A stretch of 61,270 nt of DNA, the filler included, from Dugesia japonica (taxonomy: Eukaryota), in NCBI GenBank assembly GCA_001938525.1. It is 6 parts of 6 records of this genome, joined end to end, with 100 filler letters (N's around TTAATTAATTAA, not from the genome) between each part and the next. Parts side by side here need not be neighbours in the genome. Positions count along the whole stretch, not along the records: positions 31,682 to 41,409 come from MQRL01623878.1; positions 41,510 to 49,758 come from MQRL01508671.1; 4 more parts are not named here. One strand, 5' to 3'. The translations under genes were made by a program, and so were the position numbers. A model generated the notes under the pieces. The model made no database searches and had not been told where the DNA came from. It saw only the letters and a list, made by a program, of their open reading frames with translations. Of this stretch, positions 1 through 61,270 are shown piece by piece; the stretch's first letter is position 1; every line of letters begins with the position of its first letter.

Positions 1-199
1 GTATAACTAATAATTTAATAAAATAATTTATAATGCTTAAATTTACTAAAAATGGGCTCATGTCGGTCATTTCACAAACTTGTTAAAATGGTTAATCATT
101 TTATTTGAAGTTATAATCGTCCATTTTTGTGTTAAAAAATAATCATTTCTTCATGATCCGTAATATATACAAACATTTTGTAATTCAATAAGCTCAACA

Positions 200-560
200 T
201 CAATACACTTTAAGTTTGAGGATTATAAAATTGATCGTTGTTGATGATTTAAATTTCACATTTAGAATTCTTGGTCTATTTCTCTGATGCCATATTATTC
301 CAAACTTATGATAATTGATNNATCTGTTATCTGAGCAATTTATATACATTTNGATACANTAATATAAAAAANTTTCTTGCCGTGGGCGTTTTTTATAGCA
401 TGTTTNTGTNAATACCATCAGNTATCAATTTATTCCTTTCATTTTGAAGAATAATTTAAAGAAAGAATTATTACACACATCCAAAGGTTGAAGATAATTC
501 ATCTTGACTGATAATTGATGGGAATACATTGTACTTTTCATTAAAATAGGAATTTCTTTT
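200..560 (-). mobile_element. pogo/Tigger-type DDE_1 transposase fragment (degenerate)
   Basis: Minus-strand translation near 465-500 gives NYLQPLDVCNNSF, containing the LQPLD motif of pogo DDE_1 transposases. Frameshifted; boundaries approximate. Confidence 0.55.
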
Positions 561-714
561 TGCGAGAACAGAGAGGAGTATTGTACGAATTTTGGACTAG
601 AATTTCGGCTGTCTTCTCTGTAAGAAATTGCATTTATTAGGTAATAATTTAAGTTCAGATTCTATTATTCCTTTCATTGTGCTCTTCTACAGTTTAACCG
701 AATATTAAAAAATC

Positions 715-2110
715 GTTTAAGTTTATATTTCGCAACACAATATGTTTTAGTCGCTGGAATTTTGCTGGTGCCGAGCATAATCCAAACAGCATTCTAGTAA
801 ATTTGTATTTTCTAAATTTTGTGCTGAATGCTTGATCTTTTTCAGCTCTTGGCACTTAAGAATATTCACTTAAAAGATCTAGAGTTGAAAAATAGTTAGC
901 TTTGGCCACTTTGTCAAATATTTTTTTGTTGATGGTATTGGAAACATTGGTCGGCATGTCTTAGCATTCAATATTTTGTAGTCAGCACACATACAGTTGT
1001 AAACGTGTTTCTTTTCACGACTACAATTGGAATGTTCCAAGTTAAAGTACTTGGCTTTACAATACCAGCATGTAGTAAATCTTTTAATGTATGTTATACT
1101 TCTTTTTTGAGTCGTTTTGGTATTCTTTGTGACGTGAAACCAATTGGTCATATATTGATTGCTTTCATTTATGTTTAATGATATCAGTTCTTCCCATATC
1201 CATTTTATTTCGACAAAATATGTCTTTATTTCTTTCAAAAATTGCTGATGTTTTGACCAAATTATAGTATATGTTTGCAGCTTTCATATCTTTCTTAACT
1301 GTTTGCAGTATATTATCTGTAATTTCTTCTTCTGTGTTTTGTTTCTTGGTGGATATTTATCTGAGTAATATTTTTTCAAACATTCATTTTGATTTAATTC
1401 TTCTACATATCCAATAGTTGTTCTCTTATGCAGAGTTTTACATCTTCTTTCTAACATATATACTCTTACCTACGTACATTTATTATTATCTGTTACGAAA
1501 AGTTACCGCATGGTCATGTGTTCTTTATTTCTAGCAAAATCCCTTGTTTTACTCGTATCATAAGTAATTTTCTAATCTGAGTGGTCCATTATCATGACTC
1601 TGATAAAATATTTACCAATTTCACTTAAATTCACGTTTTCAGATACCGCAATTCTATAACTTTGATTATTGTTATAAATCTCATGGGTCTCTGTTTTTCC
1701 TAATTCCGTATTACGACTCATTAACACATTTGATGTTATTTTTTATTGACTCAGGTAGAACTATTTTTGAATAATATGGAATCTTAACATTCTATATTAT
1801 TATTCCATCATTAGCTGCATCCACCATTATTTCATATTTCATCATGGTCATTATGTATTTATATGTATTTATCATAATATTAAACACGTGTGTTGTCATT
1901 ACAGGTCCAATTGACATATTTAATTATATCTTCTCCAAACATTTTTCAGTTGTACCATTTACGCATTTTATTTTTATCATAGTTATACTTTTTCTTAGGC
2001 CAGGATTCTTTTTATAGATATACTAGGCTAATTCTTGACTTATAACATTGAAATCAGTGCTCGTGTCAAACATAGTTTGTACTGGTATTCATAATACCTA
2101 ACATTCAAAA
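715..2110 (-). mobile_element. Ty3/Gypsy pol fragment (protease + RT), degenerate
   Basis: Minus-strand motifs: MFDTSTDFNVI (~2040-2073, protease-like), LHAGIVKPSTLTWNIPIV (~1025-1075), CADYKILNAKT..PMFPIP (ORF 879-1238), AFSTKFRKYKFTRMLFGLCSAPAKFQRL (~750-830). Confidence 0.8.
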
Positions 2111-2479
2111 ATTGGTTTATTTGTTGCTTTTCTTTGCCTTTAAATTGATATTAGTGTTAGTTTATTTGATTTTCTTCAATAAAATTAACATACTTACCTT
2201 CAAGTGACGGTTTAAAAGATTTCATAAATTCACCAGATTTTTGAATGTTCTATGATGATTTGCTTTCACCAATTGTATTCACTTGATCGCTGTAATCATC
2301 TACTTCTGGTTCCTAATTTTTTTAATTTTTTCAACATTTTCTATTTGAATAATATTTGCAATTATTATTTATGACTAAGAAATTTTCAAAGTGGATTTAT
2401 ACATTTATAAACAACCTCAATTCAATTTATACGTTTAAATAAGAATTATTTATAATAGTATTAAGACATGATACTGTAT

Positions 2480-3065
2480 ATCAAATTGTTTTGCCAAGTA
2501 GTAGTGAAAAATCTCTGTTTTTGTGTAAATTATGAAAATCAGATTTATTCAAATAAATCTTAATAAAATATATTGACAGAGGTGCAAATGAGGAGCATGG
2601 ATGGAGTCAATCTGATTTATGTAATATAAAAATGTCAACTATAAATAAATGAGATAAAAAGAAGTAGGATATTGAAATCAAGTAATGTGATGGTTATGGA
2701 TGATCTGTACAAAGAACCACAAAAGGATTTTAATAATTTATTCAAACGAATATCAAGACATTGTTACTGTGATCTATATTATACAAAATTTATTCCATCA
2801 AGACGTTGATCATAGAACTTGTAATTTAAATATATAATATTTGTTTATATTTAAAATTCCAAGAGATCAAATTGTTGTTGATGTTATAGCAAGACAAATG
2901 TACTCAAATAATCTCCACTTTCTATTGGATTCATTCAAAAATGCAACAGTAAAACTTTCTGGTTATATTTTCCGGATTTTCCACAAAGATCTCAAGTTGA
3001 ACGTGGTGTTCAAACTTATATTTTTAATCCAAATGGTGTTACAGTTTACAAACAATAAACAGTAA
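2480..3065 (+). mobile_element. Polinton/adintovirus A32-like packaging ATPase pseudogene
   Basis: Degenerate Walker A IVLPSSSEKSLF (~2485-2520), Walker B VMVMDDLY (~2690-2710), and the C-terminal block FKIPRDQ..VIARQMY..FLLDSFKNAT..GYIF (ORF 2841-3065) typical of Polinton ATPases. Confidence 0.75.
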
Positions 3066-3959
3066 GTTGATTATTTGGCATTCAAATNNNNNNNNNNNNN
3101 NNNNNNNNNNNNNNNNNNNNNNNNNNNNNNNNNNNNNNNNNNNNNNNNNNNNNNNNNNNNNNNNNNNNNNNNNNNNNNNNNNNNNNNNNGTTCAATTTAG
3201 ATCAATAAAATCGGAAAGAAATGTCTTTAATCAGCATGGTTAAAAACATATTTATGTTGGGTATTATAACTCAACAAAAGATTTTATGGTTCGTAAAAAT
3301 ATAACTTAGATTTTTATGGGTGTTAAATTTGTTTTTATCTTTATATGTGTGTTTATACTATATTATATAAGCGATATATGACAATGTAAATAAAGTTATA
3401 TATTGTATTATCCTATATAAATAAAACAAAATAATCCCTTTAAAATACCTTTATTATTTTTGTTGTATATCAAAATAAAAGTACACTAAGTCTATAAAAC
3501 CTATTGAGCTAATTTTAATTAAATGAAGTGCTGTCTCACTGAGAGTTCGGAGCCTTCAATAATTGAATTGTCTGCTTTACAATAAAACTGATCAGTATTT
3601 ATACTGATCTTACACTGGTATGTTTGATACACCTACCTTATAATTTTCAAAAAATAACTTTACATTTATAATAAAAATTTTCATTCATTCAAACACTTTC
3701 ACAAAAATAATTGTCCGAGAATCAAATTTTATATATAAAAATTAAACTTTACACTAAAATAAATTCAATGGATTATAAAATAAAATAAAAACAATATTTA
3801 ATTTATGAATTATAAATAAAATGTTCAATTCAAAGAAATTAAATAAATTGTTCAAATTAAATAACTAGATTAATAAGTCAGATAAACAATAGATTAATTT
3901 TGAATTGGCTCTGCTTTGGGATTTGAACTTGAATTTATTGATTCGACAACTGTTTGATA

Positions 3960-4025
3960 TCTTTGGGATTTGATGATCTTTGGGATTTGCTGATCTTTGG
4001 GATTTGCTGATCTTTGGGATTTGCT
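3960..4025. repeat. 17-bp tandem repeat (TCTTTGGGATTTGCTGA) x~4
   Basis: Directly visible; a partial copy lies at ~3914-3925. Confidence 0.9.
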
Positions 4026-5254
4026 TATTTACTTTGAACTTGGATTCGTATGTTATGCATGTTATGTTTTGCTTGGTTGTGTTTGTATGCATGTTATGTA
4101 TAACTGTAAACTCAACATTTAATACCAATATTTTCAGGAGCAATTAATGTTATTATTGTTCGTTGGAAAATCACTTAAATATACTTATTAATTTTAATAT
4201 GTTTTCCATTTTATTCTTTGTGTATAAGGTTCATTGATTATTAACTATAATATTCTTGATTAAATCATAAATTTCACTTAATTTAAATAAAAATGACTAG
4301 AATATCTTTTAATTTGAATTATAAAAATACATCAATATAAACAAAAAATTATTAACAAAATGTATACAGGAAAAAGAAGATAAGTATGAATTTCAGTGAT
4401 TTTATACATTAAATGATACTTTAAAAAACTTAAACTTAACCCTTTGCCTAGAATATGTGCACTATTTAATGAAAGTATTCATAAATTCATGTGTGCAAAC
4501 CTTTACTGATTAAATTATTTAATGTAAAATATCCAATAAATATTGAAAAATTAAACATTTTCTATCCATCTATATCTGACATCATTTCATCTTTAACTTT
4601 AAAATGTTATTATTGATCGAATTAATTTCATCTTTCGATTGATTTATAAAAAAATCGAATTGTGTTTTCATCATTTCATAATCAGTTTAGATTTTTTTTA
4701 TCAAAATAAAATTACAAATTCAATGATATAAACTACGTATTTGTTTATTAATTGAAATTATGAATTGCAATTTTTCATTTTCAATTTATGATAAAGTTTT
4801 ATCGATTTTAATTTTGTATATTTTGTTCATTCTAAATTTATCACAAAATATAATCATTGTAATTTAGAGTTTCTTTATTTACTTAATAATCGTTCCACCA
4901 ATTATTGAATTAATTTATAACACATGATGGTTGTTAAATTGATTGCAACTATCACTGATTAGATCGAGAATTCCTATAATTTAATATTTTTTACCATAAA
5001 TTTATTACTTTCGTTAATTATTTTTTCATTGATTTTTAAAAACGTTTTTTTACGATAAAAAAATTTATTTTCACAACTTTTAATATATTGATTAATTATG
5101 TATTTGATTCCGGATTTCCTTTGAAATTCTAAATTATCGATTTCATCTTTGGTTTTCATTTGAATAATTTCAGTTTTGAAATTATCAAATAATTCTGTCA
5201 ATAATTCACAACTCGTCGTTATAACCGAAAATAGCAAATAGATATTTTACACGC

Positions 5255-5325
5255 TTCTTTTCGCACACACGTAAATTCTCGCTAATTTTGATAATTGTGG
5301 AAACGAATTTCTGTTGGACATTTTA
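5255..5325 (-). mobile_element. possible hAT C-terminal dimerisation domain remnant
   Basis: Minus translation NSFPQLSKLARIYVCA resembles the FPxLxxLARxYL hAT motif; very short. Confidence 0.35.
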
Positions 5326-5950
5326 TTACAATATCTGCGATTTTTCTTAGATTCGGATGACTTATCGATAAATGATTATAATTTTACAATCTGGCAGGTC
5401 CAACACATTTTTTTATACCATTATATTTTTCAAACAGGTGAGACAATATAAACATACCTATTTAACTAAATAAGCATAAAAAATAATATTGCTAAATTTT
5501 TTACATTTGAGATTGTGTTGAATATTTTACTGATTTTATCTTTATATCTCATGTTAGTATATTTCCTAAATAATTTAATCATATATTTTTTTAATAAATA
5601 TTGAATATACAATATGTACATTAATAAATCTAAATTAATCGAGATAAATTTGTAAAATTATTTTTGTCAAGGTTAAATAATATATTTCAATTACTCGATA
5701 TAAACAAATTTATATGAAATAAGCAATTTTAATATAGATTTATAATAAAATAATTTCTTTTTCAAATATTTAACTTAGTTCTTAGATAAAATAATATAAA
5801 TTAAAACATTTTATAAGTCAGCTAAATTTAAAAATTTATTTTAATCAACGATAATGGATATAAATAAAAAGTCCTTGTTAATAATACACCCTCATCAATG
5901 ATATGTTTTTCCGTTAACGTAAATAATAACATTTTATATAATAACAAATA

Positions 5951-8850
5951 TGTTAGATGAATCTGTAACATTCATATTTGCATTAAAATAAACAGTTTTC
6001 ATTCTAAGATTTATTCACAACCAAAACAAAAACAACAATATCAATTTGGTTTTTTTTAAACAAACAAAAAACTTTATTATTTAATTCTAACCGAAATTAT
6101 TTAAAAATATTATTAATGAAATTTTGGAAAATAATTCATTAAAAAATTCAATGTTTAAAAAAAATATTCTTTCATTTAATATAAAAGCTTTGATCAAAAT
6201 TTTGGTTTTTTATTGATATTGGATAACTATTCGATATTTTGACCTAGTCTTTGTCAGGAATTGAATTTTTAAATTTATTCAAGATTTATGTTTATAATAG
6301 TAATAATTTTTGAAATAATTTATTTTTTTTAAATTTTGTCTTGGTTTCTGTAATTGGAAGCCCAATTATGCTTGCGTTTTGAAAATAATTCTTGGATTGT
6401 GTTGGAGTTTAGCATTTTTTATTATATTTTGCATGATTTGGCTACATTTCTCATTAATAAAAGGTAATTTAATAACTGTGTTGGTTTTTGGTTTGATTTT
6501 ATTTTGTTTTGTATTTAAAGATAAATATTTTGATATAATTTTATTTGGGTAGTCGCTATTTAAGAGTTTATTTTTTATCAACTTGAGAGGAATCAATTTC
6601 ATTTCTTCATTTGAAGATAGTCTCTCAGCTTGAATTCTTTCACCTTTAATTAGACCAATTTTCTGGCTGATGGTCGTATTACTATTCCAAAGGAGTATAT
6701 GTCCACTGTGAAATGGTTTGATATATACTTGGGTAATTATTATTTTACTAGGTTTCTTTTGAATTAAAGTGTCCAGAAAAAGAATCTGAAATTATTAGTA
6801 CTGTTGGCTAATTCTAGAATGTTCTCTAAGGAGAATTAGTAACAAAGAAAATATCATCTATTTATCTAAACCATAGATGAATTTTTTTGTTTGACTTAAG
6901 AATAATATGATTTTCAATAAAGTTCATGAAAATTATTGCTAGAATTGGAGATAAATTTTACCTATTGCAAGACCACCTTTTGTTTAAAAAGTTGTTTACC
7001 GATGAAAATACTATCAGAAAAGATATAAAAATTGATAAGACATTTGAAATCATTTTTGGTGATCTCTGGAATGTCTGTATGTTCTTTGTATCTTTCAAAG
7101 AANNNNNNNNNNNNNNNNNNNNNNNNNNNNNNNNNNNNNNNNNNNNNNNNNNTTGATAAGACATTTGAAATCATTTTTGGTGATCTCTGGAATGTCTGTA
7201 TGTTCTTTGTATCTTTCAAAGAAGTCGATAACAATATCGGTGACATTTTCAGGTCCTTCAATTAGAATTGATCCATATAGATTTGTTACATCTAATGAAC
7301 CAAATTTATCATCACTTTTCCATTCATAATTTTTAATTCGTTCGATAAACTCATAACTGTTCTTTAAATATGTCGGAATAAAATTTAGTAGTGATTTTAA
7401 TATATCAGCTAAAAGTTTGCATAACGCAGTAGATAGAGTATATTCTTAATTAAGTTTTTAAAAATAATTCATTTAAAATTTCAATGTTCAACAAAAATAT
7501 TCTTAATTAAATTTTTGAAAATAATTCATTCACAAATTTTTATAATCAAAAAATATTTTCAATAAAATCTTTCAACTTTATTTCATAAAGTTAATTTAAT
7601 TATTTATTAAACTATTTTCGTTAACAACTTTGGTCGAACTATCAAAAAATTTAACTGTCTAAAATTCTACTTATATCCCCTCTTTAAGACATTTTTTGAT
7701 CGGTTTTTTGACGTTTCTTCTCGAACTTGTTCCATCTTTGCTTTCTGTCACGAAATTTGTCCTTTGAAGCCTATTTTTCCTTGGCGGCCCGTTTTTAAAG
7801 TTATATCTTTTATTTTTTTGTCTCGTTTTGTTGATGTTGGTACAACATTCTTCCGCCCTGTGTCCAAGTTTCTTGTATCTTTCAAATACAATCTCCGTAC
7901 ATACTCTTTTGATGTGACCAATTTTACCACATTCGAAAACTTTTGGTGGTTTCTTACATGTTAAAGTTTTACTTATATGTCTTTCTTTGTGAAAAGTCCA
8001 ACATTTTATCTGAGCATTCCTGGGACACTCTTTTTTATGTGACCATAACTCTGGCATGTTCAACACTTTGATTCTGCTTTTTTTGTAGCTTTCTCGATAT
8101 TTTTTTTATTGTCTACGACAACTTCTCTACGTGCAGCTCCCACACCGCTATTCACTATGTTGATAGGTTAACTTCTTTCTATTTTCTCAACTAGATAAAG
8201 AATTTCTTTTATATCTTCAACTTTCTTCAATTTTCGCATAATTATCTCTTCTTCTGCTTTTTTGCTATTTGAGCAAATTATTAGCATCTTCGCATTGATT
8301 TTTTCTTTTTTAAAATCTAAATTTGATAAAAGATTATTGATAAAATCTTCCACTTTCTTGAAGTATACTTCTAAGTATTCACCAACACGTCGATAATTTA
8401 TAAGATTTTGAAAATCTTTTATCATATATCATTTGCCTCCAAAGGCTAATCGTAATGTTCATTGATATCTATCAACTTTATTTAGAGTTTTCCTATATGC
8501 CTCTCTTAAGTCTTCGTCAAGCATACTTACTATCAAACGTTCTTGATCTGTTCTGTATATGATGATCTTTTGCTTCAAAGTATCTTTCACATCTCTTTAA
8601 AAAAATTTCCAAATCATCACCTTGACAAAATACCTCCGGCATTAATCGCTCGGTAATTTCTTGGGGTTTTACTGCTGCCACCATGTCAGATGAATCTGTA
8701 ACATTCATCTTTGCATTAAGAAAGGAACACTTTTCATTCTAAGATTTATTCACAACCAAAACAAAAACACAACAATATCAATTTGGTTTTTTAAACAAAT
8801 TTTTAAAACAATTTTATTTAATTCTGACCGAAATTATTTAAAAATTATTA
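5951..8850 (-). mobile_element. gag-only Ty3/Gypsy LTR element (tRNA-Leu PBS), 3' LTR interrupted by a Penelope element
   Basis: LTR copies 8684-~8850 and 5951-~6115 are highly similar. PBS TGGTGGCAGCAGT at 8683-8671 (-). Broken gag ORFs 8517-8708, 8168-8425 and 7671-8066 with degenerate CCHC knuckles (ECGKIGHIKRVC). 3' LTR-type repeats resume at 7441-7626, ending TAACA. Confidence 0.8.
6175..7440 (-). mobile_element. Penelope-like retroelement (RT, thumb and tail), degenerate and 5'-truncated
   Basis: YIPTYLKNSYEF, SLDVTNLYGSI (RT motif A, ~7270-7300), FIGKQLFKQ, FLDTLI, VYIKPFHSG, LLNSDYPNKII and LPFINEK are PLE-type RT/thumb motifs. Tail has a hammerhead-like core at ~6230-6265. Confidence 0.8.
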
Positions 8851-8899
8851 ATAATTATGTTGGGTTTTTAGGATTTTAAATAATTTGAATTTAATATCT

Positions 8900-9120
8900 G
8901 CATTCGTCGACATTAATTATTTTCCTAGATACATAAGTGCTATCTTTTTCGTCTAGGGGCATACCTAAAAACCACAAGCATTTGAGTCAACTCTGTGACA
9001 TGCCCCTCTTTTTAGCGCGACTTTGTGGTATCGCGTCTTACGTTTCTTTTTCATGAACCCCCATCTCAATCACGCTTATTTGCTCAGTATTGATTTTACA
9101 TAAATCAGGTTTGATAAAAA
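8900..9120 (-). mobile_element. restriction-like endonuclease (RLE) fragment of a non-LTR retrotransposon
   Basis: Minus translation FIKPDLCKINTEQISVIEMG is a PD-(D/E)xK-type RLE motif; truncated by the scaffold end. Confidence 0.45.
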
Positions 9121-9220
9121 NNNNNNNNNNNNNNNNNNNNNNNNNNNNNNNNNNNNNNNNNNNNTTAATTAATTAANNNNNNNNNNNNNNNNNNNNNNNN
9201 NNNNNNNNNNNNNNNNNNNN
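9121..9220. other. artificial 100-nt scaffold spacer (44N-TTAATTAATTAA-44N); also at 20724-20823, 31582-31681, 41410-41509, 49759-49858
   Basis: Identical 12-mer with stops in all six frames, centred in N runs five times. Confidence 0.95.
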
Positions 9221-10310
9221 TACTGGACTAGCTGACTACAATCTTCAAACTAATATCATTTTTAATAATGATTCCAAATCTAAAATTTGCAAGGTACTCC
9301 ACAAAGAGATCGGGTACATTTATTATCATGAATGCTGCAGTCTGACTACTCAAGGCCTCCGCGCAAATGCCATTGCTGCTTCCGACTACAGTAGCAAATT
9401 TATGAAAAAGATCAATGTCATTGAAAGGGACTATTTATTTATTGTCAAGCAAGAAATAACCTCCTCAGAACCAACTACAATCCATACAGACTCAAAATGA
9501 ACATGCCAACTAGCTGCAGGCAATGTGGCTCTCATGCGGAAACACAAACGCATATTTTTAATCCCTGCCCAGCCATGAAAAACCAGAAATACAACAAGCA
9601 CAACAGAATTCTGGAAAAGACTGCTTCAATCTTCAGGAAATGGGACTTTGACGTTCAACTTTGACGTTGGGTAAAACCCCAACAATAATAATAATACTAA
9701 AAACCACCAACATAATAACTAGAATTATAGTAATAATAATGATAACCACAAAATAATATTACTGATCATAATAACCCTAAGAAGCACAAGTTAATTTCAT
9801 CGGTAGCGATGGAACAGATAATGCACATTTATTATTCGGGGAAGATGATAGTGGTGATATCCTATCCAGAGCCAACTATTATTTTGTAAGTAATCTCAAT
9901 CCAGGCATGTTGCATGCTCTTAACAATATTAACGACCAATTCNTATTGATGACTGTAATGGTATTTAAGACTAATTTCACATGCAGTGACAGTAATTTGA
10001 AGATTTGCCCGGCAAATATGTCGATATGAGCAGGGAATTATGGCCTTTGTTAATTTACCAATCGCTACATTTATTAAGTTGTCACATATTACTCGTAAGC
10101 AGTATGACTTAGTCGAGATTGCAACTGTGCAATTTTCCTAATACCTGATGACTCGGGTTGGGCTAGGGTGAGAGAATCAGAGTTCGTGTGTATCGATTGA
10201 ACGGCTGAGTAATGGTGTGGTATTTTTGCAATGTCTTACATTCTTATTCTACGAGTGGAATTAGAACGACTAGGATAGTAAAATTGGAATTAATCTGCAA
10301 CATGAATAAA
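9221..10310 (+). mobile_element. 3' part of an RLE-type (R2/NeSL-like) non-LTR retrotransposon, degenerate
   Basis: Zinc-knuckle remnant ..RETQTHIFNPCPAMKNQKYNKHNRIL (~9500-9615), homologous to the 55980-56207 ORF. GC-richer putative 3' UTR ends in an A-rich tail at ~10305. Confidence 0.55.
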
Positions 10311-11469
10311 AAAATAATTTATTGCACCGGTTCATAGATTATCGCTGTATCATAATGCAAATAATTGAGGATGCTTAATGACCAATAATTCTCTCTATTA
10401 AAAGTGAAAATATCAACATTTTGTGTTAACTTTATCATTAAATAAATAAAATTTTCATCAATATTGGATTTTTTGATTAATCACTAACAAAAATGGTAAG
10501 TAATTGATTAATTTTATTATATAATATAACATTCAAAATTCAAACTAAACACTCACTAATAAAGAAAGTGATTCTGCAACGAGAGGGTTATTCAGCTGTT
10601 GTAGACCGATATCCAATATTTTCCGATATATCCGATATTTTCGTAGGTAGTTTAAATAGACAACTTCTCAGAGTGAATTCGTCTATAACACTTCCACAAG
10701 ATTCTTCTGCGATTTTACTTCTCCTTTCCTTGTTTTTTGCACTATGATTACTGCTTCTGTCCCACTGATTTATTCGACCGAAAATATCACACTGATTTAT
10801 TTAATCGNNNNNNNNNNNNNNNNNNNNNNNNNNNNNNNNNNNNNNNNNNNNNNNNNNNNNNNNNNGTTCTGCACAACTGCTAGAATTTAACTGGCTATTA
10901 TTTTTAAATCTGATTTTTTTGGTTCATATTTTAGAATTTTTCTGCAAATTCCGACCACTCTATTGGTGCCTATTTTTAGGACATCTTGTGATTCTTATGC
11001 CTTTGTTTTTCGTTTATTCTATGACATCTAATTGGCCAAATCTTTGAACCCATTTTATGAACCCTGCTGGTGATGATAGTACTTCATGATTAATATCATA
11101 GCATTACTTGTGCCGATAGCTTCTCGATCTTTTTTCCCCATTCTTTTTTGGCTTTCCTGAGAGAAGATATCCCGCTTCTACTGATTTTCGTCGTAATTAA
11201 TTTCTTTTTTCTGCAATAATTAATTAATTTTCTTTCGTTATTTCTGATTATAAATTATAATTTCCATAATTGCAGTTGATTATTATTACTTTTATTATTA
11301 ACTTTATCGCTTCCTCATTTTTTTACTGTATTTCTTCTGATCTTCTTTCAATTATTTCTTTCTAATTTATTATCAAAATGAAAATCACTATTAATTAGCC
11401 CTTCCACTTCACTTTATTTCTTCTTAATAACCAAAGCTTGGGCCCCCTGATTATATTTTCTTCTTTTAT

Positions 11470-11950
11470 CAGGTGTTTCAACCCAACAAAATGATGAAGT
11501 TGCACATGTATTTTACAGCATAAGTAGAAATATTAAAATTTGGCGGGGCAAAGAAATATCAACTTTCAATCCAAACTTTCGGAAAAAATGAAAGTGCTCA
11601 TAGTAGCATTTCCCGCATCTTACATCATTGAGTATGGATTCAATGCAGTAACTAATATTCTCAACAATCAAAGAAACAATCTGGATGTTGCTAAGAGAGG
11701 TGATTTGAAACTGCTTCTCATCCATCTGAAACAAGATATTAAGTCTTTGGCATTAAAACACCAAGCGAATGGTATGATTGACTCGGAAATGTCTAACACT
11801 GCTGTATCAGTCATATGACATTCTGTCTTGTTAGTAAACAGTATTTGAATTTAAATTAGTTTTGTAAATTTTAGGTGGGTGATAGACTTATTTATAGATG
11901 AAAATTTAGTGAAAAAGGGTGTTAGGCTAAAAAAGATTGAATGCCACTAT
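11470..11950 (+). mobile_element. hAT (Buster/ZBED8-like) transposon 3' end
   Basis: ORF 11540-11818 AFPASYIIEYGFNAV..NQRNNLDV..RGDLKL..HQA matches the Buster/ZBED8 C-terminus; degenerate 3' TIR at ~11935-11950. Confidence 0.75.
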
Positions 11951-11954
11951 TCTA

Positions 11955-12180
11955 AACATACATTCAAATTTAAGAATTCAAATTATTTACATCAATTTGT
12001 TACCAAATTTAATATTTTAGAAATCACGATATATTAAGTATTAATAGTTTGTTCATGATTTCAAACAAAAAATAATAACTCCTGAAGAAGATATAATCGA
12101 AAATTTTGGGAAAAAATAAAAAAGTTTTTTTTGAAAATTTTTTTGTTACTTTAATTAAAATATTAAAAAGAAACATTTTT
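11955..12180 (+). mobile_element. Penelope-like 3' end with minimal hammerhead core
   Basis: HTFKFKNS..FNILE GIY-YIG C-terminal-like remnant followed by CCTGAAGAAGATATAATCGAAAATTTTGGG at 12081-12110. Confidence 0.55.
12079..12110 (+). ncRNA. candidate minimal type I hammerhead ribozyme
   Basis: CUGAAGA core, GAU/AUC helix II, GAAA, short AAUUU helix III, U-U cleavage site, and GGG able to pair with the upstream CUC (helix I). Confidence 0.5.
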
Positions 12181-12570
12181 GATCTACGCCGTAGTTTATT
12201 TTCGTAATTTTGAAAAATATTTAATTTTTTCTATTTAAAATATTTAAATCTGTATAAAAAATGATAATACAAGGTTCTAATTTTATTACGTTTACAATTT
12301 GATGGTGAATTTTTATCGTTACATAAAATATACTATTACTTTGAATTGTTCCCATCTGAAAAAATTGGCTACAATGGATTAATTATTTAAAAAAAATTTC
12401 TTTAAAAACATGATTAAATTTTATTCCCTTCCTAAAATCTTTAAACTGTTTAAAAATAGATAAATGTAAATAATTGTTTTACAGTTGCAATTATTGTGAG
12501 AATAATTGTTGGACGTAACCATTGATCGTTTTTCATTATTCATTTAAAATTAAAGCTTCGACTTTAAAGT

Positions 12571-12683
12571 TTGGCTTTTGATAATAATTCTATATATTTG
12601 ACTTTGTCTTCGTCAGGAATTGAAAACAAGTCAATTCGTGATGAAGACAAAGTCGAATATATAGAATTATTATCAAAAGCCAA
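12571..12683. repeat. 53-bp-arm inverted repeat of a Penelope tail (7-nt loop)
   Basis: Arms 12571-12623 and 12631-12683 are reverse complements at 50/53 positions; weaker similarity extends to ~12525 and ~12740. Confidence 0.9.
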
Positions 12684-12932
12684 AAAACAAATTTTGATCG
12701 AAGCTTTTATTTTAAAAAATGTAAATAAATCTGCGATTTCGCTTTTAGGTATTTTAGTTTGACACATTTTTTTAAATAAAGAAATTACAATTTTGTGAAA
12801 CAGATTCAATTTTTTTATTTAAAACATTGAAACTAAATAATAAAATTGCAAAAAGTAATCCCATGCAGTATCATATCAACACTTGGCTAAGATTTTATTT
12901 GGCACAAAGTTTCAGTGTCGAATCTAAAATTT

Positions 12933-13705
12933 TTATTTGCTGAAAGTGACTTTGTTTTGACAAACCACTAAATTATCACTTAAAGTTTCCATTAAAGGTA
13001 ATTGATCCATTGACACTGAAACTATATTTTCATCAAGGATATTTGAATAAGTATCAGTGGAAATATTATAATTGCACGACGGATGAGAATGAGGATTATA
13101 GGAACCCGTTGATAAAGACGAACACAATGACTGCGTTTGTCTCGAGTCACTAAATCCACTGGCAATTAAACCTGATCGATGACAACAACATTGATTGTTA
13201 GCTGAAGAGGAATTTCCGGTTGCTCCATAATAAGAATTACAGTGATAAATATGACAAGGTGGACATGAAACTGTGTTAAATCCACTGAATTGATGCTGAG
13301 TATTGCAATACATATGTTGATGTGGATATGAATTATTGGGACCAAAATAAACAGGTGTATTATCTTGAATAATATTAGTTGGTGTTTGACAATTTATAAT
13401 ATTAAAAGAATTGTTTCCAGAATTCATACAAGGAGGATTATAAGAATGATTATAGAATGAAGATAACTGAGATTTAGAGGTTTCAAATGCCATGGGTGGA
13501 TTCTGAGAATGTGAAAAGTAGTGTTCGAGTTTTACAGCTGCAGTTTCAGATAAAGATGTATAATTTACGTTGTTTGAATGAAATGGAGTTTTTTCGCCAT
13601 TTAAATTTACAGCACTTTTCGCTGAACTCAGCGAACCGATTCCGGAACTAACTTCTGAAAGAGCTCCAATAACTGAGGATATTTCATTGAACTTTGAATC
13701 TTCCT
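12933..13705 (-). CDS. terminal coding exon of a host gene; Ser/Asn/His/Cys-rich low-complexity region, product unknown
   Basis: Frame open for ~257 codons from the acceptor TTTTCTTTGTAG|AG (exon start 13705) to the stop at 12933. No TE motifs or disablements. Upstream exons not identified. Confidence 0.65.
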
Positions 13706-14006
13706 CTACAAAGAAAACCTTTAAAATATTTAATATCTTTTAATATTTCACATAAAAAACAATTTTCTTTGTATAAGCTTTCAATTCCTTTCCATAATAG
13801 AAAACATTAATTGAAAAATCATTGAAATTAAATTCTATTTCACCCAACAAGAAACTATTTAAACGTGTTTTAATTATAAGATTATGGTTATTATCAAAAA
13901 TAGTAAAAATAAACTTGTAATTTAATTATTTTAATTATTTTTTACAACTGGTCTCAATTGACTAATTGTCATTTTCAGAAATTCTTAAACTATAAATATT
14001 AGACGT

Positions 14007-17000
14007 AGAGCATTCAATACTGGTACACCGAAAAGCAATATACTACGTGATTTTTCAATACCAATACCGGACACTCAATACTGGTATATCCCGGTATTTC
14101 AGTATTTTTTTTCATCAAATACAAATATTCATATTTTTCATAGGAGGTTTTGACTTATTCAAAATTTGGAACAAAAACCTATTAAGTTTAAACGAAATAT
14201 ATCTTTTAAGAGGATTTAAAAAAGAAATTACGGCTAAATTTGTATGTGTAACTTTGTAAAAATTTAGAAATTCGTTTCTACCATTTTTGTCTAAAGATAT
14301 TTTTCTTAAAGATGCATAAAGTTTATCATTTTGAATTTTTTGAAGCATGTATACATGTATTTATGAATGATTTTTAAAAAATCTTATGAATAGGTAAACA
14401 AAATACTTAGTGTGCTAGGAAATATTATATATTAATGTATGAATGTTTAGTTAATAAGTAAATTGTATGTTTAGTTAATATAGTAAATTTTATTTCATTA
14501 GGCATACTACATTTCTGGTAATTGATTTACGGTTGAAATTTTAATATTATCCTAGTTTTAGTTCAACTTCCTTATTCTATCATATTCTAATATTATTTTG
14601 TTTAACTTATTTTTAAAAATATTTTAGAATAAAATACAAAACTGTGTAAATTAAAACTGTTTAGAGTGAATCTATATTATTATTGTTGCGTTTTATATGG
14701 CAGGTGAAATTTTTTATGCCTACAAGTGTTTAGAAATTAATAAGTAATTNNNNNNNNNNNNNNNNNNNNNNNNNNNNNNNNNNNNNNNNNNNNNNNNNNN
14801 NNNNNNNNNNNNNNNNNNNNNNNNNNNNATTACTGATGTAACTGGCGACCACTGACATATCAATTCAATGACAAGGAATCAAGCAAGAGAAGCAAAAAGG
14901 ATTTATGAAGCCTTACCAAAAGAATCGTGAGAACTGATATTTCCAAGAATTACAAAAATTCTCAGGAAATTATGATGAAGATCCAATTGCCTGGTTGAAA
15001 GGAATTGAAACGTTCTCAGTCACTAATAACTTTCATCTCATGTCAACTTTTGATTTTTTTATTAGATGGNGACACTAAGGATTTATGGCTAGGTTGCAAA
15101 TCACGCATCAAAATGGACAACAAATCAACAAGAGAGTGGTTCAAATTAAAGTTCGTCAAAGATAAATCTTCTTTACGAATGATTAAAGATTTTAGTATAA
15201 TCAGTCAAAAGACTGATGAAAAAAGATATGAACATTTCGAATTAAAAATTACAAGAGCTCTAAAGGAAATATTCGAATCCGGATTATCAATGAAAAAAAT
15301 TGTGAAGCAAGTAATTCAAGAAAGAGTAAAATCTCAAGATTTAAAAAAGTCTTTGTCCTGAAACCAAATTTGAATGCTAATGATATGTGACAGTTAGCTG
15401 AAAATTATGAAAAAAAACGAAGACATTGAATTGTCATTAGTTAATAAATTATCCTATTCTGAAGTGGCGTCAGCTAATTACCACCCGATGTCAAAGAGGA
15501 TGGATACAGGAAAAATTACCGGTCGGAACTACATTCGAATTCCAGATAGGTCAGTGGTATCAAGGCCAGTTCCTGTTGTTATTGATCTAGAAACAAATTA
15601 TCAAATTCAATACCAAAAGCAAATCCAGAGAAACTTGCCGANNNNNNNNNNNNNNNNNNNNNNNNNNNNNNNNNNNNNNNNNNNNNNNNNNGACATCCAC
15701 GAAGTTCATTGCTAGAAAGTTGTATAATCAATCCAAAGGTTTTCCATCTCCAAGAGAAGAGATTTTGAGACCAGGTATGTGTTTTTGTTGTGGTTCAATA
15801 AGAAATTTCCGTAATAATTGTCCTCTAAAAGATTGTTGTTTAATTTGTGGAAAATCAGGACATAATTTTAGAAGTTATAGACTGATTGTGAAATACACAA
15901 GCGATGTTAGATGTATTGCGGATGAAACTAATGAAAAAGATGCAATAGATGTAATTTGCGATGAATTAGATGAAGTAGCACATGAGGGAAACTAATTAAA
16001 CGAGGTGGACTTCACTGTTTTAATTTCGTATGTGGAGTCAATACAGTAAGAACAAATCAAAATCGAAATTTAAACGTAAATGACGAAATGTATAAGAAGA
16101 GTGATGGAAGAATTTGGAGCGTAGTTAAAGTGAATGGTAGAGGTGTGGAGATGTTATGAGAACCAGTAAATATAAATATCGATTTCAGTAAATATAAATG
16201 CTTGTAAAAGATGTAGTTCATTTCCATTGGAAAATTCACAGATAAAATTGAGTGGAGAATTTTCGAAGGAAACCGTTAAATACTTAGGCGTCGGAAAAGT
16301 GAAAATTGAGAACCATAATATGAGCGAAACTGTCAATTTTGTGCTTGTACAGAGTATAAGTTTAGAGTTCATTAGGGGAATGGACATGNTCAAAGTTTTT
16401 AATATCCAATTAAAGATGATTGGATTAATCGAGTCAGATAATGTAATGTGCGATGTTTCTGATGAGGATCGTTTAAGAGTCACTATGGACGTTATCAAAC
16501 CAAGAGATGACACCTTGATAAAATTTTTAACGTGTTTCACCTCAATGTTCATGGCTCATACGTTTGACGGATAAACTTCCTATTCAAACAACGGGAAATC
16601 CTGTGTTACAACAGCCAAGACGATAAACAATGCATCCAGAAGTCAAGTTTGATAAGATTATTGAAAAACTGTCAAAAGCGCATTATAAAAGATTGCAGTA
16701 GCCCGTGGAACTCATATATGGTGATTGTTAACAGAAAGAGTGAAGTGTCAGGATTTCAGATTATTGAATGAACCAAATGATAAATTTTCGTTTCCTATGC
16801 AAGATCATCAAATGTTATTCAATCATCTTAGTGAGTGTACCATATTTTGAATACTAGATATTACTATTAATATCTAGTAATACTATCAATTACTGTCAAG
16901 CGTATTATTAGGTCGAACTAGAAGAGGAGGATAAATTTAAAACCGCTCTTTTTACAGATACAGACCAGTACTGCTATAATTGCATGCCATTTGGTCTATC

Positions 17001-19960
17001 AACCGCTCCGGCTATGTTTCAAAAATTAATGCATACAATTTTGTCGCGTATTCTATTTAAAGGCGTTGTAATTTATATCGATGATATTCTAATCTTTGCG
17101 ACAAATGGGAAAGAACATGATCGTATTCTATTAGAAGTATTTAAAAGAATTCAAGCATCTGGTCTTAAAGTAAATTCAGTCAAATGTAAACTGCATTAAG
17201 AAGAGCTCATGTTTTTGGGTCATACAATATCTGGATTAAAACCAAATTCGGAAAAAGTCAAGGAGATTGTTAAAGCTGAAATTCCGAAATGTACTAAACA
17301 GTTGTGATCTTTGCTTGGAATGGCAAACTATTACAGAAATTTTATAAAGAATTTTTCGCAACTTGCTACACCTTTATATGCTGCTACCGAAAGTCAAAAG
17401 CACGAAATAATGTGGACAAAGGAAATGCGAGACAAGTTTCGAGAAAATCAAGGAAGCCCTTTGTAACTCTCCAGTATTGGGGTATCTTGATTTAGAAGGT
17501 CAATTCATTCTGGATACTGATGCTAGATTTTCAGGAATCGGTGCTGTACTGAGCTAATCACAAAACGGTATGGAAGTCGTAATAGCATATGTGTCAAGGT
17601 TGTTGAACGCACATGAAAAAGGATATTGCGTGACCAGGAAGGAGTTATTGGCTCTTTATGAATTTATTCGGCATTATCTTTATAAAAAAAAGTTTTTCGC
17701 GAGAACCGATCTCAAAGCTTTAGATTTTATAAAGAATTCGAAAAAACCAATTACGCCGCAGTTTCAGACTTGGATGAACGAGTCATGAAAATATGATTTC
17801 GTATTGAAGTACAGGAAAGGGGAACATTATTCCAATGCTGATGGTATGTCAAGACTGATGTCCAGTTATTGTTCACAATGCAAGACTGAACATAAAAATG
17901 TCAAGTCTAAATCGTCTAAGGTAAAATATTTAAATGTTATGAACGTTTTTAGAAGTGATTCACACAATTACATAAAATAATTTAAAGAAGATGAATTATT
18001 TAAGGAAATCAAAAATTCATTTGATGGACAAAATTGTTAAGTTATCAGAAATGGTAAAAATCTCCTAGTATTTTAAATATTTAAAAAGAGTTTTAATTGA
18101 AGATGATATGCTATTAATTGAGTCGGGTGATGAGCAAAGGATTGTGATTTCAAAAAGATGTGTAACCAATTTCGTAAACAAAATTCACAAAGATTTATGT
18201 CATGTTGGAATAAAGAAGACAAAAAAATATGAATCTGATTATTTCTTCTAGCCGAATATGATTACGGATTTTCAGAATGCTATCAGAGAATGTAATTTTT
18301 GTATGCACTGGAAGGTTAGTAGTGGGAAAGTTAAGGAAATATTTATACCAGGATACGCAGCTAATTCAATGAAACATATTGTGATAGATGTTGCATACAT
18401 GGATCACAGAAAATCCTACAAAAAATACATGATAGTCATAATTGATCAGTTCAGCACATTAATCAGTCTTTATGCAGTCACAAATCAAAACGAAAACACA
18501 AACAAAGGTACATTGTTAAATAACTGGATTTATAAATATGGAAAACCTAAATGCATTGTTTCTGCTCGAGGAAGATTTTTTAAAGGAAAGGTTTTACAAG
18601 AGTTTGCTTCAAGATTCCATATTTCATAGATATTTACATTTCCTCATGAGCACAAGTTAAATGGTTTAGCAGAACGCGCAATTAGAACTGTCAGAACTAT
18701 GATAGCAACATCCTTGAAATCTGGAAGAGAGGAGATGCGTTAAGATGAAATTTTTTCAAAAGTGGAGTTTCCATCCAATTGCACGATATCAAAGGCAACA
18801 AGATTCTCTCCGATGGAAGTTATCTATGGAAGGAAAATTAATATTCATTCAACGAAAGAATTCAAGAGTAACCGTGAAGTTCTGGAAAAGGCCGATAGTA
18901 ACCTAAATGAAACTTCAAATAAAAATGATTATTCAAGAAGGAAACCGAGTTGAAAGGTAATTTAAAGTATAAAGTTCTAGTAAAGAGAGATCCGGCAAAA
19001 CGAAAGAAAAACGATTATATATATATATATATGATGGGCATTCGAAATTATGGAATTCTTATAACCTCATCAAAAAAAGGCAGAATTCAGAAAGTTCCAA
19101 ATACAGGCGTATAGAGTGGCTGAAAAGGTGTTAAAAATCTGGAAGAGACGGANNNNNNNNNNNNNNNNNNNNNNNNNNNNNNNNNNNNNNNNNNNNNNNN
19201 NNNNNNNNNNNNNNNNNNNNNNNNNNNNNNNNNNNNAAGATGTCAATTATTGCTGATTTAACTTAAGTAAATATAGTATCTTCGCATTTAATTATTTTTA
19301 TCACTTATTTCAAATTTATTTTATTCAAAAAACCGTGTAGTCATTGTTGATAAACATAAAGAATTTGAAGAATTTAAAAGAGGACTTCAGAACAAAAACT
19401 CAGTGTGGCATTACTTTTTGAGCAAAAAAACTGGGATTGTAGCAAAATTTAAAATTTGTACTAAAAAATAAAGACTACCAATCGGTGGACTAGTAGACTC
19501 CAGACTCATTTAAAGATTCATATTTATTTAAGTTTCAGCTTTGTTTTCCACTATCTGAATCAAGAACTATAATTTAATTTTATTTACGAAAAGTGAAGAC
19601 AGAGATACCCTGATGATATTACTTGCTAAAATGACTGCCACCGATGGCTTGCCATTCAGAGTTTTTATAGCTTTAACTGATCTAAGAAAATCGCTATTAG
19701 CTCCAGGTTAAGACGTTCCAAAATTATCCGTATTTATCTGCTAAATAGTTATAGAATATTCAAATAAAATTTGAAACACCATAATTAAAGAATTATCAGA
19801 ACTTCAACGACCAGTAATTCGATTTAGTCTTACGTTTGCTAAGTGGACTTCTGTAAAATATAGATGTTATTTGCACAATAATGTTCATTCACGAAAAAGA
19901 ATTGAGAATTTGGATTTATCCAAGTTGACAGCTCGCCTAGCCTCCATTTTTAAGCCTATA
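14007..19960 (+). mobile_element. hAT DNA transposon split by a Gypsy insertion
   Basis: Terminal-like region with repeated AATAC(C/T)GG motifs at 14007-14100. Transposase remnants at 19330-19900: LAKMTATDGLPFRVF and RFSLTFAKWTSVKYRCY (degenerate catalytic D-x-W-T-S). Linking the two parts is inferred. Confidence 0.55.
14530..19290 (+). mobile_element. near full-length degenerate Ty3/Gypsy element (gag-PR-RT-RH-INT), tRNA-Arg PBS
   Basis: PBS TGGCGACCAC 14843-14852; gag with CCHC knuckles (15720-15995); RT MPFGLSTAPAMFQ and YIDD (16984-17199); RNase H YCVTRKELLAL; integrase 18258-18953; PPT GGAAGAGACGGA 19141-19152. LTRs partly in gaps, so ends are approximate. Confidence 0.92.
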
Positions 19961-21569
19961 GACTTGATCTTGATAACATTTGACTCGGAATTAAAAACTG
20001 CCTATAAATTTTCTAAAGAACGTTTTTTGTCAAATGCTTCGTTCTCGCTGGAAGGAGTGTAGCGCACTGTATCACTTATAAGGATAATAATTATAATTAT
20101 AATTAAATAATAATTTTTCGTTAAACATTTTATCGCCATTGGAATCAGCATAAAAAACTGTATATACATTGTTTCTACGAAAATGTTTTTTTCACAATGT
20201 ATCTTCCCTCGGCCGATGAAGTAATATCGAAATTTGGCTTTTGATATAAATATAAAATTAAGATAAGATTGTCTCGAGAACATTTATCCTAAAATATTCC
20301 CTTTTTTATTAAAATAGCAGTAAAGGTACATAACAGTTAATTAGGACAGCTTTCATTTTTAAATATCTTATGATACAAACCTGATATTGGTTGATGATAA
20401 ACACAATTATTTAGTTTAAATTTTAGTGAGTCTTATACGTAAGAAGTTATTAAAGATTTCAACTTTTAAAATCGTATAAAACCGTTAATTTTAAACATAC
20501 TGTTTGAAAAGCGATATCATTTGATAGAAAATAAAAATTAAAATATATAACACTAAAATCATTTCGAGAATAAGTGTTTTTCTTACGGTGCTATCAGTAA
20601 AACCAGAAATTCAATTCTACGGTGGTCAGTGCCAATTTGCTGATTTGAAACCACTATCATCAAAAAGGGAATCGAAAACCATCTACACATTGCCTACGAC
20701 TACTATCGAAAAATGCTTCCTTCNNNNNNNNNNNNNNNNNNNNNNNNNNNNNNNNNNNNNNNNNNNNTTAATTAATTAANNNNNNNNNNNNNNNNNNNNN
20801 NNNNNNNNNNNNNNNNNNNNNNNTTTCATCTTTTCATCTTGAATTACTGTTTGTTTTTCATTAATATTGATGGTTGCAATGATATTTTCTATTTCTTTTT
20901 GATTAGTAACATTTTCAAGTCCATTTTCTCCTTGAACAGATTTTTCAAGAAACATTTCACAAGTATTCATTTTGTAAAANNNNNNNNNNNNNNNNNNNNN
21001 NNNNNNNNNNNNNNNNNNNNNNNNNNNNNNNNNNNNNNNNNNNNNNNNNNNNNNNNNNNNNNNNNNNNNNNNNNNNNNNNNNNNNNNNNNNNNNNNNNNN
21101 NNNNNNNNNNNTGTGTGTATCACAACTAGTATATAAGCAAATGTTTACATAACATTAATCACTTTTACAAATTAAAAAATGAAAGAAAACCAACTCACTA
21201 AGGAAAATGTCTCAAAAATAACTGTGGAACTTGGAAAAATTACAGATTTCCATAATTACAAGTTGTTCTTTTTGAAGACTCCAATTATCTATGACTTCAA
21301 ATTAATTATTTTTTATTTCAATAAAAAGATCCAAATTTAGTTTGTTTCTATGTGGAATTCATGAGTAGGATAGAAATATACTTAATGTTTGCTTAGTGTT
21401 ACGTTTTTTCTTATACTGAAATAAATCTTTATGAAAACAAAGTCTTTTTAATTTTAATAGCAAATAATAAACTTATNNNNNNNNNNNNNNNNNNNNNNNN
21501 NNNNNNNNNNNNNNNNNNNNNNNNNNNNNNNNNNNNNNNNNNNNNNNNNNNNCTTCATAAACCTTAAAT

Positions 21570-22225
21570 TAAACGTTTGCTATGTAAATAATTCCCTCAT
21601 AAGTCTTATATTTCATAATCCTTATAATACATGGATGCTATGTAAATAATACAAGGTATTTAAGTAAAAACAAACAGACTCATAAACCATATAATACATG
21701 GTTACTAGGTAAATAATACATACAAAAATCATTAAACGGTGGTTTTCTAAAATAATATACGCGTAAACCCTATAATACACGGTTTTTATGTAAATAATAC
21801 AAGGTAGCTATTCAAATAATATTCTCATAAACCTTATAATACAGGGTTACTATGTATTAATACACACAAAATCCCTATAATGCATGGTTGCTATGTAAAT
21901 AATACACTCATAAGTCTTATATTTCATAAACCTCATATTTCATGGTTGCTATGTAAATAATATAAGGTTACTAAGTCAATACTACACCCATAAACCCTAT
22001 ATTACAAGGTAACTATGCAAATAATATTCTCATAATCCTTATAATACAGGGTTGCTATGTAAATAATACATGGTTGCTGTGTAAATATTACACTCATTAG
22101 TCTTATATTTCATAAACCTTATATTTCATGGTTGATAAGTAAATAATACACTCATAAACCTTATTATACACGGTTACATGTAAATAATATACTCATAAAC
22201 CTTATAATACATGGTTACTATGATT
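21570..22225. repeat. ~42-bp degenerate tandem array (TAAATAATACACTCATAAACCTTATAATACATGGTTGCTATG)
   Basis: More than ten visible copies; the same unit recurs at 50740-50920 and 51890-51930. Confidence 0.9.
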
Positions 22226-22399
22226 TGTCATCTGAATTATGTAAATAAATCCTATAAAACAAGGTATCAATGCAAAACATACAATCATAAAGCATCTTTC
22301 TTCTTTAACCCTTCTTAAACCCTATTTAGTTATCAAAATATTTACTTATAAGTCTTTTTATATAGGCTTATTAGCAATATGGAAAGTTTCTATGTTTTC

Positions 22400-22810
22400 A
22401 TCATTTTGTATGGAAAATTGTCACTACATATTTGTTTATTATAGAAAACCTACATCACCAATATGTTTTTTTATAGAAATATTGTCGCTAGTAATGTTTT
22501 TATGGACAAATTGTATCACCAATATGTTTTTTTATAAGAAAAATGCATCAGCAATATTTTTATTTTTGGAAAATTGCATTGTCAATATGTTTTTTATTAT
22601 GGGAAATTGGATAGTTAATGAGATTTTTAATTTAAAATTGCCACGGTAATGATATGTTTTATTAAACATTACATAGGTATGAGATTTTTTATTTAAAATT
22701 GCAACAGTAATGAGATTGTTTATTAAACAATGCAACTGTAATGAGATTTTTTATTAAAAATTGCATCGGTAATGATATTTTGTAAAGAAAATTAGCACTA
22801 GTAAAATGTT
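22400..22810. repeat. ~32-bp degenerate tandem array (TTTTTAT..AAAATTGCA..AGTAATGA)
   Basis: About a dozen visible degenerate copies. Confidence 0.75.
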
Positions 22811-22879
22811 TTTAAATAAAGTTCTATGTTTTTTATCATTTTGTAATGAAAAGCTTTAATTTGAATATTTATTCATATA

Positions 22880-23190
22880 AATATCATAAAGACTCTCCTC
22901 TTTGAACTTTTTTATTTGAATATTTTAATAAAAGTTTTATTTTATTATGCAAATATTACAAAGACTCTCCTCTTTGATTATTTTTGATAGATACATTTTA
23001 ACATGTAAATATCTCAAATACTCCCCTCTTTGAGGTTTTTTGACAAATATATTTTATTGTGTAAATATCACACAGACTCCCCTCTTTGATTATTTTTTAT
23101 AGATAAATTTTAACATGTAAATATCTCAAATACTTCCCTCTTTGAAGTTTTTTGATAGATAAATTTTAACATGTAAATATCACAAAGACT
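22880..23190. repeat. ~52-bp tandem array (AATATCACAAAGACTC(T/C)CCTCTTTGA...)
   Basis: Five to six visible copies. Confidence 0.85.
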
Positions 23191-23525
23191 GGCCATAACA
23201 TGCATAAATTTCTTGTACAAATATCTTAAAGAATATCAAGACTGCCCATATCTTGTAATAATATCTTAAAAATATCAAGATTGCCCATAACATGCATTAT
23301 TATCTTGTAATTATCTTTAAAAATATCAAGACTGTCCATAACATGCATAGATTTCTTGTAATAATATCTTAAAAAATATCAAGACTGCCCAAATTTTGTA
23401 ATATCTTAAAAAATATCAAGACTGCCCATAACATGCATAAATATCTTTAAAAATATCAAGATTTCCCATCTTATGCAAAATATAGAGACTCTGCATGCAA
23501 AATATCAAGACTATCCCATCTCGTT
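23190..23525. repeat. tandem array (AAAATATCAAGACTGCCCATAACATGCAT)
   Basis: About eight copies; the same unit occurs at 52110-52375. Confidence 0.85.
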
Positions 23526-24554
23526 CTTTAAAAAGTAATTTAATTTAATTTAATTTAATTTAATTGCAATAAAAGATTTCCCCCCATTGCAATGAAAAAT
23601 TTCCTTTTTTTAAATTTCATGCTAAAATAGTTTTTTTTGAATTTCCAGCCAAAAAGATTTTTTTAAAATTTCCCGCCAAAAACGTTTTCAAAAATATCGA
23701 GACTCCCCACTTTCCCTGTCAAAAATCTTACAAAACAACACTTCCCCGATCAAAATACCGAAAAAATAACCAAAAATACATCAAAAACTCAAAAATGATA
23801 TTACTTTCATTAAATTCATCAAATTAAGCAATATACAGCATTTTTTACCAAATTAATTATTTCGAAAATTTATGACGTCATAACGATCTGAAAGAAATAT
23901 TTCAAATAAATCTTTTAAAATCCGAAAATTAATTCTCTTTCCACACACACCAACCTCCCCTCACGAAAAAATTTTTGAAGACATCTTTACTACTTACAAA
24001 ATAAACCAATCAAAAAGTAGCCCTTAAAATAAAAAATCAAAGCACATTCGACAATCAACATCTTTACCATCACATTACCTCTCCAACAAGCCATTAAACA
24101 AAAAATTCCATCAACAACATAAAAAACTACAACCAAAAGAAAAACCACCCGCAATAACTCATATTTTGTTCCTGTGTGCCACTACCCTTGTAGTGAAAAC
24201 CATCCATTCAAAGTCATAAGTCCTTTAGACAAAATATAGACCAAATTTTTGTCCGACAAGAAATAAATCTTCAAATTCCAAAAAAATTATCTCCAAGATC
24301 TCCAGTTACTCTTCCTCGTTTTTCAAACTTTTACACACACCCACACACAACCAGTCACACAAACACAACTTGACCTACTTTTTAAAAAGCACCTTAAAAA
24401 CCCAAACACAAAGAAAATTTAAAATTTAAAAATACACACACCTTCAGGATCAAAAAAAAACTAATCAGATAAAAAAAAATTTGATCCCAAAAATCATGGT
24501 TAAAAAACGAATTTAGGCTCATTGCCAAATTGTGCCCGTGTGCCACTATTTACC

Positions 24555-25420
24555 TACTGTGATGATATTCATGAAACTGTTGAAAGAATTGGCTAATAAA
24601 AACACATCCAACTTTAAATACATTATCTTGTTATCCAAAAGACTTTTACATCCAGTTAATCTACACATTTTAATTCTTTTTTTATATTCTTGCTCGCTAA
24701 CTTCCGTCCACTTTTGTGGGACACTTGTAGTTTCTACCAGAATGTGTAAAATATTGTTTATTATATGAGAATTTCCTATTCACAAAACTAATCTTTTATC
24801 TTTAAACTCATTTATAGTCAAAAGTGTCTCTTAAGGATTTTACTGCTGCCTCCAGATAAAAATTAATAAACTTGTAGAAATCAAGAAATCTAATTTACTC
24901 TGGTAAAGAATTAAATGTGTGAATTTTTCTCTTGTTGCGGTTATACAAAATATTCTCTAACATAGAAATCTGTTGATGTCATACTTGAGTATATTATGTA
25001 AACTATTTCCTCGCCATTTGTGACAAAACAACTGGTAGTTGTACATTTATTGTTCTACTTAAATTGTATTTACTGCGTGTTCTTTGCTAAAATGATCATG
25101 ATCACAAACATAGTTGATTAATGTATTTTGACATAAGTGACAATTTGTGATAGCAACAAATGATATATCTTGTGTTAATCTGAATACATCCCTTTTCTTT
25201 ACGTTTGTTTGATAATAAGAGTAAAAGACCTTACTGCTGATTTATTTTGCTGCTTTTAATAAATCATATACGCAATCATTTTCAATATACTGACTGTATT
25301 TTACTTCGTTGGTAAATTTTTTTGACAACAAAAGATAAGATAAATAAGATAAACAGATAAATGTTTCTGGAATTGTTTTTGTCCTGTACCAATACTGATT
25401 CGTATTGAAATTTTTTCGTT
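24555..25420 (-). mobile_element. Polinton protein-primed DNA polymerase B, N-terminal/exonuclease part (pseudogene)
   Basis: Minus motifs NCHLCQN..VCDHDHFS (cf. CxIC..RDHCH), LHNILKYD (cf. FHNxxxYD) and RFLDFYKF (cf. RFIDSxxF). Confidence 0.65.
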
Positions 25421-26820
25421 TAATAATAGTAGGTGCTTAGGTGCACACGAGAGAAGTTGAGAATAAAATTTAGTTTATTACATAATCAATGCACACATAA
25501 CAAGCATGAAATTTGTCATATTGCATAATTACTTTTACAATTACTTTTACAATTTGGAATAACATAAAACAATACACAACTACCATGTTACATAATAGAA
25601 AAATATTATCATTCTTAATCTTATTTTATAATTACTTACAATTGTTTCTTTAAACAACAATAAAATATATATTACATATTAAATATTTTAACACCATAAA
25701 TGTATATTTCATATTATTATCAATATGAATAAATCATTTTTTATTTTTCTTAATGTTCATATACATTTTAATACCGATAAAAAATTTTCGTTACTTATAA
25801 ATAACATACACATAATAAATAAAGCAAATATAATAAATATAAAATAACAATTATTTATAACATTTAATTATACATTTGCATTCTTAGTCAAATTTTACAT
25901 AAAACAGAGCTCATTTATATATAGCTACAAACGCACACATGCAACATGACTTTTACAAAATTTTCCAATAAATTTTCAACTTCGAAAAGTACTTCAATCA
26001 CACCTATGATTTGACTTTTACCAACATTTACCAATAAAATAACTTATCAAATAAAATTTAAGATTAATTTTCCAATCAAATGATTTCGCCACATCGAAAT
26101 TCCATTACTGAGTTACTTAGTTTCTCAATGGAATATAGTTTACTCAATACAATTTACATCACTTAGTTATTTCGAGAAAAATATATTTACTAATTGATAC
26201 AGTTTTTAATTCTGAGTCTATTAGTATAAAAACTTTCAAAATTATTAATTGTATCATTATAATTATAATTTATAAATTATACTATAATTACATATTATTT
26301 CCTGAAAAAAGTATTTTTATACAGCAAATTTGTATACATAAAATGTTCAGTTTTATATTTTGAGTTCAAAAATACTAAAGTTGTTTAATAATCATAAGTA
26401 TTTCCAGATTAAAGAATTTTTATCCATGGCGGGACATGACACCTTGCAATTTTCTATCATGAGAACGAAGCTTATCTACATAAGCCTACATAAAATATAT
26501 TCATAATTTATTCTGAATCAAATGGTGGTATTTACAAACCAATATAAGAAATTTATAAAACAAGTCAAAGTACTAAGCGCTTCTACTTCTTCTGAGAGAA
26601 AAGTAATATAATATTCATAAAGAGAACTTAATTATGAGTTCAACCATACCAAATTTAAAACCACACGAAAAATTGACCGAAAAAATTATAAACCAAAATA
26701 ACATTTTTCGAACTTACCGAGCTAAAAAGTGACCAATCAAATTTGAAATCAGAAATTTTTGCTACCCATATTTTCTAACAATCAATATCAGATCCGATGA
26801 TTACTTAAAACTAATCTAAC

Positions 26821-27095
26821 ATGGTGACAGCGGTTAACATCGATGCTATCACATACAGATTGTTAGCAAAATTGTTTGCAGAGACAATTATCTAAATAAG
26901 TTTATTAAAAGGTATACTTAGAGGCAAAAAACATCGTTATTAAGATTGGTCAAAAAATAGAATCTTGTAAGCTATCAAAGTGGTAGTGAAAAACTTGAGG
27001 TGTTCTTTAAAAAAGTGAAAAATTTGGTTGACCATAATAATAATCATTGTAAGGATTAAAGTTGAAAATTGCAATTAAAAGTTTGAAGAAGAAAA
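26821..27095 (+). mobile_element. Gypsy gag start remnant with tRNA-Leu-like PBS, internally deleted
   Basis: CTAAC-A|TGGTGACAGCGGT; translation MVTAVNIDAITYRLLAKLF..NKFIKR is homologous to the 57140 and 8684 gag starts. Confidence 0.65.
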
Positions 27096-29078
27096 TGTTA
27101 AAAACAGATTTCAAGAATTTTTTAAAATATATAAAAACTTTCTTTAAATAATCAGCTTTTAAAAAATATATTTTGAAAATTTGAAATTTCATTTTATAAA
27201 TAAAATTTTATTGAGTTTAATGGAGTTTTCAGAAAGTTTGTCTATAACTAACATGGCGACCAACGCTTCAATGGACCTCATTCAAGAAGCCTTACACCTA
27301 GAAATTTATCTGCATGGTGACGACATTGAACAGTTTATCAATAGTTGCACCAAATATTTCGAATGTATTGGTGTAAAGAATAAAAACCTCTTAGTGTTTG
27401 GCTTAATTGATTGAGAATTAAAAGAAGCATATGAATGCCAAGATGAAATATTAAGGAAAGCGTTCCACAAAAAACTACTCTAAAACAAGACTTGGAGGAA
27501 GCTTTAAAATAAAAAGAGAACGGATGAAAACGTTTATGTGTACAAGAAAAAGATTTTAACACTGGTTGATAAAATATTTGCACACAAACGAGACAAAGAA
27601 GAGGTGACAAAAGAATTAATATTCAATATTTGCCGCAATAAAGGATGCAAATAAAGATTAAAAGAGGCAAGCTAGCCAACTTGGAATGGAAATTTAAAAC
27701 AATAAAAACAAATGTTAAACTAAAAAAGGGCCTGAAAGAAACCGATAATATAAATACAGTGGAGAGTTTGCAGCAATGCAGTAAAAGAGGCCTGGCAAAA
27801 GAACGTTTCTCAAGAGTTAATCGAACTCAAAGTGAAGCAAAAACTAAATTACATGTTGGTTATGCCAGAAGATAGGTCATATAAGCAGAAGTGGTCAGAA
27901 AAATAAAATAACGTGTTACGCATGCGGATCAGCGAATCATATAAGAAGGATTGTGACAAAATTAGATGTTCAAGATGTGAAAAAATGAACATCATGCAGA
28001 AAAATGTTATACTAATTTGGAGAAAAGTCATGCGTGGACTAACGAGAGAAGACAGCAGAATAACGAACAAAGAAACAAAGCAGCACTATACAGCCAAAAA
28101 GAGGAAAAAACAGAATATATGACGATAATAACATATTTCAAAAACAAAGTGGGAGGATATGGGCCAATAATAGATTCAGGAAAAGAGGTGGTAACAGATA
28201 TGTAAACGCAATAGTAGGGAGGATGAGGAGTATATAAAGAAAGGAGATAATATTTATTATTACGATGAAGAGACAAACAGATCTAGGGAAGAGACTCCAA
28301 ACAGACTAGCTCTATCCAAAGTCGAGATGATTGGATCAATAAACTGAAAAACAATCCAGATCGCGATATACATATGTATAGTAAAAGTAGAGGAAAGAGT
28401 AAACAAAAATGTAGTTGCGTTTTTAAGGAATGACTAAAAAGATATATATAATACATATATCAAGATAATGAAAGAAACGAGAAATGATGATAACAAAATA
28501 ATGGTATTAGATGATAATGAACAAGTGCAAATAAATTATGATATAATGCAAGATAGGCCCAGTGTGGAAGTTAGAATTGAAGGAAGATATATGAACTGTT
28601 TTTGAACACAGGTGCAAAAATAAACGTAATGAGCCTTAATATTTTCAGAAGTCTTACAAATGTGAATCTGATAGAAACTAATGACGTGTTAAAATGTGCA
28701 AATAATAGAATTAGAAATAATAGAAGCAAATGATTATGAGGATGAACAGCGGATCTGTAACATAGACGCAAGGTTTGGCCGTAAAATTGAGGATGCTGAA
28801 AGAGAACAGAAAGCTTTAAGAATTTTGATGACAAAACGAGATGAAAAATTTGAAAAGGTAATAGTACAACATCGAGGAGTATTCGTGGCAGATAACTGGG
28901 ATGTCGTTGGAAGTAGAAAATGTTAAAAACAGATTTCAAGAATTTTTTAAAATATTAAAAAACTTTGTTTAAATAATAATCTTTTAAAAAATGGTTTTTA
29001 AAGATTTAAAATTTCATTTTATAAATAAAATTTTATTGAGTTTAATGAAGTTTTCAGAAATTTTATCTGTAACTAACA
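27096..29078 (+). mobile_element. internally deleted Ty3/Gypsy element with two 158-bp LTRs (tRNA-Arg PBS)
   Basis: LTRs 27096-27253 and 28921-29078 (TGTTA...TAACA); PBS TGGCGACCA 27254-27262; gag ..HGDDIEQFINSCTKYFE; degenerate knuckles; protease LFLNTGAKINVMS at ~28600. Confidence 0.9.
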
Positions 29079-29139
29079 ATCATAATAATAATAGGAATAG
29101 TTATGTATTATATAACTCTATTTGTTTTATCAAACAGAT

Positions 29140-30400
29140 TTTAAGAATGATTAGTGATTAAGAATGATCTTCCTGGTGATCACGCCGAAAATATTAATGT
29201 TATAACTCGCTATTAGAAAAATGTTTTTATCGAAGCTTTGCTAAAGATAAGTAACTGAAGTCTTTGATTTGTTCTTGTCTAAAGAAGCTACAATTTTGTG
29301 GAAAGATTTCAAATCAGAACTAACAACAAAAGATGAAGTTCAAGAGTGGTTTTCAAAAACTTTTACGATAAAGAAATCCATCATAGATTTATTTATGTAA
29401 CTGTCAGAAGTAAAACAAAATCATGATGAGACATTTACTACATTCAAAGTTTTAGTCCGGAATCTTTCAACTAGTGTATTGGATTCTGGATTGTAAAAAG
29501 AGGGAATTGTGAGTAATTTTCTTTTAAAATGCGCAGTAAGTGCCAGACTTAAAAAGCCCTTAAGACCAAATTAAACACACCAATAGGAGATATTTATAGT
29601 TTGGTTAAACTTTAAAAACTAAGAGCAGAAGCTAATGAACGATGAATTTCGGGTAAACGCCATACACTAACGCAGTTTTCTAGATATGGTACAAAAAGGT
29701 AATACTAATAGAGAAGAGCATAGACAAAAACTATAAAGGAATTTTGGTTATGATATAATGAATTAGCAACCCATTGTTAAGCCCTCACCAATTATCACAC
29801 GACCACATAATGATTACCATATCACTGATAATTTTGTAAGAAAAAATAAACGGAAAGATGCAACCATACATCATTCTTATTCAAGAAGGAAAGATACTAT
29901 AATGTTTTCTATGCAAAACATTGTCGAATATACAGTAAATTTAGAGGTATTTCAACACCTACAGATGAATTTCTTCCATCTGGCCAATGTTTTTATTGTA
30001 GCGGAGAAGACCATCTGAAATACATTGTTCATTGAAGAATAAAGGCTTGATTTGGGGTAAACATGATCATCTTTACAGACAATGTCCACCTATTGAGACA
30101 ACAGAATGGTTAGTTTCAAAAATGATAAACGAGGCCATTGTGATTTCAAAGTTGGTGACAAAGTATTTCAGTCAGGAAAGAACCCCAAAACAGGAAGAAA
30201 AATGATTTTTAATATGATGGTTTATTTGCAATCACTAAATTTGTATTGCCCCATAAAATCGAATTAACTTAAAAGATAGCTTAAAAGATGGGTTTAGTTT
30301 TGTGAAAAGGGAGTTATGTATTACATCATTCTATTTGTATTATTAAATAGATTTTGGTTTTTAATGTTATTATTTAATGTTTCTTTCAAATATTAAGTAT
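29140..30400 (+). mobile_element. deleted Gypsy element (gag + integrase C-terminus), related to the 14.5-19.3 kb family
   Basis: RGISTPTDEFLPSGQCFYC resembles KGFPSPREEILRPGMCFCC (15720 ORF); FKVGDKVF and YDGLF integrase-end motifs; purine tract GAAAAGGGAG at ~30304-30310. Confidence 0.7.
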
Positions 30401-30411
30401 GGTCTTATTAT

Positions 30412-30477
<66 letters not shown>

Positions 30478-30527
30478 NNNNNNNNNNNNNNNNNNNNNNN
30501 NNNNNNNNNNNNNNNNNNNNNNNNNNN

Positions 30528-30580
<53 letters not shown>

Positions 30581-30601
30581 TATAGTAATAATAATAATAA
30601 T
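30412..30601. repeat. (TAA)n microsatellite spanning a gap
   Basis: Directly visible. Confidence 0.97.
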
Positions 30602-31789
30602 GGGAACATCTCTGTGAGACTGGCGAGATCTGTCTTGCCGGGGTGCTCTACTTTATTTCGGCTACATAGGTGTTCTAGTAACTGGTGCAAACGCACCAGT
30701 TCCCACGCATAGCGTATAACTTGGCACGGCCCAAACAAAACATAAAGTTAACAAAATGATAAATACATCGCAAATATTAATTGATAAACGAGTTCCTTTA
30801 TTAAAAATCGTACTAATATCACATTTATAAAGTGTTCCTCAATCTAGAATTAGGCAGGCAGAATACTATAACTTCTATAACTCAGTTTAAGTCTAAATGC
30901 CACATTTTAGTAAAATTGCCAATGAACTGGTTTAATCTGATACCATTATCCTACTTATTTTCATTCATTGCCTCAATGGTTGTTTTCACTGAATTGCACA
31001 AGCGAAAATTCTTCGTCATCTGTTTGCATTGTGACCTAACATTTTTATTGACATTGGGGCCTGAACAAATTTAACAAATTTTGAATAATTACAAAATTTT
31101 TTACAGTTTATGTAAAAGTTAATCAAAATGTTTATGTAAAAATTTATAGAATAATATATAAAATATTACTATAAAAGTATCTCACATGAATTGAAATTGT
31201 ACGTTAAATTATAAACAAAAAAATCTAATTAAAATTAATAGAAGGAATCACTTTTAGATATTATTCGTTTAGACCATGTACATACATTTTTTTAAAAAAT
31301 CTGATTTTAACAGAAATCATACAATCACTTTTGGCAGAGAAAAATAAATATCAAAGTGAAAATTAGCCATACTACATTCCAGCAAGAACAAAGTATTTTT
31401 AAATAGTAGAATCGTGTAATCTATTGACTCTGTTTTAATCTGAGTTCAGCGATATCAAATTTGTCATTATACGACTAGATTCAACCACTAAAATTTTAAA
31501 TCAAATATACTTAATTGTAAACACAGACGAGCGATTTTCATTTTTCGAAACATGTTTATGAGACATTTCTATCTTACTTTANNNNNNNNNNNNNNNNNNN
31601 NNNNNNNNNNNNNNNNNNNNNNNNNTTAATTAATTAANNNNNNNNNNNNNNNNNNNNNNNNNNNNNNNNNNNNNNNNNNNNATTTTTTCGAAATTACCAT
31701 CTTCAACTGAGGAATTATTATTTCCAAAGCCGAGTTTCTTTAATAGATTATCAGATACAGCTAAAGAGTAGCTTCAAACAACAAAAGAC

Positions 31790-33850
31790 TTTGCGTTGTT
31801 CAATCAGATGAAATTATCGTTTGCTTTTGATATGCTGATGCGCTACGATGCTAAGGAATTATGGTTTTGGAAAAAATAAGAGAAATTGAGAAATGATCCA
31901 ATCAAATTTTTGAACGTTGGTTTCAAGAATCATTCATAGTTCAAGAAACATTGGTTGATAAAGTTTCGACCTTGTCAAAAATATTGCAGAAATCAAATGA
32001 AAACTATGGAAATTTTGAAATGAGAGTTAGAAAGTTAGTAAATGAAATATTTTCAAGTAAAACGTCATTAGATGAAATAGCTATATTGTTTATAACTAAT
32101 GGCATACGGAGCAAATAGTTGAAGGAATGATTTGTCCTCCAACTAGAGCTAACAGATATTCAACGAAGATAATTGGCTACTAAATTGGATAACCTAATAC
32201 CAGCACACTCTGTAAGTGTGGTGAAAGAGAGTCATGCTGATTCAATAAAAAAGAATATATTTCAATCCAAATTTGGAAACAATCATCCGAAGAGAAGTGT
32301 TCAAAGAAACACAAATATCAAAGGCCGGCAAACTCGCTTTTAAGAAGATCTACATTTCGAACAAAGCAAGCAGATACAAAGGCAAGGTCAGTACAATAAT
32401 CTCCTGCAGTATTCTTTGAAACATTAAGTAAATAAAGTATTTTGTAAAGCTAAAGTAATTATACCGCAACGAAACGAAATCCTAAAGACAGAAGCTTGTT
32501 TTTGATGTAGAGAAAATAATCATAGAAAGATAAATAGTCCATTGAAAGGAAAATGCTTAATTTGTGAAAAGGAAGGTCATAGTTTTCGGGATTGTTTATT
32601 AATTCGAATAAAAGATTTTCCGGTGTCTTAAGTTTTGTGTATTGTATAAGAGGATGATATTTGATCCTGTACAAGGGAATCGATAGATTATATACATAAT
32701 ATCCCTACGGACGACGACGGTATAAAAATAATTGTCAACCCACTGCATCTATCTCATCAGTGAGATTACAATAACCGATCGTAAAACCAAAGATGTAAGA
32801 ATGATATTTAACAAAAAAAAGTATTTCAGAAGTAAGATGGAATAGGATTGAGTATAATGCAGTGAAATGGATATAAAGTTGAAATTTTATTGGATTCAGA
32901 AGCATCAATATCAGTAATGAGTGCAAAGTTTTGGAGAAGATTTAGATCACCGGCGTTATCACAGTCACAGATTGTGTTATCAGGAGTTTTTTCAGACCAA
33001 GGAGAAAGATATACTGGTAAAACTTAATGACATTTACATTGGGAAACAAAGAGAAAAAGAGGTAGTAATTGTCAAAGATATTCGTCCAGAATTTTTTGGG
33101 GGCATTGATATGATGAGGATATTTGGAATGAAGATAACCGAAGTTGATTTTATTGATTCAAAGGATGTTTTTGAGCCAGTTGTTGAAAATTCAAAAAGAG
33201 TGAGAAATGTTCTGAGTTTCAAAGGAATCTCAATCAGAAAATCAGAAGACTAATAGAAGAACACGTAGAGATATTTATCACATTGAATTTGATCTTGGAA
33301 TTACAACAATAATGCAACATCACACTGAAACAAAGAAAGGATCAATAATGTTAAATTCTAGAAGACAACCAATGCATTTGGAAAGCAAAATTGATGAGTT
33401 ATTGGGAAACATTATAAAAGTAAACATTATCCAGAGTTGTAGAAGTCTGTAGAATTCACCATTAGTAATTGTACTGAAAAAAAGACGTAACAATACAAAT
33501 GTGTCTGGATTTCCGGAAATTAAATTCAATTACAGAGAAATACTCCTTTCCTGTGTCTGATACTTAACTACTTTTAGCATACTATCAAATTGAGTTAAGT
33601 GAAGAATCGAAGTTGAAGACAAGTTCCAGTACGAAAATGGGGCAGTTTTGTTTTAATCGCATGTCATTTGAATTGTGCATGGCACCAGCAAGTTTAAAAG
33701 TTTGAGTCATCAATTAATCGACGGAATGTTGTATAAAGGATAAATAATATACGTTGATGATATTTTCATAGATGGACAAACTCAACAAGAGCATGGTGAA
33801 CGGGTTGATAATATTTTTTACTCAAATAAGCAGGTTTAAAGATCACGGTT
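31790..33850 (+). mobile_element. degenerate Gypsy gag-PR-RT (same family as 14.5-19.3 kb)
   Basis: gag similarity, knuckle CLIC..GH (~32550), protease ILLDSEASISVM (~32885), RT FSTKMGQFCFNRMSF and YVDDIF (~33750). Confidence 0.8.
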
Positions 33851-33859
33851 TTGATTATT

Positions 33860-36800
33860 TATTCCTTTTTGTAGTGTACTTGAAACTGGTATTTCTGTAA
33901 AAGTAAGTTCCATTTAGTAGTTTTGTTTCTCTTGATTTTATTTGTAGGCAGCCATGACAAAGGTTTGTGATTAGATTACAGGAAAAAATGGCAACTATAT
34001 TAGTAATAATGAAATTGCTCAATTGCGTAAACAATTGCGTATAGCTATTTTTCAATCGTTGACCATCTATGATGTGACTCAGTTAACTTCTTTGATTGAA
34101 AAGAAATAGGGTGTCCATTATCAACGAATTTTTGAGATAGAACAGCTTCAACTGTTTTGTCCAAGACATGTGTCTAAACATAAAATATTTTATCATGGTC
34201 TGTCATTCTAAATATAGATGCAGTCGTCAGCATCTCTTTTAATTTCTTGAATCTCTCTTCACATTCTGAATTTCACTTTACTTTGTCACACGTCTTCTTA
34301 TTTAAGAGATCTGTTAGTAGAGAAGCAATGAGATCTAAATTATTGATATGAACCCTGTAATAATTTAGCATTCCCATCAACTAGTGAACCTTTTTCTTTG
34401 ATTTAGGGCGGGGAAGATAATATATTATCTTTACTTTGTCTGTCATTGGGGCAACCTCTCCATTTACGATCATCTTACCTAGAAACTCGGTTTTAAACAT
34501 CATAAGATTACTCTTTATAGGACTAACTGTAAGACTGGTTGCCAATGATGCTTTTAGTACCTTATTTAAAGTTTCAATATGCTCTTGGTTTGTATATAAA
34601 TAGACTATAATATCATCTAACCAAGCAGCAGTAATAAAAATAATAAGCAGTAATAGGAATATTTTTAAGTAGACTATTCATCATTCTTTGATAAGTTTCT
34701 GAGGCATGTTTAAATCCAAATGACATTCTTTTTAACTGATAAAGACAAAAGGAGTAATAATGCACTTTAAGGTTAGTCCTGGAATTTTAGTGGCACCTGA
34801 TAATATCCCTTTGTTAGATCAATTGTACTAATATATTTTGAATTTCCTAACGAACCGATTATTTTCTCGATCTCTGGCATCAAATAGTAGTCAGAAAGTG
34901 CCTTTTCATTAATTTTCCAATAATCCAGTACTAATCTTAGTGTTCCATTTTTTTGAAACGAATAAGGTAGGACTGGCGTACGAACTTGGGGATTCTTTAA
35001 TTACATCATCTTAAATATTGGGTTGGCAAGAAAGTAACTGCCGATTTTACATAAAGACATTTTAATTCAATTTAACTGCATTAAAAATAAAGTAATCAGT
35101 GTTTAAATAATAATAATAGATGTCTATGGATTCAAATTTAAATCTGAATTCAAATTTAAATTTATTACTAAATTTAAATCAGTAAGCTAATTTCATAAAT
35201 TGCTTTATATATTCTTTTATTAGTATGGAAGATCGGAAAACGTATTTGCGACACATTTTGTTATTTACTATCAGAAAGGAAAAAATGCTTCACAGGCATT
35301 CAACAAAATATGTTAAGTATTTGGCGAGGATGTCTAAAAGAACGCCAATGTCGAAATTGGTTCAAAAAATTCCGCAGGGGTGATTTTTCACTCAAAGATG
35401 AGCAACGTGCTGGGCGTCCACTAGTTGTGAATGATGATGAAATAAAACATTTAATTAAGGAGGATTGACATAGTAAAACGCGTGACATTGCATGGAAGCT
35501 CAACGTATCCCATAGCACCATCGAAAGCCGTATCAAGCATATTGGATACGTTAAAANNNTCGATTTATGGGTTCCTTACCAACTTAAAGAAATTCACCTA
35601 AAACAACGTATTGACATGTGTGATTTGCTTAGGAAAGGCAAGTACAAATGTTCATTTTTGAAACAAATAGTAACGGGCGATGAAAAATGGATATCCTACA
35701 ACACTGTTCATAGGAAAAGATCATGGTGTAAGTTACGGGAAGCAGCGCAGATATCAGCCAAGGTTGATAAGCATCCAAAGAAAGTTATGCTCTGCGTATG
35801 GTGGGATTATCAGGGAATTATCTATTTTGAAAGTTTGTCAGGCAGCCAAAAGATAAATTCTGAAATCTACATTAATCAGTTGACAAAATTGAACACGACA
35901 ATCTAAGAAAAACGTCCAAAATTGGCGAACCGTCAAGGTGTAGTCTTTCACTATGATAATGCCAAACCACATACATCTTTGTTCACTAGGCAAAAATTAT
36001 TGAACCTTGGTTGGGACGTATTGCCACATCCTAATTTTCTGGAAATAACATAAAATTCTCAGAATCACTGTCTGATCCATATTTTCATGTGATTTTTTCT
36101 AATTTCCTTCTCATTTCATCAATTTCTGTCTCAGATGTTCCTTTGAATTCATTTTCAATTGGAAAAGTCGCATTTACTACTGGATTCTTTGCAATTTTAA
36201 CTGATTTCTTTAGTATTGGCTTTTGAAATCGTTCAACATTGTTTGGACATGATCGTGCTATATGACCATATTTTTGCATGAATAGCATTGCTACTGCCTT
36301 TTGAAATTTAGCGCATTCCTTTGCGGTGAAGGTGAAGTTGAAGGGCTACGGGACTTTGGAGCATAACAATCTCGTGCTGAGTGTCCCATTTTTCGACAAT
36401 TATCACATTTTATTATTCTTTTTCTATTTTCATGTTCTCCTTTATTACGTAATTTCGTGCGACATTGATTTGCAGTATGACCTCTATTCTGGCATCTAAA
36501 ACAAGTTATTGTTCGTTTTGGCGACACTTGTCGAAAATTATTACTTTTTTCAAATGATTTTGATCGTCTATTATTTCTCGGAGATGGTGGATTAAATGTT
36601 TTTTGGCTTTGTATTGGAGTTTTTATTAAAATTAGATGTTTCTGAGTAAGGTCTCTGAAATTTTGCCATTTCCGTGTAATCTACAGTTGATGTTTTTGTT
36701 GTAACAGTAACATTCATTTCAATTTTCATTGCTTTTTTAACAAGTTCATCAAAATTTTGATATCCCATTACACATAATGTGGTTCGAATATTTTGGTGGA

Positions 36801-37620
36801 CTCCGGTTAGAAATTGATCTTGCCGAATAATTTTAATGTGATCTCCCCAATTTTCTCGTAAACCGAATGCTTTTTCTGCCAATGTACTCAACTCGAAAGC
36901 AATTTCACTAACTGACACTTCTGCAGTTTGTATTCGATTGTAAACCTTTTTTCGCACAATTCGGCCAATATCACAACTAACTAGTTTTGCTCCTAAAGCA
37001 TCTTTAGAATTCTTCCAAGTATCCAATTGAGCTACTTCTAACTGACAATAAACATCTCTCGCTGCTCCTTTTAAATATAACGGTAATCGTGTAACCATAA
37101 CTTTATCCGTCCATCCATTGGCTTTACTATACATGTAGTAATCTCGCATAAAATCAATAAGTTCAACTGAATCACCTCCATATTGAGAAACGGGCAATTT
37201 CTGACAATTGGAAACATTATTCTCATTCATCTCTCCAAGATCATTTGGATTGTTTAACATATTAATCTCAACTTCTGTTTTGATTTGTCAATTTTTCAAA
37301 TTATATTGTCGTTCTCCGACAATTCGATTCCTTCTGTTTCTGGGCACTTGAATTCGTAGTTACAACTACTACAATAAATTTCTGGGAAGTGACAGTTTCC
37401 CTTTGCTCAAATTGTTGAAATAACTCCCTTTTCAACAAATTTCTAGAATAACTTTGGAAGTGAAAGCTTCCAAACCACAAAATTTTCTTCTCGAATTAAT
37501 TTAACACCTTCTTTTCGGGCTCATCAATTATGTCGGGGTAAACACGACGCTTGAGCTCTATTCAAGTTGAATATAATTAAATATCTGACTGAGTTCAAAA
37601 AGGTGCATCTCTGTTAATTA
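33860..37620 (-). mobile_element. Gypsy element (LTR end-gag-[mariner]-RT-RH), degenerate
   Basis: LTR end ..CCGACA at 37531; gag ORF 36592-37260 (FMRDY..ANGWTDK..LPLYLKGAAR); CCHC knuckles CFRCQNRGHTANQC and CDNCRKMGHSARDC (36291-36527); RT KESPSSYASP, LRLVLDY and WLDDII at 35010-34600. Confidence 0.88.
35018..36032 (+). mobile_element. mariner transposon (mellifera-subfamily-like), 3'-truncated, pseudogenised
   Basis: TA then TIR TTGGGTTGGCAAGAAAGTAACTGCCGATTTT; ATG at 35226; WVPYQL, IVTGDEKW, HPKKVMLCVWWD, DNAKPH and GWDVLPHP; ends just before YSPDL. Confidence 0.93.
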
Positions 37621-38421
37621 ATTCTTCAAATAAATAATAATTACGTAAATTGAATTTGATCCAACTGAGTAAATTTTATTANNNNNNNNNNNNNNNNNNN
37701 NNNNNNNNNNNNNNNNNNNNNNNNNNNNNNNNNNNNNNNNNNNNNNNNNNNNNNNNNNNNNNNNNNNNNNNNNNNNNNNNNNNNNNNNNNNNNNNNNNNN
37801 NNNNNNNNNNNNNNNNNNNNNNNNNNNNNNNNNNNNNNNNNNNNNNNNNNNNNNNNNNNNNNNNNNNNNNNNNNNNNNNNNNNNNNNNNNNNNNNNNAAA
37901 TTTCCAATCAAATGATTTGGTCACATCGAAATCCCATTGGTCGCACATCAACTTTTTAATTTTCGCTATCAGCAGAGGGTTTGGGATCGAATCCCTTAAC
38001 ATTTTAAAATAACTCAATTTCCTCTCAAAATTGTTAGTAACCTCTATATATCTCATGTATAAAATATTTTGTATTCAAATTAATTATTTTATCTAAATTT
38101 AATTATTTAAAGTTTTCATAATGTGTTTTTAACCACCTTCTCATCCACAAAAATAATTCCACATTATTTACGATGATTTGTGGTGTTGGGACGTCATTTT
38201 AAATTATATATTTATATTTATTTACAAACTGTATTTCTTTTTAGATACACCCTTTTATCATAAATCAATTGTTTGTTTCATTATTCATACTGATTTTGNN
38301 NNNNNNNNNNNNNNNNNNNNNNNNNNNNNNNNNNNNNNNNNNNNNNNNTTGATATGTTTTAATTTATTTTGAGCTTTTGGAATTTCAATTTTTATATTTT
38401 TATTTTCCCAACTATTACAAT

Positions 38422-38741
38422 ATAGACACAATAAAAATAGAGGATTATATTGCTGACAAATATTTTGTAGAAAAAGGTAGTATTTTATTTAAATTATAAT
38501 AATTAATTTTTATTGTTTAGATATGATTCTTGAGATATTGGAAGAAGAATTCATAAATCTTAAGAATGAATCAATATACTGGGCACCCGAAGTATACTGG
38601 TACAAAATCATGAAGTATACATGGATCGATATAAATACTATAATGAAATTATACTTGGATGAACCATTTAGTTGTACATCATTATGTGACTGTTGCTCCC
38701 AATTAAAGTTAAGAAGAATTATCAATAGTTTCCTTAAATAA
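38422..38741 (+). CDS. orphan small gene 1 of array (putative 2 exons), unknown product
   Basis: ORF 38523-38741 preceded by acceptor TTGTTTAG (38520); in-frame upstream mini-exon ..IEDYIADKYFVEK via a 43-nt GT-AG intron (38478-38520); no intact ATG in the mini-exon. Confidence 0.4.
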
Positions 38742-39113
38742 ATATTAGTCATTACTTTATTGTTATTATGTATTATTAAATAGCTACGTTAATCTAGTAT
38801 CGAATATAATGTATACTATACCTCCGGAAAGTCACTTGATTCAATGGTTTTTATATGATTTATACTAATTTTTTTTTAAAGTTTTAATGTTAATCTCTTA
38901 ATTTTTCTATTTTGCCCTATTTTTTCTAACTTGGCCGATTTCCACATAGTTTCCTCAAATTCCACTTATTTTGTCCGATTTGCCTATATTTTTCTCTGTT
39001 TTATACCTCATTTACCCTATTTCTTCATATTTTGTTCGCATTTATGGAATAAATATTAATCACTGCCTTATAAAACTTTCCAATTTTTCTATGTAATTCC
39101 CCTATTGTAGATC

Positions 39114-39296
39114 ATGCCGGAAGAATTAAGAAACACATTGCGTTTCATTTTAAGGCTACACCAAATAGCACGGAGGAAACAACTTATCGGACATCGGTTG
39201 TTTCCTAATCTAATAGAACATCCCGATGAAACCGACTTGACTTGTTTCGTGAAGATGTTCCCCTTATCATTTCCAGTGGACCTTGATGAAGGGTAA
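39114..39296 (+). CDS. orphan small gene 2 of array, 60 aa, unknown product
   Basis: GC-richer ATG ORF after TTGTAG (39110); AATAAA at 39338. Confidence 0.4.
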   Translation: MPEELRNTLRFILRLHQIARRKQLIGHRLFPNLIEHPDETDLTCFVKMFPLSFPVDLDEG

Positions 39297-39451
39297 TAAC
39301 TCCTTGCAAAATGAAAGAACTGACATGTTTTGATCTAAATAAAATTAGTTTAACCATCTTATTTTGTTTATTTCTTCTTGGTTTGTCAGTTTATTATCGA
39401 TGATTTTCATCAGAATTACATATTTCTTTGTTAACGTTGATCATCATTGTA

Positions 39452-39880
39452 GAAACTAATAATAATAGGATTGAACACAAGTGGGAAGTATTATGGGACA
39501 GACGCACAGGACGTACCGTATTTAAGAAATACACTAACCCTCATGACCGTAATTCGGGCATCTTGGCTGACTACTCAAACATGTCTAATAAAGAGGCAGA
39601 TAAAAAAAGAAAATGGGCTGGGGCCTAGCGCCAAGCTTTTTATCAGTGGAGCGGCCCCGATCGCACCCAAGAAGTACTAAATCGTGTTACCATCATAGAT
39701 CCGGTAACTAATCAACTTACTAGTAAGTGGCAGGACGGTCCTGCATTGGTACATGTGTCGGTCGCCCATCTATCACGGAATACTAGGTTCACCATAGACA
39801 TAGGTAACACCTTATGGGATCTAAGCAACCTCGCTAGTGGAGGTGAATCGGAAAATAATGCACCAAACCCTGATGCGTAA
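39452..39880 (+). pseudogene. orphan small gene 3 of array (~143 codons, one internal TAG)
   Basis: One frame from the acceptor at 39452 to TAA 39880, interrupted only by TAG 39626-39628; AATAAA at 39950. Confidence 0.5.
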
Positions 39881-40091
39881 AGACGATGAATTATATTTTT
39901 TTTATTATTTAGTGGTTGTTCATTGACTAAAATATATAATACATGTGTTAATAAATTTAAACTTCCTTTTATTTTATCTGTTAAAGTCGACTTAATTTGA
40001 TTCTGTAATTTGATTAGTCGGTCTTTTTAGCTGGTTCACCTTAGTTGAAATATTTAAATTAACTACCAATTTCTACACTATATATTTTACA

Positions 40092-40451
40092 GTGCATGCA
40101 TCACTGAATCGAACTACAGCTCCAACCAAAAAGACGAGGGATGCCAGTGAGGACCAAGAAATGACTTGGGACCTATTTCGCCGCGCGAAACGTCGCTGGG
40201 AGGTGGAGATGGCCACCGCGAATAGTAAAGTTCTTCGGTAAAAGAAAAAATGTATCGCCTTTAAAAAGGAAGCCGAAGCCTCCCACATGCAAGAACGAGT
40301 ATGGAAAAAGCAAGTTGAGTCCTTTTCAGAAATTATCCGGCCCCACCATGACCGAGAGAATAAACTGGTTAGCGAAATCTTGCATCTCAAGAAGAAAATG
40401 CCTCTCGAACCTTTGATGATAGAGAAAAGTAACCAAAATACACGGCCATAG
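40092..40451 (+). pseudogene. orphan small gene 4 of array (~120 codons, one internal TAA; basic/helical)
   Basis: One frame from the acceptor TTTTACAG (40092) to TAG 40451, interrupted only by TAA 40239-40241; AATAAA at 40477. Confidence 0.5.
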
Positions 40452-40613
40452 TTATCTGTATTTATACGAATCCGTGAATAAACCTTTCTTCCTGTTATTA
40501 TGACTTCGTGTTCACTCGTCTATTACTTTTAAATTAAAATAAAATTGTTGTAGTCCAAGATTAGGACTAATATAGTTCATTGTTATTATATCTTTAATAT
40601 TTCACTCATTTTA

Positions 40614-41000
40614 GTGCCACATATTCAGTTTCCCCGTAGCCTAAGACGGTGTCACCGACTTATCCAGAAACTTCTGCTCGAGAGACATTTTAAGTGCCAA
40701 TCTGAGCGGGCTTTGCTCCATCATCTAACGCAACGTAATAAACTGATAAAGCGTTTGGACGCGATTGTAAAGAAACAAAATGACTTAGCTGAGGGCACAA
40801 AACAGCTCCTGCTGAACAAGGTTGAATTCTTGAAGCGCTACATTGCTGACCTGTCGCGCCAGCTAGGTAATGCTGCATACCTCAACTGGGATGATAATGA
40901 CGACTCAATATTGTTCAACTTAATACCAGAAGAGCCAACCCAGTGGTTAGACCCGGGTGCTCTAGATGGCATAAAATTTAGAAACAATATAATTTATTAG
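40614..41000 (+). CDS. orphan small gene 5 of array, 128 codons, probable coiled coil with acidic tail
   Basis: Intact GC-richer frame starting at the acceptor CATTTTAG (40614); Leu-periodic middle; AATAAA at 41030. Confidence 0.5.
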   Translation: MPHIQFPRSLRRCHRLIQKLLLERHFKCQSERALLHHLTQRNKLIKRLDAIVKKQNDLAEGTKQLLLNKVEFLKRYIADLSRQLGNAAYLNWDDNDDSILFNLIPEEPTQWLDPGALDGIKFRNNIIY

Positions 41001-41785
41001 TAAACTGGTGTTTTTTTTGGGTATTTTAAAATAAAAGGGAAATACTTGCGAACCCAAACCAAAGGTGTACGAATGTGAACCTCGCATGAAGTTGAAGGTC
41101 AACCGCTCTACACTGAATATCTGATCTTGGGACATTAGATTAAATTCTTGGAAGGGTCCCCTGAGGGCTGAATTTTCCCAGCCGCGCATTTTCTGTCACA
41201 AACTCAGGTGAAACCCCAACATTATTATTATTATTAATATTGCCCGAGACTTACTAATGTTAAAACTGCCCAGGAAAGATCGTTACAATACTTAAAATTT
41301 TTAGTTAATTTAAACAAGAAATCATAAAAATCAACTAATTTAAACAAAAGTAATTATTTTCACTACATGTTTAAACAAAAAATAATAAAATGCACGTTAT
41401 TTTAACAAANNNNNNNNNNNNNNNNNNNNNNNNNNNNNNNNNNNNNNNNNNNNTTAATTAATTAANNNNNNNNNNNNNNNNNNNNNNNNNNNNNNNNNNN
41501 NNNNNNNNNGAATGTAGAAGATGATTAATAAAATAAAAATGTACGAACAAAGTTTTAAAATTTATAGNNNNNNNNNNNNNNNNNNNNNNNNNNNNNNNNN
41601 NNNNNNNNNNNNNNNNNNNNNNNNNNNNNNNNNNNNNNNNNNNNNNNNNNNNNNNNNNNNNNNNNNNNNNNNNNNNNNNNNNNNNNNNNNNNNNNNNNNN
41701 NNNNNNNNNNNNNNNNNNNNNNNNNNNNNNNNNNNNNNNNNNNNNNNNNNNNNNNNNNNNNNNNNNNNNNNNNNNNNNNNNNNNN

Positions 41786-41851
<66 letters not shown>
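41786..41851. repeat. (TAA)n microsatellite
   Basis: Directly visible next to a gap. Confidence 0.97.
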
Positions 41852-41852
<1 letters not shown>

Positions 41853-42853
41853 TCAAAAACAGCTCCAGGAATAATATTTTAAAAGCACTTTTAGCGTACA
41901 ATTACAGAAACAAAAACAAAACATTTGTATTTACATCCTATTATATATTATATTAACATCCCATAAAACCTGTATAAAAACAATTATTTGATATTCTCTA
42001 AAACTCTATTAAACTTTTCTAATTAATTAAAGTGTAATTTATCAAAATCAAGTTGCTCCCTTTAGAAAAAAAATCAATTAGAGAAAGAAAACTAGAAAGT
42101 CTGAGAGAGCTAAAGAAAGCACTAGAAATATTGAAATAGTGAGAAGAAAAGAGAATGAAAAGAGTGAAAGAGAAATAGTTTCATAGAGAAAGAGGAAAAG
42201 AAAATATTTGAATTGTCAAAAAAGTCAATTCCTGACGAAGTTTTTACTTTAATGAAATCTCAAAAACGAGCAATGCTTACGTTCAACAATTATTCTCACA
42301 ATAATTGCAATTGTAAAACATATTTAAAATATTATTATCACATATTTGAAATTTTTGATTAGTTGAAATGGTTTGACAGAAAATCAATCATTTGTTCCTG
42401 CATTGTTTTGTGAATTTAAACTTGAATCTAATGTCACGGAAGCCATTCTAAATATTCGTTTTGCATTTGGAAAAGATTCAGTAAAGTAAAGAACTTCTCT
42501 TAATTGATTTCTTCCTCAGTAAGACTAGAGTTTTATAAAAATTATATTAATAATCTACAAAACTGTTGGGACAAAGTCATTCTATGTGATTGATTCCATT
42601 TAGATTAATAAATATATTTAGAATGAAAAATGTTGTTCCTTACTTTTCTTTTAAAACCTCTGCAAAAAAAATACAGAAATAACAAATATTAGTGGTATGA
42701 GTAATTTTGTCGAAGAATGTAAGTGGTAATTAATCAACATATTCATTAGAAGAATAAAATCAAGATACGAAATAATTTATCACATAGCTTTTAATAAAAA
42801 AAATTTTTTTCGTTTTATTATTTTTGTTGACATCTTTTCATATTTATCTTTAG

Positions 42854-45800
42854 AGTATGGTTGTGAATGGTTTCATAAATTCTAGCTTAGCTACTATTGA
42901 AAAAAGATTTAAATTATCAAGCTTGGAATCATCATTTATAGCTTCCTCGTACGACATCGGTTGTATAGCAGTGGTAATTCCGGTTTCATATTTTGGTAAC
43001 AGGCATCACAAGGTGAAATGGATTGGTTTTGGATCAGTTATCATGGGCCTTGGGAGTTTTATTATGGGTTGTCCTCATTTCATTGCTGGTACATATGAAT
43101 ATGGTGTTCATTTATCAGTAAGAAACGATTTACTAACATATACAAACTGCTAATTTGTTTTTTAAAAATCCATTCTGTAAAAGTTTATTATAATTACATT
43201 TTCATAAAAATCAAAATTTCCTTTAAAGAATCGGTTTTATNNNNNNATAAAATTGGTTTATTTTATTAATTATTTAATTATCAATTAAATTCTAAATTAA
43301 AAGTTAAAAGCGTAAATCCAAACAAAATTTTTATTATATTTTCAATTCCTCTACTACAGATTGCAATTATGACGATATTCATTGTTATAAAAATTAAATA
43401 TTAAGCCTTGATAGTATTGATTGAAATAAAATTTAATTTATATATCAATAACGAAATTTATCGTAATAATGACGGAATAGATCGAAAACATGTATTTTAA
43501 ACAAGGTGATATTAAACGTTTTGTTTTGATTCACGCTTTTAACTTGTAATTTAAAATTAATTAAATGTTTGAAATAAACAAATAATTGCCGTAAAGTTAA
43601 TGAAAATTATAAACATTATCAACTACATTTTATAAATAATACTTTATAAATAAAACATAAGAGAATATTATATCACAGAGGTTTCCAAACTTGTTTAGTA
43701 TGTGATACTCTTTATCAAAGTTTTTCCAAGACGCACCAAATCAAATTTTTAATTTATAGGTTAATTAAAATTTACCCAGTTATTTATGTTTATGGTTTGA
43801 TAACACAATAAAGTACGTTAACTTATAATATTTTTCCATCTTTTTCCTATCTATCTATTCATCTATTTATCTATCTATATAGCTAAATATTGATGTCCAT
43901 CTTTCAACAATTTTATGTTAAAATTATTGAGCTATAAGAAAAGTGATTGCTTTTTATTTTATATAAAATAATATCGGTATAAAATATATTTATGTAATCA
44001 AAACGCCAACACCATAGATAGCATTTGGCAGATTAAAAGTGATTAAATTTTCTATTTCTTCCAGCAGAACTAAATACGGTGTTTATTGAAGAATAATTGG
44101 CATATTTTAAACTTTTCGTTTTCAATCAATTCAGATTTATGCTGAATAAAGAGAATCAGATTGTATTGGCTTTTTTAAATACTTCAACCTAAAAAATGCA
44201 TTATATTCCTGTCCCGTAATTTGGTTTGATGAAAAATATCTGAACTAACCTTTCGATGAAAATCTACGCCAATCGACTAGATAGTTAGCCGAATAATGAA
44301 AGTCTTTATTTCATAGGAAATTTTCAAACATTCGAAGCATTGATTTCCTGTCGATTGAGTGATAACAACCGCAACAATAATGCCGTGAAGTATTTGAATC
44401 AAGGCCGGTAGATTTGATCGCTGATGCATTGCAAAACCTGTTGAACATTAGAAAACAGTTGTAAATAACAACAGAAAAAACCGTATTGATAATTAAATTG
44501 ATTACTTGATATTTTTTGCAATAATTTTCTAAGTCTTATTATCAATTTCATCCTAGGATGAAATACCACTATGTAGAACTGAGCCTGTGGTTGAAAACTG
44601 TACTAGTTCAACTGAACTCAATTCATTGAGGAATTATAAGTACATTTTTTATCTTGGACATTTTGTAATTGGAATCGGATCAGCACCATTATTTACTTTG
44701 GGCATTGCTTATATTGAACAAATTGTTGATGTGGCAACATCAGCATTATATATCGGAATATCTACAGCTATTACAGCTATTGGACCGGCAGTTGGCTATG
44801 TGGTATTCGGTGTTTTCCTAAAGATTTATGTTGATATTGTGATTCCAACTAACGAAATGACTCCAGAAAACACAGATATTTGGATAGGTGCATGGTGGCT
44901 GGGGTTTATAATTTCTGGGGTAGCATTTATCGTGTTTGCTTTACCTCTCATATTTTTTCCAAAGTCCGATTTTCTTTATACGAGACCAAAATCTTCATTT
45001 CATAAAAGGCTTATATTTAACGATTTCAAAGAGATTTATCAAATGATGAAAACGATTCTGAAAAATTTACCATACAATTGTTTGAATATTGCGACGGCTT
45101 TAACATGTTAGTTTAATTTGTTTTACTAGATTCAACTCCAATAACATTTTTTTATTTAATAAAATTTAAAAAAAATAATTTTGAAAATTAATTAAATTTA
45201 TTAATTAATGAACTTGTTAATTCTACACTTTAATTGGAATGATTGTGATATATGAGAATAAATATTTGCTACGAAGAATATTAATTATGTTTTTAATGTT
45301 TTTGTTTCAATATTATATTTTAAAAAATTAATTAGTTTTTGAATTTTTTATTGTGAGTATTAGAATCGTATTGATCATTAGAATAATTCAAAAAATCATT
45401 AGAAGGATAATTCATGTTTTCGGAAATTTATTCGCAATATTTAATAATCAATTCTAATAAACTCTGTATAAATATGTAGAATTATACAAAGTTAAAGATT
45501 CGAGGATTTCGTCTATTACCGAACTTTTACAGATTAAGCAAAATGACCTCTCTTTAAGAGAATTTATTACAAAAAATTGAGAGGTTATTTATTTAAAAGT
45601 CAACCAGAATTGAACAGCGAGAACAGAAAAAAGACTTTAATATTCGCTTTTTTATTTGGATTGAACGTTAAAAAAGTGGCAGTAGCAGTTCAATTTCTTA
45701 AGCCAGAATCATTATACGAAGTTTATAACTTTGTAAAAAAACGAAATTAAAAACGAAAGCAAGGAAAATCTGAGACAAATTAAAACACAACATGACTGAT

Positions 45801-48800
45801 CAGACGAAATTCGTTCACTAAAACAGAAGGTGAGAGAATTGGAACAAATGATAGTAAAGTAAATCTAGAGATATAAAGAACGGAAANNATAGATTTGAAT
45901 TGAATAACACAAGGACTAATAATGAAAGTCGGGATTGAAATATCCAAATTAAAGATATTAAATGCTTTAACTGACCATTTTGTGAGAAATTGTTAAAAAC
46001 CAACTGTGTGTAAAAATGCAAAGAGGTTGGCCATTTAGATAGATTTTGCAGAATTAGAAAAATGAAAAAGGTCAGATATATTAATGAAAATGATAGTAAA
46101 AATATGGAATTCGACGAAATCAGATCGACTTCAACGAGATCAGAAATGTCCAGCATGGAGACCAATCATGCATTGAACGAAATAATTAAGATAAAAGGTA
46201 ATAAAAATTAATTGTTATACTAAAAAAATTATGAATTCAGCTCAATACATCAACAGTCATGGAGCCATATCAAAGTTTAAAAATAAAGCAAAAATACTGA
46301 TTTCAGAGAATCACTCAGAATTCGCTCAAAATAAGCCATTAGTCCAAGCGAGAATAAAGCAAAAATGGGTAGCGAAACTAATAGATAGTGGAGCAGAATC
46401 AAATGTAATGGATTATAATTTATTATGTGAATTGAGAAAAAGTAACAAACGGACAAAAAAAACAAAAAGAATGTACTGTGCAAATGAATCGCCAATTAAA
46501 GTTGTTGGGGGTTGCGAACTAGTAATTAGAGAAAAAGAATTGACACTANNNNNNNNNNNNNNNNNNNNNNNNNNNNNNNNNNNNNNNNNNNNNNNNNNNN
46601 NNNNNNNNNNNNNNNNNNNNNNNNTTGTGCCACAGGATGACTGATTATATATATCAAGAATCAAGCTATACCATTTGTATCAAAGGTTTGTGATGAAGGA
46701 GCGGAAAACTAACAAGCACCAATCTTAGGAGTCACGATTCAGGTGCTTTAAAAAATGAGACTCAATATTGCTCTTCAGGCATCATTTTGGACGAAACTGT
46801 AGTTTTCGAAAAGCATAAAGGATATTTTGTACGTGGATTAGTTGACTGTGATGAATTCAAAATTAAAAAAGAAATCTTCGTAGGTTATAAAGATAAACTA
46901 TCAAATTTAGAATTGCAAAAGATAGAATTTATGCAACCAGCTTGAAAATTCTCAAAAATTGGATAGATGTCATTCCATTCGTTGGAATGGGTATGAGAAT
47001 AACAAAAAACGAAACAACTAATTATTCTCCCTTTGAAATAGGTTTTGACAAACCATATCAAGCTTATTTAAATAACGAACAAGTTAACTCGAAAAACAGC
47101 ATCAATATTTAGAGTAAATTTAGAAAGAATAAATCAAAATTTAAAAACAAAAGAGAATGTAATTATTAATAATAACCTTCAAATAAAAATTTGCGATATG
47201 GTAATGTTCAAATTAGAAAAGAAATAAATGCTAAAAAAAACGATACAAAAGACCATCTCAAGTTACGGAAATAATACCATACGATAATATAAGAATGAGT
47301 TACAAAGGGAAATTTCTAATTCGTAATGTTAATCAAATGAAAAGATTCATAATAGAATACCCAGAGGAGAAAGGAGAAAAGAGTCTTAAGAACACAACAA
47401 TAATACGCCAATCAAAAAGAAGTTCAATAATCAAACCACAAGAATTAACAGCTGAGGAAGACGAAATCATANNNGAGAAAGACGTAAACCAACAAGATTC
47501 CGGGAATTCGAATAATAAAAAGAGGGATGTGATATGATATAAAAATGAAGTGTTTAAATATTCATATTTTGGAAGAAGATAATTTGAACCTGTTTGATTT
47601 GAATGAATATTAATTAGTAATTTATCATTAACACGTATATGAATAATTCCATAAATTGATTTGAAATAAAAATCAGAAAATCTAGAATTTTATTAACTGT
47701 TTAAATTAAATCTTGTATTTTAAGTGATGAAAGGATAAAGTAACATATTTTGGCAAATAATAAATAGAGATCTGATGAAATTCTATACTAATTATTTTTA
47801 ATTATAAAAAAAATAGTTTTGACTAATAAGATTAAATTTTTTGTGGGAATACAAACAAAACATGAATTCAAATTCGTCATTACAACTGTTAACTAAATAA
47901 AATTATATTACCGTTATTTCATGCGTATAAATCGCTCCTTGTATTCTATCTAAAGACAAGTCCGGCTACTACTAAGTAGCGACTTATATGATAGTTTGTT
48001 TTCATCTATGTCATTATTAATTTTTATACGTAATGGAAAATTCAGTTTTCTATTTACCATATGCTTATATTTCTGCATAATTTACGCAGGTGCGACTTAT
48101 AGCCTGACAAATACTGTATATATAATATAATATTAACAATTTGAATGAGTTGTTTGTTTTTCTGTTTTGTTTGTTTACGAACAACTCAATAATCCAATAC
48201 TTCTGGAAACAGAATCTAACTGTGTGTTTATCAATGTTCGGCCATAATAAAAACTTCACTCACAAAACTGACGTAAAATGATATATTTTTAAGAAATTTA
48301 ATCTGACTTTATGTTTATAATCAAATCAACTAATATGCTTTAACTATTTTAGATGGGTGCTTCGCAACTTTCTATTTAAACAAACATTTATTTAGAACCT
48401 CCTTACTAAATTCCACTCTCATTTTTTAGCAATTAATAGTTAATAGCAATTTATAGTAGTGTTTTAATTTATATATTACTAGCCATACCAGATCACGAAT
48501 TGCTGTCGCTCAGTTTGATTGAATGAATAAAAGAGAATGAATTTTACACTGCTTATGGATATATAATACTTTTTGTTATTCCATTGTTTGTGTAAATATA
48601 AAGATGGTTTGGTTTGCAGACTCTAGAATATGTAACAAAAAATTATCCATTTGAGAAACAATTCATCAAAATTTCTAGGCTATTAGTGAAATATTTTCGG
48701 ATTTTCTTGACATTTTTATTTATAAAGATATCAATATTAGACTAATTATTACTAGATTAACCCTGTAGAATTCAGTAGTTCCACATTGCGAATTATATAA

Positions 48801-49713
48801 ATTTAAATTCTTAGCAATGAATTAGGCGCATGCCTGAATCATAACCTGCAATCAGTTATACCACATGCAAGTTTTAATTGATTATTTAAAATTTAAATAA
48901 ATAAAAATTTTTCTTTGATTAAGTTAATAAGAAAAAATCATCGATGTCTTCAAAGGATTAAATATTAGAAAAATTCATGATAAGATAGCTAATACTAGAC
49001 TCGTTTATAATTTATTCATGTTTAGATTATAATTTTATTATTAATTCATAATAATTAATTTTCATTATTAAAATAATTTCAAGAGGAAGCACAATATTGT
49101 GTTTTAAAAACATTTCAACATTAATTGTTTTTTATATATCTTTACATAATTAGTGTTTCCTTTTTCAGTGTTATCATTAAGCGGTTTGTCAACGTATGGT
49201 CCGAAATATTTGGAAAACACGTTTGGTTTAACAGCCAGTATTTCCACAATAACTACTGGTTAACAAATTGTATACTTAGCATATTCGTTTATATTTAATC
49301 TAGGAATTGTAACTGTTCCTACTTTGGCCACTGGAGCATTAATTGGAGGAATTATACTGAGTTATTTTGACTGGAGACTTGATGGAACTATGGTATTCAT
49401 GTCTGCTACTACACTTATTAGTATTCCAATGCTTTTTACATTTTCATTTGAATGTGAAGTAGCAAAGATGGCTGGAATTGATGTTCCATATGATAATTCC
49501 CCGTATAAACTATGAATATTAATTAATTATTACATAACATTTTACATTTTATTAAGTCTTAATACCATAAATTTAACTCAAATGTGTAATAAAGATTGTT
49601 TCTGCAGTTTATCTTACAAATATTTCCGACCAACATGTGGAGAAGATGGCAAAATTTATTACTCTCCATGCATTGCAGGATGTAACGAAAGAGTGACATT
49701 AAACGACAAAAAT
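42854..49713 (+). CDS. SLCO: organic anion transporting polypeptide (OATP/SLCO family, SLCO4-like), multi-exon, partial
   Basis: Phase-compatible GT-AG exons 42854-43117, 44557-45106, 49169-49258, 49304-49502 and 49557-49713. Motifs TIEKRFKLSS, SSYDIG, VSYFG, OATP signature WIGAWWLGF, PKYLE, and Kazal-like CNKDCFC..PTCGEDGKIYYSPCIAGC. First exon(s) uncertain; last TM segments missing at the scaffold end. Confidence 0.95.
43676..44460. mobile_element. hAT-derived fragment in OATP intron
   Basis: Begins with a hAT-type TIR CAGAGGTTTCCAAACT; right boundary uncertain. Confidence 0.45.
45244..47640 (+). mobile_element. deleted Gypsy element in OATP intron
   Basis: TGTGATAT LTR-like starts at 45244 and 47528, the latter after PPT AAAAGAGGGA; knuckle remnant CKEVGHLDRFC; protease KLIDSGAESNVM..CANESPIKVVG (ORF 46231-46644). 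Confidence 0.75.
47911..48116. mobile_element. pogo-type MITE
   Basis: TA|CCGTTATTT..TATAAATCGCTCC at left and GGTGCGACTTATAGCCTGACAAATACTG|TA at right; internal GCGACTTATA repeat. Confidence 0.7.
48478..48730 (+). mobile_element. possible non-autonomous Helitron/Helentron-associated element
   Basis: Start ACTAG..CACGAATTGCTGTCGC and end TTTTATTTATAAAGAT resemble HINE/DINE-type elements; recognised from memory only. Confidence 0.35.
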
Positions 49714-49889
49714 GTATGATATGATTTAGTTTAAAACAATTTCTTTCAAATAATTGATNNNNNNNNNNNNNNNNNNNNNNNNNNNNNNNNNNNNNNNNNN
49801 NNTTAATTAATTAANNNNNNNNNNNNNNNNNNNNNNNNNNNNNNNNNNNNNNNNNNNNTGGATCAGAAGAAGATAGAAAAAGTCTATTA

Positions 49890-50600
49890 AAACACCAAAA
49901 CAATTATCTCTATGTGGTTTATTACAACGCGATTTCATGGATCAACCAAGATACCTTATTCTAGGTGTCAATGTTCATATTCAATAGAAACGAGCATCTT
50001 CTAAAATTTGATTGGAATCTGCAGCTAATGAACTAAATATGTTTTATTAAATCCAAAATTAATAGTTAGACGTGTACGTGTTGAACCCGCAGTACTAGCT
50101 GCTCATCAACTGTGACTAAAAAAAGCAAAATGCTATTTATTTAATAAGAACCAAGGAAATCGTTGCATTTGCAATTAGTAGAGATAGTTCATCGTTTTAT
50201 GAGGTACAAATCTTTGGCGATTATCGATAACTCAGCTTTATGCTAGTTACATTTCAAAGTGGTGAACAATTAAATGGTAGTTATAAAAGCTCTTGTTCAA
50301 CATTTCAAAATCTAGATGATGTTTCTGTTTCCTTGACGAAAAGCACTGATTATTAAGAAATATACACTCAACATTTTACAAACGATAATTATACCACAAC
50401 ATATATACAATCTATAGTAAGAAAAATGTGATATTTGGATAAGAATATGAATTGTAGAATAACCCTTATTCATTTAAATGACAATTATTCTTTCTTTACA
50501 TTTGATCTTGCTCCAGATTTTGATTTAAATCGGAGTCAATTACCTCAACAAGCAAATTTGAGATTGTATTAGTGTAAACAATGATATGTATTCTTGAAAC
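49890..50600 (+). mobile_element. Polinton/adintovirus major capsid protein pseudogene (internally deleted)
   Basis: GLLQRDFMDQPRYLILGVNVHI, KLIVRRVRVEPAVLAAH..NAIY and FTFDLAPD..QQANLRL match recalled Polinton double-jelly-roll MCP blocks. Confidence 0.7.
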
Positions 50601-50699
50601 AATTGCTATAAAGTAAGAGTTACTGTTTAATTTATAGTTTAATTTATAAGTTCTATTCAGATTGAACGGAGTGCATCAAAGTTACTTGGATAAGCATAT

Positions 50700-53163
50700 T
50701 TCAGTAAACAATGCCTTAATGCAGATAATGCACTAATAAACCATATATTACACGGTTGCTTTGTTAATAATAAAGGTTACAATGCAAATAATACTATAAA
50801 CACTATACACTCATAAATCCTATATACTCATAAACTCTATACATTTATAAATCCTATAATTCACGGTTAGTATGTTAATGCTACACTGTTATTATGTAAA
50901 TAATACACTCATAAACCCAATACATCAGGGGTGGGCAAACTTCTGCGCGCCAAAGCTTTTTATGCGGCCCGTTATGACTTTCATATTTTAAAATAAGATA
51001 TTATTATTTTTTATTTAATAGCTTTTTTTACAATTGATTACCTCATGTAACACTTTCATCACATATCAATACAAATTTCTCATGAAAATTTCTTTTTTAT
51101 TTTAAATAACACACTTATTTTTCCAATTTCAAATCAAATAAAAAAGAATATATTTTTAAAGTCTCAATCATCAAAGTATATTAAATCAATCTTTCTAATA
51201 CCGCTTGTTTTAATAATAATTTTTTATTTTAAAAAAAGAAAAATCAAAAATGAATGTCGTAGTTTTAATTTCGAATGGACTAACAAGTATTTTGTTCCCT
51301 CAAGTAAAAATAAAGCTGTTTGTTTAATATGCCGTGAGACAGTGGCAGTTTTTAAAGAATATAATATAAAAATGCATTTTCAAACAAAACATTCGGAAAA
51401 GTATTCCAATATAAAATAAAAAGATGCAAAAAAAGTCTAAGAGACACATTAAAAATTTTCAACAACAAAATACATTTAATGGTTTGATGTCTATTCAAAA
51501 TTTAGAAACTAAGGCTAGTTTTTTAATTTCACATAAAATTGCAAAACATAAAAAGGGATTTTCTGACGATGAATTTATAAAAGAATGTATGATTGAGGAT
51601 GTTGATATAATTTGTCCAGATATAAAAAATAAATTTTAAAATATTTCATTATCGAGAAGAACTGTAGTTCGCCGAGTTGAAGTTATGGCTGAATACCTAT
51701 TGAAACAAATCTAATTAATTTTTTGAGATAATCGTCAATTTTGCTCATTTCTCGAAAATATTAAATCTGAAAACAACGATGTATTTTATCTTAATATAGT
51801 ATGCATTCATAAAAATATTTACTTATAAGTTTTTTATATAGACATAATAGGTATTTATACAGCAATTTTAAGTTATCTATATATGTAAATGTTACACACT
51901 CATAAACCTTATACACTCATAAACTTTATAAATTTATAAAAAATATTTACTTAAAAGTTTTTTATATAGTCTTATGAATTAATTTTAAAAGAAGTTCAAC
52001 ACTTAAGAATAATTTTTAATAAGGTCTCATACTTATGATTTCTTATAGAAAAGTTAAATGCTTTTTAATTAATTAATTTTAATAAATTAATTTTAATTAA
52101 CTTATTTAATTTTTAGACTGCCTGGGGCATATCCAAAGATATTAAAACTGCCTAATTTCTTGCTTAATTTCTAGACTGCTTAATCTCAAAAATATTAAGA
52201 CTGTCAAATGTTTTGCAATAATAACAAGACTGCCCAATATCAAAAATATCAAGACTACTCAATCTCATATATAAATATCCAGACTGTTCAAGTAAAATCA
52301 ATACTGCCCAATCTCTTGCAAAAATGGAAAATCAATAATATCCTAATCTCATACATAAATATCAAGTCTGCTTAAAAATACATTTATTTTTCAAAAAACA
52401 TAATTTTCAATAAATTCAACATTATATTTAAAAATCAACATTTTTCAAAAAGTTATTACGTCACCCACAACAACAGAAAAATTTCATTTAAATTTTATAA
52501 TCACTGATAATAATTACCTTTACACCCATACCCATTTTTACCGAAGGAAAAAATTATTTAACCTCATTATACTACTTACAAAATTTAACCAATCAAATTA
52601 TCGATTAAAAATTCCTCAATTCACCACCACCCATACACCATCATACTCCCCATCACATCACCTTTTCAACAAGCCATCACTCGCAAATATTCATTAACTA
52701 TCCACAATCCTATAACACTTCAAAAAATCAACGCGTGAGAACTCATACGCTGTGTCAGTGCGCCACTACTCCTTGTAGACCAAACAATCCACCAAAACCC
52801 ATAAGTCCTTTATACAATTTATAGACAATATTTTGATTCCAACATGCCCATAACATAAAACCCAGAAAAAAATTAAACCCAAGATCTCCGCACCTCCCTC
52901 GATTTCACTTTTACTCTTACGCACACACTCCATCCACCTAACCCACTTCAATTTAACTATCTCTTCTTTTCAAACTCACAAATTTTAAAAATCAATTTTC
53001 CTCCACCCCTTTACTCAGGATTAAAATTCCATGATTTGATCAAAAGTTTTATGATCTTGAATATCTTTTTTAAAAAAAACCTCAACATCACATACCAAAA
53101 TACTGGCATAATTATATGAGGGGCGGGGTGATAAAATAAAATTGTAGCAGTGCGTCACTATCT
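50700..53163 (+). repeat. second copy of the repeat-rich putative Polinton terminal block (homologous to 21570-24550)
   Basis: Same order of 42-bp repeats, AAAATATTTACTTATAAG, AAGACTGCCCA repeats, TACTACTTACAAAA..ACCAATCAAA and GCCACTAC..CCTTGTAG..CATAAGTCCTTTA. Confidence 0.75.
50926..51800 (+). mobile_element. hAT transposon (SPIN/GTF2IRD2-like), 5' end and deleted transposase
   Basis: TIR CAGGGGTGGGCAAAC..TGCGGCCCG; KKRKIKNECRSFNFEWTNKYF..CLICRETVAVFKEYN..TKH; FSDDEFIKECM; SLSRRTVVRRV. Confidence 0.88.
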
Positions 53164-53169
53164 GCAAAG

Positions 53170-54380
53170 ATTGGTATTTTAATCAAATTCAACAGCTAAT
53201 AGAAAATTGGATTAGGATCAGTGAAAACAACGGATTTTATTTTGAAGGTTAATTATCCATTTGTTTAATTTTATGTAATATTTTGAAATAAATGTTATAT
53301 TTATATGAAAAAACGTTTGGGACAACTTAGTACTGCTGTAGCAATCAGCATACGACTGATGTGTAATGTTTGTGTCTTTTAATGTTACACTTTTAGCTTT
53401 CATACTCTTTTTATCGCTGAGGCTGTAACACTTATGCTTGTAAAATTTCCATTCTTTATATTTACCACTTTTATTTTCGTCTTTAAATTTTTCTGCGACT
53501 GAGTTTAAGCTCATATTGTAAAGTGAGTGGTTTGTATTATAATTAGACTTGCCTAATAATTAGTCTATTACTATACGCTGTAGTAATTTTTCTAGTTTAG
53601 TATCTTTAATCTCTAAGAAAAAACTATCTGTCTCTTGCCACTATATTGATCTTACATTTATTTTCTCATCGATATTTTTATAGCTCGATATACTGTAGCT
53701 GGTGCATTTTCAACTTCAAAAAATCTAATACTGTATATCCTATATAACTTGATCTATCTAAACAAACATATTCTTTATTAATATAGACTGCTATTAAATC
53801 GTTATCGATTTTGACTGTTTTCCAAAACCCTAGTTTAGATAAGTAGGTCATCAGTTTTTTGGCAGAATTACATATTTCTGTGTTCATTCTTTTTAGATTT
53901 TCAACGGATTAATTATATAGACTATTATTCAGGAATTTATAATAGTTTTGTCCAATTCTGTTTTACTCTGTGGTCTTATCAATATAATCTTTGAAAATCG
54001 GAGCTTGGGTAAATTTTTACTATTCTATGAACATGTGTTAGTTGCACACCTAAATGTAAATTTGAAGCAAATTTTAGTGCAATACGTAATTCTCCTTTGG
54101 ATAATGGGTCAATAATAATTTCTTTGCCTTATTACCTGGAAGCCATTGGTTTTCCGATGCTACAGGGAGAATACTAATATAATCGTGGATCACATAAGAA
54201 ATTGCTATATCCATTTCTAATGAATAACCATGACAAAGATTCCAATTCTATTGTTCAGCACTCTTGGAGTGTCTTATCTAAATCAGAATAAACTCCGAAA
54301 TCATTATGGGGCAGCTTCTGACTATTGAGTCAGCCCAGCCGTATAGATTATTCATATCAATAAATTTTATTCCGATTCTA
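53170..54380 (-). mobile_element. Polinton pPolB polymerase domain (pseudogene)
   Basis: Motif A IDMNNLYGWA..SQKLP (~54310-54370), motif B YKFLNNSL, YIGYTVLDF.KLKM, motif C ETDSFF, KFKDE and KCYS. Confidence 0.85.
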
Positions 54381-55489
54381 ATCGTATTAATTTCAAAGCT
54401 ATGCGATTAGTTTTGACGGAGAATTTTGAAACAAAGGTGAAGTGTTTTGACGCGTTATTACCCTTATAGTGAAAACCAAGCATGTTTTGAAAAATGTAAA
54501 ATTATATTCTTATACAGAATTTAATTCTAAACTCAAACATATCAAATTATACGCAAAAATTTTATTTTATTCCAAACATTCAAATTTTCGCACTTCTCGC
54601 CAAAATATTTGACCAAAAAAAATTGAAAAAAGCTTTACGTAATCGTAACAACCAATCAAAATGCTTCAGTATTCAAAACACTTTGACGGTGGAGGGGTGT
54701 TCCGATGCGCTACTATTTATTTACTTGAACTTATTATAACTGTTAGTTGGATTTGGAACACTCGTCGTATTATCAATATCAAAATCCGAATTCATAAGAA
54801 ATATTAAATACTTTATTAAAATCAAAACTATAACCAATATTAATCGTTAAACAAACAAAATAAAATTCCGTGTTTTTAATTGGTGATCTTTTTTCTAAAA
54901 TTAAAAATTGAAAGTTTNNNNNNNNNNNNNNNNNNNNNNNNNNNNNNNNNNNNNNNNNNNNNNNNNNNNNNNNNNNNNNNNNNNNNNNNNNNNNNNNNNN
55001 NNNNNNNNNNNNNNNNNNNNNNNNNNNNNNNNNNNNNNNNNNNNNNNNNNNNNNNNNNNNNNNNNNNNNNNNNNNNNNNNNNNNNNNNNNNNNNNNNNNN
55101 NNNNNNNNNNNNNNNNNNNNNNNNNNNNNNNNNNNNNNNAACAAAATATTTTAAAAATAAGATCACCAATCACACAAAAATTTCAACTTGCTTTTCAACA
55201 CTGCTCACAATAACAAAATGAAACTCAAAGATGTAAGAAAACTATTCCTCCTAACATACTTGAAGAAACTCGGCCAACGTTTGTCACTTTGTCTTATCAC
55301 ATGCAAAAATATATTTGTTTCATATTTAAATTTACAAACTTATTGAAAAACAAGAATTATCCGTCAACTACAACACCGTTGGATCAAATATAAGAGTTGA
55401 AATAAGAGTTGAGAAAAGTAAATATTTACAAATATATACAAAAATATAAGTTTAAATATAAATGTTACTAAGGTCAGTATTTTCAATCT

Positions 55490-56450
55490 TCTGGAATTGT
55501 TGCAGACTGCATTACATCCCAGTCAATAGATATGTCATCTTCTGAGCAATTGGGATGATGAGATCGAATTCCTGCAACTTATTTGTCCCGTTCTTCTGCA
55601 AGATTTGCGCTGATTTGTAAAAGTTTGTCGAAACTTGGTTTGTTTTCTGCAGTAAGAAGAGTGGAGAGATCTCCAAGTCAATGCACCCCATTTGATGTTC
55701 TAGCAGATGCGTGGATGTTTGAGAGGTGTGATTTGCTTGTTCTTCAGTCCGATGAATGCCAGAATCTTGTCTTTGTTTGACCACCATCTTCTAAAGCACC
55801 CTACAATGGTGTATAAGGTGACTTTCTAATGTGGGAGATGGTTCTGAAATTCGTTTTGCAGATCAAAATATTTATCAAGAATTCTATTGTTTGTGTCTTC
55901 AAAATTTGAAATGTTATCATTGGAAGTTTTGATGTCGATTAAATGATATTCTTTCCACGCTTTATCCTTGATTTGTAGATCAATTCTCAGTTTGACTGAG
56001 AATTCTGAGCAGCAATCTTTGATTATAGCTTTGTTTAGAAACAAAGACTAAAATCTTGTAAAGGATTTGAAGAATGTTGTTATGCCTGTTTGTTATCATA
56101 GCTTTGTTGCATGGACAATGGCACAACACATAATTTTGCGATTCAAGTGTTGCATGGCACATTCGGCAGAATTGAGTGTGTTTTCGATTAGATGGAACTG
56201 AATTCACTGGCAGTGTTGGTGCGAGCAGCGTGGGTGAAATACTATTCAGTCAAACTTATTTCTCTTGAATGCAAAACCTTTGTTGATATAGGTTCGAAGG
56301 CGATGGCTTGTGAACATTGTCTAGCTCTGATTTGTTCCGATAGCTCTTAAGTTCGGTTTTACAAAATTGAATTCTTTTAAACTTTCAGAAATTTTATCAG
56401 TAAATTCCAGTAGAACCACAAACTGGTTTGAAGAATACAAAATGCTCTTA
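55490..56450 (-). mobile_element. RLE-type non-LTR retrotransposon 3' half (NeSL/Utopia-like)
   Basis: CRMCHATLESQNYVLCHC..ITNRHNNIL zinc knuckle; KLRIDL..HLIDIK..ILDKY RLE; TIVVGAL motif. Confidence 0.8.
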
Positions 56451-56512
56451 TATATCCATATCGTCAACATCATAAAATCTTAAAGTTATGTGGAGCTGTT
56501 TAATTAGGCTTA

Positions 56513-58966
56513 TGTTAGGTGTACTGTTTAGAAATATTGAAAAATATTTTAAACTGGGAACAGAATCCAAAATATTTATCATAACCAGTGATTATGGAGA
56601 ACAGAACGCAGGTTTTTAAGTAGAAAACCGGAAATTTCGATGAAATAACTTGCAAGATATTATTTGAACAGATGCAGATGATTACCAGAACCATAAGAAC
56701 AAATGTTATGAGGACAATTTTATTATTACAATTATTGCGGGAATAATTATTGGACTTAACCATTGATCGCATTTGAGATTTCACTAAAATAAATGAAAAA
56801 GCTTCGATCAAAATAAAATATATTTTTATAGAAATTCAAATTTTTATAATTATAATAATTATAATAAATTTTTATAATTATAATTTTCAAATAATTATAA
56901 TAAATGATTAATAATTAGGTGAACTAAGGTAATTTGTAATATGATTATAATTTGTACTATTCATATTACATTTTTTAATAATTGATTAATAATCAGGTAA
57001 AATAAGGTAAATGTGTAATATAATTTGTACTGTTCATTATAAATTTATAAATAGCAAAGTTGTAGTGGTAAAATAAATGATATCCCAAAATATTAGTTCT
57101 GATTTGGAAAATGAATTACCAATCGAAGATTTACCTAACATGGTGGCAGCGGTAAATACGGATTCCCTTACAGAGAAGTTATTGCTGAAAGTTTTCTGCA
57201 GAGGAGATGATATTGAAAACTTCATTAAGCGATGTGAATTGTATTTTGAATCTAAAAACATCACCCATGTGAAACAACAGGAGAGATTAGTCTCGTGTTT
57301 GTTAGATCAAGATTTGTTGGAAGAATATGCAAAGATGTTGAACAAAGTTGACGGAATTCAGGCCAATTTACGTACGGAATTTGAGAAAGATAAAGATTTA
57401 AAAAAATTTAGTAAAAAGATTATTTACAAATAAAGATTTTACTGAAATAAAAATGGTAGCAAAGATGCTAGTATATTGTTCAGATAACAAAACAATTGAA
57501 GAAGAAGCGACTTTGCGAAAACGAGAAAATATAGAAGAAATTAAAGAAACAATAACGTTAGTAGATCGAGTAGAGAAAAAATAGATCGAGTTGATGCAGT
57601 TAGAAGTTACGCGAGAGTTACAAATCAGAAAGCTCTAACTTTCATATTGACGACAAAGAAACCAATTAAATCGAAATTTCAGACATGGATTAATTATCTG
57701 AGCAGTTTAGACATAGTTTTGGAATATAGAAAAGGAATTCAACATGCTAATACAGATAAATTATCTAGACCAAGATGTGAAGTATATATACAGTGTCAAA
57801 TGTCACATGAAGATGCCAAGAAACGGAAAATTTAAACGAGAATACTGAACATAATCGACCATTACAGTAAATATCTGGTTCTTATACGATTGCCTAGACA
57901 AGACGAAGAAACAATACGAAAAGTTATTTTTGAAAAGTGAATACTGAGATTTGGATGTCCAAGATAAATAAGATTAGATTATGGAAAAGCTTTTGAATGA
58001 AAGAGTTTGCACTGAAATAAGATATTAAACTTTGCTTTTCGAGTCCCTATCATCATAATGCAAACGGACAAATTGAGAGACAGTTCAGGACAATTCGAAA
58101 TTTGATTAAGGCAACACTTCATGAAAGAAAGACAACAGATTGAGCAGATCGTTTACCCGAAATAGAATTTAAAATGAACGCAACAAAACAGAAGACGACT
58201 GAAAATAGCCCGCCTGAGATCGTTTTTGGAAAGAAAATTAGGAGAAAAGTGGTAAGAGTCAGTCGTTTCAGATGTGATTACTGAAAGAGAATTCAAAGTG
58301 AGCAATTTAGTACTCATCAAAGTAGAAATAAAAGTCAAGACAGATTTGAAGGACCTTATCAAATAATTAAGAAAATTCATGAAAAGTGGTATGCCGTACA
58401 ATGAGAAAATTAGCAACGATTAGAAATAAATGCGGAAAACGTAGGAAGTTTCTTAGGAAGGGTGATATGAGGAAATAAATAATTAAATAATTTCAACCAA
58501 TAGAAATTGAGTTATATAAATGTTCATATTGAAATGCTTGTACACCCATCCCTCGCTTAACACGGTTTCGCTTTAACGCGGTTTTTAAAAAACAGTTTTG
58601 TTCGATTAAATCTTGCTTTGCAGACGTGCGCACAGCTGTGGAAAATTCTACGAATAACGGTCAGGGTATATCTGGACAATAACTGTCCATTTTAAAAGTA
58701 AAAAAAATTTCAAGATTGTCTGAATATAATCGCATTGGCAATAACAGACATTAAAAAATCTACTTTAAATGCATGTTGGAAAGCATATATTTGTTAGTCT
58801 CGCTTAACACGGTGATCTAGCATAACCTATCTTCCGTGTTAAGCGAGGGAAGGATGTATTTCGATATTATTTATATTATGAAACATGGTTTGTAGAAGTA
58901 AAATAAATGATGTCTATATTAATAGTGATTTGCAAAATGAATAACCAATTGAAGATTTACCTAACA
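56513..58966 (+). mobile_element. internally deleted Ty3/Gypsy element (tRNA-Leu PBS)
   Basis: 5' LTR 56513-57140 bounded by a perfect 8-bp IR TGTTAGGT/ACCTAACA; PBS TGGTGGCAGCGGT 57141-57153; gag; RH end FQTWINYL..YRKGIQHANTDKLSR; integrase NGQIERQFRTI and FEGPYQI; PPT ~58455-58465; last ~75 bp of the LTR repeated at 58890-58966. Confidence 0.88.
58543..58856. mobile_element. Tigger/pogo-type MITE, 314 bp, TA target duplication
   Basis: 23-bp TIRs CACCCATCCCTCGCTTAACACGG and CCGTGTTAAGCGAGGGAAGGATG (21/23 match), TA on both sides, subterminal CGCTTAACACGG repeats. Confidence 0.9.
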
Positions 58967-58967
58967 A

Positions 58968-59638
58968 TACATAAGACATTTCTCGTCTGCCGTTATGAAG
59001 CAGTTAAAAAATGGTTCCTTTTTGTGGTGGTTTAGGTGCTTGTAGCATATCGAAGACCTTAGCGATTTATTAGAATCACTGAGAAACTTACCAAAAGATT
59101 TCAAGTGCCGTTGAAGAAGTATTTGTACTTTCTAAAATTTCCTCAATTGTATAAATAGGATCTTCTTCCACAACATACCGCAATTTATCTTTATCAAATT
59201 GAACAGAACGACCACAATCCGGGGCACTTTGAAGGTCAAAATTTCCTCTCCAAAATTAGTTGAACCATCCCTGACACTTCCGAATGTCTTAGGAATCTGG
59301 ATATATCACATTATATTTGCAGTTGACCACAATTAAACTGAAACAGAATAATATATCTGTGCTTCTCTTCAATTTTACATTTATTATTTGTCATTTTTCT
59401 TTAAATTTGAAATTTCTCAAAATTCGCAAATTAATGNNNNNNNGATTTAGATAATTAAAACAACTGATTATTATTAATAATCATATATAAAACAGGTTAC
59501 ATATGCTGCTAATTTTGCATCTTCTGATAAAAACGACATTACTTATGTGTACTCCTAATAAAAAAGGAGTCCACAAATTTTTGTGTTGAGCCGAAGACTT
59601 CCGTGATCAAAATCCGCCTGAGAAAAAGTAACAACCGA
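58968..59638 (-). mobile_element. mariner 5' half, degenerate
   Basis: WFN.FWRGNFDLQSAPDCGRSVQFDKDKLRYVVEEDP HTH region; TIR-like TA|TCGGTTG..GCGGATTTT at 59638-59608. Confidence 0.7.
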
Positions 59639-60336
59639 TATTAAAAATAAATTGCACAATATTTCAAAAACTTGATATTAAGCAAAACTGCGCAATAAAT
59701 CGGCACAAAAAATTCAAACCTCAATAATCGAAATACATTTTCTATTTGCAAAAATAACTAATTACAATCAACAATCAATAAAAAAAAACATACCATTTTA
59801 TGACGTCCAATACACATCACAAATCAAATCACCTTCAAATGAACAATATTCTAAATATTCCATCAATATTACTCGAACAAACACAATCAACACAATTCGG
59901 ATAACACACACACACACACAAAATGGAAAGATGTAAAAAAATAAAAATCAGAATTGAATAAAGAAAGAAATCGCCTGAAATAGAATTATGTATTTATTAT
60001 AAAAAAATTAATGAAAAAAAATCATATTATTAATAATATACAGAGAAAATATTTATTATGAGTAACATTAATTTACATAATGATGAATAATGTTTCATAT
60101 GTATATATGTATATGGATATTGATGTCCAAAGTCAAAAAAAGAACGTTGCAAACTATGAAAAATCAAAAAATTCCATTTTTATATAGTTTGAAACATAAT
60201 GTTCTTTATTTTGTTTTTTTTTCAAGAACAATGTACTACCAAAATTAGATTTATTATTATTATATCAATATTATCAATATTATCGGTGCATGCATCACAT
60301 TATTAATTATGTCAACCCGATGATTAATTTCCCCCC

Positions 60337-61217
60337 TCAATGACGATTCGATCTGAAATGCGGATTATTGCTATTGCTGTTATTTATTCGCGATTTACTG
60401 TTTTCGGCATTTTGTAAAATCATTTCGGCCGTATTAGAACGTGTAGAATGAGCCAATTCTGCAATTTCATTGGATTTTGTACCTGTCTCGGATTTCTTTA
60501 AAGCAGTTAAAGTCGATCGAAATTTATGTAATTTGGTGTTCATAAAATCTACCGAGTTCGATTCAGTGATCGTATTTGTTGATACATTTGAACTACTGCT
60601 TTGAATTCGACCGTCGTATTCTGAGTGATTTAAACGAAATGAGGTATTATAACTGTTTCTCTGTTGAGACACAGAGCTATTGGATTTGATAATTTTTTCT
60701 GTTTGAAACTGTTGTGGTATTGGCACTTTTTCATTAATGTCAGCACCAAATGTGATATCATCATGTGAACTATCATCCAAAAGATCACGTAAATGAGACG
60801 GAAACATCGATAAATCACTGATAAAATCCAAATCACATTGATCTTGATTAAGTTCGGAAAAGAGATCATGAATGCTTGGTTCACAAAAGTTGGCATTTAT
60901 GTCATCTCTAGGATGTGTTGTTTCAAGATATGAATCTGTATAGGAGCAAGGCAAGTAAGAAAATTGGTTATCATTCGGAAGTACTTCGTTAATTAAGCTG
61001 CTCTCATCAATAATAGTCGGTTTATGAACATCTCTAAATTGTACATGGAAGTGAATACCTCGACGGCGCAATTTCATGTGACCCAAATGAGATTGTATTT
61101 CTGACAATAATTCATAAAGCTGATCGGCTTGTTGTGTTCTGGTTAAATCACTTGGCAACATACTACAACAAACTTCACTAATCCATGGAATGTCCGTTAG
61201 CAAATCCCAGTCAGTTC
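60337..61217 (-). CDS. terminal coding exon of a host gene, product unknown (Ser/Asp/Asn-rich tail)
   Basis: Intact ~293-codon frame from the acceptor TTTTCTAG|GA (61217) to TGA at 60337; no TE motifs; the gene continues beyond the window. Confidence 0.75.
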
Positions 61218-61270
61218 CTAGAAAATCAAAAATTCAAACTTTTACAAAACAATACACTTTAACGAGAAAT

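Follow-up and report, generated by a model that had tools for sequence, protein, structure and literature searches.

Five small plus-strand reading frames in a probable decayed planarian Ty3/Gypsy element: likely antisense accessory genes within a probable LTR

MMTV sag and HIV nef are located in U3. HTLV expresses antisense genes from a promoter in its 3′ LTR (as cited in PMC7264820). Orphan ORFs antisense to Ty3/Gypsy gag-pol occur in maize Grande (gene23), rice RIRE2, Retand (TRP28) and Botrytis Boty; the accessible parts of PMC7264820 and PMC11963269 describe them as kept across copies, propose them as regulators and place those of the Grande/Retand type internally, past pol and ahead of the 3′ LTR. 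In planarians, the giant Gypsy-like elements Burro/GYPSM1 encode a polyprotein of about 4,900 aa that includes an env between gag and pol as well as MATH, BIR and ankyrin domains; LTRs of several kb are implied by a 25 kb internal region in a total of over 30 kb (PMC6431247, accessible part). In the accessible part of the PMC13524379 supplement, six Schmidtea errantiviruses are tabulated without LTR or PBS coordinates, and the entry of the one looked up holds the ENV sequence only.

The window, the whole analysed stretch of 61,270 nucleotides of Dugesia japonica DNA, contains five plus-strand frames. With a probability of roughly 0.6, they are antisense accessory genes of a decayed Ty3/Gypsy element, expressed via one short leader and five alternative last exons; their carrier is a 3.7-kb unit, likely the 5′ LTR (Table 1). 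The array differs from the Grande/Retand type in consisting of five micro-genes that lie within the probable LTR and have an acceptor and a poly(A) signal apiece; it sits in a terminal unit upstream of PBS and gag, not in the stretch that separates pol from the 3′ LTR. With Burro/GYPSM1 it shares the three-CCHC gag, a trait not unique to Burro, accessory ORFs, an LTR size of several kb and the probable host group (PMC6431247, accessible part). The env, MATH, BIR and ankyrin region is absent here, where the stretch past gag is deleted, and genes inside the LTR are not named in the accessible part of the Burro description. None of the papers listed by our literature searches describes a gene array within the LTR of a retrotransposon; such a description may exist in the original Burro paper or in Repbase entries.

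Table 1. Features of the array, its carrier and a related relic (positions in the window).
Feature	Position	Strand	Details
Probable 5′ LTR of Ty3/Gypsy element	37531..41221	-	3691 nt including two assembly gaps; inverted TGTYGGGGT ends
PBS-like site	37515..37526	-	4 nt past LTR end; starts with TGA, not TGG (counts against)
Broken gag	36085..37260	-	three CCHC-type knuckles, third split over two frames; zf-CCHC E 5e-9 (Pfam)
Mariner fragment	35016..36060	+	between gag and RT; Transposase_1 E 1e-19 (Pfam)
Decayed RT and RNase H	33855..35015	-	without integrase and 3′ LTR; abuts plus-strand Gypsy relic
(TTA)n tract	41222..41241	+	outer end of unit; probable insertion target
ORF1	38520..38742	+	acceptor AG 38520; own ATG 38523; 72 codons; small Cys cluster; AATAAA 38737, overlapping stop
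ORF2	39110..39343	+	acceptor AG 39110; own ATG 39114; 60 codons; EHxDETD..C..MFPL motif; AATAAA 39338
ORF3	39452..39955	+	acceptor AG 39452; frame to 39880, 142 codons; start position 39470-39472 broken; stop 39626; AATAAA 39950
ORF4	40092..40482	+	acceptor AG 40092, then in-frame TG; 119 codons; basic, helical; stop 40239; AATAAA 40477
ORF5	40614..41035	+	acceptor AG 40614, then in-frame TG; 128 codons; no ATG; acidic tail; AATAAA 41030
Diverged relic of same design	30601..31061	-	acceptor, then a decayed frame (about 85 codons) with AATAAA at 30802-30797 and a T-rich tract

The carrier is highly repeated: 6089 contigs of one DNA run mapped onto 4.1 kb, and contig depth steps from about 2,300 to 13,000 at its left end (37474-37610). 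On the minus strand, the probable LTR starts with TGTTGGGG and ends with CCCCGACA; its terminal inverted repeat matches at 8 of 9 bases, with TG...CA ends. In two RNA reads, 37531 is fused to an (ATT)n tract, and in reads from further copies the (TTA)n tract of the outer end recurs at the opposite one. The PBS-like sequence TGATGAGCCCG has no intact TGG and is followed on the minus strand by an ATG-free leader of about 260 nt (37523 to 37261). The knuckles of the adjoining gag lie at 36503, 36407 and 36287/36267; gag has three homologues at 52-56% identity, and a locus scan with gag P0003 in metagenomes gave 0 of 18. The sole locus matching the LTR-end pattern was a bacterial chance match. A 50-N gap at 38299 is spanned by one contig. 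No bridging contig, among those listed, covers the 216-N gap (37682-37897) between cassette and PBS, which counts against the assignment.

The internal region is badly decayed. RT and RNase H follow gag on the same strand past the unit, and the element is truncated at about 33850. Both RVT_1 matches (E 4e-5 and 3e-3) stay under the curated Pfam cut-off; the RNase H motifs are putative and were recognised by eye. The mariner fragment has a left terminal repeat only, with no match to it at the right (best 15/30); a deletion of unknown size therefore removed the protease region along with the right end of the fragment. Given this deletion, gag and RT possibly stem from separate copies.

The anatomy of the frames and their signals is real. 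All five acceptors and all five AATAAA signals of the original prediction were confirmed by a sequence check (Table 1), and four of the five frames are GC-richer, as predicted (0.29, 0.41, 0.45, 0.46 and 0.44 for ORF1 to ORF5, against 0.23-0.26 in spacers and a window mean of 0.287). Its caveat that AATAAA is common in this DNA also held: there is no enrichment per se in 38400-41040 (11 plus, 8 minus). The position is less expected. In 5/5 frames, AATAAA lies -4 to +70 nt from the stop, with a chance of 0.29^5, about 0.002, on this AT-rich background. By an ad hoc score, four of the five main acceptors rank within the top 0.5-5.4% of the AGs in the window, and that of ORF3 is ordinary (23%). 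In 2000 dinucleotide shuffles per frame, the probability that chance gives a plus frame as open as the observed one was 0, 0.11, 0.004, 0.04 and 0 for ORF1 to ORF5, values that overstate the support because frame boundaries were chosen after the fact. ORF3 and ORF4 contain one internal stop each (39626-39628 and 40239-40241). Stop-free minus frames are also present in ORF1, ORF2 and ORF4, and genomic RNA would need to read past the eight minus-strand AATAAA of the cassette; both count against the explanation.

Support for coding status from outside the array comes from homologues of ORF2 and ORF3. An ORF2 homologue at 30601-30702 was detected by tblastn (E 1e-5), a match that 0 of 300 shuffled ORF2 proteins reached even at E 1e-3. 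In 26 hand-aligned codons, the synonymous difference is 0.93 and the non-synonymous one 0.27 (Fisher p 1.5e-6), with the fewest changes at the second codon position. This homologue belongs to the diverged relic, has a decayed acceptor and start near 30731 and is cut by a (TAA)n tract. A linker (31582-31681) separates the relic from the array, and it is probably on another scaffold. ORF3 has a homologue in a database search, P0004 (E 3e-13, 30/65 identical), which starts at 39470 and spans the internal stop. At 39472, 18 mapped contigs carry a different base from this copy. The two other hits, P0005 and P0006, were set aside as weak multi-stretch matches. Repeat character, unit anatomy, selection on ORF2 between two copies and the outside ORF3 homologue are the demonstrated part of the explanation.

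None of the five ORFs could be assigned to a family or fold by Pfam, PHROGs and PDB sequence searches or by comparing the ORF5 model with structures, which counts against the explanation; Pfam and PHROGs gave only weak coiled-coil-type matches below cut-off. The armadillo matches of ORF3 in PDB (E to 3e-10) were rejected: a 16-residue stretch is summed over designed repeats, and no stretch passes alone. The ORF3 model has a pLDDT of 38. The ORF5 model (pLDDT 62) has three predicted helices (8-22, 31-54, 60-85); searches of PDB and viral structure libraries gave it no match at E 0.001, and the best PDB match by sequence had E 0.07. ORF3 looks WW-like and ORF5 resembles a helix-loop-helix protein, but neither resemblance has support. 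Homologue searches returned 0 of 1 candidates for ORF4 and 0 of 14 for ORF5. ORF1, ORF4 and ORF5 lack a homologue, a further point against the explanation. The ORFs had no sequence or fold match to accessory proteins of complex retroviruses.

Expression may start at an antisense promoter close to the PBS-proximal LTR end, yielding a single pre-mRNA. A non-coding leader with A as its last base would be spliced onto one of the five acceptors, and the AATAAA of each unit would set the 3′ end of its mRNA. ORF1, ORF2 and ORF3 would be translated from their own start codons. In this copy, an in-frame ATG is missing at the acceptors of ORF3, ORF4 and ORF5. The acceptors of ORF4 and ORF5 read AG/TG with TG in frame in both; of 564 strong background acceptors, 43 have TG next. 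A leader joined in cis and with A as its last base would therefore complete both start codons by donating the A of AUG. The env of springer-subclade errantiviruses, whose start codon is likewise completed by leader splicing, is a precedent for a split start codon (bioRxiv 10.1101/2023.08.03.551782, accessible part). There, the split is AU/G in one sense gene; here, A/UG is predicted in two of five antisense genes. Complex retroviruses share small, LTR-tied accessory genes, antisense or spliced, with one gene each, whereas the array would form alternative last exons.

The RNA data are thin. Splice junctions, the RNA check named by the original prediction, were seen at none of the five acceptors in three RNA runs (24, 617 and 27 reads mapped), which counts against the explanation. 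Most reads are under 95% alike and thus come from other copies. ORF1 had few reads in all three runs, ORF4 a depth of 1-2 in one of three, and ORF2 and ORF3 zero throughout. The best A/GT donor candidate, 37669, is not conserved in 18 reads diverging just before it, which counts against it. Strand bias is opposite between ORF1 and gag in the two runs with gag-leader reads: plus/minus values are 2.9/5.4, 3.6/3.8 and 4.5/6.4 versus 16.5/6.4 and 7.5/2.9 in X11, and X10 has the same opposition on very few reads.

The same LTR and genes could instead produce a polycistron resolved by spliced-leader trans-splicing in the manner of flatworm operons, which we consider unlikely. Trans-splicing is known in Schmidtea, and an AG lies 62-80 nt past the preceding AATAAA at 4/4 junctions and about 66 nt past it in the second relic. 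The inter-unit spacers of 156-369 nt are close to the 300-bp operon threshold for co-oriented genes of parasitic flatworms (PMC12582326), three of four being under 300 nt and one 369. The additional AGs that the original prediction linked to such spacing are present 75, 80 and 76 nt past AATAAA, but only 39413 scores well (4%), against 37% for 40030 and 25% for 40553. Reading phase argues against trans-splicing: flatworm leaders reported so far all end in ATG, which is in frame at the main acceptor of ORF2 only. An ATG-ending leader would open 148 codons from the upstream AG 40553 of ORF5, but 1, 4 and 9 codons at the main acceptors of ORF1, ORF4 and ORF5; at that of ORF3 it would open another frame, of 75 codons. 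Among the reads listed, no spliced-leader read was found at downstream acceptors, where RNA coverage is near zero. Somewhat less probable still is an independent identity of the 3.7-kb unit, as a non-autonomous element or as the solo LTR of a different family, brought beside an unrelated gag by nesting or a scaffolding join; the frames would then not be antisense to gag. The region is old and nested, the unbridged gap lies inside the unit, no second LTR is in the window and the PBS is imperfect. Set against this, the unit ends exactly 4 nt from the PBS-like site, followed by the ATG-free leader and gag, and a target-site duplication is absent (left ATTA, right TTAT), the left flank being internal sequence.

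Tandem acceptor-ORF-poly(A) units resemble adenovirus late units, a point for the cassette of an endogenous DNA virus or Polinton that was originally proposed. Polintons are present in planarians (PMC8532177, accessible part). Accessory genes of a mobile element with alternative splicing fit, but the carrier is most likely a Ty3/Gypsy LTR, and a Polinton or viral origin is very improbable. Among the 31 frames scanned with Pfam, none hit a polymerase B, a capsid or ATPase family or a viral protease; what adjoins the unit is gag zinc knuckles and RT. Viral contigs contained no relative of ORF1 (0/44) or P0004 (0/19), the unit ends in TG...CA beside a PBS, and among the 25 longest inverted repeat pairs listed there is no long one around the cassette. 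Lineage-specific host genes in an operon, or chance frames in GC-richer DNA, are the least probable source. AATAAA and AG are frequent in this DNA, and ORF2 and ORF4 are singly not very improbable. The host operon is excluded because of the repeat character of the region, with thousands of contigs of a single run mapping here; copy number and codon-level conservation, together with the ORF3 homologue, largely refute chance as well. Both host operon and Polinton cassette are dismissed as the identity of the array.

Antisense accessory genes in a Ty3/Gypsy LTR are thus the preferred reading. Because they are located within the LTR, replication would copy the genes each time and solo LTRs would retain them. 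Module content varies among subfamilies; contig depth in the DNA run differs about 100-fold from module to module. It is 4,000-13,000 at ORF4 and 19,000-48,000 at ORF1, the highest-copy module. By analogy with the accessory proteins of complex retroviruses, the small, basic, helical proteins would most likely be regulators of element transcription, RNA handling or host silencing. A wider proposal, held tentatively and at a little under even odds, is that in an animal Ty3/Gypsy lineage the LTR has become a modular unit of antisense transcription with swappable micro-genes, one leader, five alternative last exons and start codons made only by splicing, so that thousands of solo LTRs would encode proteins able to act in trans on the element or the host.

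LTRs usually count as non-coding sequence, and a solo LTR as a dead end. The host is probably a model animal in which somatic piRNA control is directed at LTR elements (PMC8532177, accessible part). Knock-down of piwi raises the RNA of LTR elements. The array offers five orphan protein families and a possible test case for start codons built by splicing. If the reading is true, a multi-gene, alternatively spliced antisense LTR unit would be an accessory repertoire comparable to that of complex retroviruses, copied with each replication and persisting in solo LTRs.

Five small plus-strand frames (ORF1-ORF5) form a real cassette. Their AG acceptors and AATAAA signals all match the sequence at the positions of the original prediction. 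Four ORFs are, as it claimed, GC-richer than background (41-46% GC vs 23-26% in the spacers and 28.7% in the window). Its caveat that AATAAA is common was justified, as the cassette region has 11 plus-strand and 8 minus-strand copies; AATAAA lies just 3' of the stop in all five ORFs (chance probability ~0.002). An ad hoc score places four of the five acceptors within the top 0.5-5.4% of AGs. The additional acceptor-like AGs that had been proposed exist; two of the three are weak. Shuffle frequencies in the table give how often an equally open plus frame occurred in 2000 dinucleotide shuffles per block, the blocks being picked post hoc. The minus frame is likewise open in ORF1, ORF2 and ORF4, and an open frame by itself thus leaves the strand undecided. 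ORF3 and ORF4 contain one internal stop each; the cassette copy is therefore decayed.

Coding is supported by homologues of two frames. A diverged ORF2 homologue lies in a relic within the window, and none of 300 shuffles reached E 1e-3. The predicted codon-level conservation among copies was borne out for this ORF2 pair: across 26 codons aligned by hand, the two differ at 0.93 of synonymous sites versus 0.27 of non-synonymous ones (p 1.5e-6). The second codon position changed least, which fixes the coding strand. The relic repeats the cassette order of acceptor, frame, AATAAA and T-rich tract, followed by a decayed acceptor. A linker separates the two, so the relic is probably on another scaffold. 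The ORF3 homologue outside the window (P0004, 94 aa, from one single ENA contig) matches with E 3e-13 over its first 65 residues. Its start corresponds to 39470, and the match continues across the internal stop. Judged by their anatomy, ORF1, ORF4 and ORF5 are putative genes. Searches by domain, structure and homology gave none of the five a family, solved relative or fold.

Coordinates of the cassette, its element and further features of the window
Feature	Position	Strand	Remarks
ORF1	AG 38520	plus	72 codons; shuffle frequency 0
ORF2	AG 39110	plus	60 codons; 0.11
ORF3	AG 39452	plus	142 codons; 0.004
ORF4	AG 40092	plus	119 codons; 0.04
ORF5	AG 40614	plus	128 codons; 0
Second open frame	39453-39680		75 codons, from ORF3 acceptor, overlapping ORF3; possibly chance
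ORF1-ORF2 interval	38870-39050		weak 19-nt tandem repeat; additional AATAAA (39048)
ORF2 homologue, diverged	30601-30702	minus	E 1e-5
Terminal unit start	41221	minus	TGTTGGGG; (TTA)n tract immediately outside
Terminal unit end	37531	minus	CCCCGACA
PBS-like site	4 bases beyond terminal unit end	minus	TGATGAGCCCG
gag	beyond ATG-free leader	minus	three CCHC knuckles
Piece carrying the element	31682-41409
Gypsy-like relic	31700-33850	plus	end-to-end contact with the minus-strand element at ~33850
Gypsy-like relic	5950-8855	minus	repeat pair of 175 nt, 87% alike; PBS-like TGGTGGCAGC near 8683; zinc knuckle frame 7671-8105
Second GGTAAAACCCCAACA end	9670-9696		then (ATA)n; near-identical to the unit's terminus at 41207-41221
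Fragment before this end	9221-9640		presumably resembles CCHC region of R2-type non-LTR element
Host OATP/SLCO transporter exons	42854-49515		Pfam E 3e-39; intron holds Gypsy protease remnants (46195-46644)
Identical N-TTAATTAATTA-N linkers	9121-9220, 20724-20823, 31582-31681, 41410-41509, 49759-49858		probably separate-scaffold joins

The cassette lies inside a terminal unit of 3691 nt, which is a 5' LTR with a probability of about 0.8. The PBS-like site is followed by ~260 nt without ATG and by gag, with three database homologues of 52-56% identity. After gag come a mariner fragment, left end only, and RT and RNase H remnants truncated at ~33850. The 5' LTR reading is weakened by an unbridged 216-N gap inside the unit, by imperfections of the PBS and by the lack of a partner, as no second LTR is present within the window. 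No target-site duplication was found around the unit. A 50-N gap is spanned by one DNA contig.

Placement of 6089 contigs from one DNA run on the cassette stretch gave a summed depth, a relative measure not equal to copy number, that climbs from ~2,300 to 13,000 where the unit begins on the left. In two RNA reads, position 37531 is fused to an (ATT)n tract, as would be expected from copies ending in a microsatellite elsewhere. Depth differs ~100-fold among modules (ORF1 up to 48,000, ORF2-3 200-800, ORF4 4,000-13,000, ORF5 ~1,600), which suggests subfamilies carrying different cassettes. The drop from 48,000 to <600 falls in the ORF1-ORF2 interval, likely a boundary between subfamily modules.

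A single antisense pre-mRNA would cover the cassette, with one leader spliced to any of five alternative last exons, each using its own poly(A) site. ATG follows 3-4 nt past the acceptor in ORF1 and ORF2; the ORF3 start position, 18 nt past the acceptor, is disrupted in this copy. Neither ORF4 nor ORF5 has an ATG near the acceptor, and both exons open with an in-frame TG, found directly after 43 of 564 strong acceptors as background; a leader ending in A would therefore complete the AUG by supplying its first base. The start codon of springer-type env is split by splicing, according to the accessible part of bioRxiv 10.1101/2023.08.03.551782. Spliced-leader trans-splicing would instead fit two features: the following AG lies 62-80 nt past AATAAA, and ORF5 has an upstream AG that is in frame. 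The last three bases of flatworm spliced leaders are ATG, as far as the available text of PMC12582326 describes; such a leader is in frame at one of the five main acceptors, and trans-splicing is therefore disfavoured against one cis leader.

From three raw-read RNA runs, 24, 617 and 27 reads could be placed, most of them <95% alike. All three runs cover ORF1; ORF4 and ORF5 are faintly represented in one, and ORF2 and ORF3 in none. The strand bias of ORF1 is opposite to gag in both runs with gag reference reads, which in run X10 are maybe one molecule. No splice joint at any acceptor was found among the reads of these thin runs. The best A|GT donor candidate (37669) is lost in reads from diverged copies. 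The heaviest RNA cover of the LTR in run X11 (37885-38158, depth 30-66, both directions) may mark start sites or the R region. As a difficulty for the model, genomic RNA would have to traverse eight same-strand AATAAA inside the cassette.

In the accounts accessible, the antisense ORFs known from plant and fungal elements occupy the interval from pol to the 3' LTR, whereas this cassette is part of the terminal unit. The element is a candidate Burro relative, with the same probable host and the same number of gag knuckles (three), going by the accessible part of PMC6431247; the region after gag, which would bear on membership, is deleted here. The literature surveyed, including the available parts of PMC6673714, PMC11410931, PMC8532177 and PMC13524379, yielded no account of an array of genes within an LTR; the original Burro description and Repbase were outside the survey. 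New here are the physical linkage of the cassette to PBS and gag, its antisense orientation and the codon-level selection. The proteins have 60-140 residues and several are basic; the ORF5 model (pLDDT 62) has three helices and an acidic tail. By analogy with plant and fungal antisense ORFs and with retroviral accessory genes, as treated in the accessible parts of PMC7264820 and PMC11963269, ORF1-ORF5 would most likely regulate the element's own cycle or host silencing. The antisense RNA itself may add an effect.

What the first reader, a model, noticed from the sequence alone, without database searches (positions are those of the whole stretch)
57131..57260. Gypsy family whose Gag start codon is built from the LTR/PBS junction, so the tRNA primer site encodes the Gag N-terminus
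Seen: the LTR ends ..ACCTAAC-A(57140) and the PBS TGGTGGCAGCGGT follows with no spacer, reading ATG GTG GCA GCG GTA = MVAAV in frame with gag. The same occurs at 8684 (-, MVAAVKPQ), 26821 (MVTAVNID) and 27253 (MATNASMD). In the three intact starts the junction Met is exactly 21 residues before the conserved GDD-x-E-x-F..C..YFE capsid block. The 57140 copy has no other Met in that interval. Known: TGGTGGCAGCGGT is complementary to the 3' end of metazoan tRNA-Leu(AAG/TAG); the PBS is recopied from the primer during reverse transcription; Ty1 has a PBS inside gag but its ATG lies within the LTR. Inference: the first codons of Gag are tRNA-templated, and primer annealing would cover the start codon, a possible translate-versus-replicate switch. 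Caveat: any CA|TGG junction spells ATG, and the copies share ancestry.
Basis: partly seen in the sequence, partly recalled or inferred. Interest (0 to 1): 0.8.

Follow-up and report, generated by a model that had tools for sequence, protein, structure and literature searches.

The report
Gag reading frame opens inside LTR
A dead copy of a small Ty3/gypsy retrotransposon whose Gag reading frame runs through the end of the LTR and the tRNA-Leu primer site; in this copy and all eleven relatives checked the frame opens at an ATG further up in the LTR, as in yeast Ty1, so the ATG at the LTR/primer-site junction is probably not the main start.

Summary
The sequence is as described. The LTR ends ...CCTAACA at 57140, and TGGTGGCAGCGGT follows with no spacer. 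The junction ATG is in frame with a Gag remnant. The 13 bases equal the start of a published probe for the 3' end of tRNA-Leu(AAG).

An in-frame ATG lies 21 codons upstream at 57077, overlapping the AATAAA signal.

I found 30 related Gag proteins and read DNA for ten further elements. All 11 elements, counting the window, have an open in-frame ATG 7-24 codons upstream of the junction. Chance gives about 0.19 per element. The LTR-encoded tail is acidic in all 21 proteins that have one. Six elements carry out-of-frame ATGs between the two in-frame ATGs. In four relatives the upstream ATG lies 14-47 nt past AATAAA, so it should be transcribed.

The best reading is a Ty1-like layout in a Ty3/gypsy lineage. 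Gag starts in the LTR, and the junction Met and the primer-site codons are internal. The junction ATG may be a secondary start.

The window copy is internally deleted and full of stops. Interest is modest.

The parts
57036..57140 (+). Recognisable 3' part of the 5' LTR (late U3/R/U5). The true 5' boundary lies further upstream, roughly 56890-56950, and is not resolved.
   Evidence: Gapped alignment with 58866-58966 scores 115 against shuffles of 51+-5. BLAST gives 57060-57140 vs 58890-58966 at 83%. Both copies end ...CCTAACA.
57072..57077 (+). AATAAA poly(A) signal in the LTR. Its last A is the first base of the upstream ATG.
   Evidence: Invariant columns in the alignment of six LTR ends of the Leu-primer subgroup. 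Positions.
57077..57079 (+). In-frame ATG inside the LTR, 21 codons before the junction. This is the proposed start of the Gag ORF in the ancestor of this copy.
   Evidence: ORF 57077..57433. The same arrangement is found in 10 further elements.
57140..57142 (+). Junction ATG: the A is the last base of the LTR and the TG are the first bases of the primer binding site. It is an in-frame, internal Met, possibly a secondary start.
   Evidence: Its context is A at -3 and G at +4 in all elements.
57141..57153 (+). Primer binding site, 13 nt, complementary to the 3' end of tRNA-Leu(AAG). It is translated as part of Met-Val-Ala-Ala-Val.
   Evidence: Identical to the first 13 bases of the Leu(AAG) 3'-end probe printed in PMC6103689. 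One match in the piece against 0.04 expected.
57077..57572 (+). gag remnant, broken. It covers residues 14-187 of a 387-residue intact relative, in two frames, with one stop inside the matches. The zinc-knuckle part is missing.
   Evidence: tblastn with P0002: outer bounds 57122-57572, E 8e-41, 53% identity. phmmer found 27 relatives.
57602..58467 (+). pol remnant, broken. Only the end of RNase H and the integrase remain, shortened, in two frames, with ten stops inside the matches. Protease and reverse transcriptase are absent.
   Evidence: tblastn with the pol C-terminal ORFs of L001, L006 and L010 gives E 1e-37 to 1e-46. The pol N-terminal queries give no match.
58454..58462 (+). Purine-rich stretch just before the 3' LTR, the likely polypurine tract.
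   Evidence: Read. It holds the same position as the purine runs before the LTR in L001, L006 and L011.
58463..58966 (+). 3' LTR, interrupted by a nested insertion. The LTR proper is about 186 nt.
   Evidence: 58474-58530 matches the front of the LTR of relative L002 with score 56 against shuffles of 37+-4. 58866-58966 matches the 5' LTR.
58541..58858 (.). Nested insertion of about 318 nt bounded by about 25-nt inverted repeats, MITE-like and non-coding. It is not part of the element.
   Evidence: Self-BLAST gives 58541-58565 vs 58858-58834 at 92%. Sequence read.

Best explanation
The window holds a dead, internally deleted copy of a small-LTR Ty3/gypsy retrotransposon. In this lineage the Gag ORF opens at an ATG inside the 5' LTR, in R or U5. 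In the tRNA-Leu subgroup that ATG overlaps the AATAAA signal. The ORF then reads through the last 7-24 codons of the LTR, the LTR terminus and the primer binding site, and continues into the capsid domain. Three things follow. First, the junction ATG exists because an LTR ending in CA abuts a primer site beginning TGG. It is conserved because both halves are cis-acting signals, and it is in frame because the ORF passes through it. Second, the LTR terminus and the primer site fix about six Gag residues: Asn/His/Tyr, then Met, then four residues that depend on the primer. These sit in an N-terminal tail that is predicted to be disordered. Third, a ribosome reading from the LTR-internal AUG and a tRNA annealed to the primer site cannot occupy the same RNA, as in Ty1. 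The junction AUG has a good context and may serve as a secondary start by leaky scanning. Shown: the anatomy, the frame conservation, the acidic tail and the tRNA match. Inferred: which AUG ribosomes use, the positions of the transcription start and poly(A) site, and any regulatory consequence.
For: An in-frame ATG in the LTR is open to the junction in the window and in 10 further independent elements. The distances are 21, 19, 24/20, 16, 15, 19, 16, 7, 16, 12 and 19/7 codons. Composition-matched shuffles give 0.17-0.21 per element, and the product for the first eight is 1.6e-6. The control frame has an open ATG in only 4 of 8. At the protein level, 21 of the 24 sequences with the junction Met carry a 7-26 residue extension. 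Of the three that start at the junction, one has an uncalled in-frame ATG 16 codons upstream in its DNA (L003). One sits on a contig that is cut 24 nt upstream with the frame still open (L009). The third was not examined. The extension has a protein-like signature: 22% Asp+Glu against 7% expected, 3% Lys+Arg against 14% expected, and net charge -1 to -5 in all 21. G+C rises from 17% to 32% in the last 60 nt of the LTRs. In the Leu subgroup the distance from the upstream ATG to the junction varies (16-24 codons) but is always a multiple of three. Out-of-frame ATGs 14-32 nt before the junction occur in 6 of 11 elements, including intact ones. In L004, L011, L012 and L014 the upstream ATG begins 47, 28, 26 and 14 nt after AATAAA. 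That is at or beyond the expected cleavage site, so it lies in late R or U5 and must be at the 5' end of the transcript. The ATG lies inside the LTR: contigs L001, L006, L010 and L011 run from the pol end through a purine tract and the LTR into the primer site and gag. The AlphaFold model of intact Gag P0002 has residues 1-27 below pLDDT 50 and helices from residue 29. Its best fold matches are dArc and Arc capsids. Ty1 precedent: a 53-nt 5' UTR with the primer site at nt 95-104 inside GAG (PMC5454406).
Against: No transcript ends were mapped. In the Leu subgroup the upstream ATG overlaps AATAAA, so it is in the mRNA only if transcription starts upstream of the hexamer. TATA-like motifs suggest this for L001 and L006 but are equivocal for the window copy. 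The tail is conserved in charge and frame but not in sequence. The junction ATG has an invariant strong context, so it could be used as well. In the window's own 3' LTR a 4-nt length difference puts the homologous ATG out of frame, which I read as decay. Database proteins are gene-caller predictions. The elements share ancestry, so the multiplied probability overstates independence.
Confidence: 0.7

Rival explanations
1. The junction ATG, built from the last base of the LTR and the first two of the primer site, is the Gag initiation codon. The primer-site codons form the N-terminus, and tRNA annealing masks the start codon.
For: The junction ATG is in frame in every relative and has A at -3 and G at +4 everywhere. 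Three database proteins are predicted to start there. In the Leu subgroup the upstream ATG could lie upstream of the transcription start if AATAAA sits in U3. The TATA-like motifs of the window copy are compatible with a start close to 57077.
Against: It does not explain why the frame is open to an ATG in 11 of 11 elements, nor why the LTR-encoded peptide is acidic in 21 of 21. In 6 of 11 elements out-of-frame ATGs lie 14-32 nt before the junction. That is too close to the LTR end to be outside any transcript with a workable R+U5. In four relatives the upstream ATG lies beyond the expected poly(A) site and so must be transcribed.
Confidence: 0.1
2. Dual initiation. Both the LTR-internal AUG and the junction AUG are used, through a short leader and leaky scanning. 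This gives a long Gag with an acidic tail and a short Gag that begins with the primer-site-encoded residues.
For: Both ATGs are conserved and in frame. The junction context is strong. If the transcription start is close to the upstream AUG, the leader would be short enough to favour bypass.
Against: The junction ATG is conserved anyway, for nucleotide-level reasons (LTR terminus plus primer site), so its conservation says nothing about use. Intervening out-of-frame ATGs in six elements would capture ribosomes that bypass the first AUG. There is no expression data.
Confidence: 0.17
3. The upstream open frame and ATG are chance features of AT-rich LTR ends, exaggerated by gene callers that take the longest ORF. 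Nothing upstream of the junction is translated.
For: Single elements have about a 0.19 chance of an open in-frame ATG. The control frame shows one in 4 of 8. The elements are related.
Against: All 11 elements are positive although their upstream sequences are too diverged to align outside the AATAAA and the terminus. Length differences come in multiples of three. The acidic composition and the rise in G+C are not expected from non-coding AT-rich DNA.
Confidence: 0.03

Closest known systems
Saccharomyces Ty1 (and Ty2), Ty1/copia group
   Same: GAG starts inside the 5' LTR. The primer binding site directly follows the LTR and lies inside the GAG coding sequence. Ty1 RNA has a 53-nt 5' UTR and the primer site at nt 95-104, about 14 codons into GAG (PMC5454406). 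One stretch of RNA therefore serves translation, packaging and priming, which creates the same conflict between ribosome and primer.
   Different: Ty1 uses initiator tRNA-Met, and integrase precedes RT in its pol. Here the primer site matches tRNA-Leu(AAG), or another tRNA in the sister subgroup. The pol order is PR-RT-RNase H-IN, which is Ty3/gypsy. The LTRs are much shorter (about 137-305 nt). In the Leu subgroup the start codon overlaps the poly(A) signal.
Canonical Ty3/gypsy elements and retroviruses (gag AUG downstream of the primer site in a 5' leader)
   Same: LTR-PBS-gag-pol-PPT-LTR plan. Gag has a capsid fold like dArc/Arc and CCHC knuckles like retroviral nucleocapsids. The primer site abuts the LTR.
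   Different: There is no untranslated leader between the primer site and gag. The ORF begins before the primer site, inside the LTR. I found no description of this layout for a Ty3/gypsy element in eight full-text searches, which does not prove there is none.
Echinococcus ta-TRIM (non-autonomous LTR element)
   Same: [quoted passage not shown] So tRNA-Leu priming by invertebrate LTR elements is not unusual.
   Different: TRIMs carry no gag, so there is no coding overlap.
BARE (barley copia-like element) and retroviral leader switches
   Same: They address the same conflict between translation and reverse transcription of one transcript (PMC3735527 abstract; FIV leader conformers in PMC3362945).
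   Different: Those systems resolve the conflict with distinct RNA pools or alternative leader structures. Here folding of the U5/primer-site/gag-start region in five elements is no more stable than shuffles, with z from -1.4 to +1.1.

Membership tests
Ty3/gypsy (Metaviridae-type) LTR retrotransposon | Two long terminal repeats in direct orientation with matching termini | tested here: met
   57036-57140 and 58866-58966 align at about 83% and both end ...CCTAACA. The front of the 3' LTR matches the LTR of relative L002. The 5' boundary of the 5' LTR is not resolved.
Ty3/gypsy (Metaviridae-type) LTR retrotransposon | Primer binding site next to the 5' LTR, complementary to a tRNA 3' end | tested here: met
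   57141-57153 equals the first 13 bases of the published tRNA-Leu(AAG) 3'-end probe. No host tRNA gene was available in the piece.
Ty3/gypsy (Metaviridae-type) LTR retrotransposon | pol domain order protease, RT, RNase H, integrase | tested here: met
   Shown in relatives. L010 and L014 pol products carry RVT_1, RT_RNaseH, Integrase_H2C2 and rve in that order. L004 and L007 carry protease then RVT_1, and L001 and L010 carry RNase H then integrase. In the window only RNase H and integrase remnants survive.
Ty3/gypsy (Metaviridae-type) LTR retrotransposon | Gag with a retroelement capsid fold and CCHC nucleocapsid knuckles | tested here: met
   Relatives have 1-3 matched zf-CCHC stretches. The PDB profile search hits nucleocapsids. 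The best fold matches of the model are dArc2, dArc1 and Arc capsids, at weak E of 0.01-0.05 with probability about 1. The window copy keeps only the N-terminal half of the capsid region.
Ty3/gypsy (Metaviridae-type) LTR retrotransposon | Target-site duplication flanking the element | tested here: inconclusive
   The 3' flank is read, but the start of the 5' LTR cannot be placed, so no duplication could be compared.
Ty1-type layout (gag opens in the LTR, primer site inside gag) | In-frame ATG inside the 5' LTR, upstream of the primer site, open to gag | tested here: met
   Window ORF 57077..57433. 11 of 11 elements. Shuffle control.
Ty1-type layout (gag opens in the LTR, primer site inside gag) | That ATG lies in the transcript and is used for initiation | not testable with these tools
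   Only indirect support: the position relative to AATAAA in four relatives, the acidic tail, and the intervening out-of-frame ATGs.
Ty1/copia group (membership, as opposed to layout) | Integrase before RT in pol; initiator tRNA-Met primer | tested here: not met
   RT precedes integrase, and the primer site matches tRNA-Leu(AAG). It works like Ty1 in this one respect but is not a member.
   24 of 24 relatives that cover the column.
   An upstream in-frame ATG is present in 11 of 11 elements, and out-of-frame ATGs lie between the two in 6 of 11.

The most novel reading that the evidence does not exclude
A metazoan Ty3/gypsy lineage packs the poly(A) signal, the Gag start codon, the integrase-recognised LTR terminus and the tRNA primer site into about 70 translated nucleotides. 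It makes two Gag isoforms, one from the LTR-internal AUG and one from the junction AUG. The ratio between them, and the choice between translation and priming, would be set by whether the tRNA is annealed across the junction AUG. A change of primer tRNA during evolution would then directly rewrite the N-terminus of the short isoform.
Probability: 0.1. Interest if true: 0.6.

Novelty: new member of a known kind. Interest (0 to 1): 0.3.

Why it matters
The layout shows how tightly cis-acting signals and coding sequence can overlap in a very small LTR element. The last bases of the LTR and the tRNA-complementary primer site are read as Gag codons. As a result the primer choice is visible in the protein: Val-Ala-Ala-Val with the Leu-type site in 5 sequences, and Ala-Thr with the TGGCGACCAC-type site in 16. 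The overlap is tolerated because it falls in a tail that is predicted to be disordered. For annotation it gives a practical warning. Gene callers and human readers will place the Gag start of such elements inconsistently: at the junction ATG in three of the 23 database proteins that have it, and upstream in 20. LTR-masking pipelines will also cut off the true start. It also extends the Ty1-type problem, where ribosome and primer compete for the same RNA stretch, to a Ty3/gypsy lineage of animals. It does not reveal a new mechanism, and the copy in the window is long dead.

Tried and rejected
These steps led nowhere or were rejected.
- Pfam on the window's Gag fragment, pol pieces and neighbouring ORFs gave no family.
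- A tRNA scan of the piece found none, so the primer could not be matched to a host gene.
- The search for homologous proteins with a nine-sequence Gag profile returned only six proteins, three of them new. The family is thinly sampled, and the exhaustive phmmer search was the productive one.
- The PDB profile search matched only the zinc knuckles.
- RNA folding of the U5/primer-site/gag-start region in five elements was no better than shuffles. I therefore dropped a structured riboswitch-like model.
- Promoter reading by eye (TATA-like motifs) was too equivocal to place the transcription start, especially in the window copy, whose 5' LTR carries an internal duplication.
- The front of the 5' LTR could not be aligned to the 3' LTR or to L002 above shuffle level, so there is no target-site duplication and no full LTR length for this copy.
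- I suspected BEL/Pao because of the three zinc knuckles. I rejected this because pol shows the Ty3/gypsy domain set and no Pao protease.
- I suspected a mariner remnant at 59000-59300 on the minus strand. Pfam did not support it.
- The primer of the sister subgroup: an 11-base match to a primer site labelled Arg or Trp in HERV9 (PMC4724089). I leave it unassigned.
- Eight full-text searches found no report of this layout in a Ty3/gypsy element.
Full report
**1. What is in the window**

The LTR ends ...CCTAACA at 57140, and TGGTGGCAGCGGT follows at 57141-57153 with no spacer. The ATG formed across the junction opens Met-Val-Ala-Ala-Val in a frame that stays open to 57433. The position of the LTR end is secure. 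A second copy of the last ~105 nt of the LTR ends with the same ...CCTAACA at 58966 and then continues into unrelated sequence. The 13-nt string occurs once in the piece, against 0.04 expected.

**2. The primer**

The string equals the first 13 bases of a probe that a paper prints for the 3' end of human tRNA-Leu(AAG) (PMC6103689). In relative L001 the identity extends to 14 bases. The same string begins the internal region of the Echinococcus ta-TRIM element (PMC4558846). No tRNA gene lies in the piece, so the host's own tRNA was not compared.

**3.

The frame is open before the junction. The ORF listing gives ORF 57077..57433, 118 residues. Its ATG lies inside the LTR, 21 codons before the junction ATG, and its A is the last base of an AATAAA hexamer (57072-57077). 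The 3' LTR has the same AATAAA-ATG but differs in length by 4 nt downstream, so there the ATG is out of frame with the LTR end. The two LTRs are about 17% diverged, so I read this as decay.

**4. State of this copy**

Only about 1.8 kb separates the two LTR ends. tblastn with natural ORFs of relatives (only scores, counts and outer bounds were kept) shows two remnants.
- A gag remnant at 57122-57572 covers residues 14-187 of a 387-residue Gag. It is in two frames, with one stop inside the matches.
- A shortened RNase H-end/integrase remnant at 57602-58467 is in two frames, with ten stops inside the matches.

The zinc-knuckle part of gag, the protease and the reverse transcriptase are absent. 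The 3' LTR starts near 58463, after a purine-rich stretch. It is split by a ~318-nt insertion bounded by inverted repeats at 58541-58858. The copy cannot express Gag, so the question of the start codon concerns its family.

**5. Relatives**

An exhaustive phmmer search with the 118-residue ORF found 27 proteins. A profile search added three more. Full-length members are Gags of 350-410 residues with CCHC knuckles.

I looked up the contigs that encode eleven of these proteins, with 1.5-kb flanks. They are anonymous assembly contigs, read as they stand.

Neighbouring pol products carry protease, RVT_1, RNase H, Integrase_H2C2 and rve in that order. The family is therefore Ty3/gypsy, not BEL/Pao and not copia.

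Several contigs run from the pol end through a purine tract and the LTR into the primer site and gag. These give LTR lengths of 283 nt (L001), about 305 nt (L006) and about 137 nt (L011).

**6. The junction across the family**

In an alignment of the N-termini, 24 of 31 sequences have Met at the junction column. The other seven start downstream or differ there.
- The residue before the Met is Asn in 18, His in 2 and Tyr in 1. These are all N-A-Y codons, as expected if the LTR ends in A-C/T-A.
- The four residues after the Met are Val-Ala-Ala-Val in 5 (the Leu-type primer site). They begin Ala-Thr in 16, Ala-Asn in 2 and Ala-Ala in 1.
- The DNA of the Ala-Thr group shows a TGGCGACCAC-type primer site. 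It shares 11 bases with a site labelled Arg or Trp in the HERV9 literature (PMC4724089). I leave that assignment open.

So the primer site is translated throughout the family, and the protein follows the primer.

**7. The upstream ATG is a family trait**

Eleven independent elements have enough upstream DNA: the window, L001, L002, L003, L004=L005, L006=L007, L008, L010, L011, L012=L013 and L014. In every one the junction frame is open upstream to an in-frame ATG. The distances are 21, 19, 24/20, 16, 15, 19, 16, 7, 16, 12 and 19/7 codons. A stop often stands directly before that ATG.
- Shuffles of the upstream 120 nt give such an ATG in 17-21% of cases per element. The product for the first eight is 1.6e-6. 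Shared ancestry makes this optimistic, but the upstream sequences are too diverged to align except at AATAAA and the terminus.
- One control frame shows an open ATG in 4 of 8. The other is always closed by the TAA of the terminus.
- Of the 24 sequences with the junction Met, 21 carry a 7-26 residue extension.
- Three start at the junction. For one (P0004) the DNA shows an uncalled in-frame ATG 16 codons upstream. For another (P0029) the contig ends 24 nt upstream with the frame still open. The third was not examined.

**8. Signs that the extension is translated**

- Its composition is not what the bases alone predict. Asp+Glu is 22% against 7% expected, and Lys+Arg is 3% against 14%. Net charge is -1 to -5 in all 21, including the five of the Leu subgroup. 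G+C is 32% in the last 60 nt of the LTRs against 17% further upstream.
- In the Leu subgroup the ATG-to-junction distance varies from 16 to 24 codons but stays a multiple of three.
- Six of 11 elements, including intact ones, have out-of-frame ATGs 14-32 nt before the junction. These must lie in any transcript with a workable R+U5. The junction AUG is therefore not the first AUG there.
- In L004, L011, L012 and L014 the upstream ATG begins 47, 28, 26 and 14 nt after AATAAA. That is at or beyond the expected cleavage site, hence in late R or U5, which by definition is at the 5' end of the RNA.
- In the Leu subgroup the ATG overlaps, or in L008 closely follows, the hexamer, so it is transcribed only if the start site lies upstream of the hexamer. 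TATA-like motifs suggest this for L001 and L006 but are equivocal for the window copy.

**9. Structure**

An AlphaFold model of intact Gag P0002 (nine-sequence alignment, mean pLDDT 56.6) has residues 1-27 below pLDDT 50. Those residues are the LTR-encoded tail, the junction Met and the primer-site residues. A helical domain follows, with pLDDT 79-89 over residues 31-100. Its best PDB fold matches are dArc2, dArc1 and Arc capsids, then copia and PNMA2 capsids. E-values are weak (0.01-0.05) with probability about 1. So the residues dictated by cis-acting DNA are predicted to lie in a disordered tail before the capsid.

The near-constant spacing from the junction Met to the conserved block simply reflects homologous coding sequence. 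That spacing is 28 residues to the first conserved Phe in the window, P0004 and P0006, and 26-27 in P0008 and P0010, counted by eye from the N-termini printed.

**10. Mechanism**

The best-supported reading is a Ty1-like layout in a Ty3/gypsy lineage. Gag starts in the LTR, and the LTR terminus and the primer site are translated. An elongating ribosome and an annealed primer tRNA therefore exclude each other on one RNA. For Ty1 the 5' UTR is 53 nt and the primer site is at nt 95-104 inside GAG (PMC5454406).

The junction AUG has A at -3 and G at +4 in every element. It may act as a secondary start, but its conservation is explained at the nucleotide level and says nothing about use. Folding of the region in five elements is no more stable than shuffles, so there is no sign of a structural switch.

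That the primer site is partly recopied from the tRNA during plus-strand synthesis is established retroviral biology. It applies to these codons whichever AUG is used.

**11. Verdict**

What remains is a modest finding: a known layout (Ty1) turns up in a thinly sampled animal Ty3/gypsy family, the primer choice is visible in the protein, and in one subgroup the start codon overlaps the poly(A) signal. I found no prior description of this for Ty3/gypsy in eight full-text searches, which is weak evidence of novelty.

Noticed in passing
window 58541-58858: An insertion of about 318 nt lies inside the 3' LTR. It is bounded by ~25-nt inverted repeats (58541-58565 and 58834-58858, 92% complementary), has a third partial copy of the repeat core near 58800, and has no ORF. 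It looks like a MITE nested in the dead element.
   Followed up: partly
window 56946-56980 and 57019-57053: The 5' LTR region carries a direct repeat 73 nt apart (35 nt, 83% identity). This is an internal duplication that is not seen in the 3' LTR, and it is one reason why the front of the 5' LTR cannot be aligned.
   Followed up: no
window 50779-50867 and 51868-51956: Two short arrays of a 17-nt tandem unit lie about 1.06 kb apart in direct orientation. They may be the ends of another repeat element.
   Followed up: no
window 60337-61203 (-): An open frame of 288 residues, rich in Ser and Asn, with no Pfam family. It may be a host exon or another decayed element.
   Followed up: partly
L001, L002, L006, L008 and window 57072-57079: In all five elements of the tRNA-Leu subgroup the AATAAA hexamer is an invariant alignment block. 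The upstream in-frame ATG overlaps it (AATAAATG) or follows it within a few bases. The TAA inside the hexamer is then the in-frame stop directly before the start codon.
   Followed up: yes
L003, L004, L009, L010, L011, L012, L014 (junction regions): The sister subgroup uses a different primer site (TGGCGACCAC-type, with one or two variant bases in some elements) in the same frame. The Gag residues after the junction Met change with the primer: Ala-Thr in 16 sequences against Val-Ala-Ala-Val in 5.
   Followed up: yes
L011 1412-1548; L001 1276-1558; L006 1117-1421: The LTRs of this family are very short (about 137, 283 and 305 nt). In L011 the pol stop codon overlaps the first bases of the LTR.
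   Followed up: partly
L012 vs L013, about 100-150 nt upstream of the junction: Two contigs from different samples encode the identical Gag. They are identical through the last ~95 nt before the junction and differ further upstream in the LTR, apparently by an extra stretch in L013.
   Followed up: no
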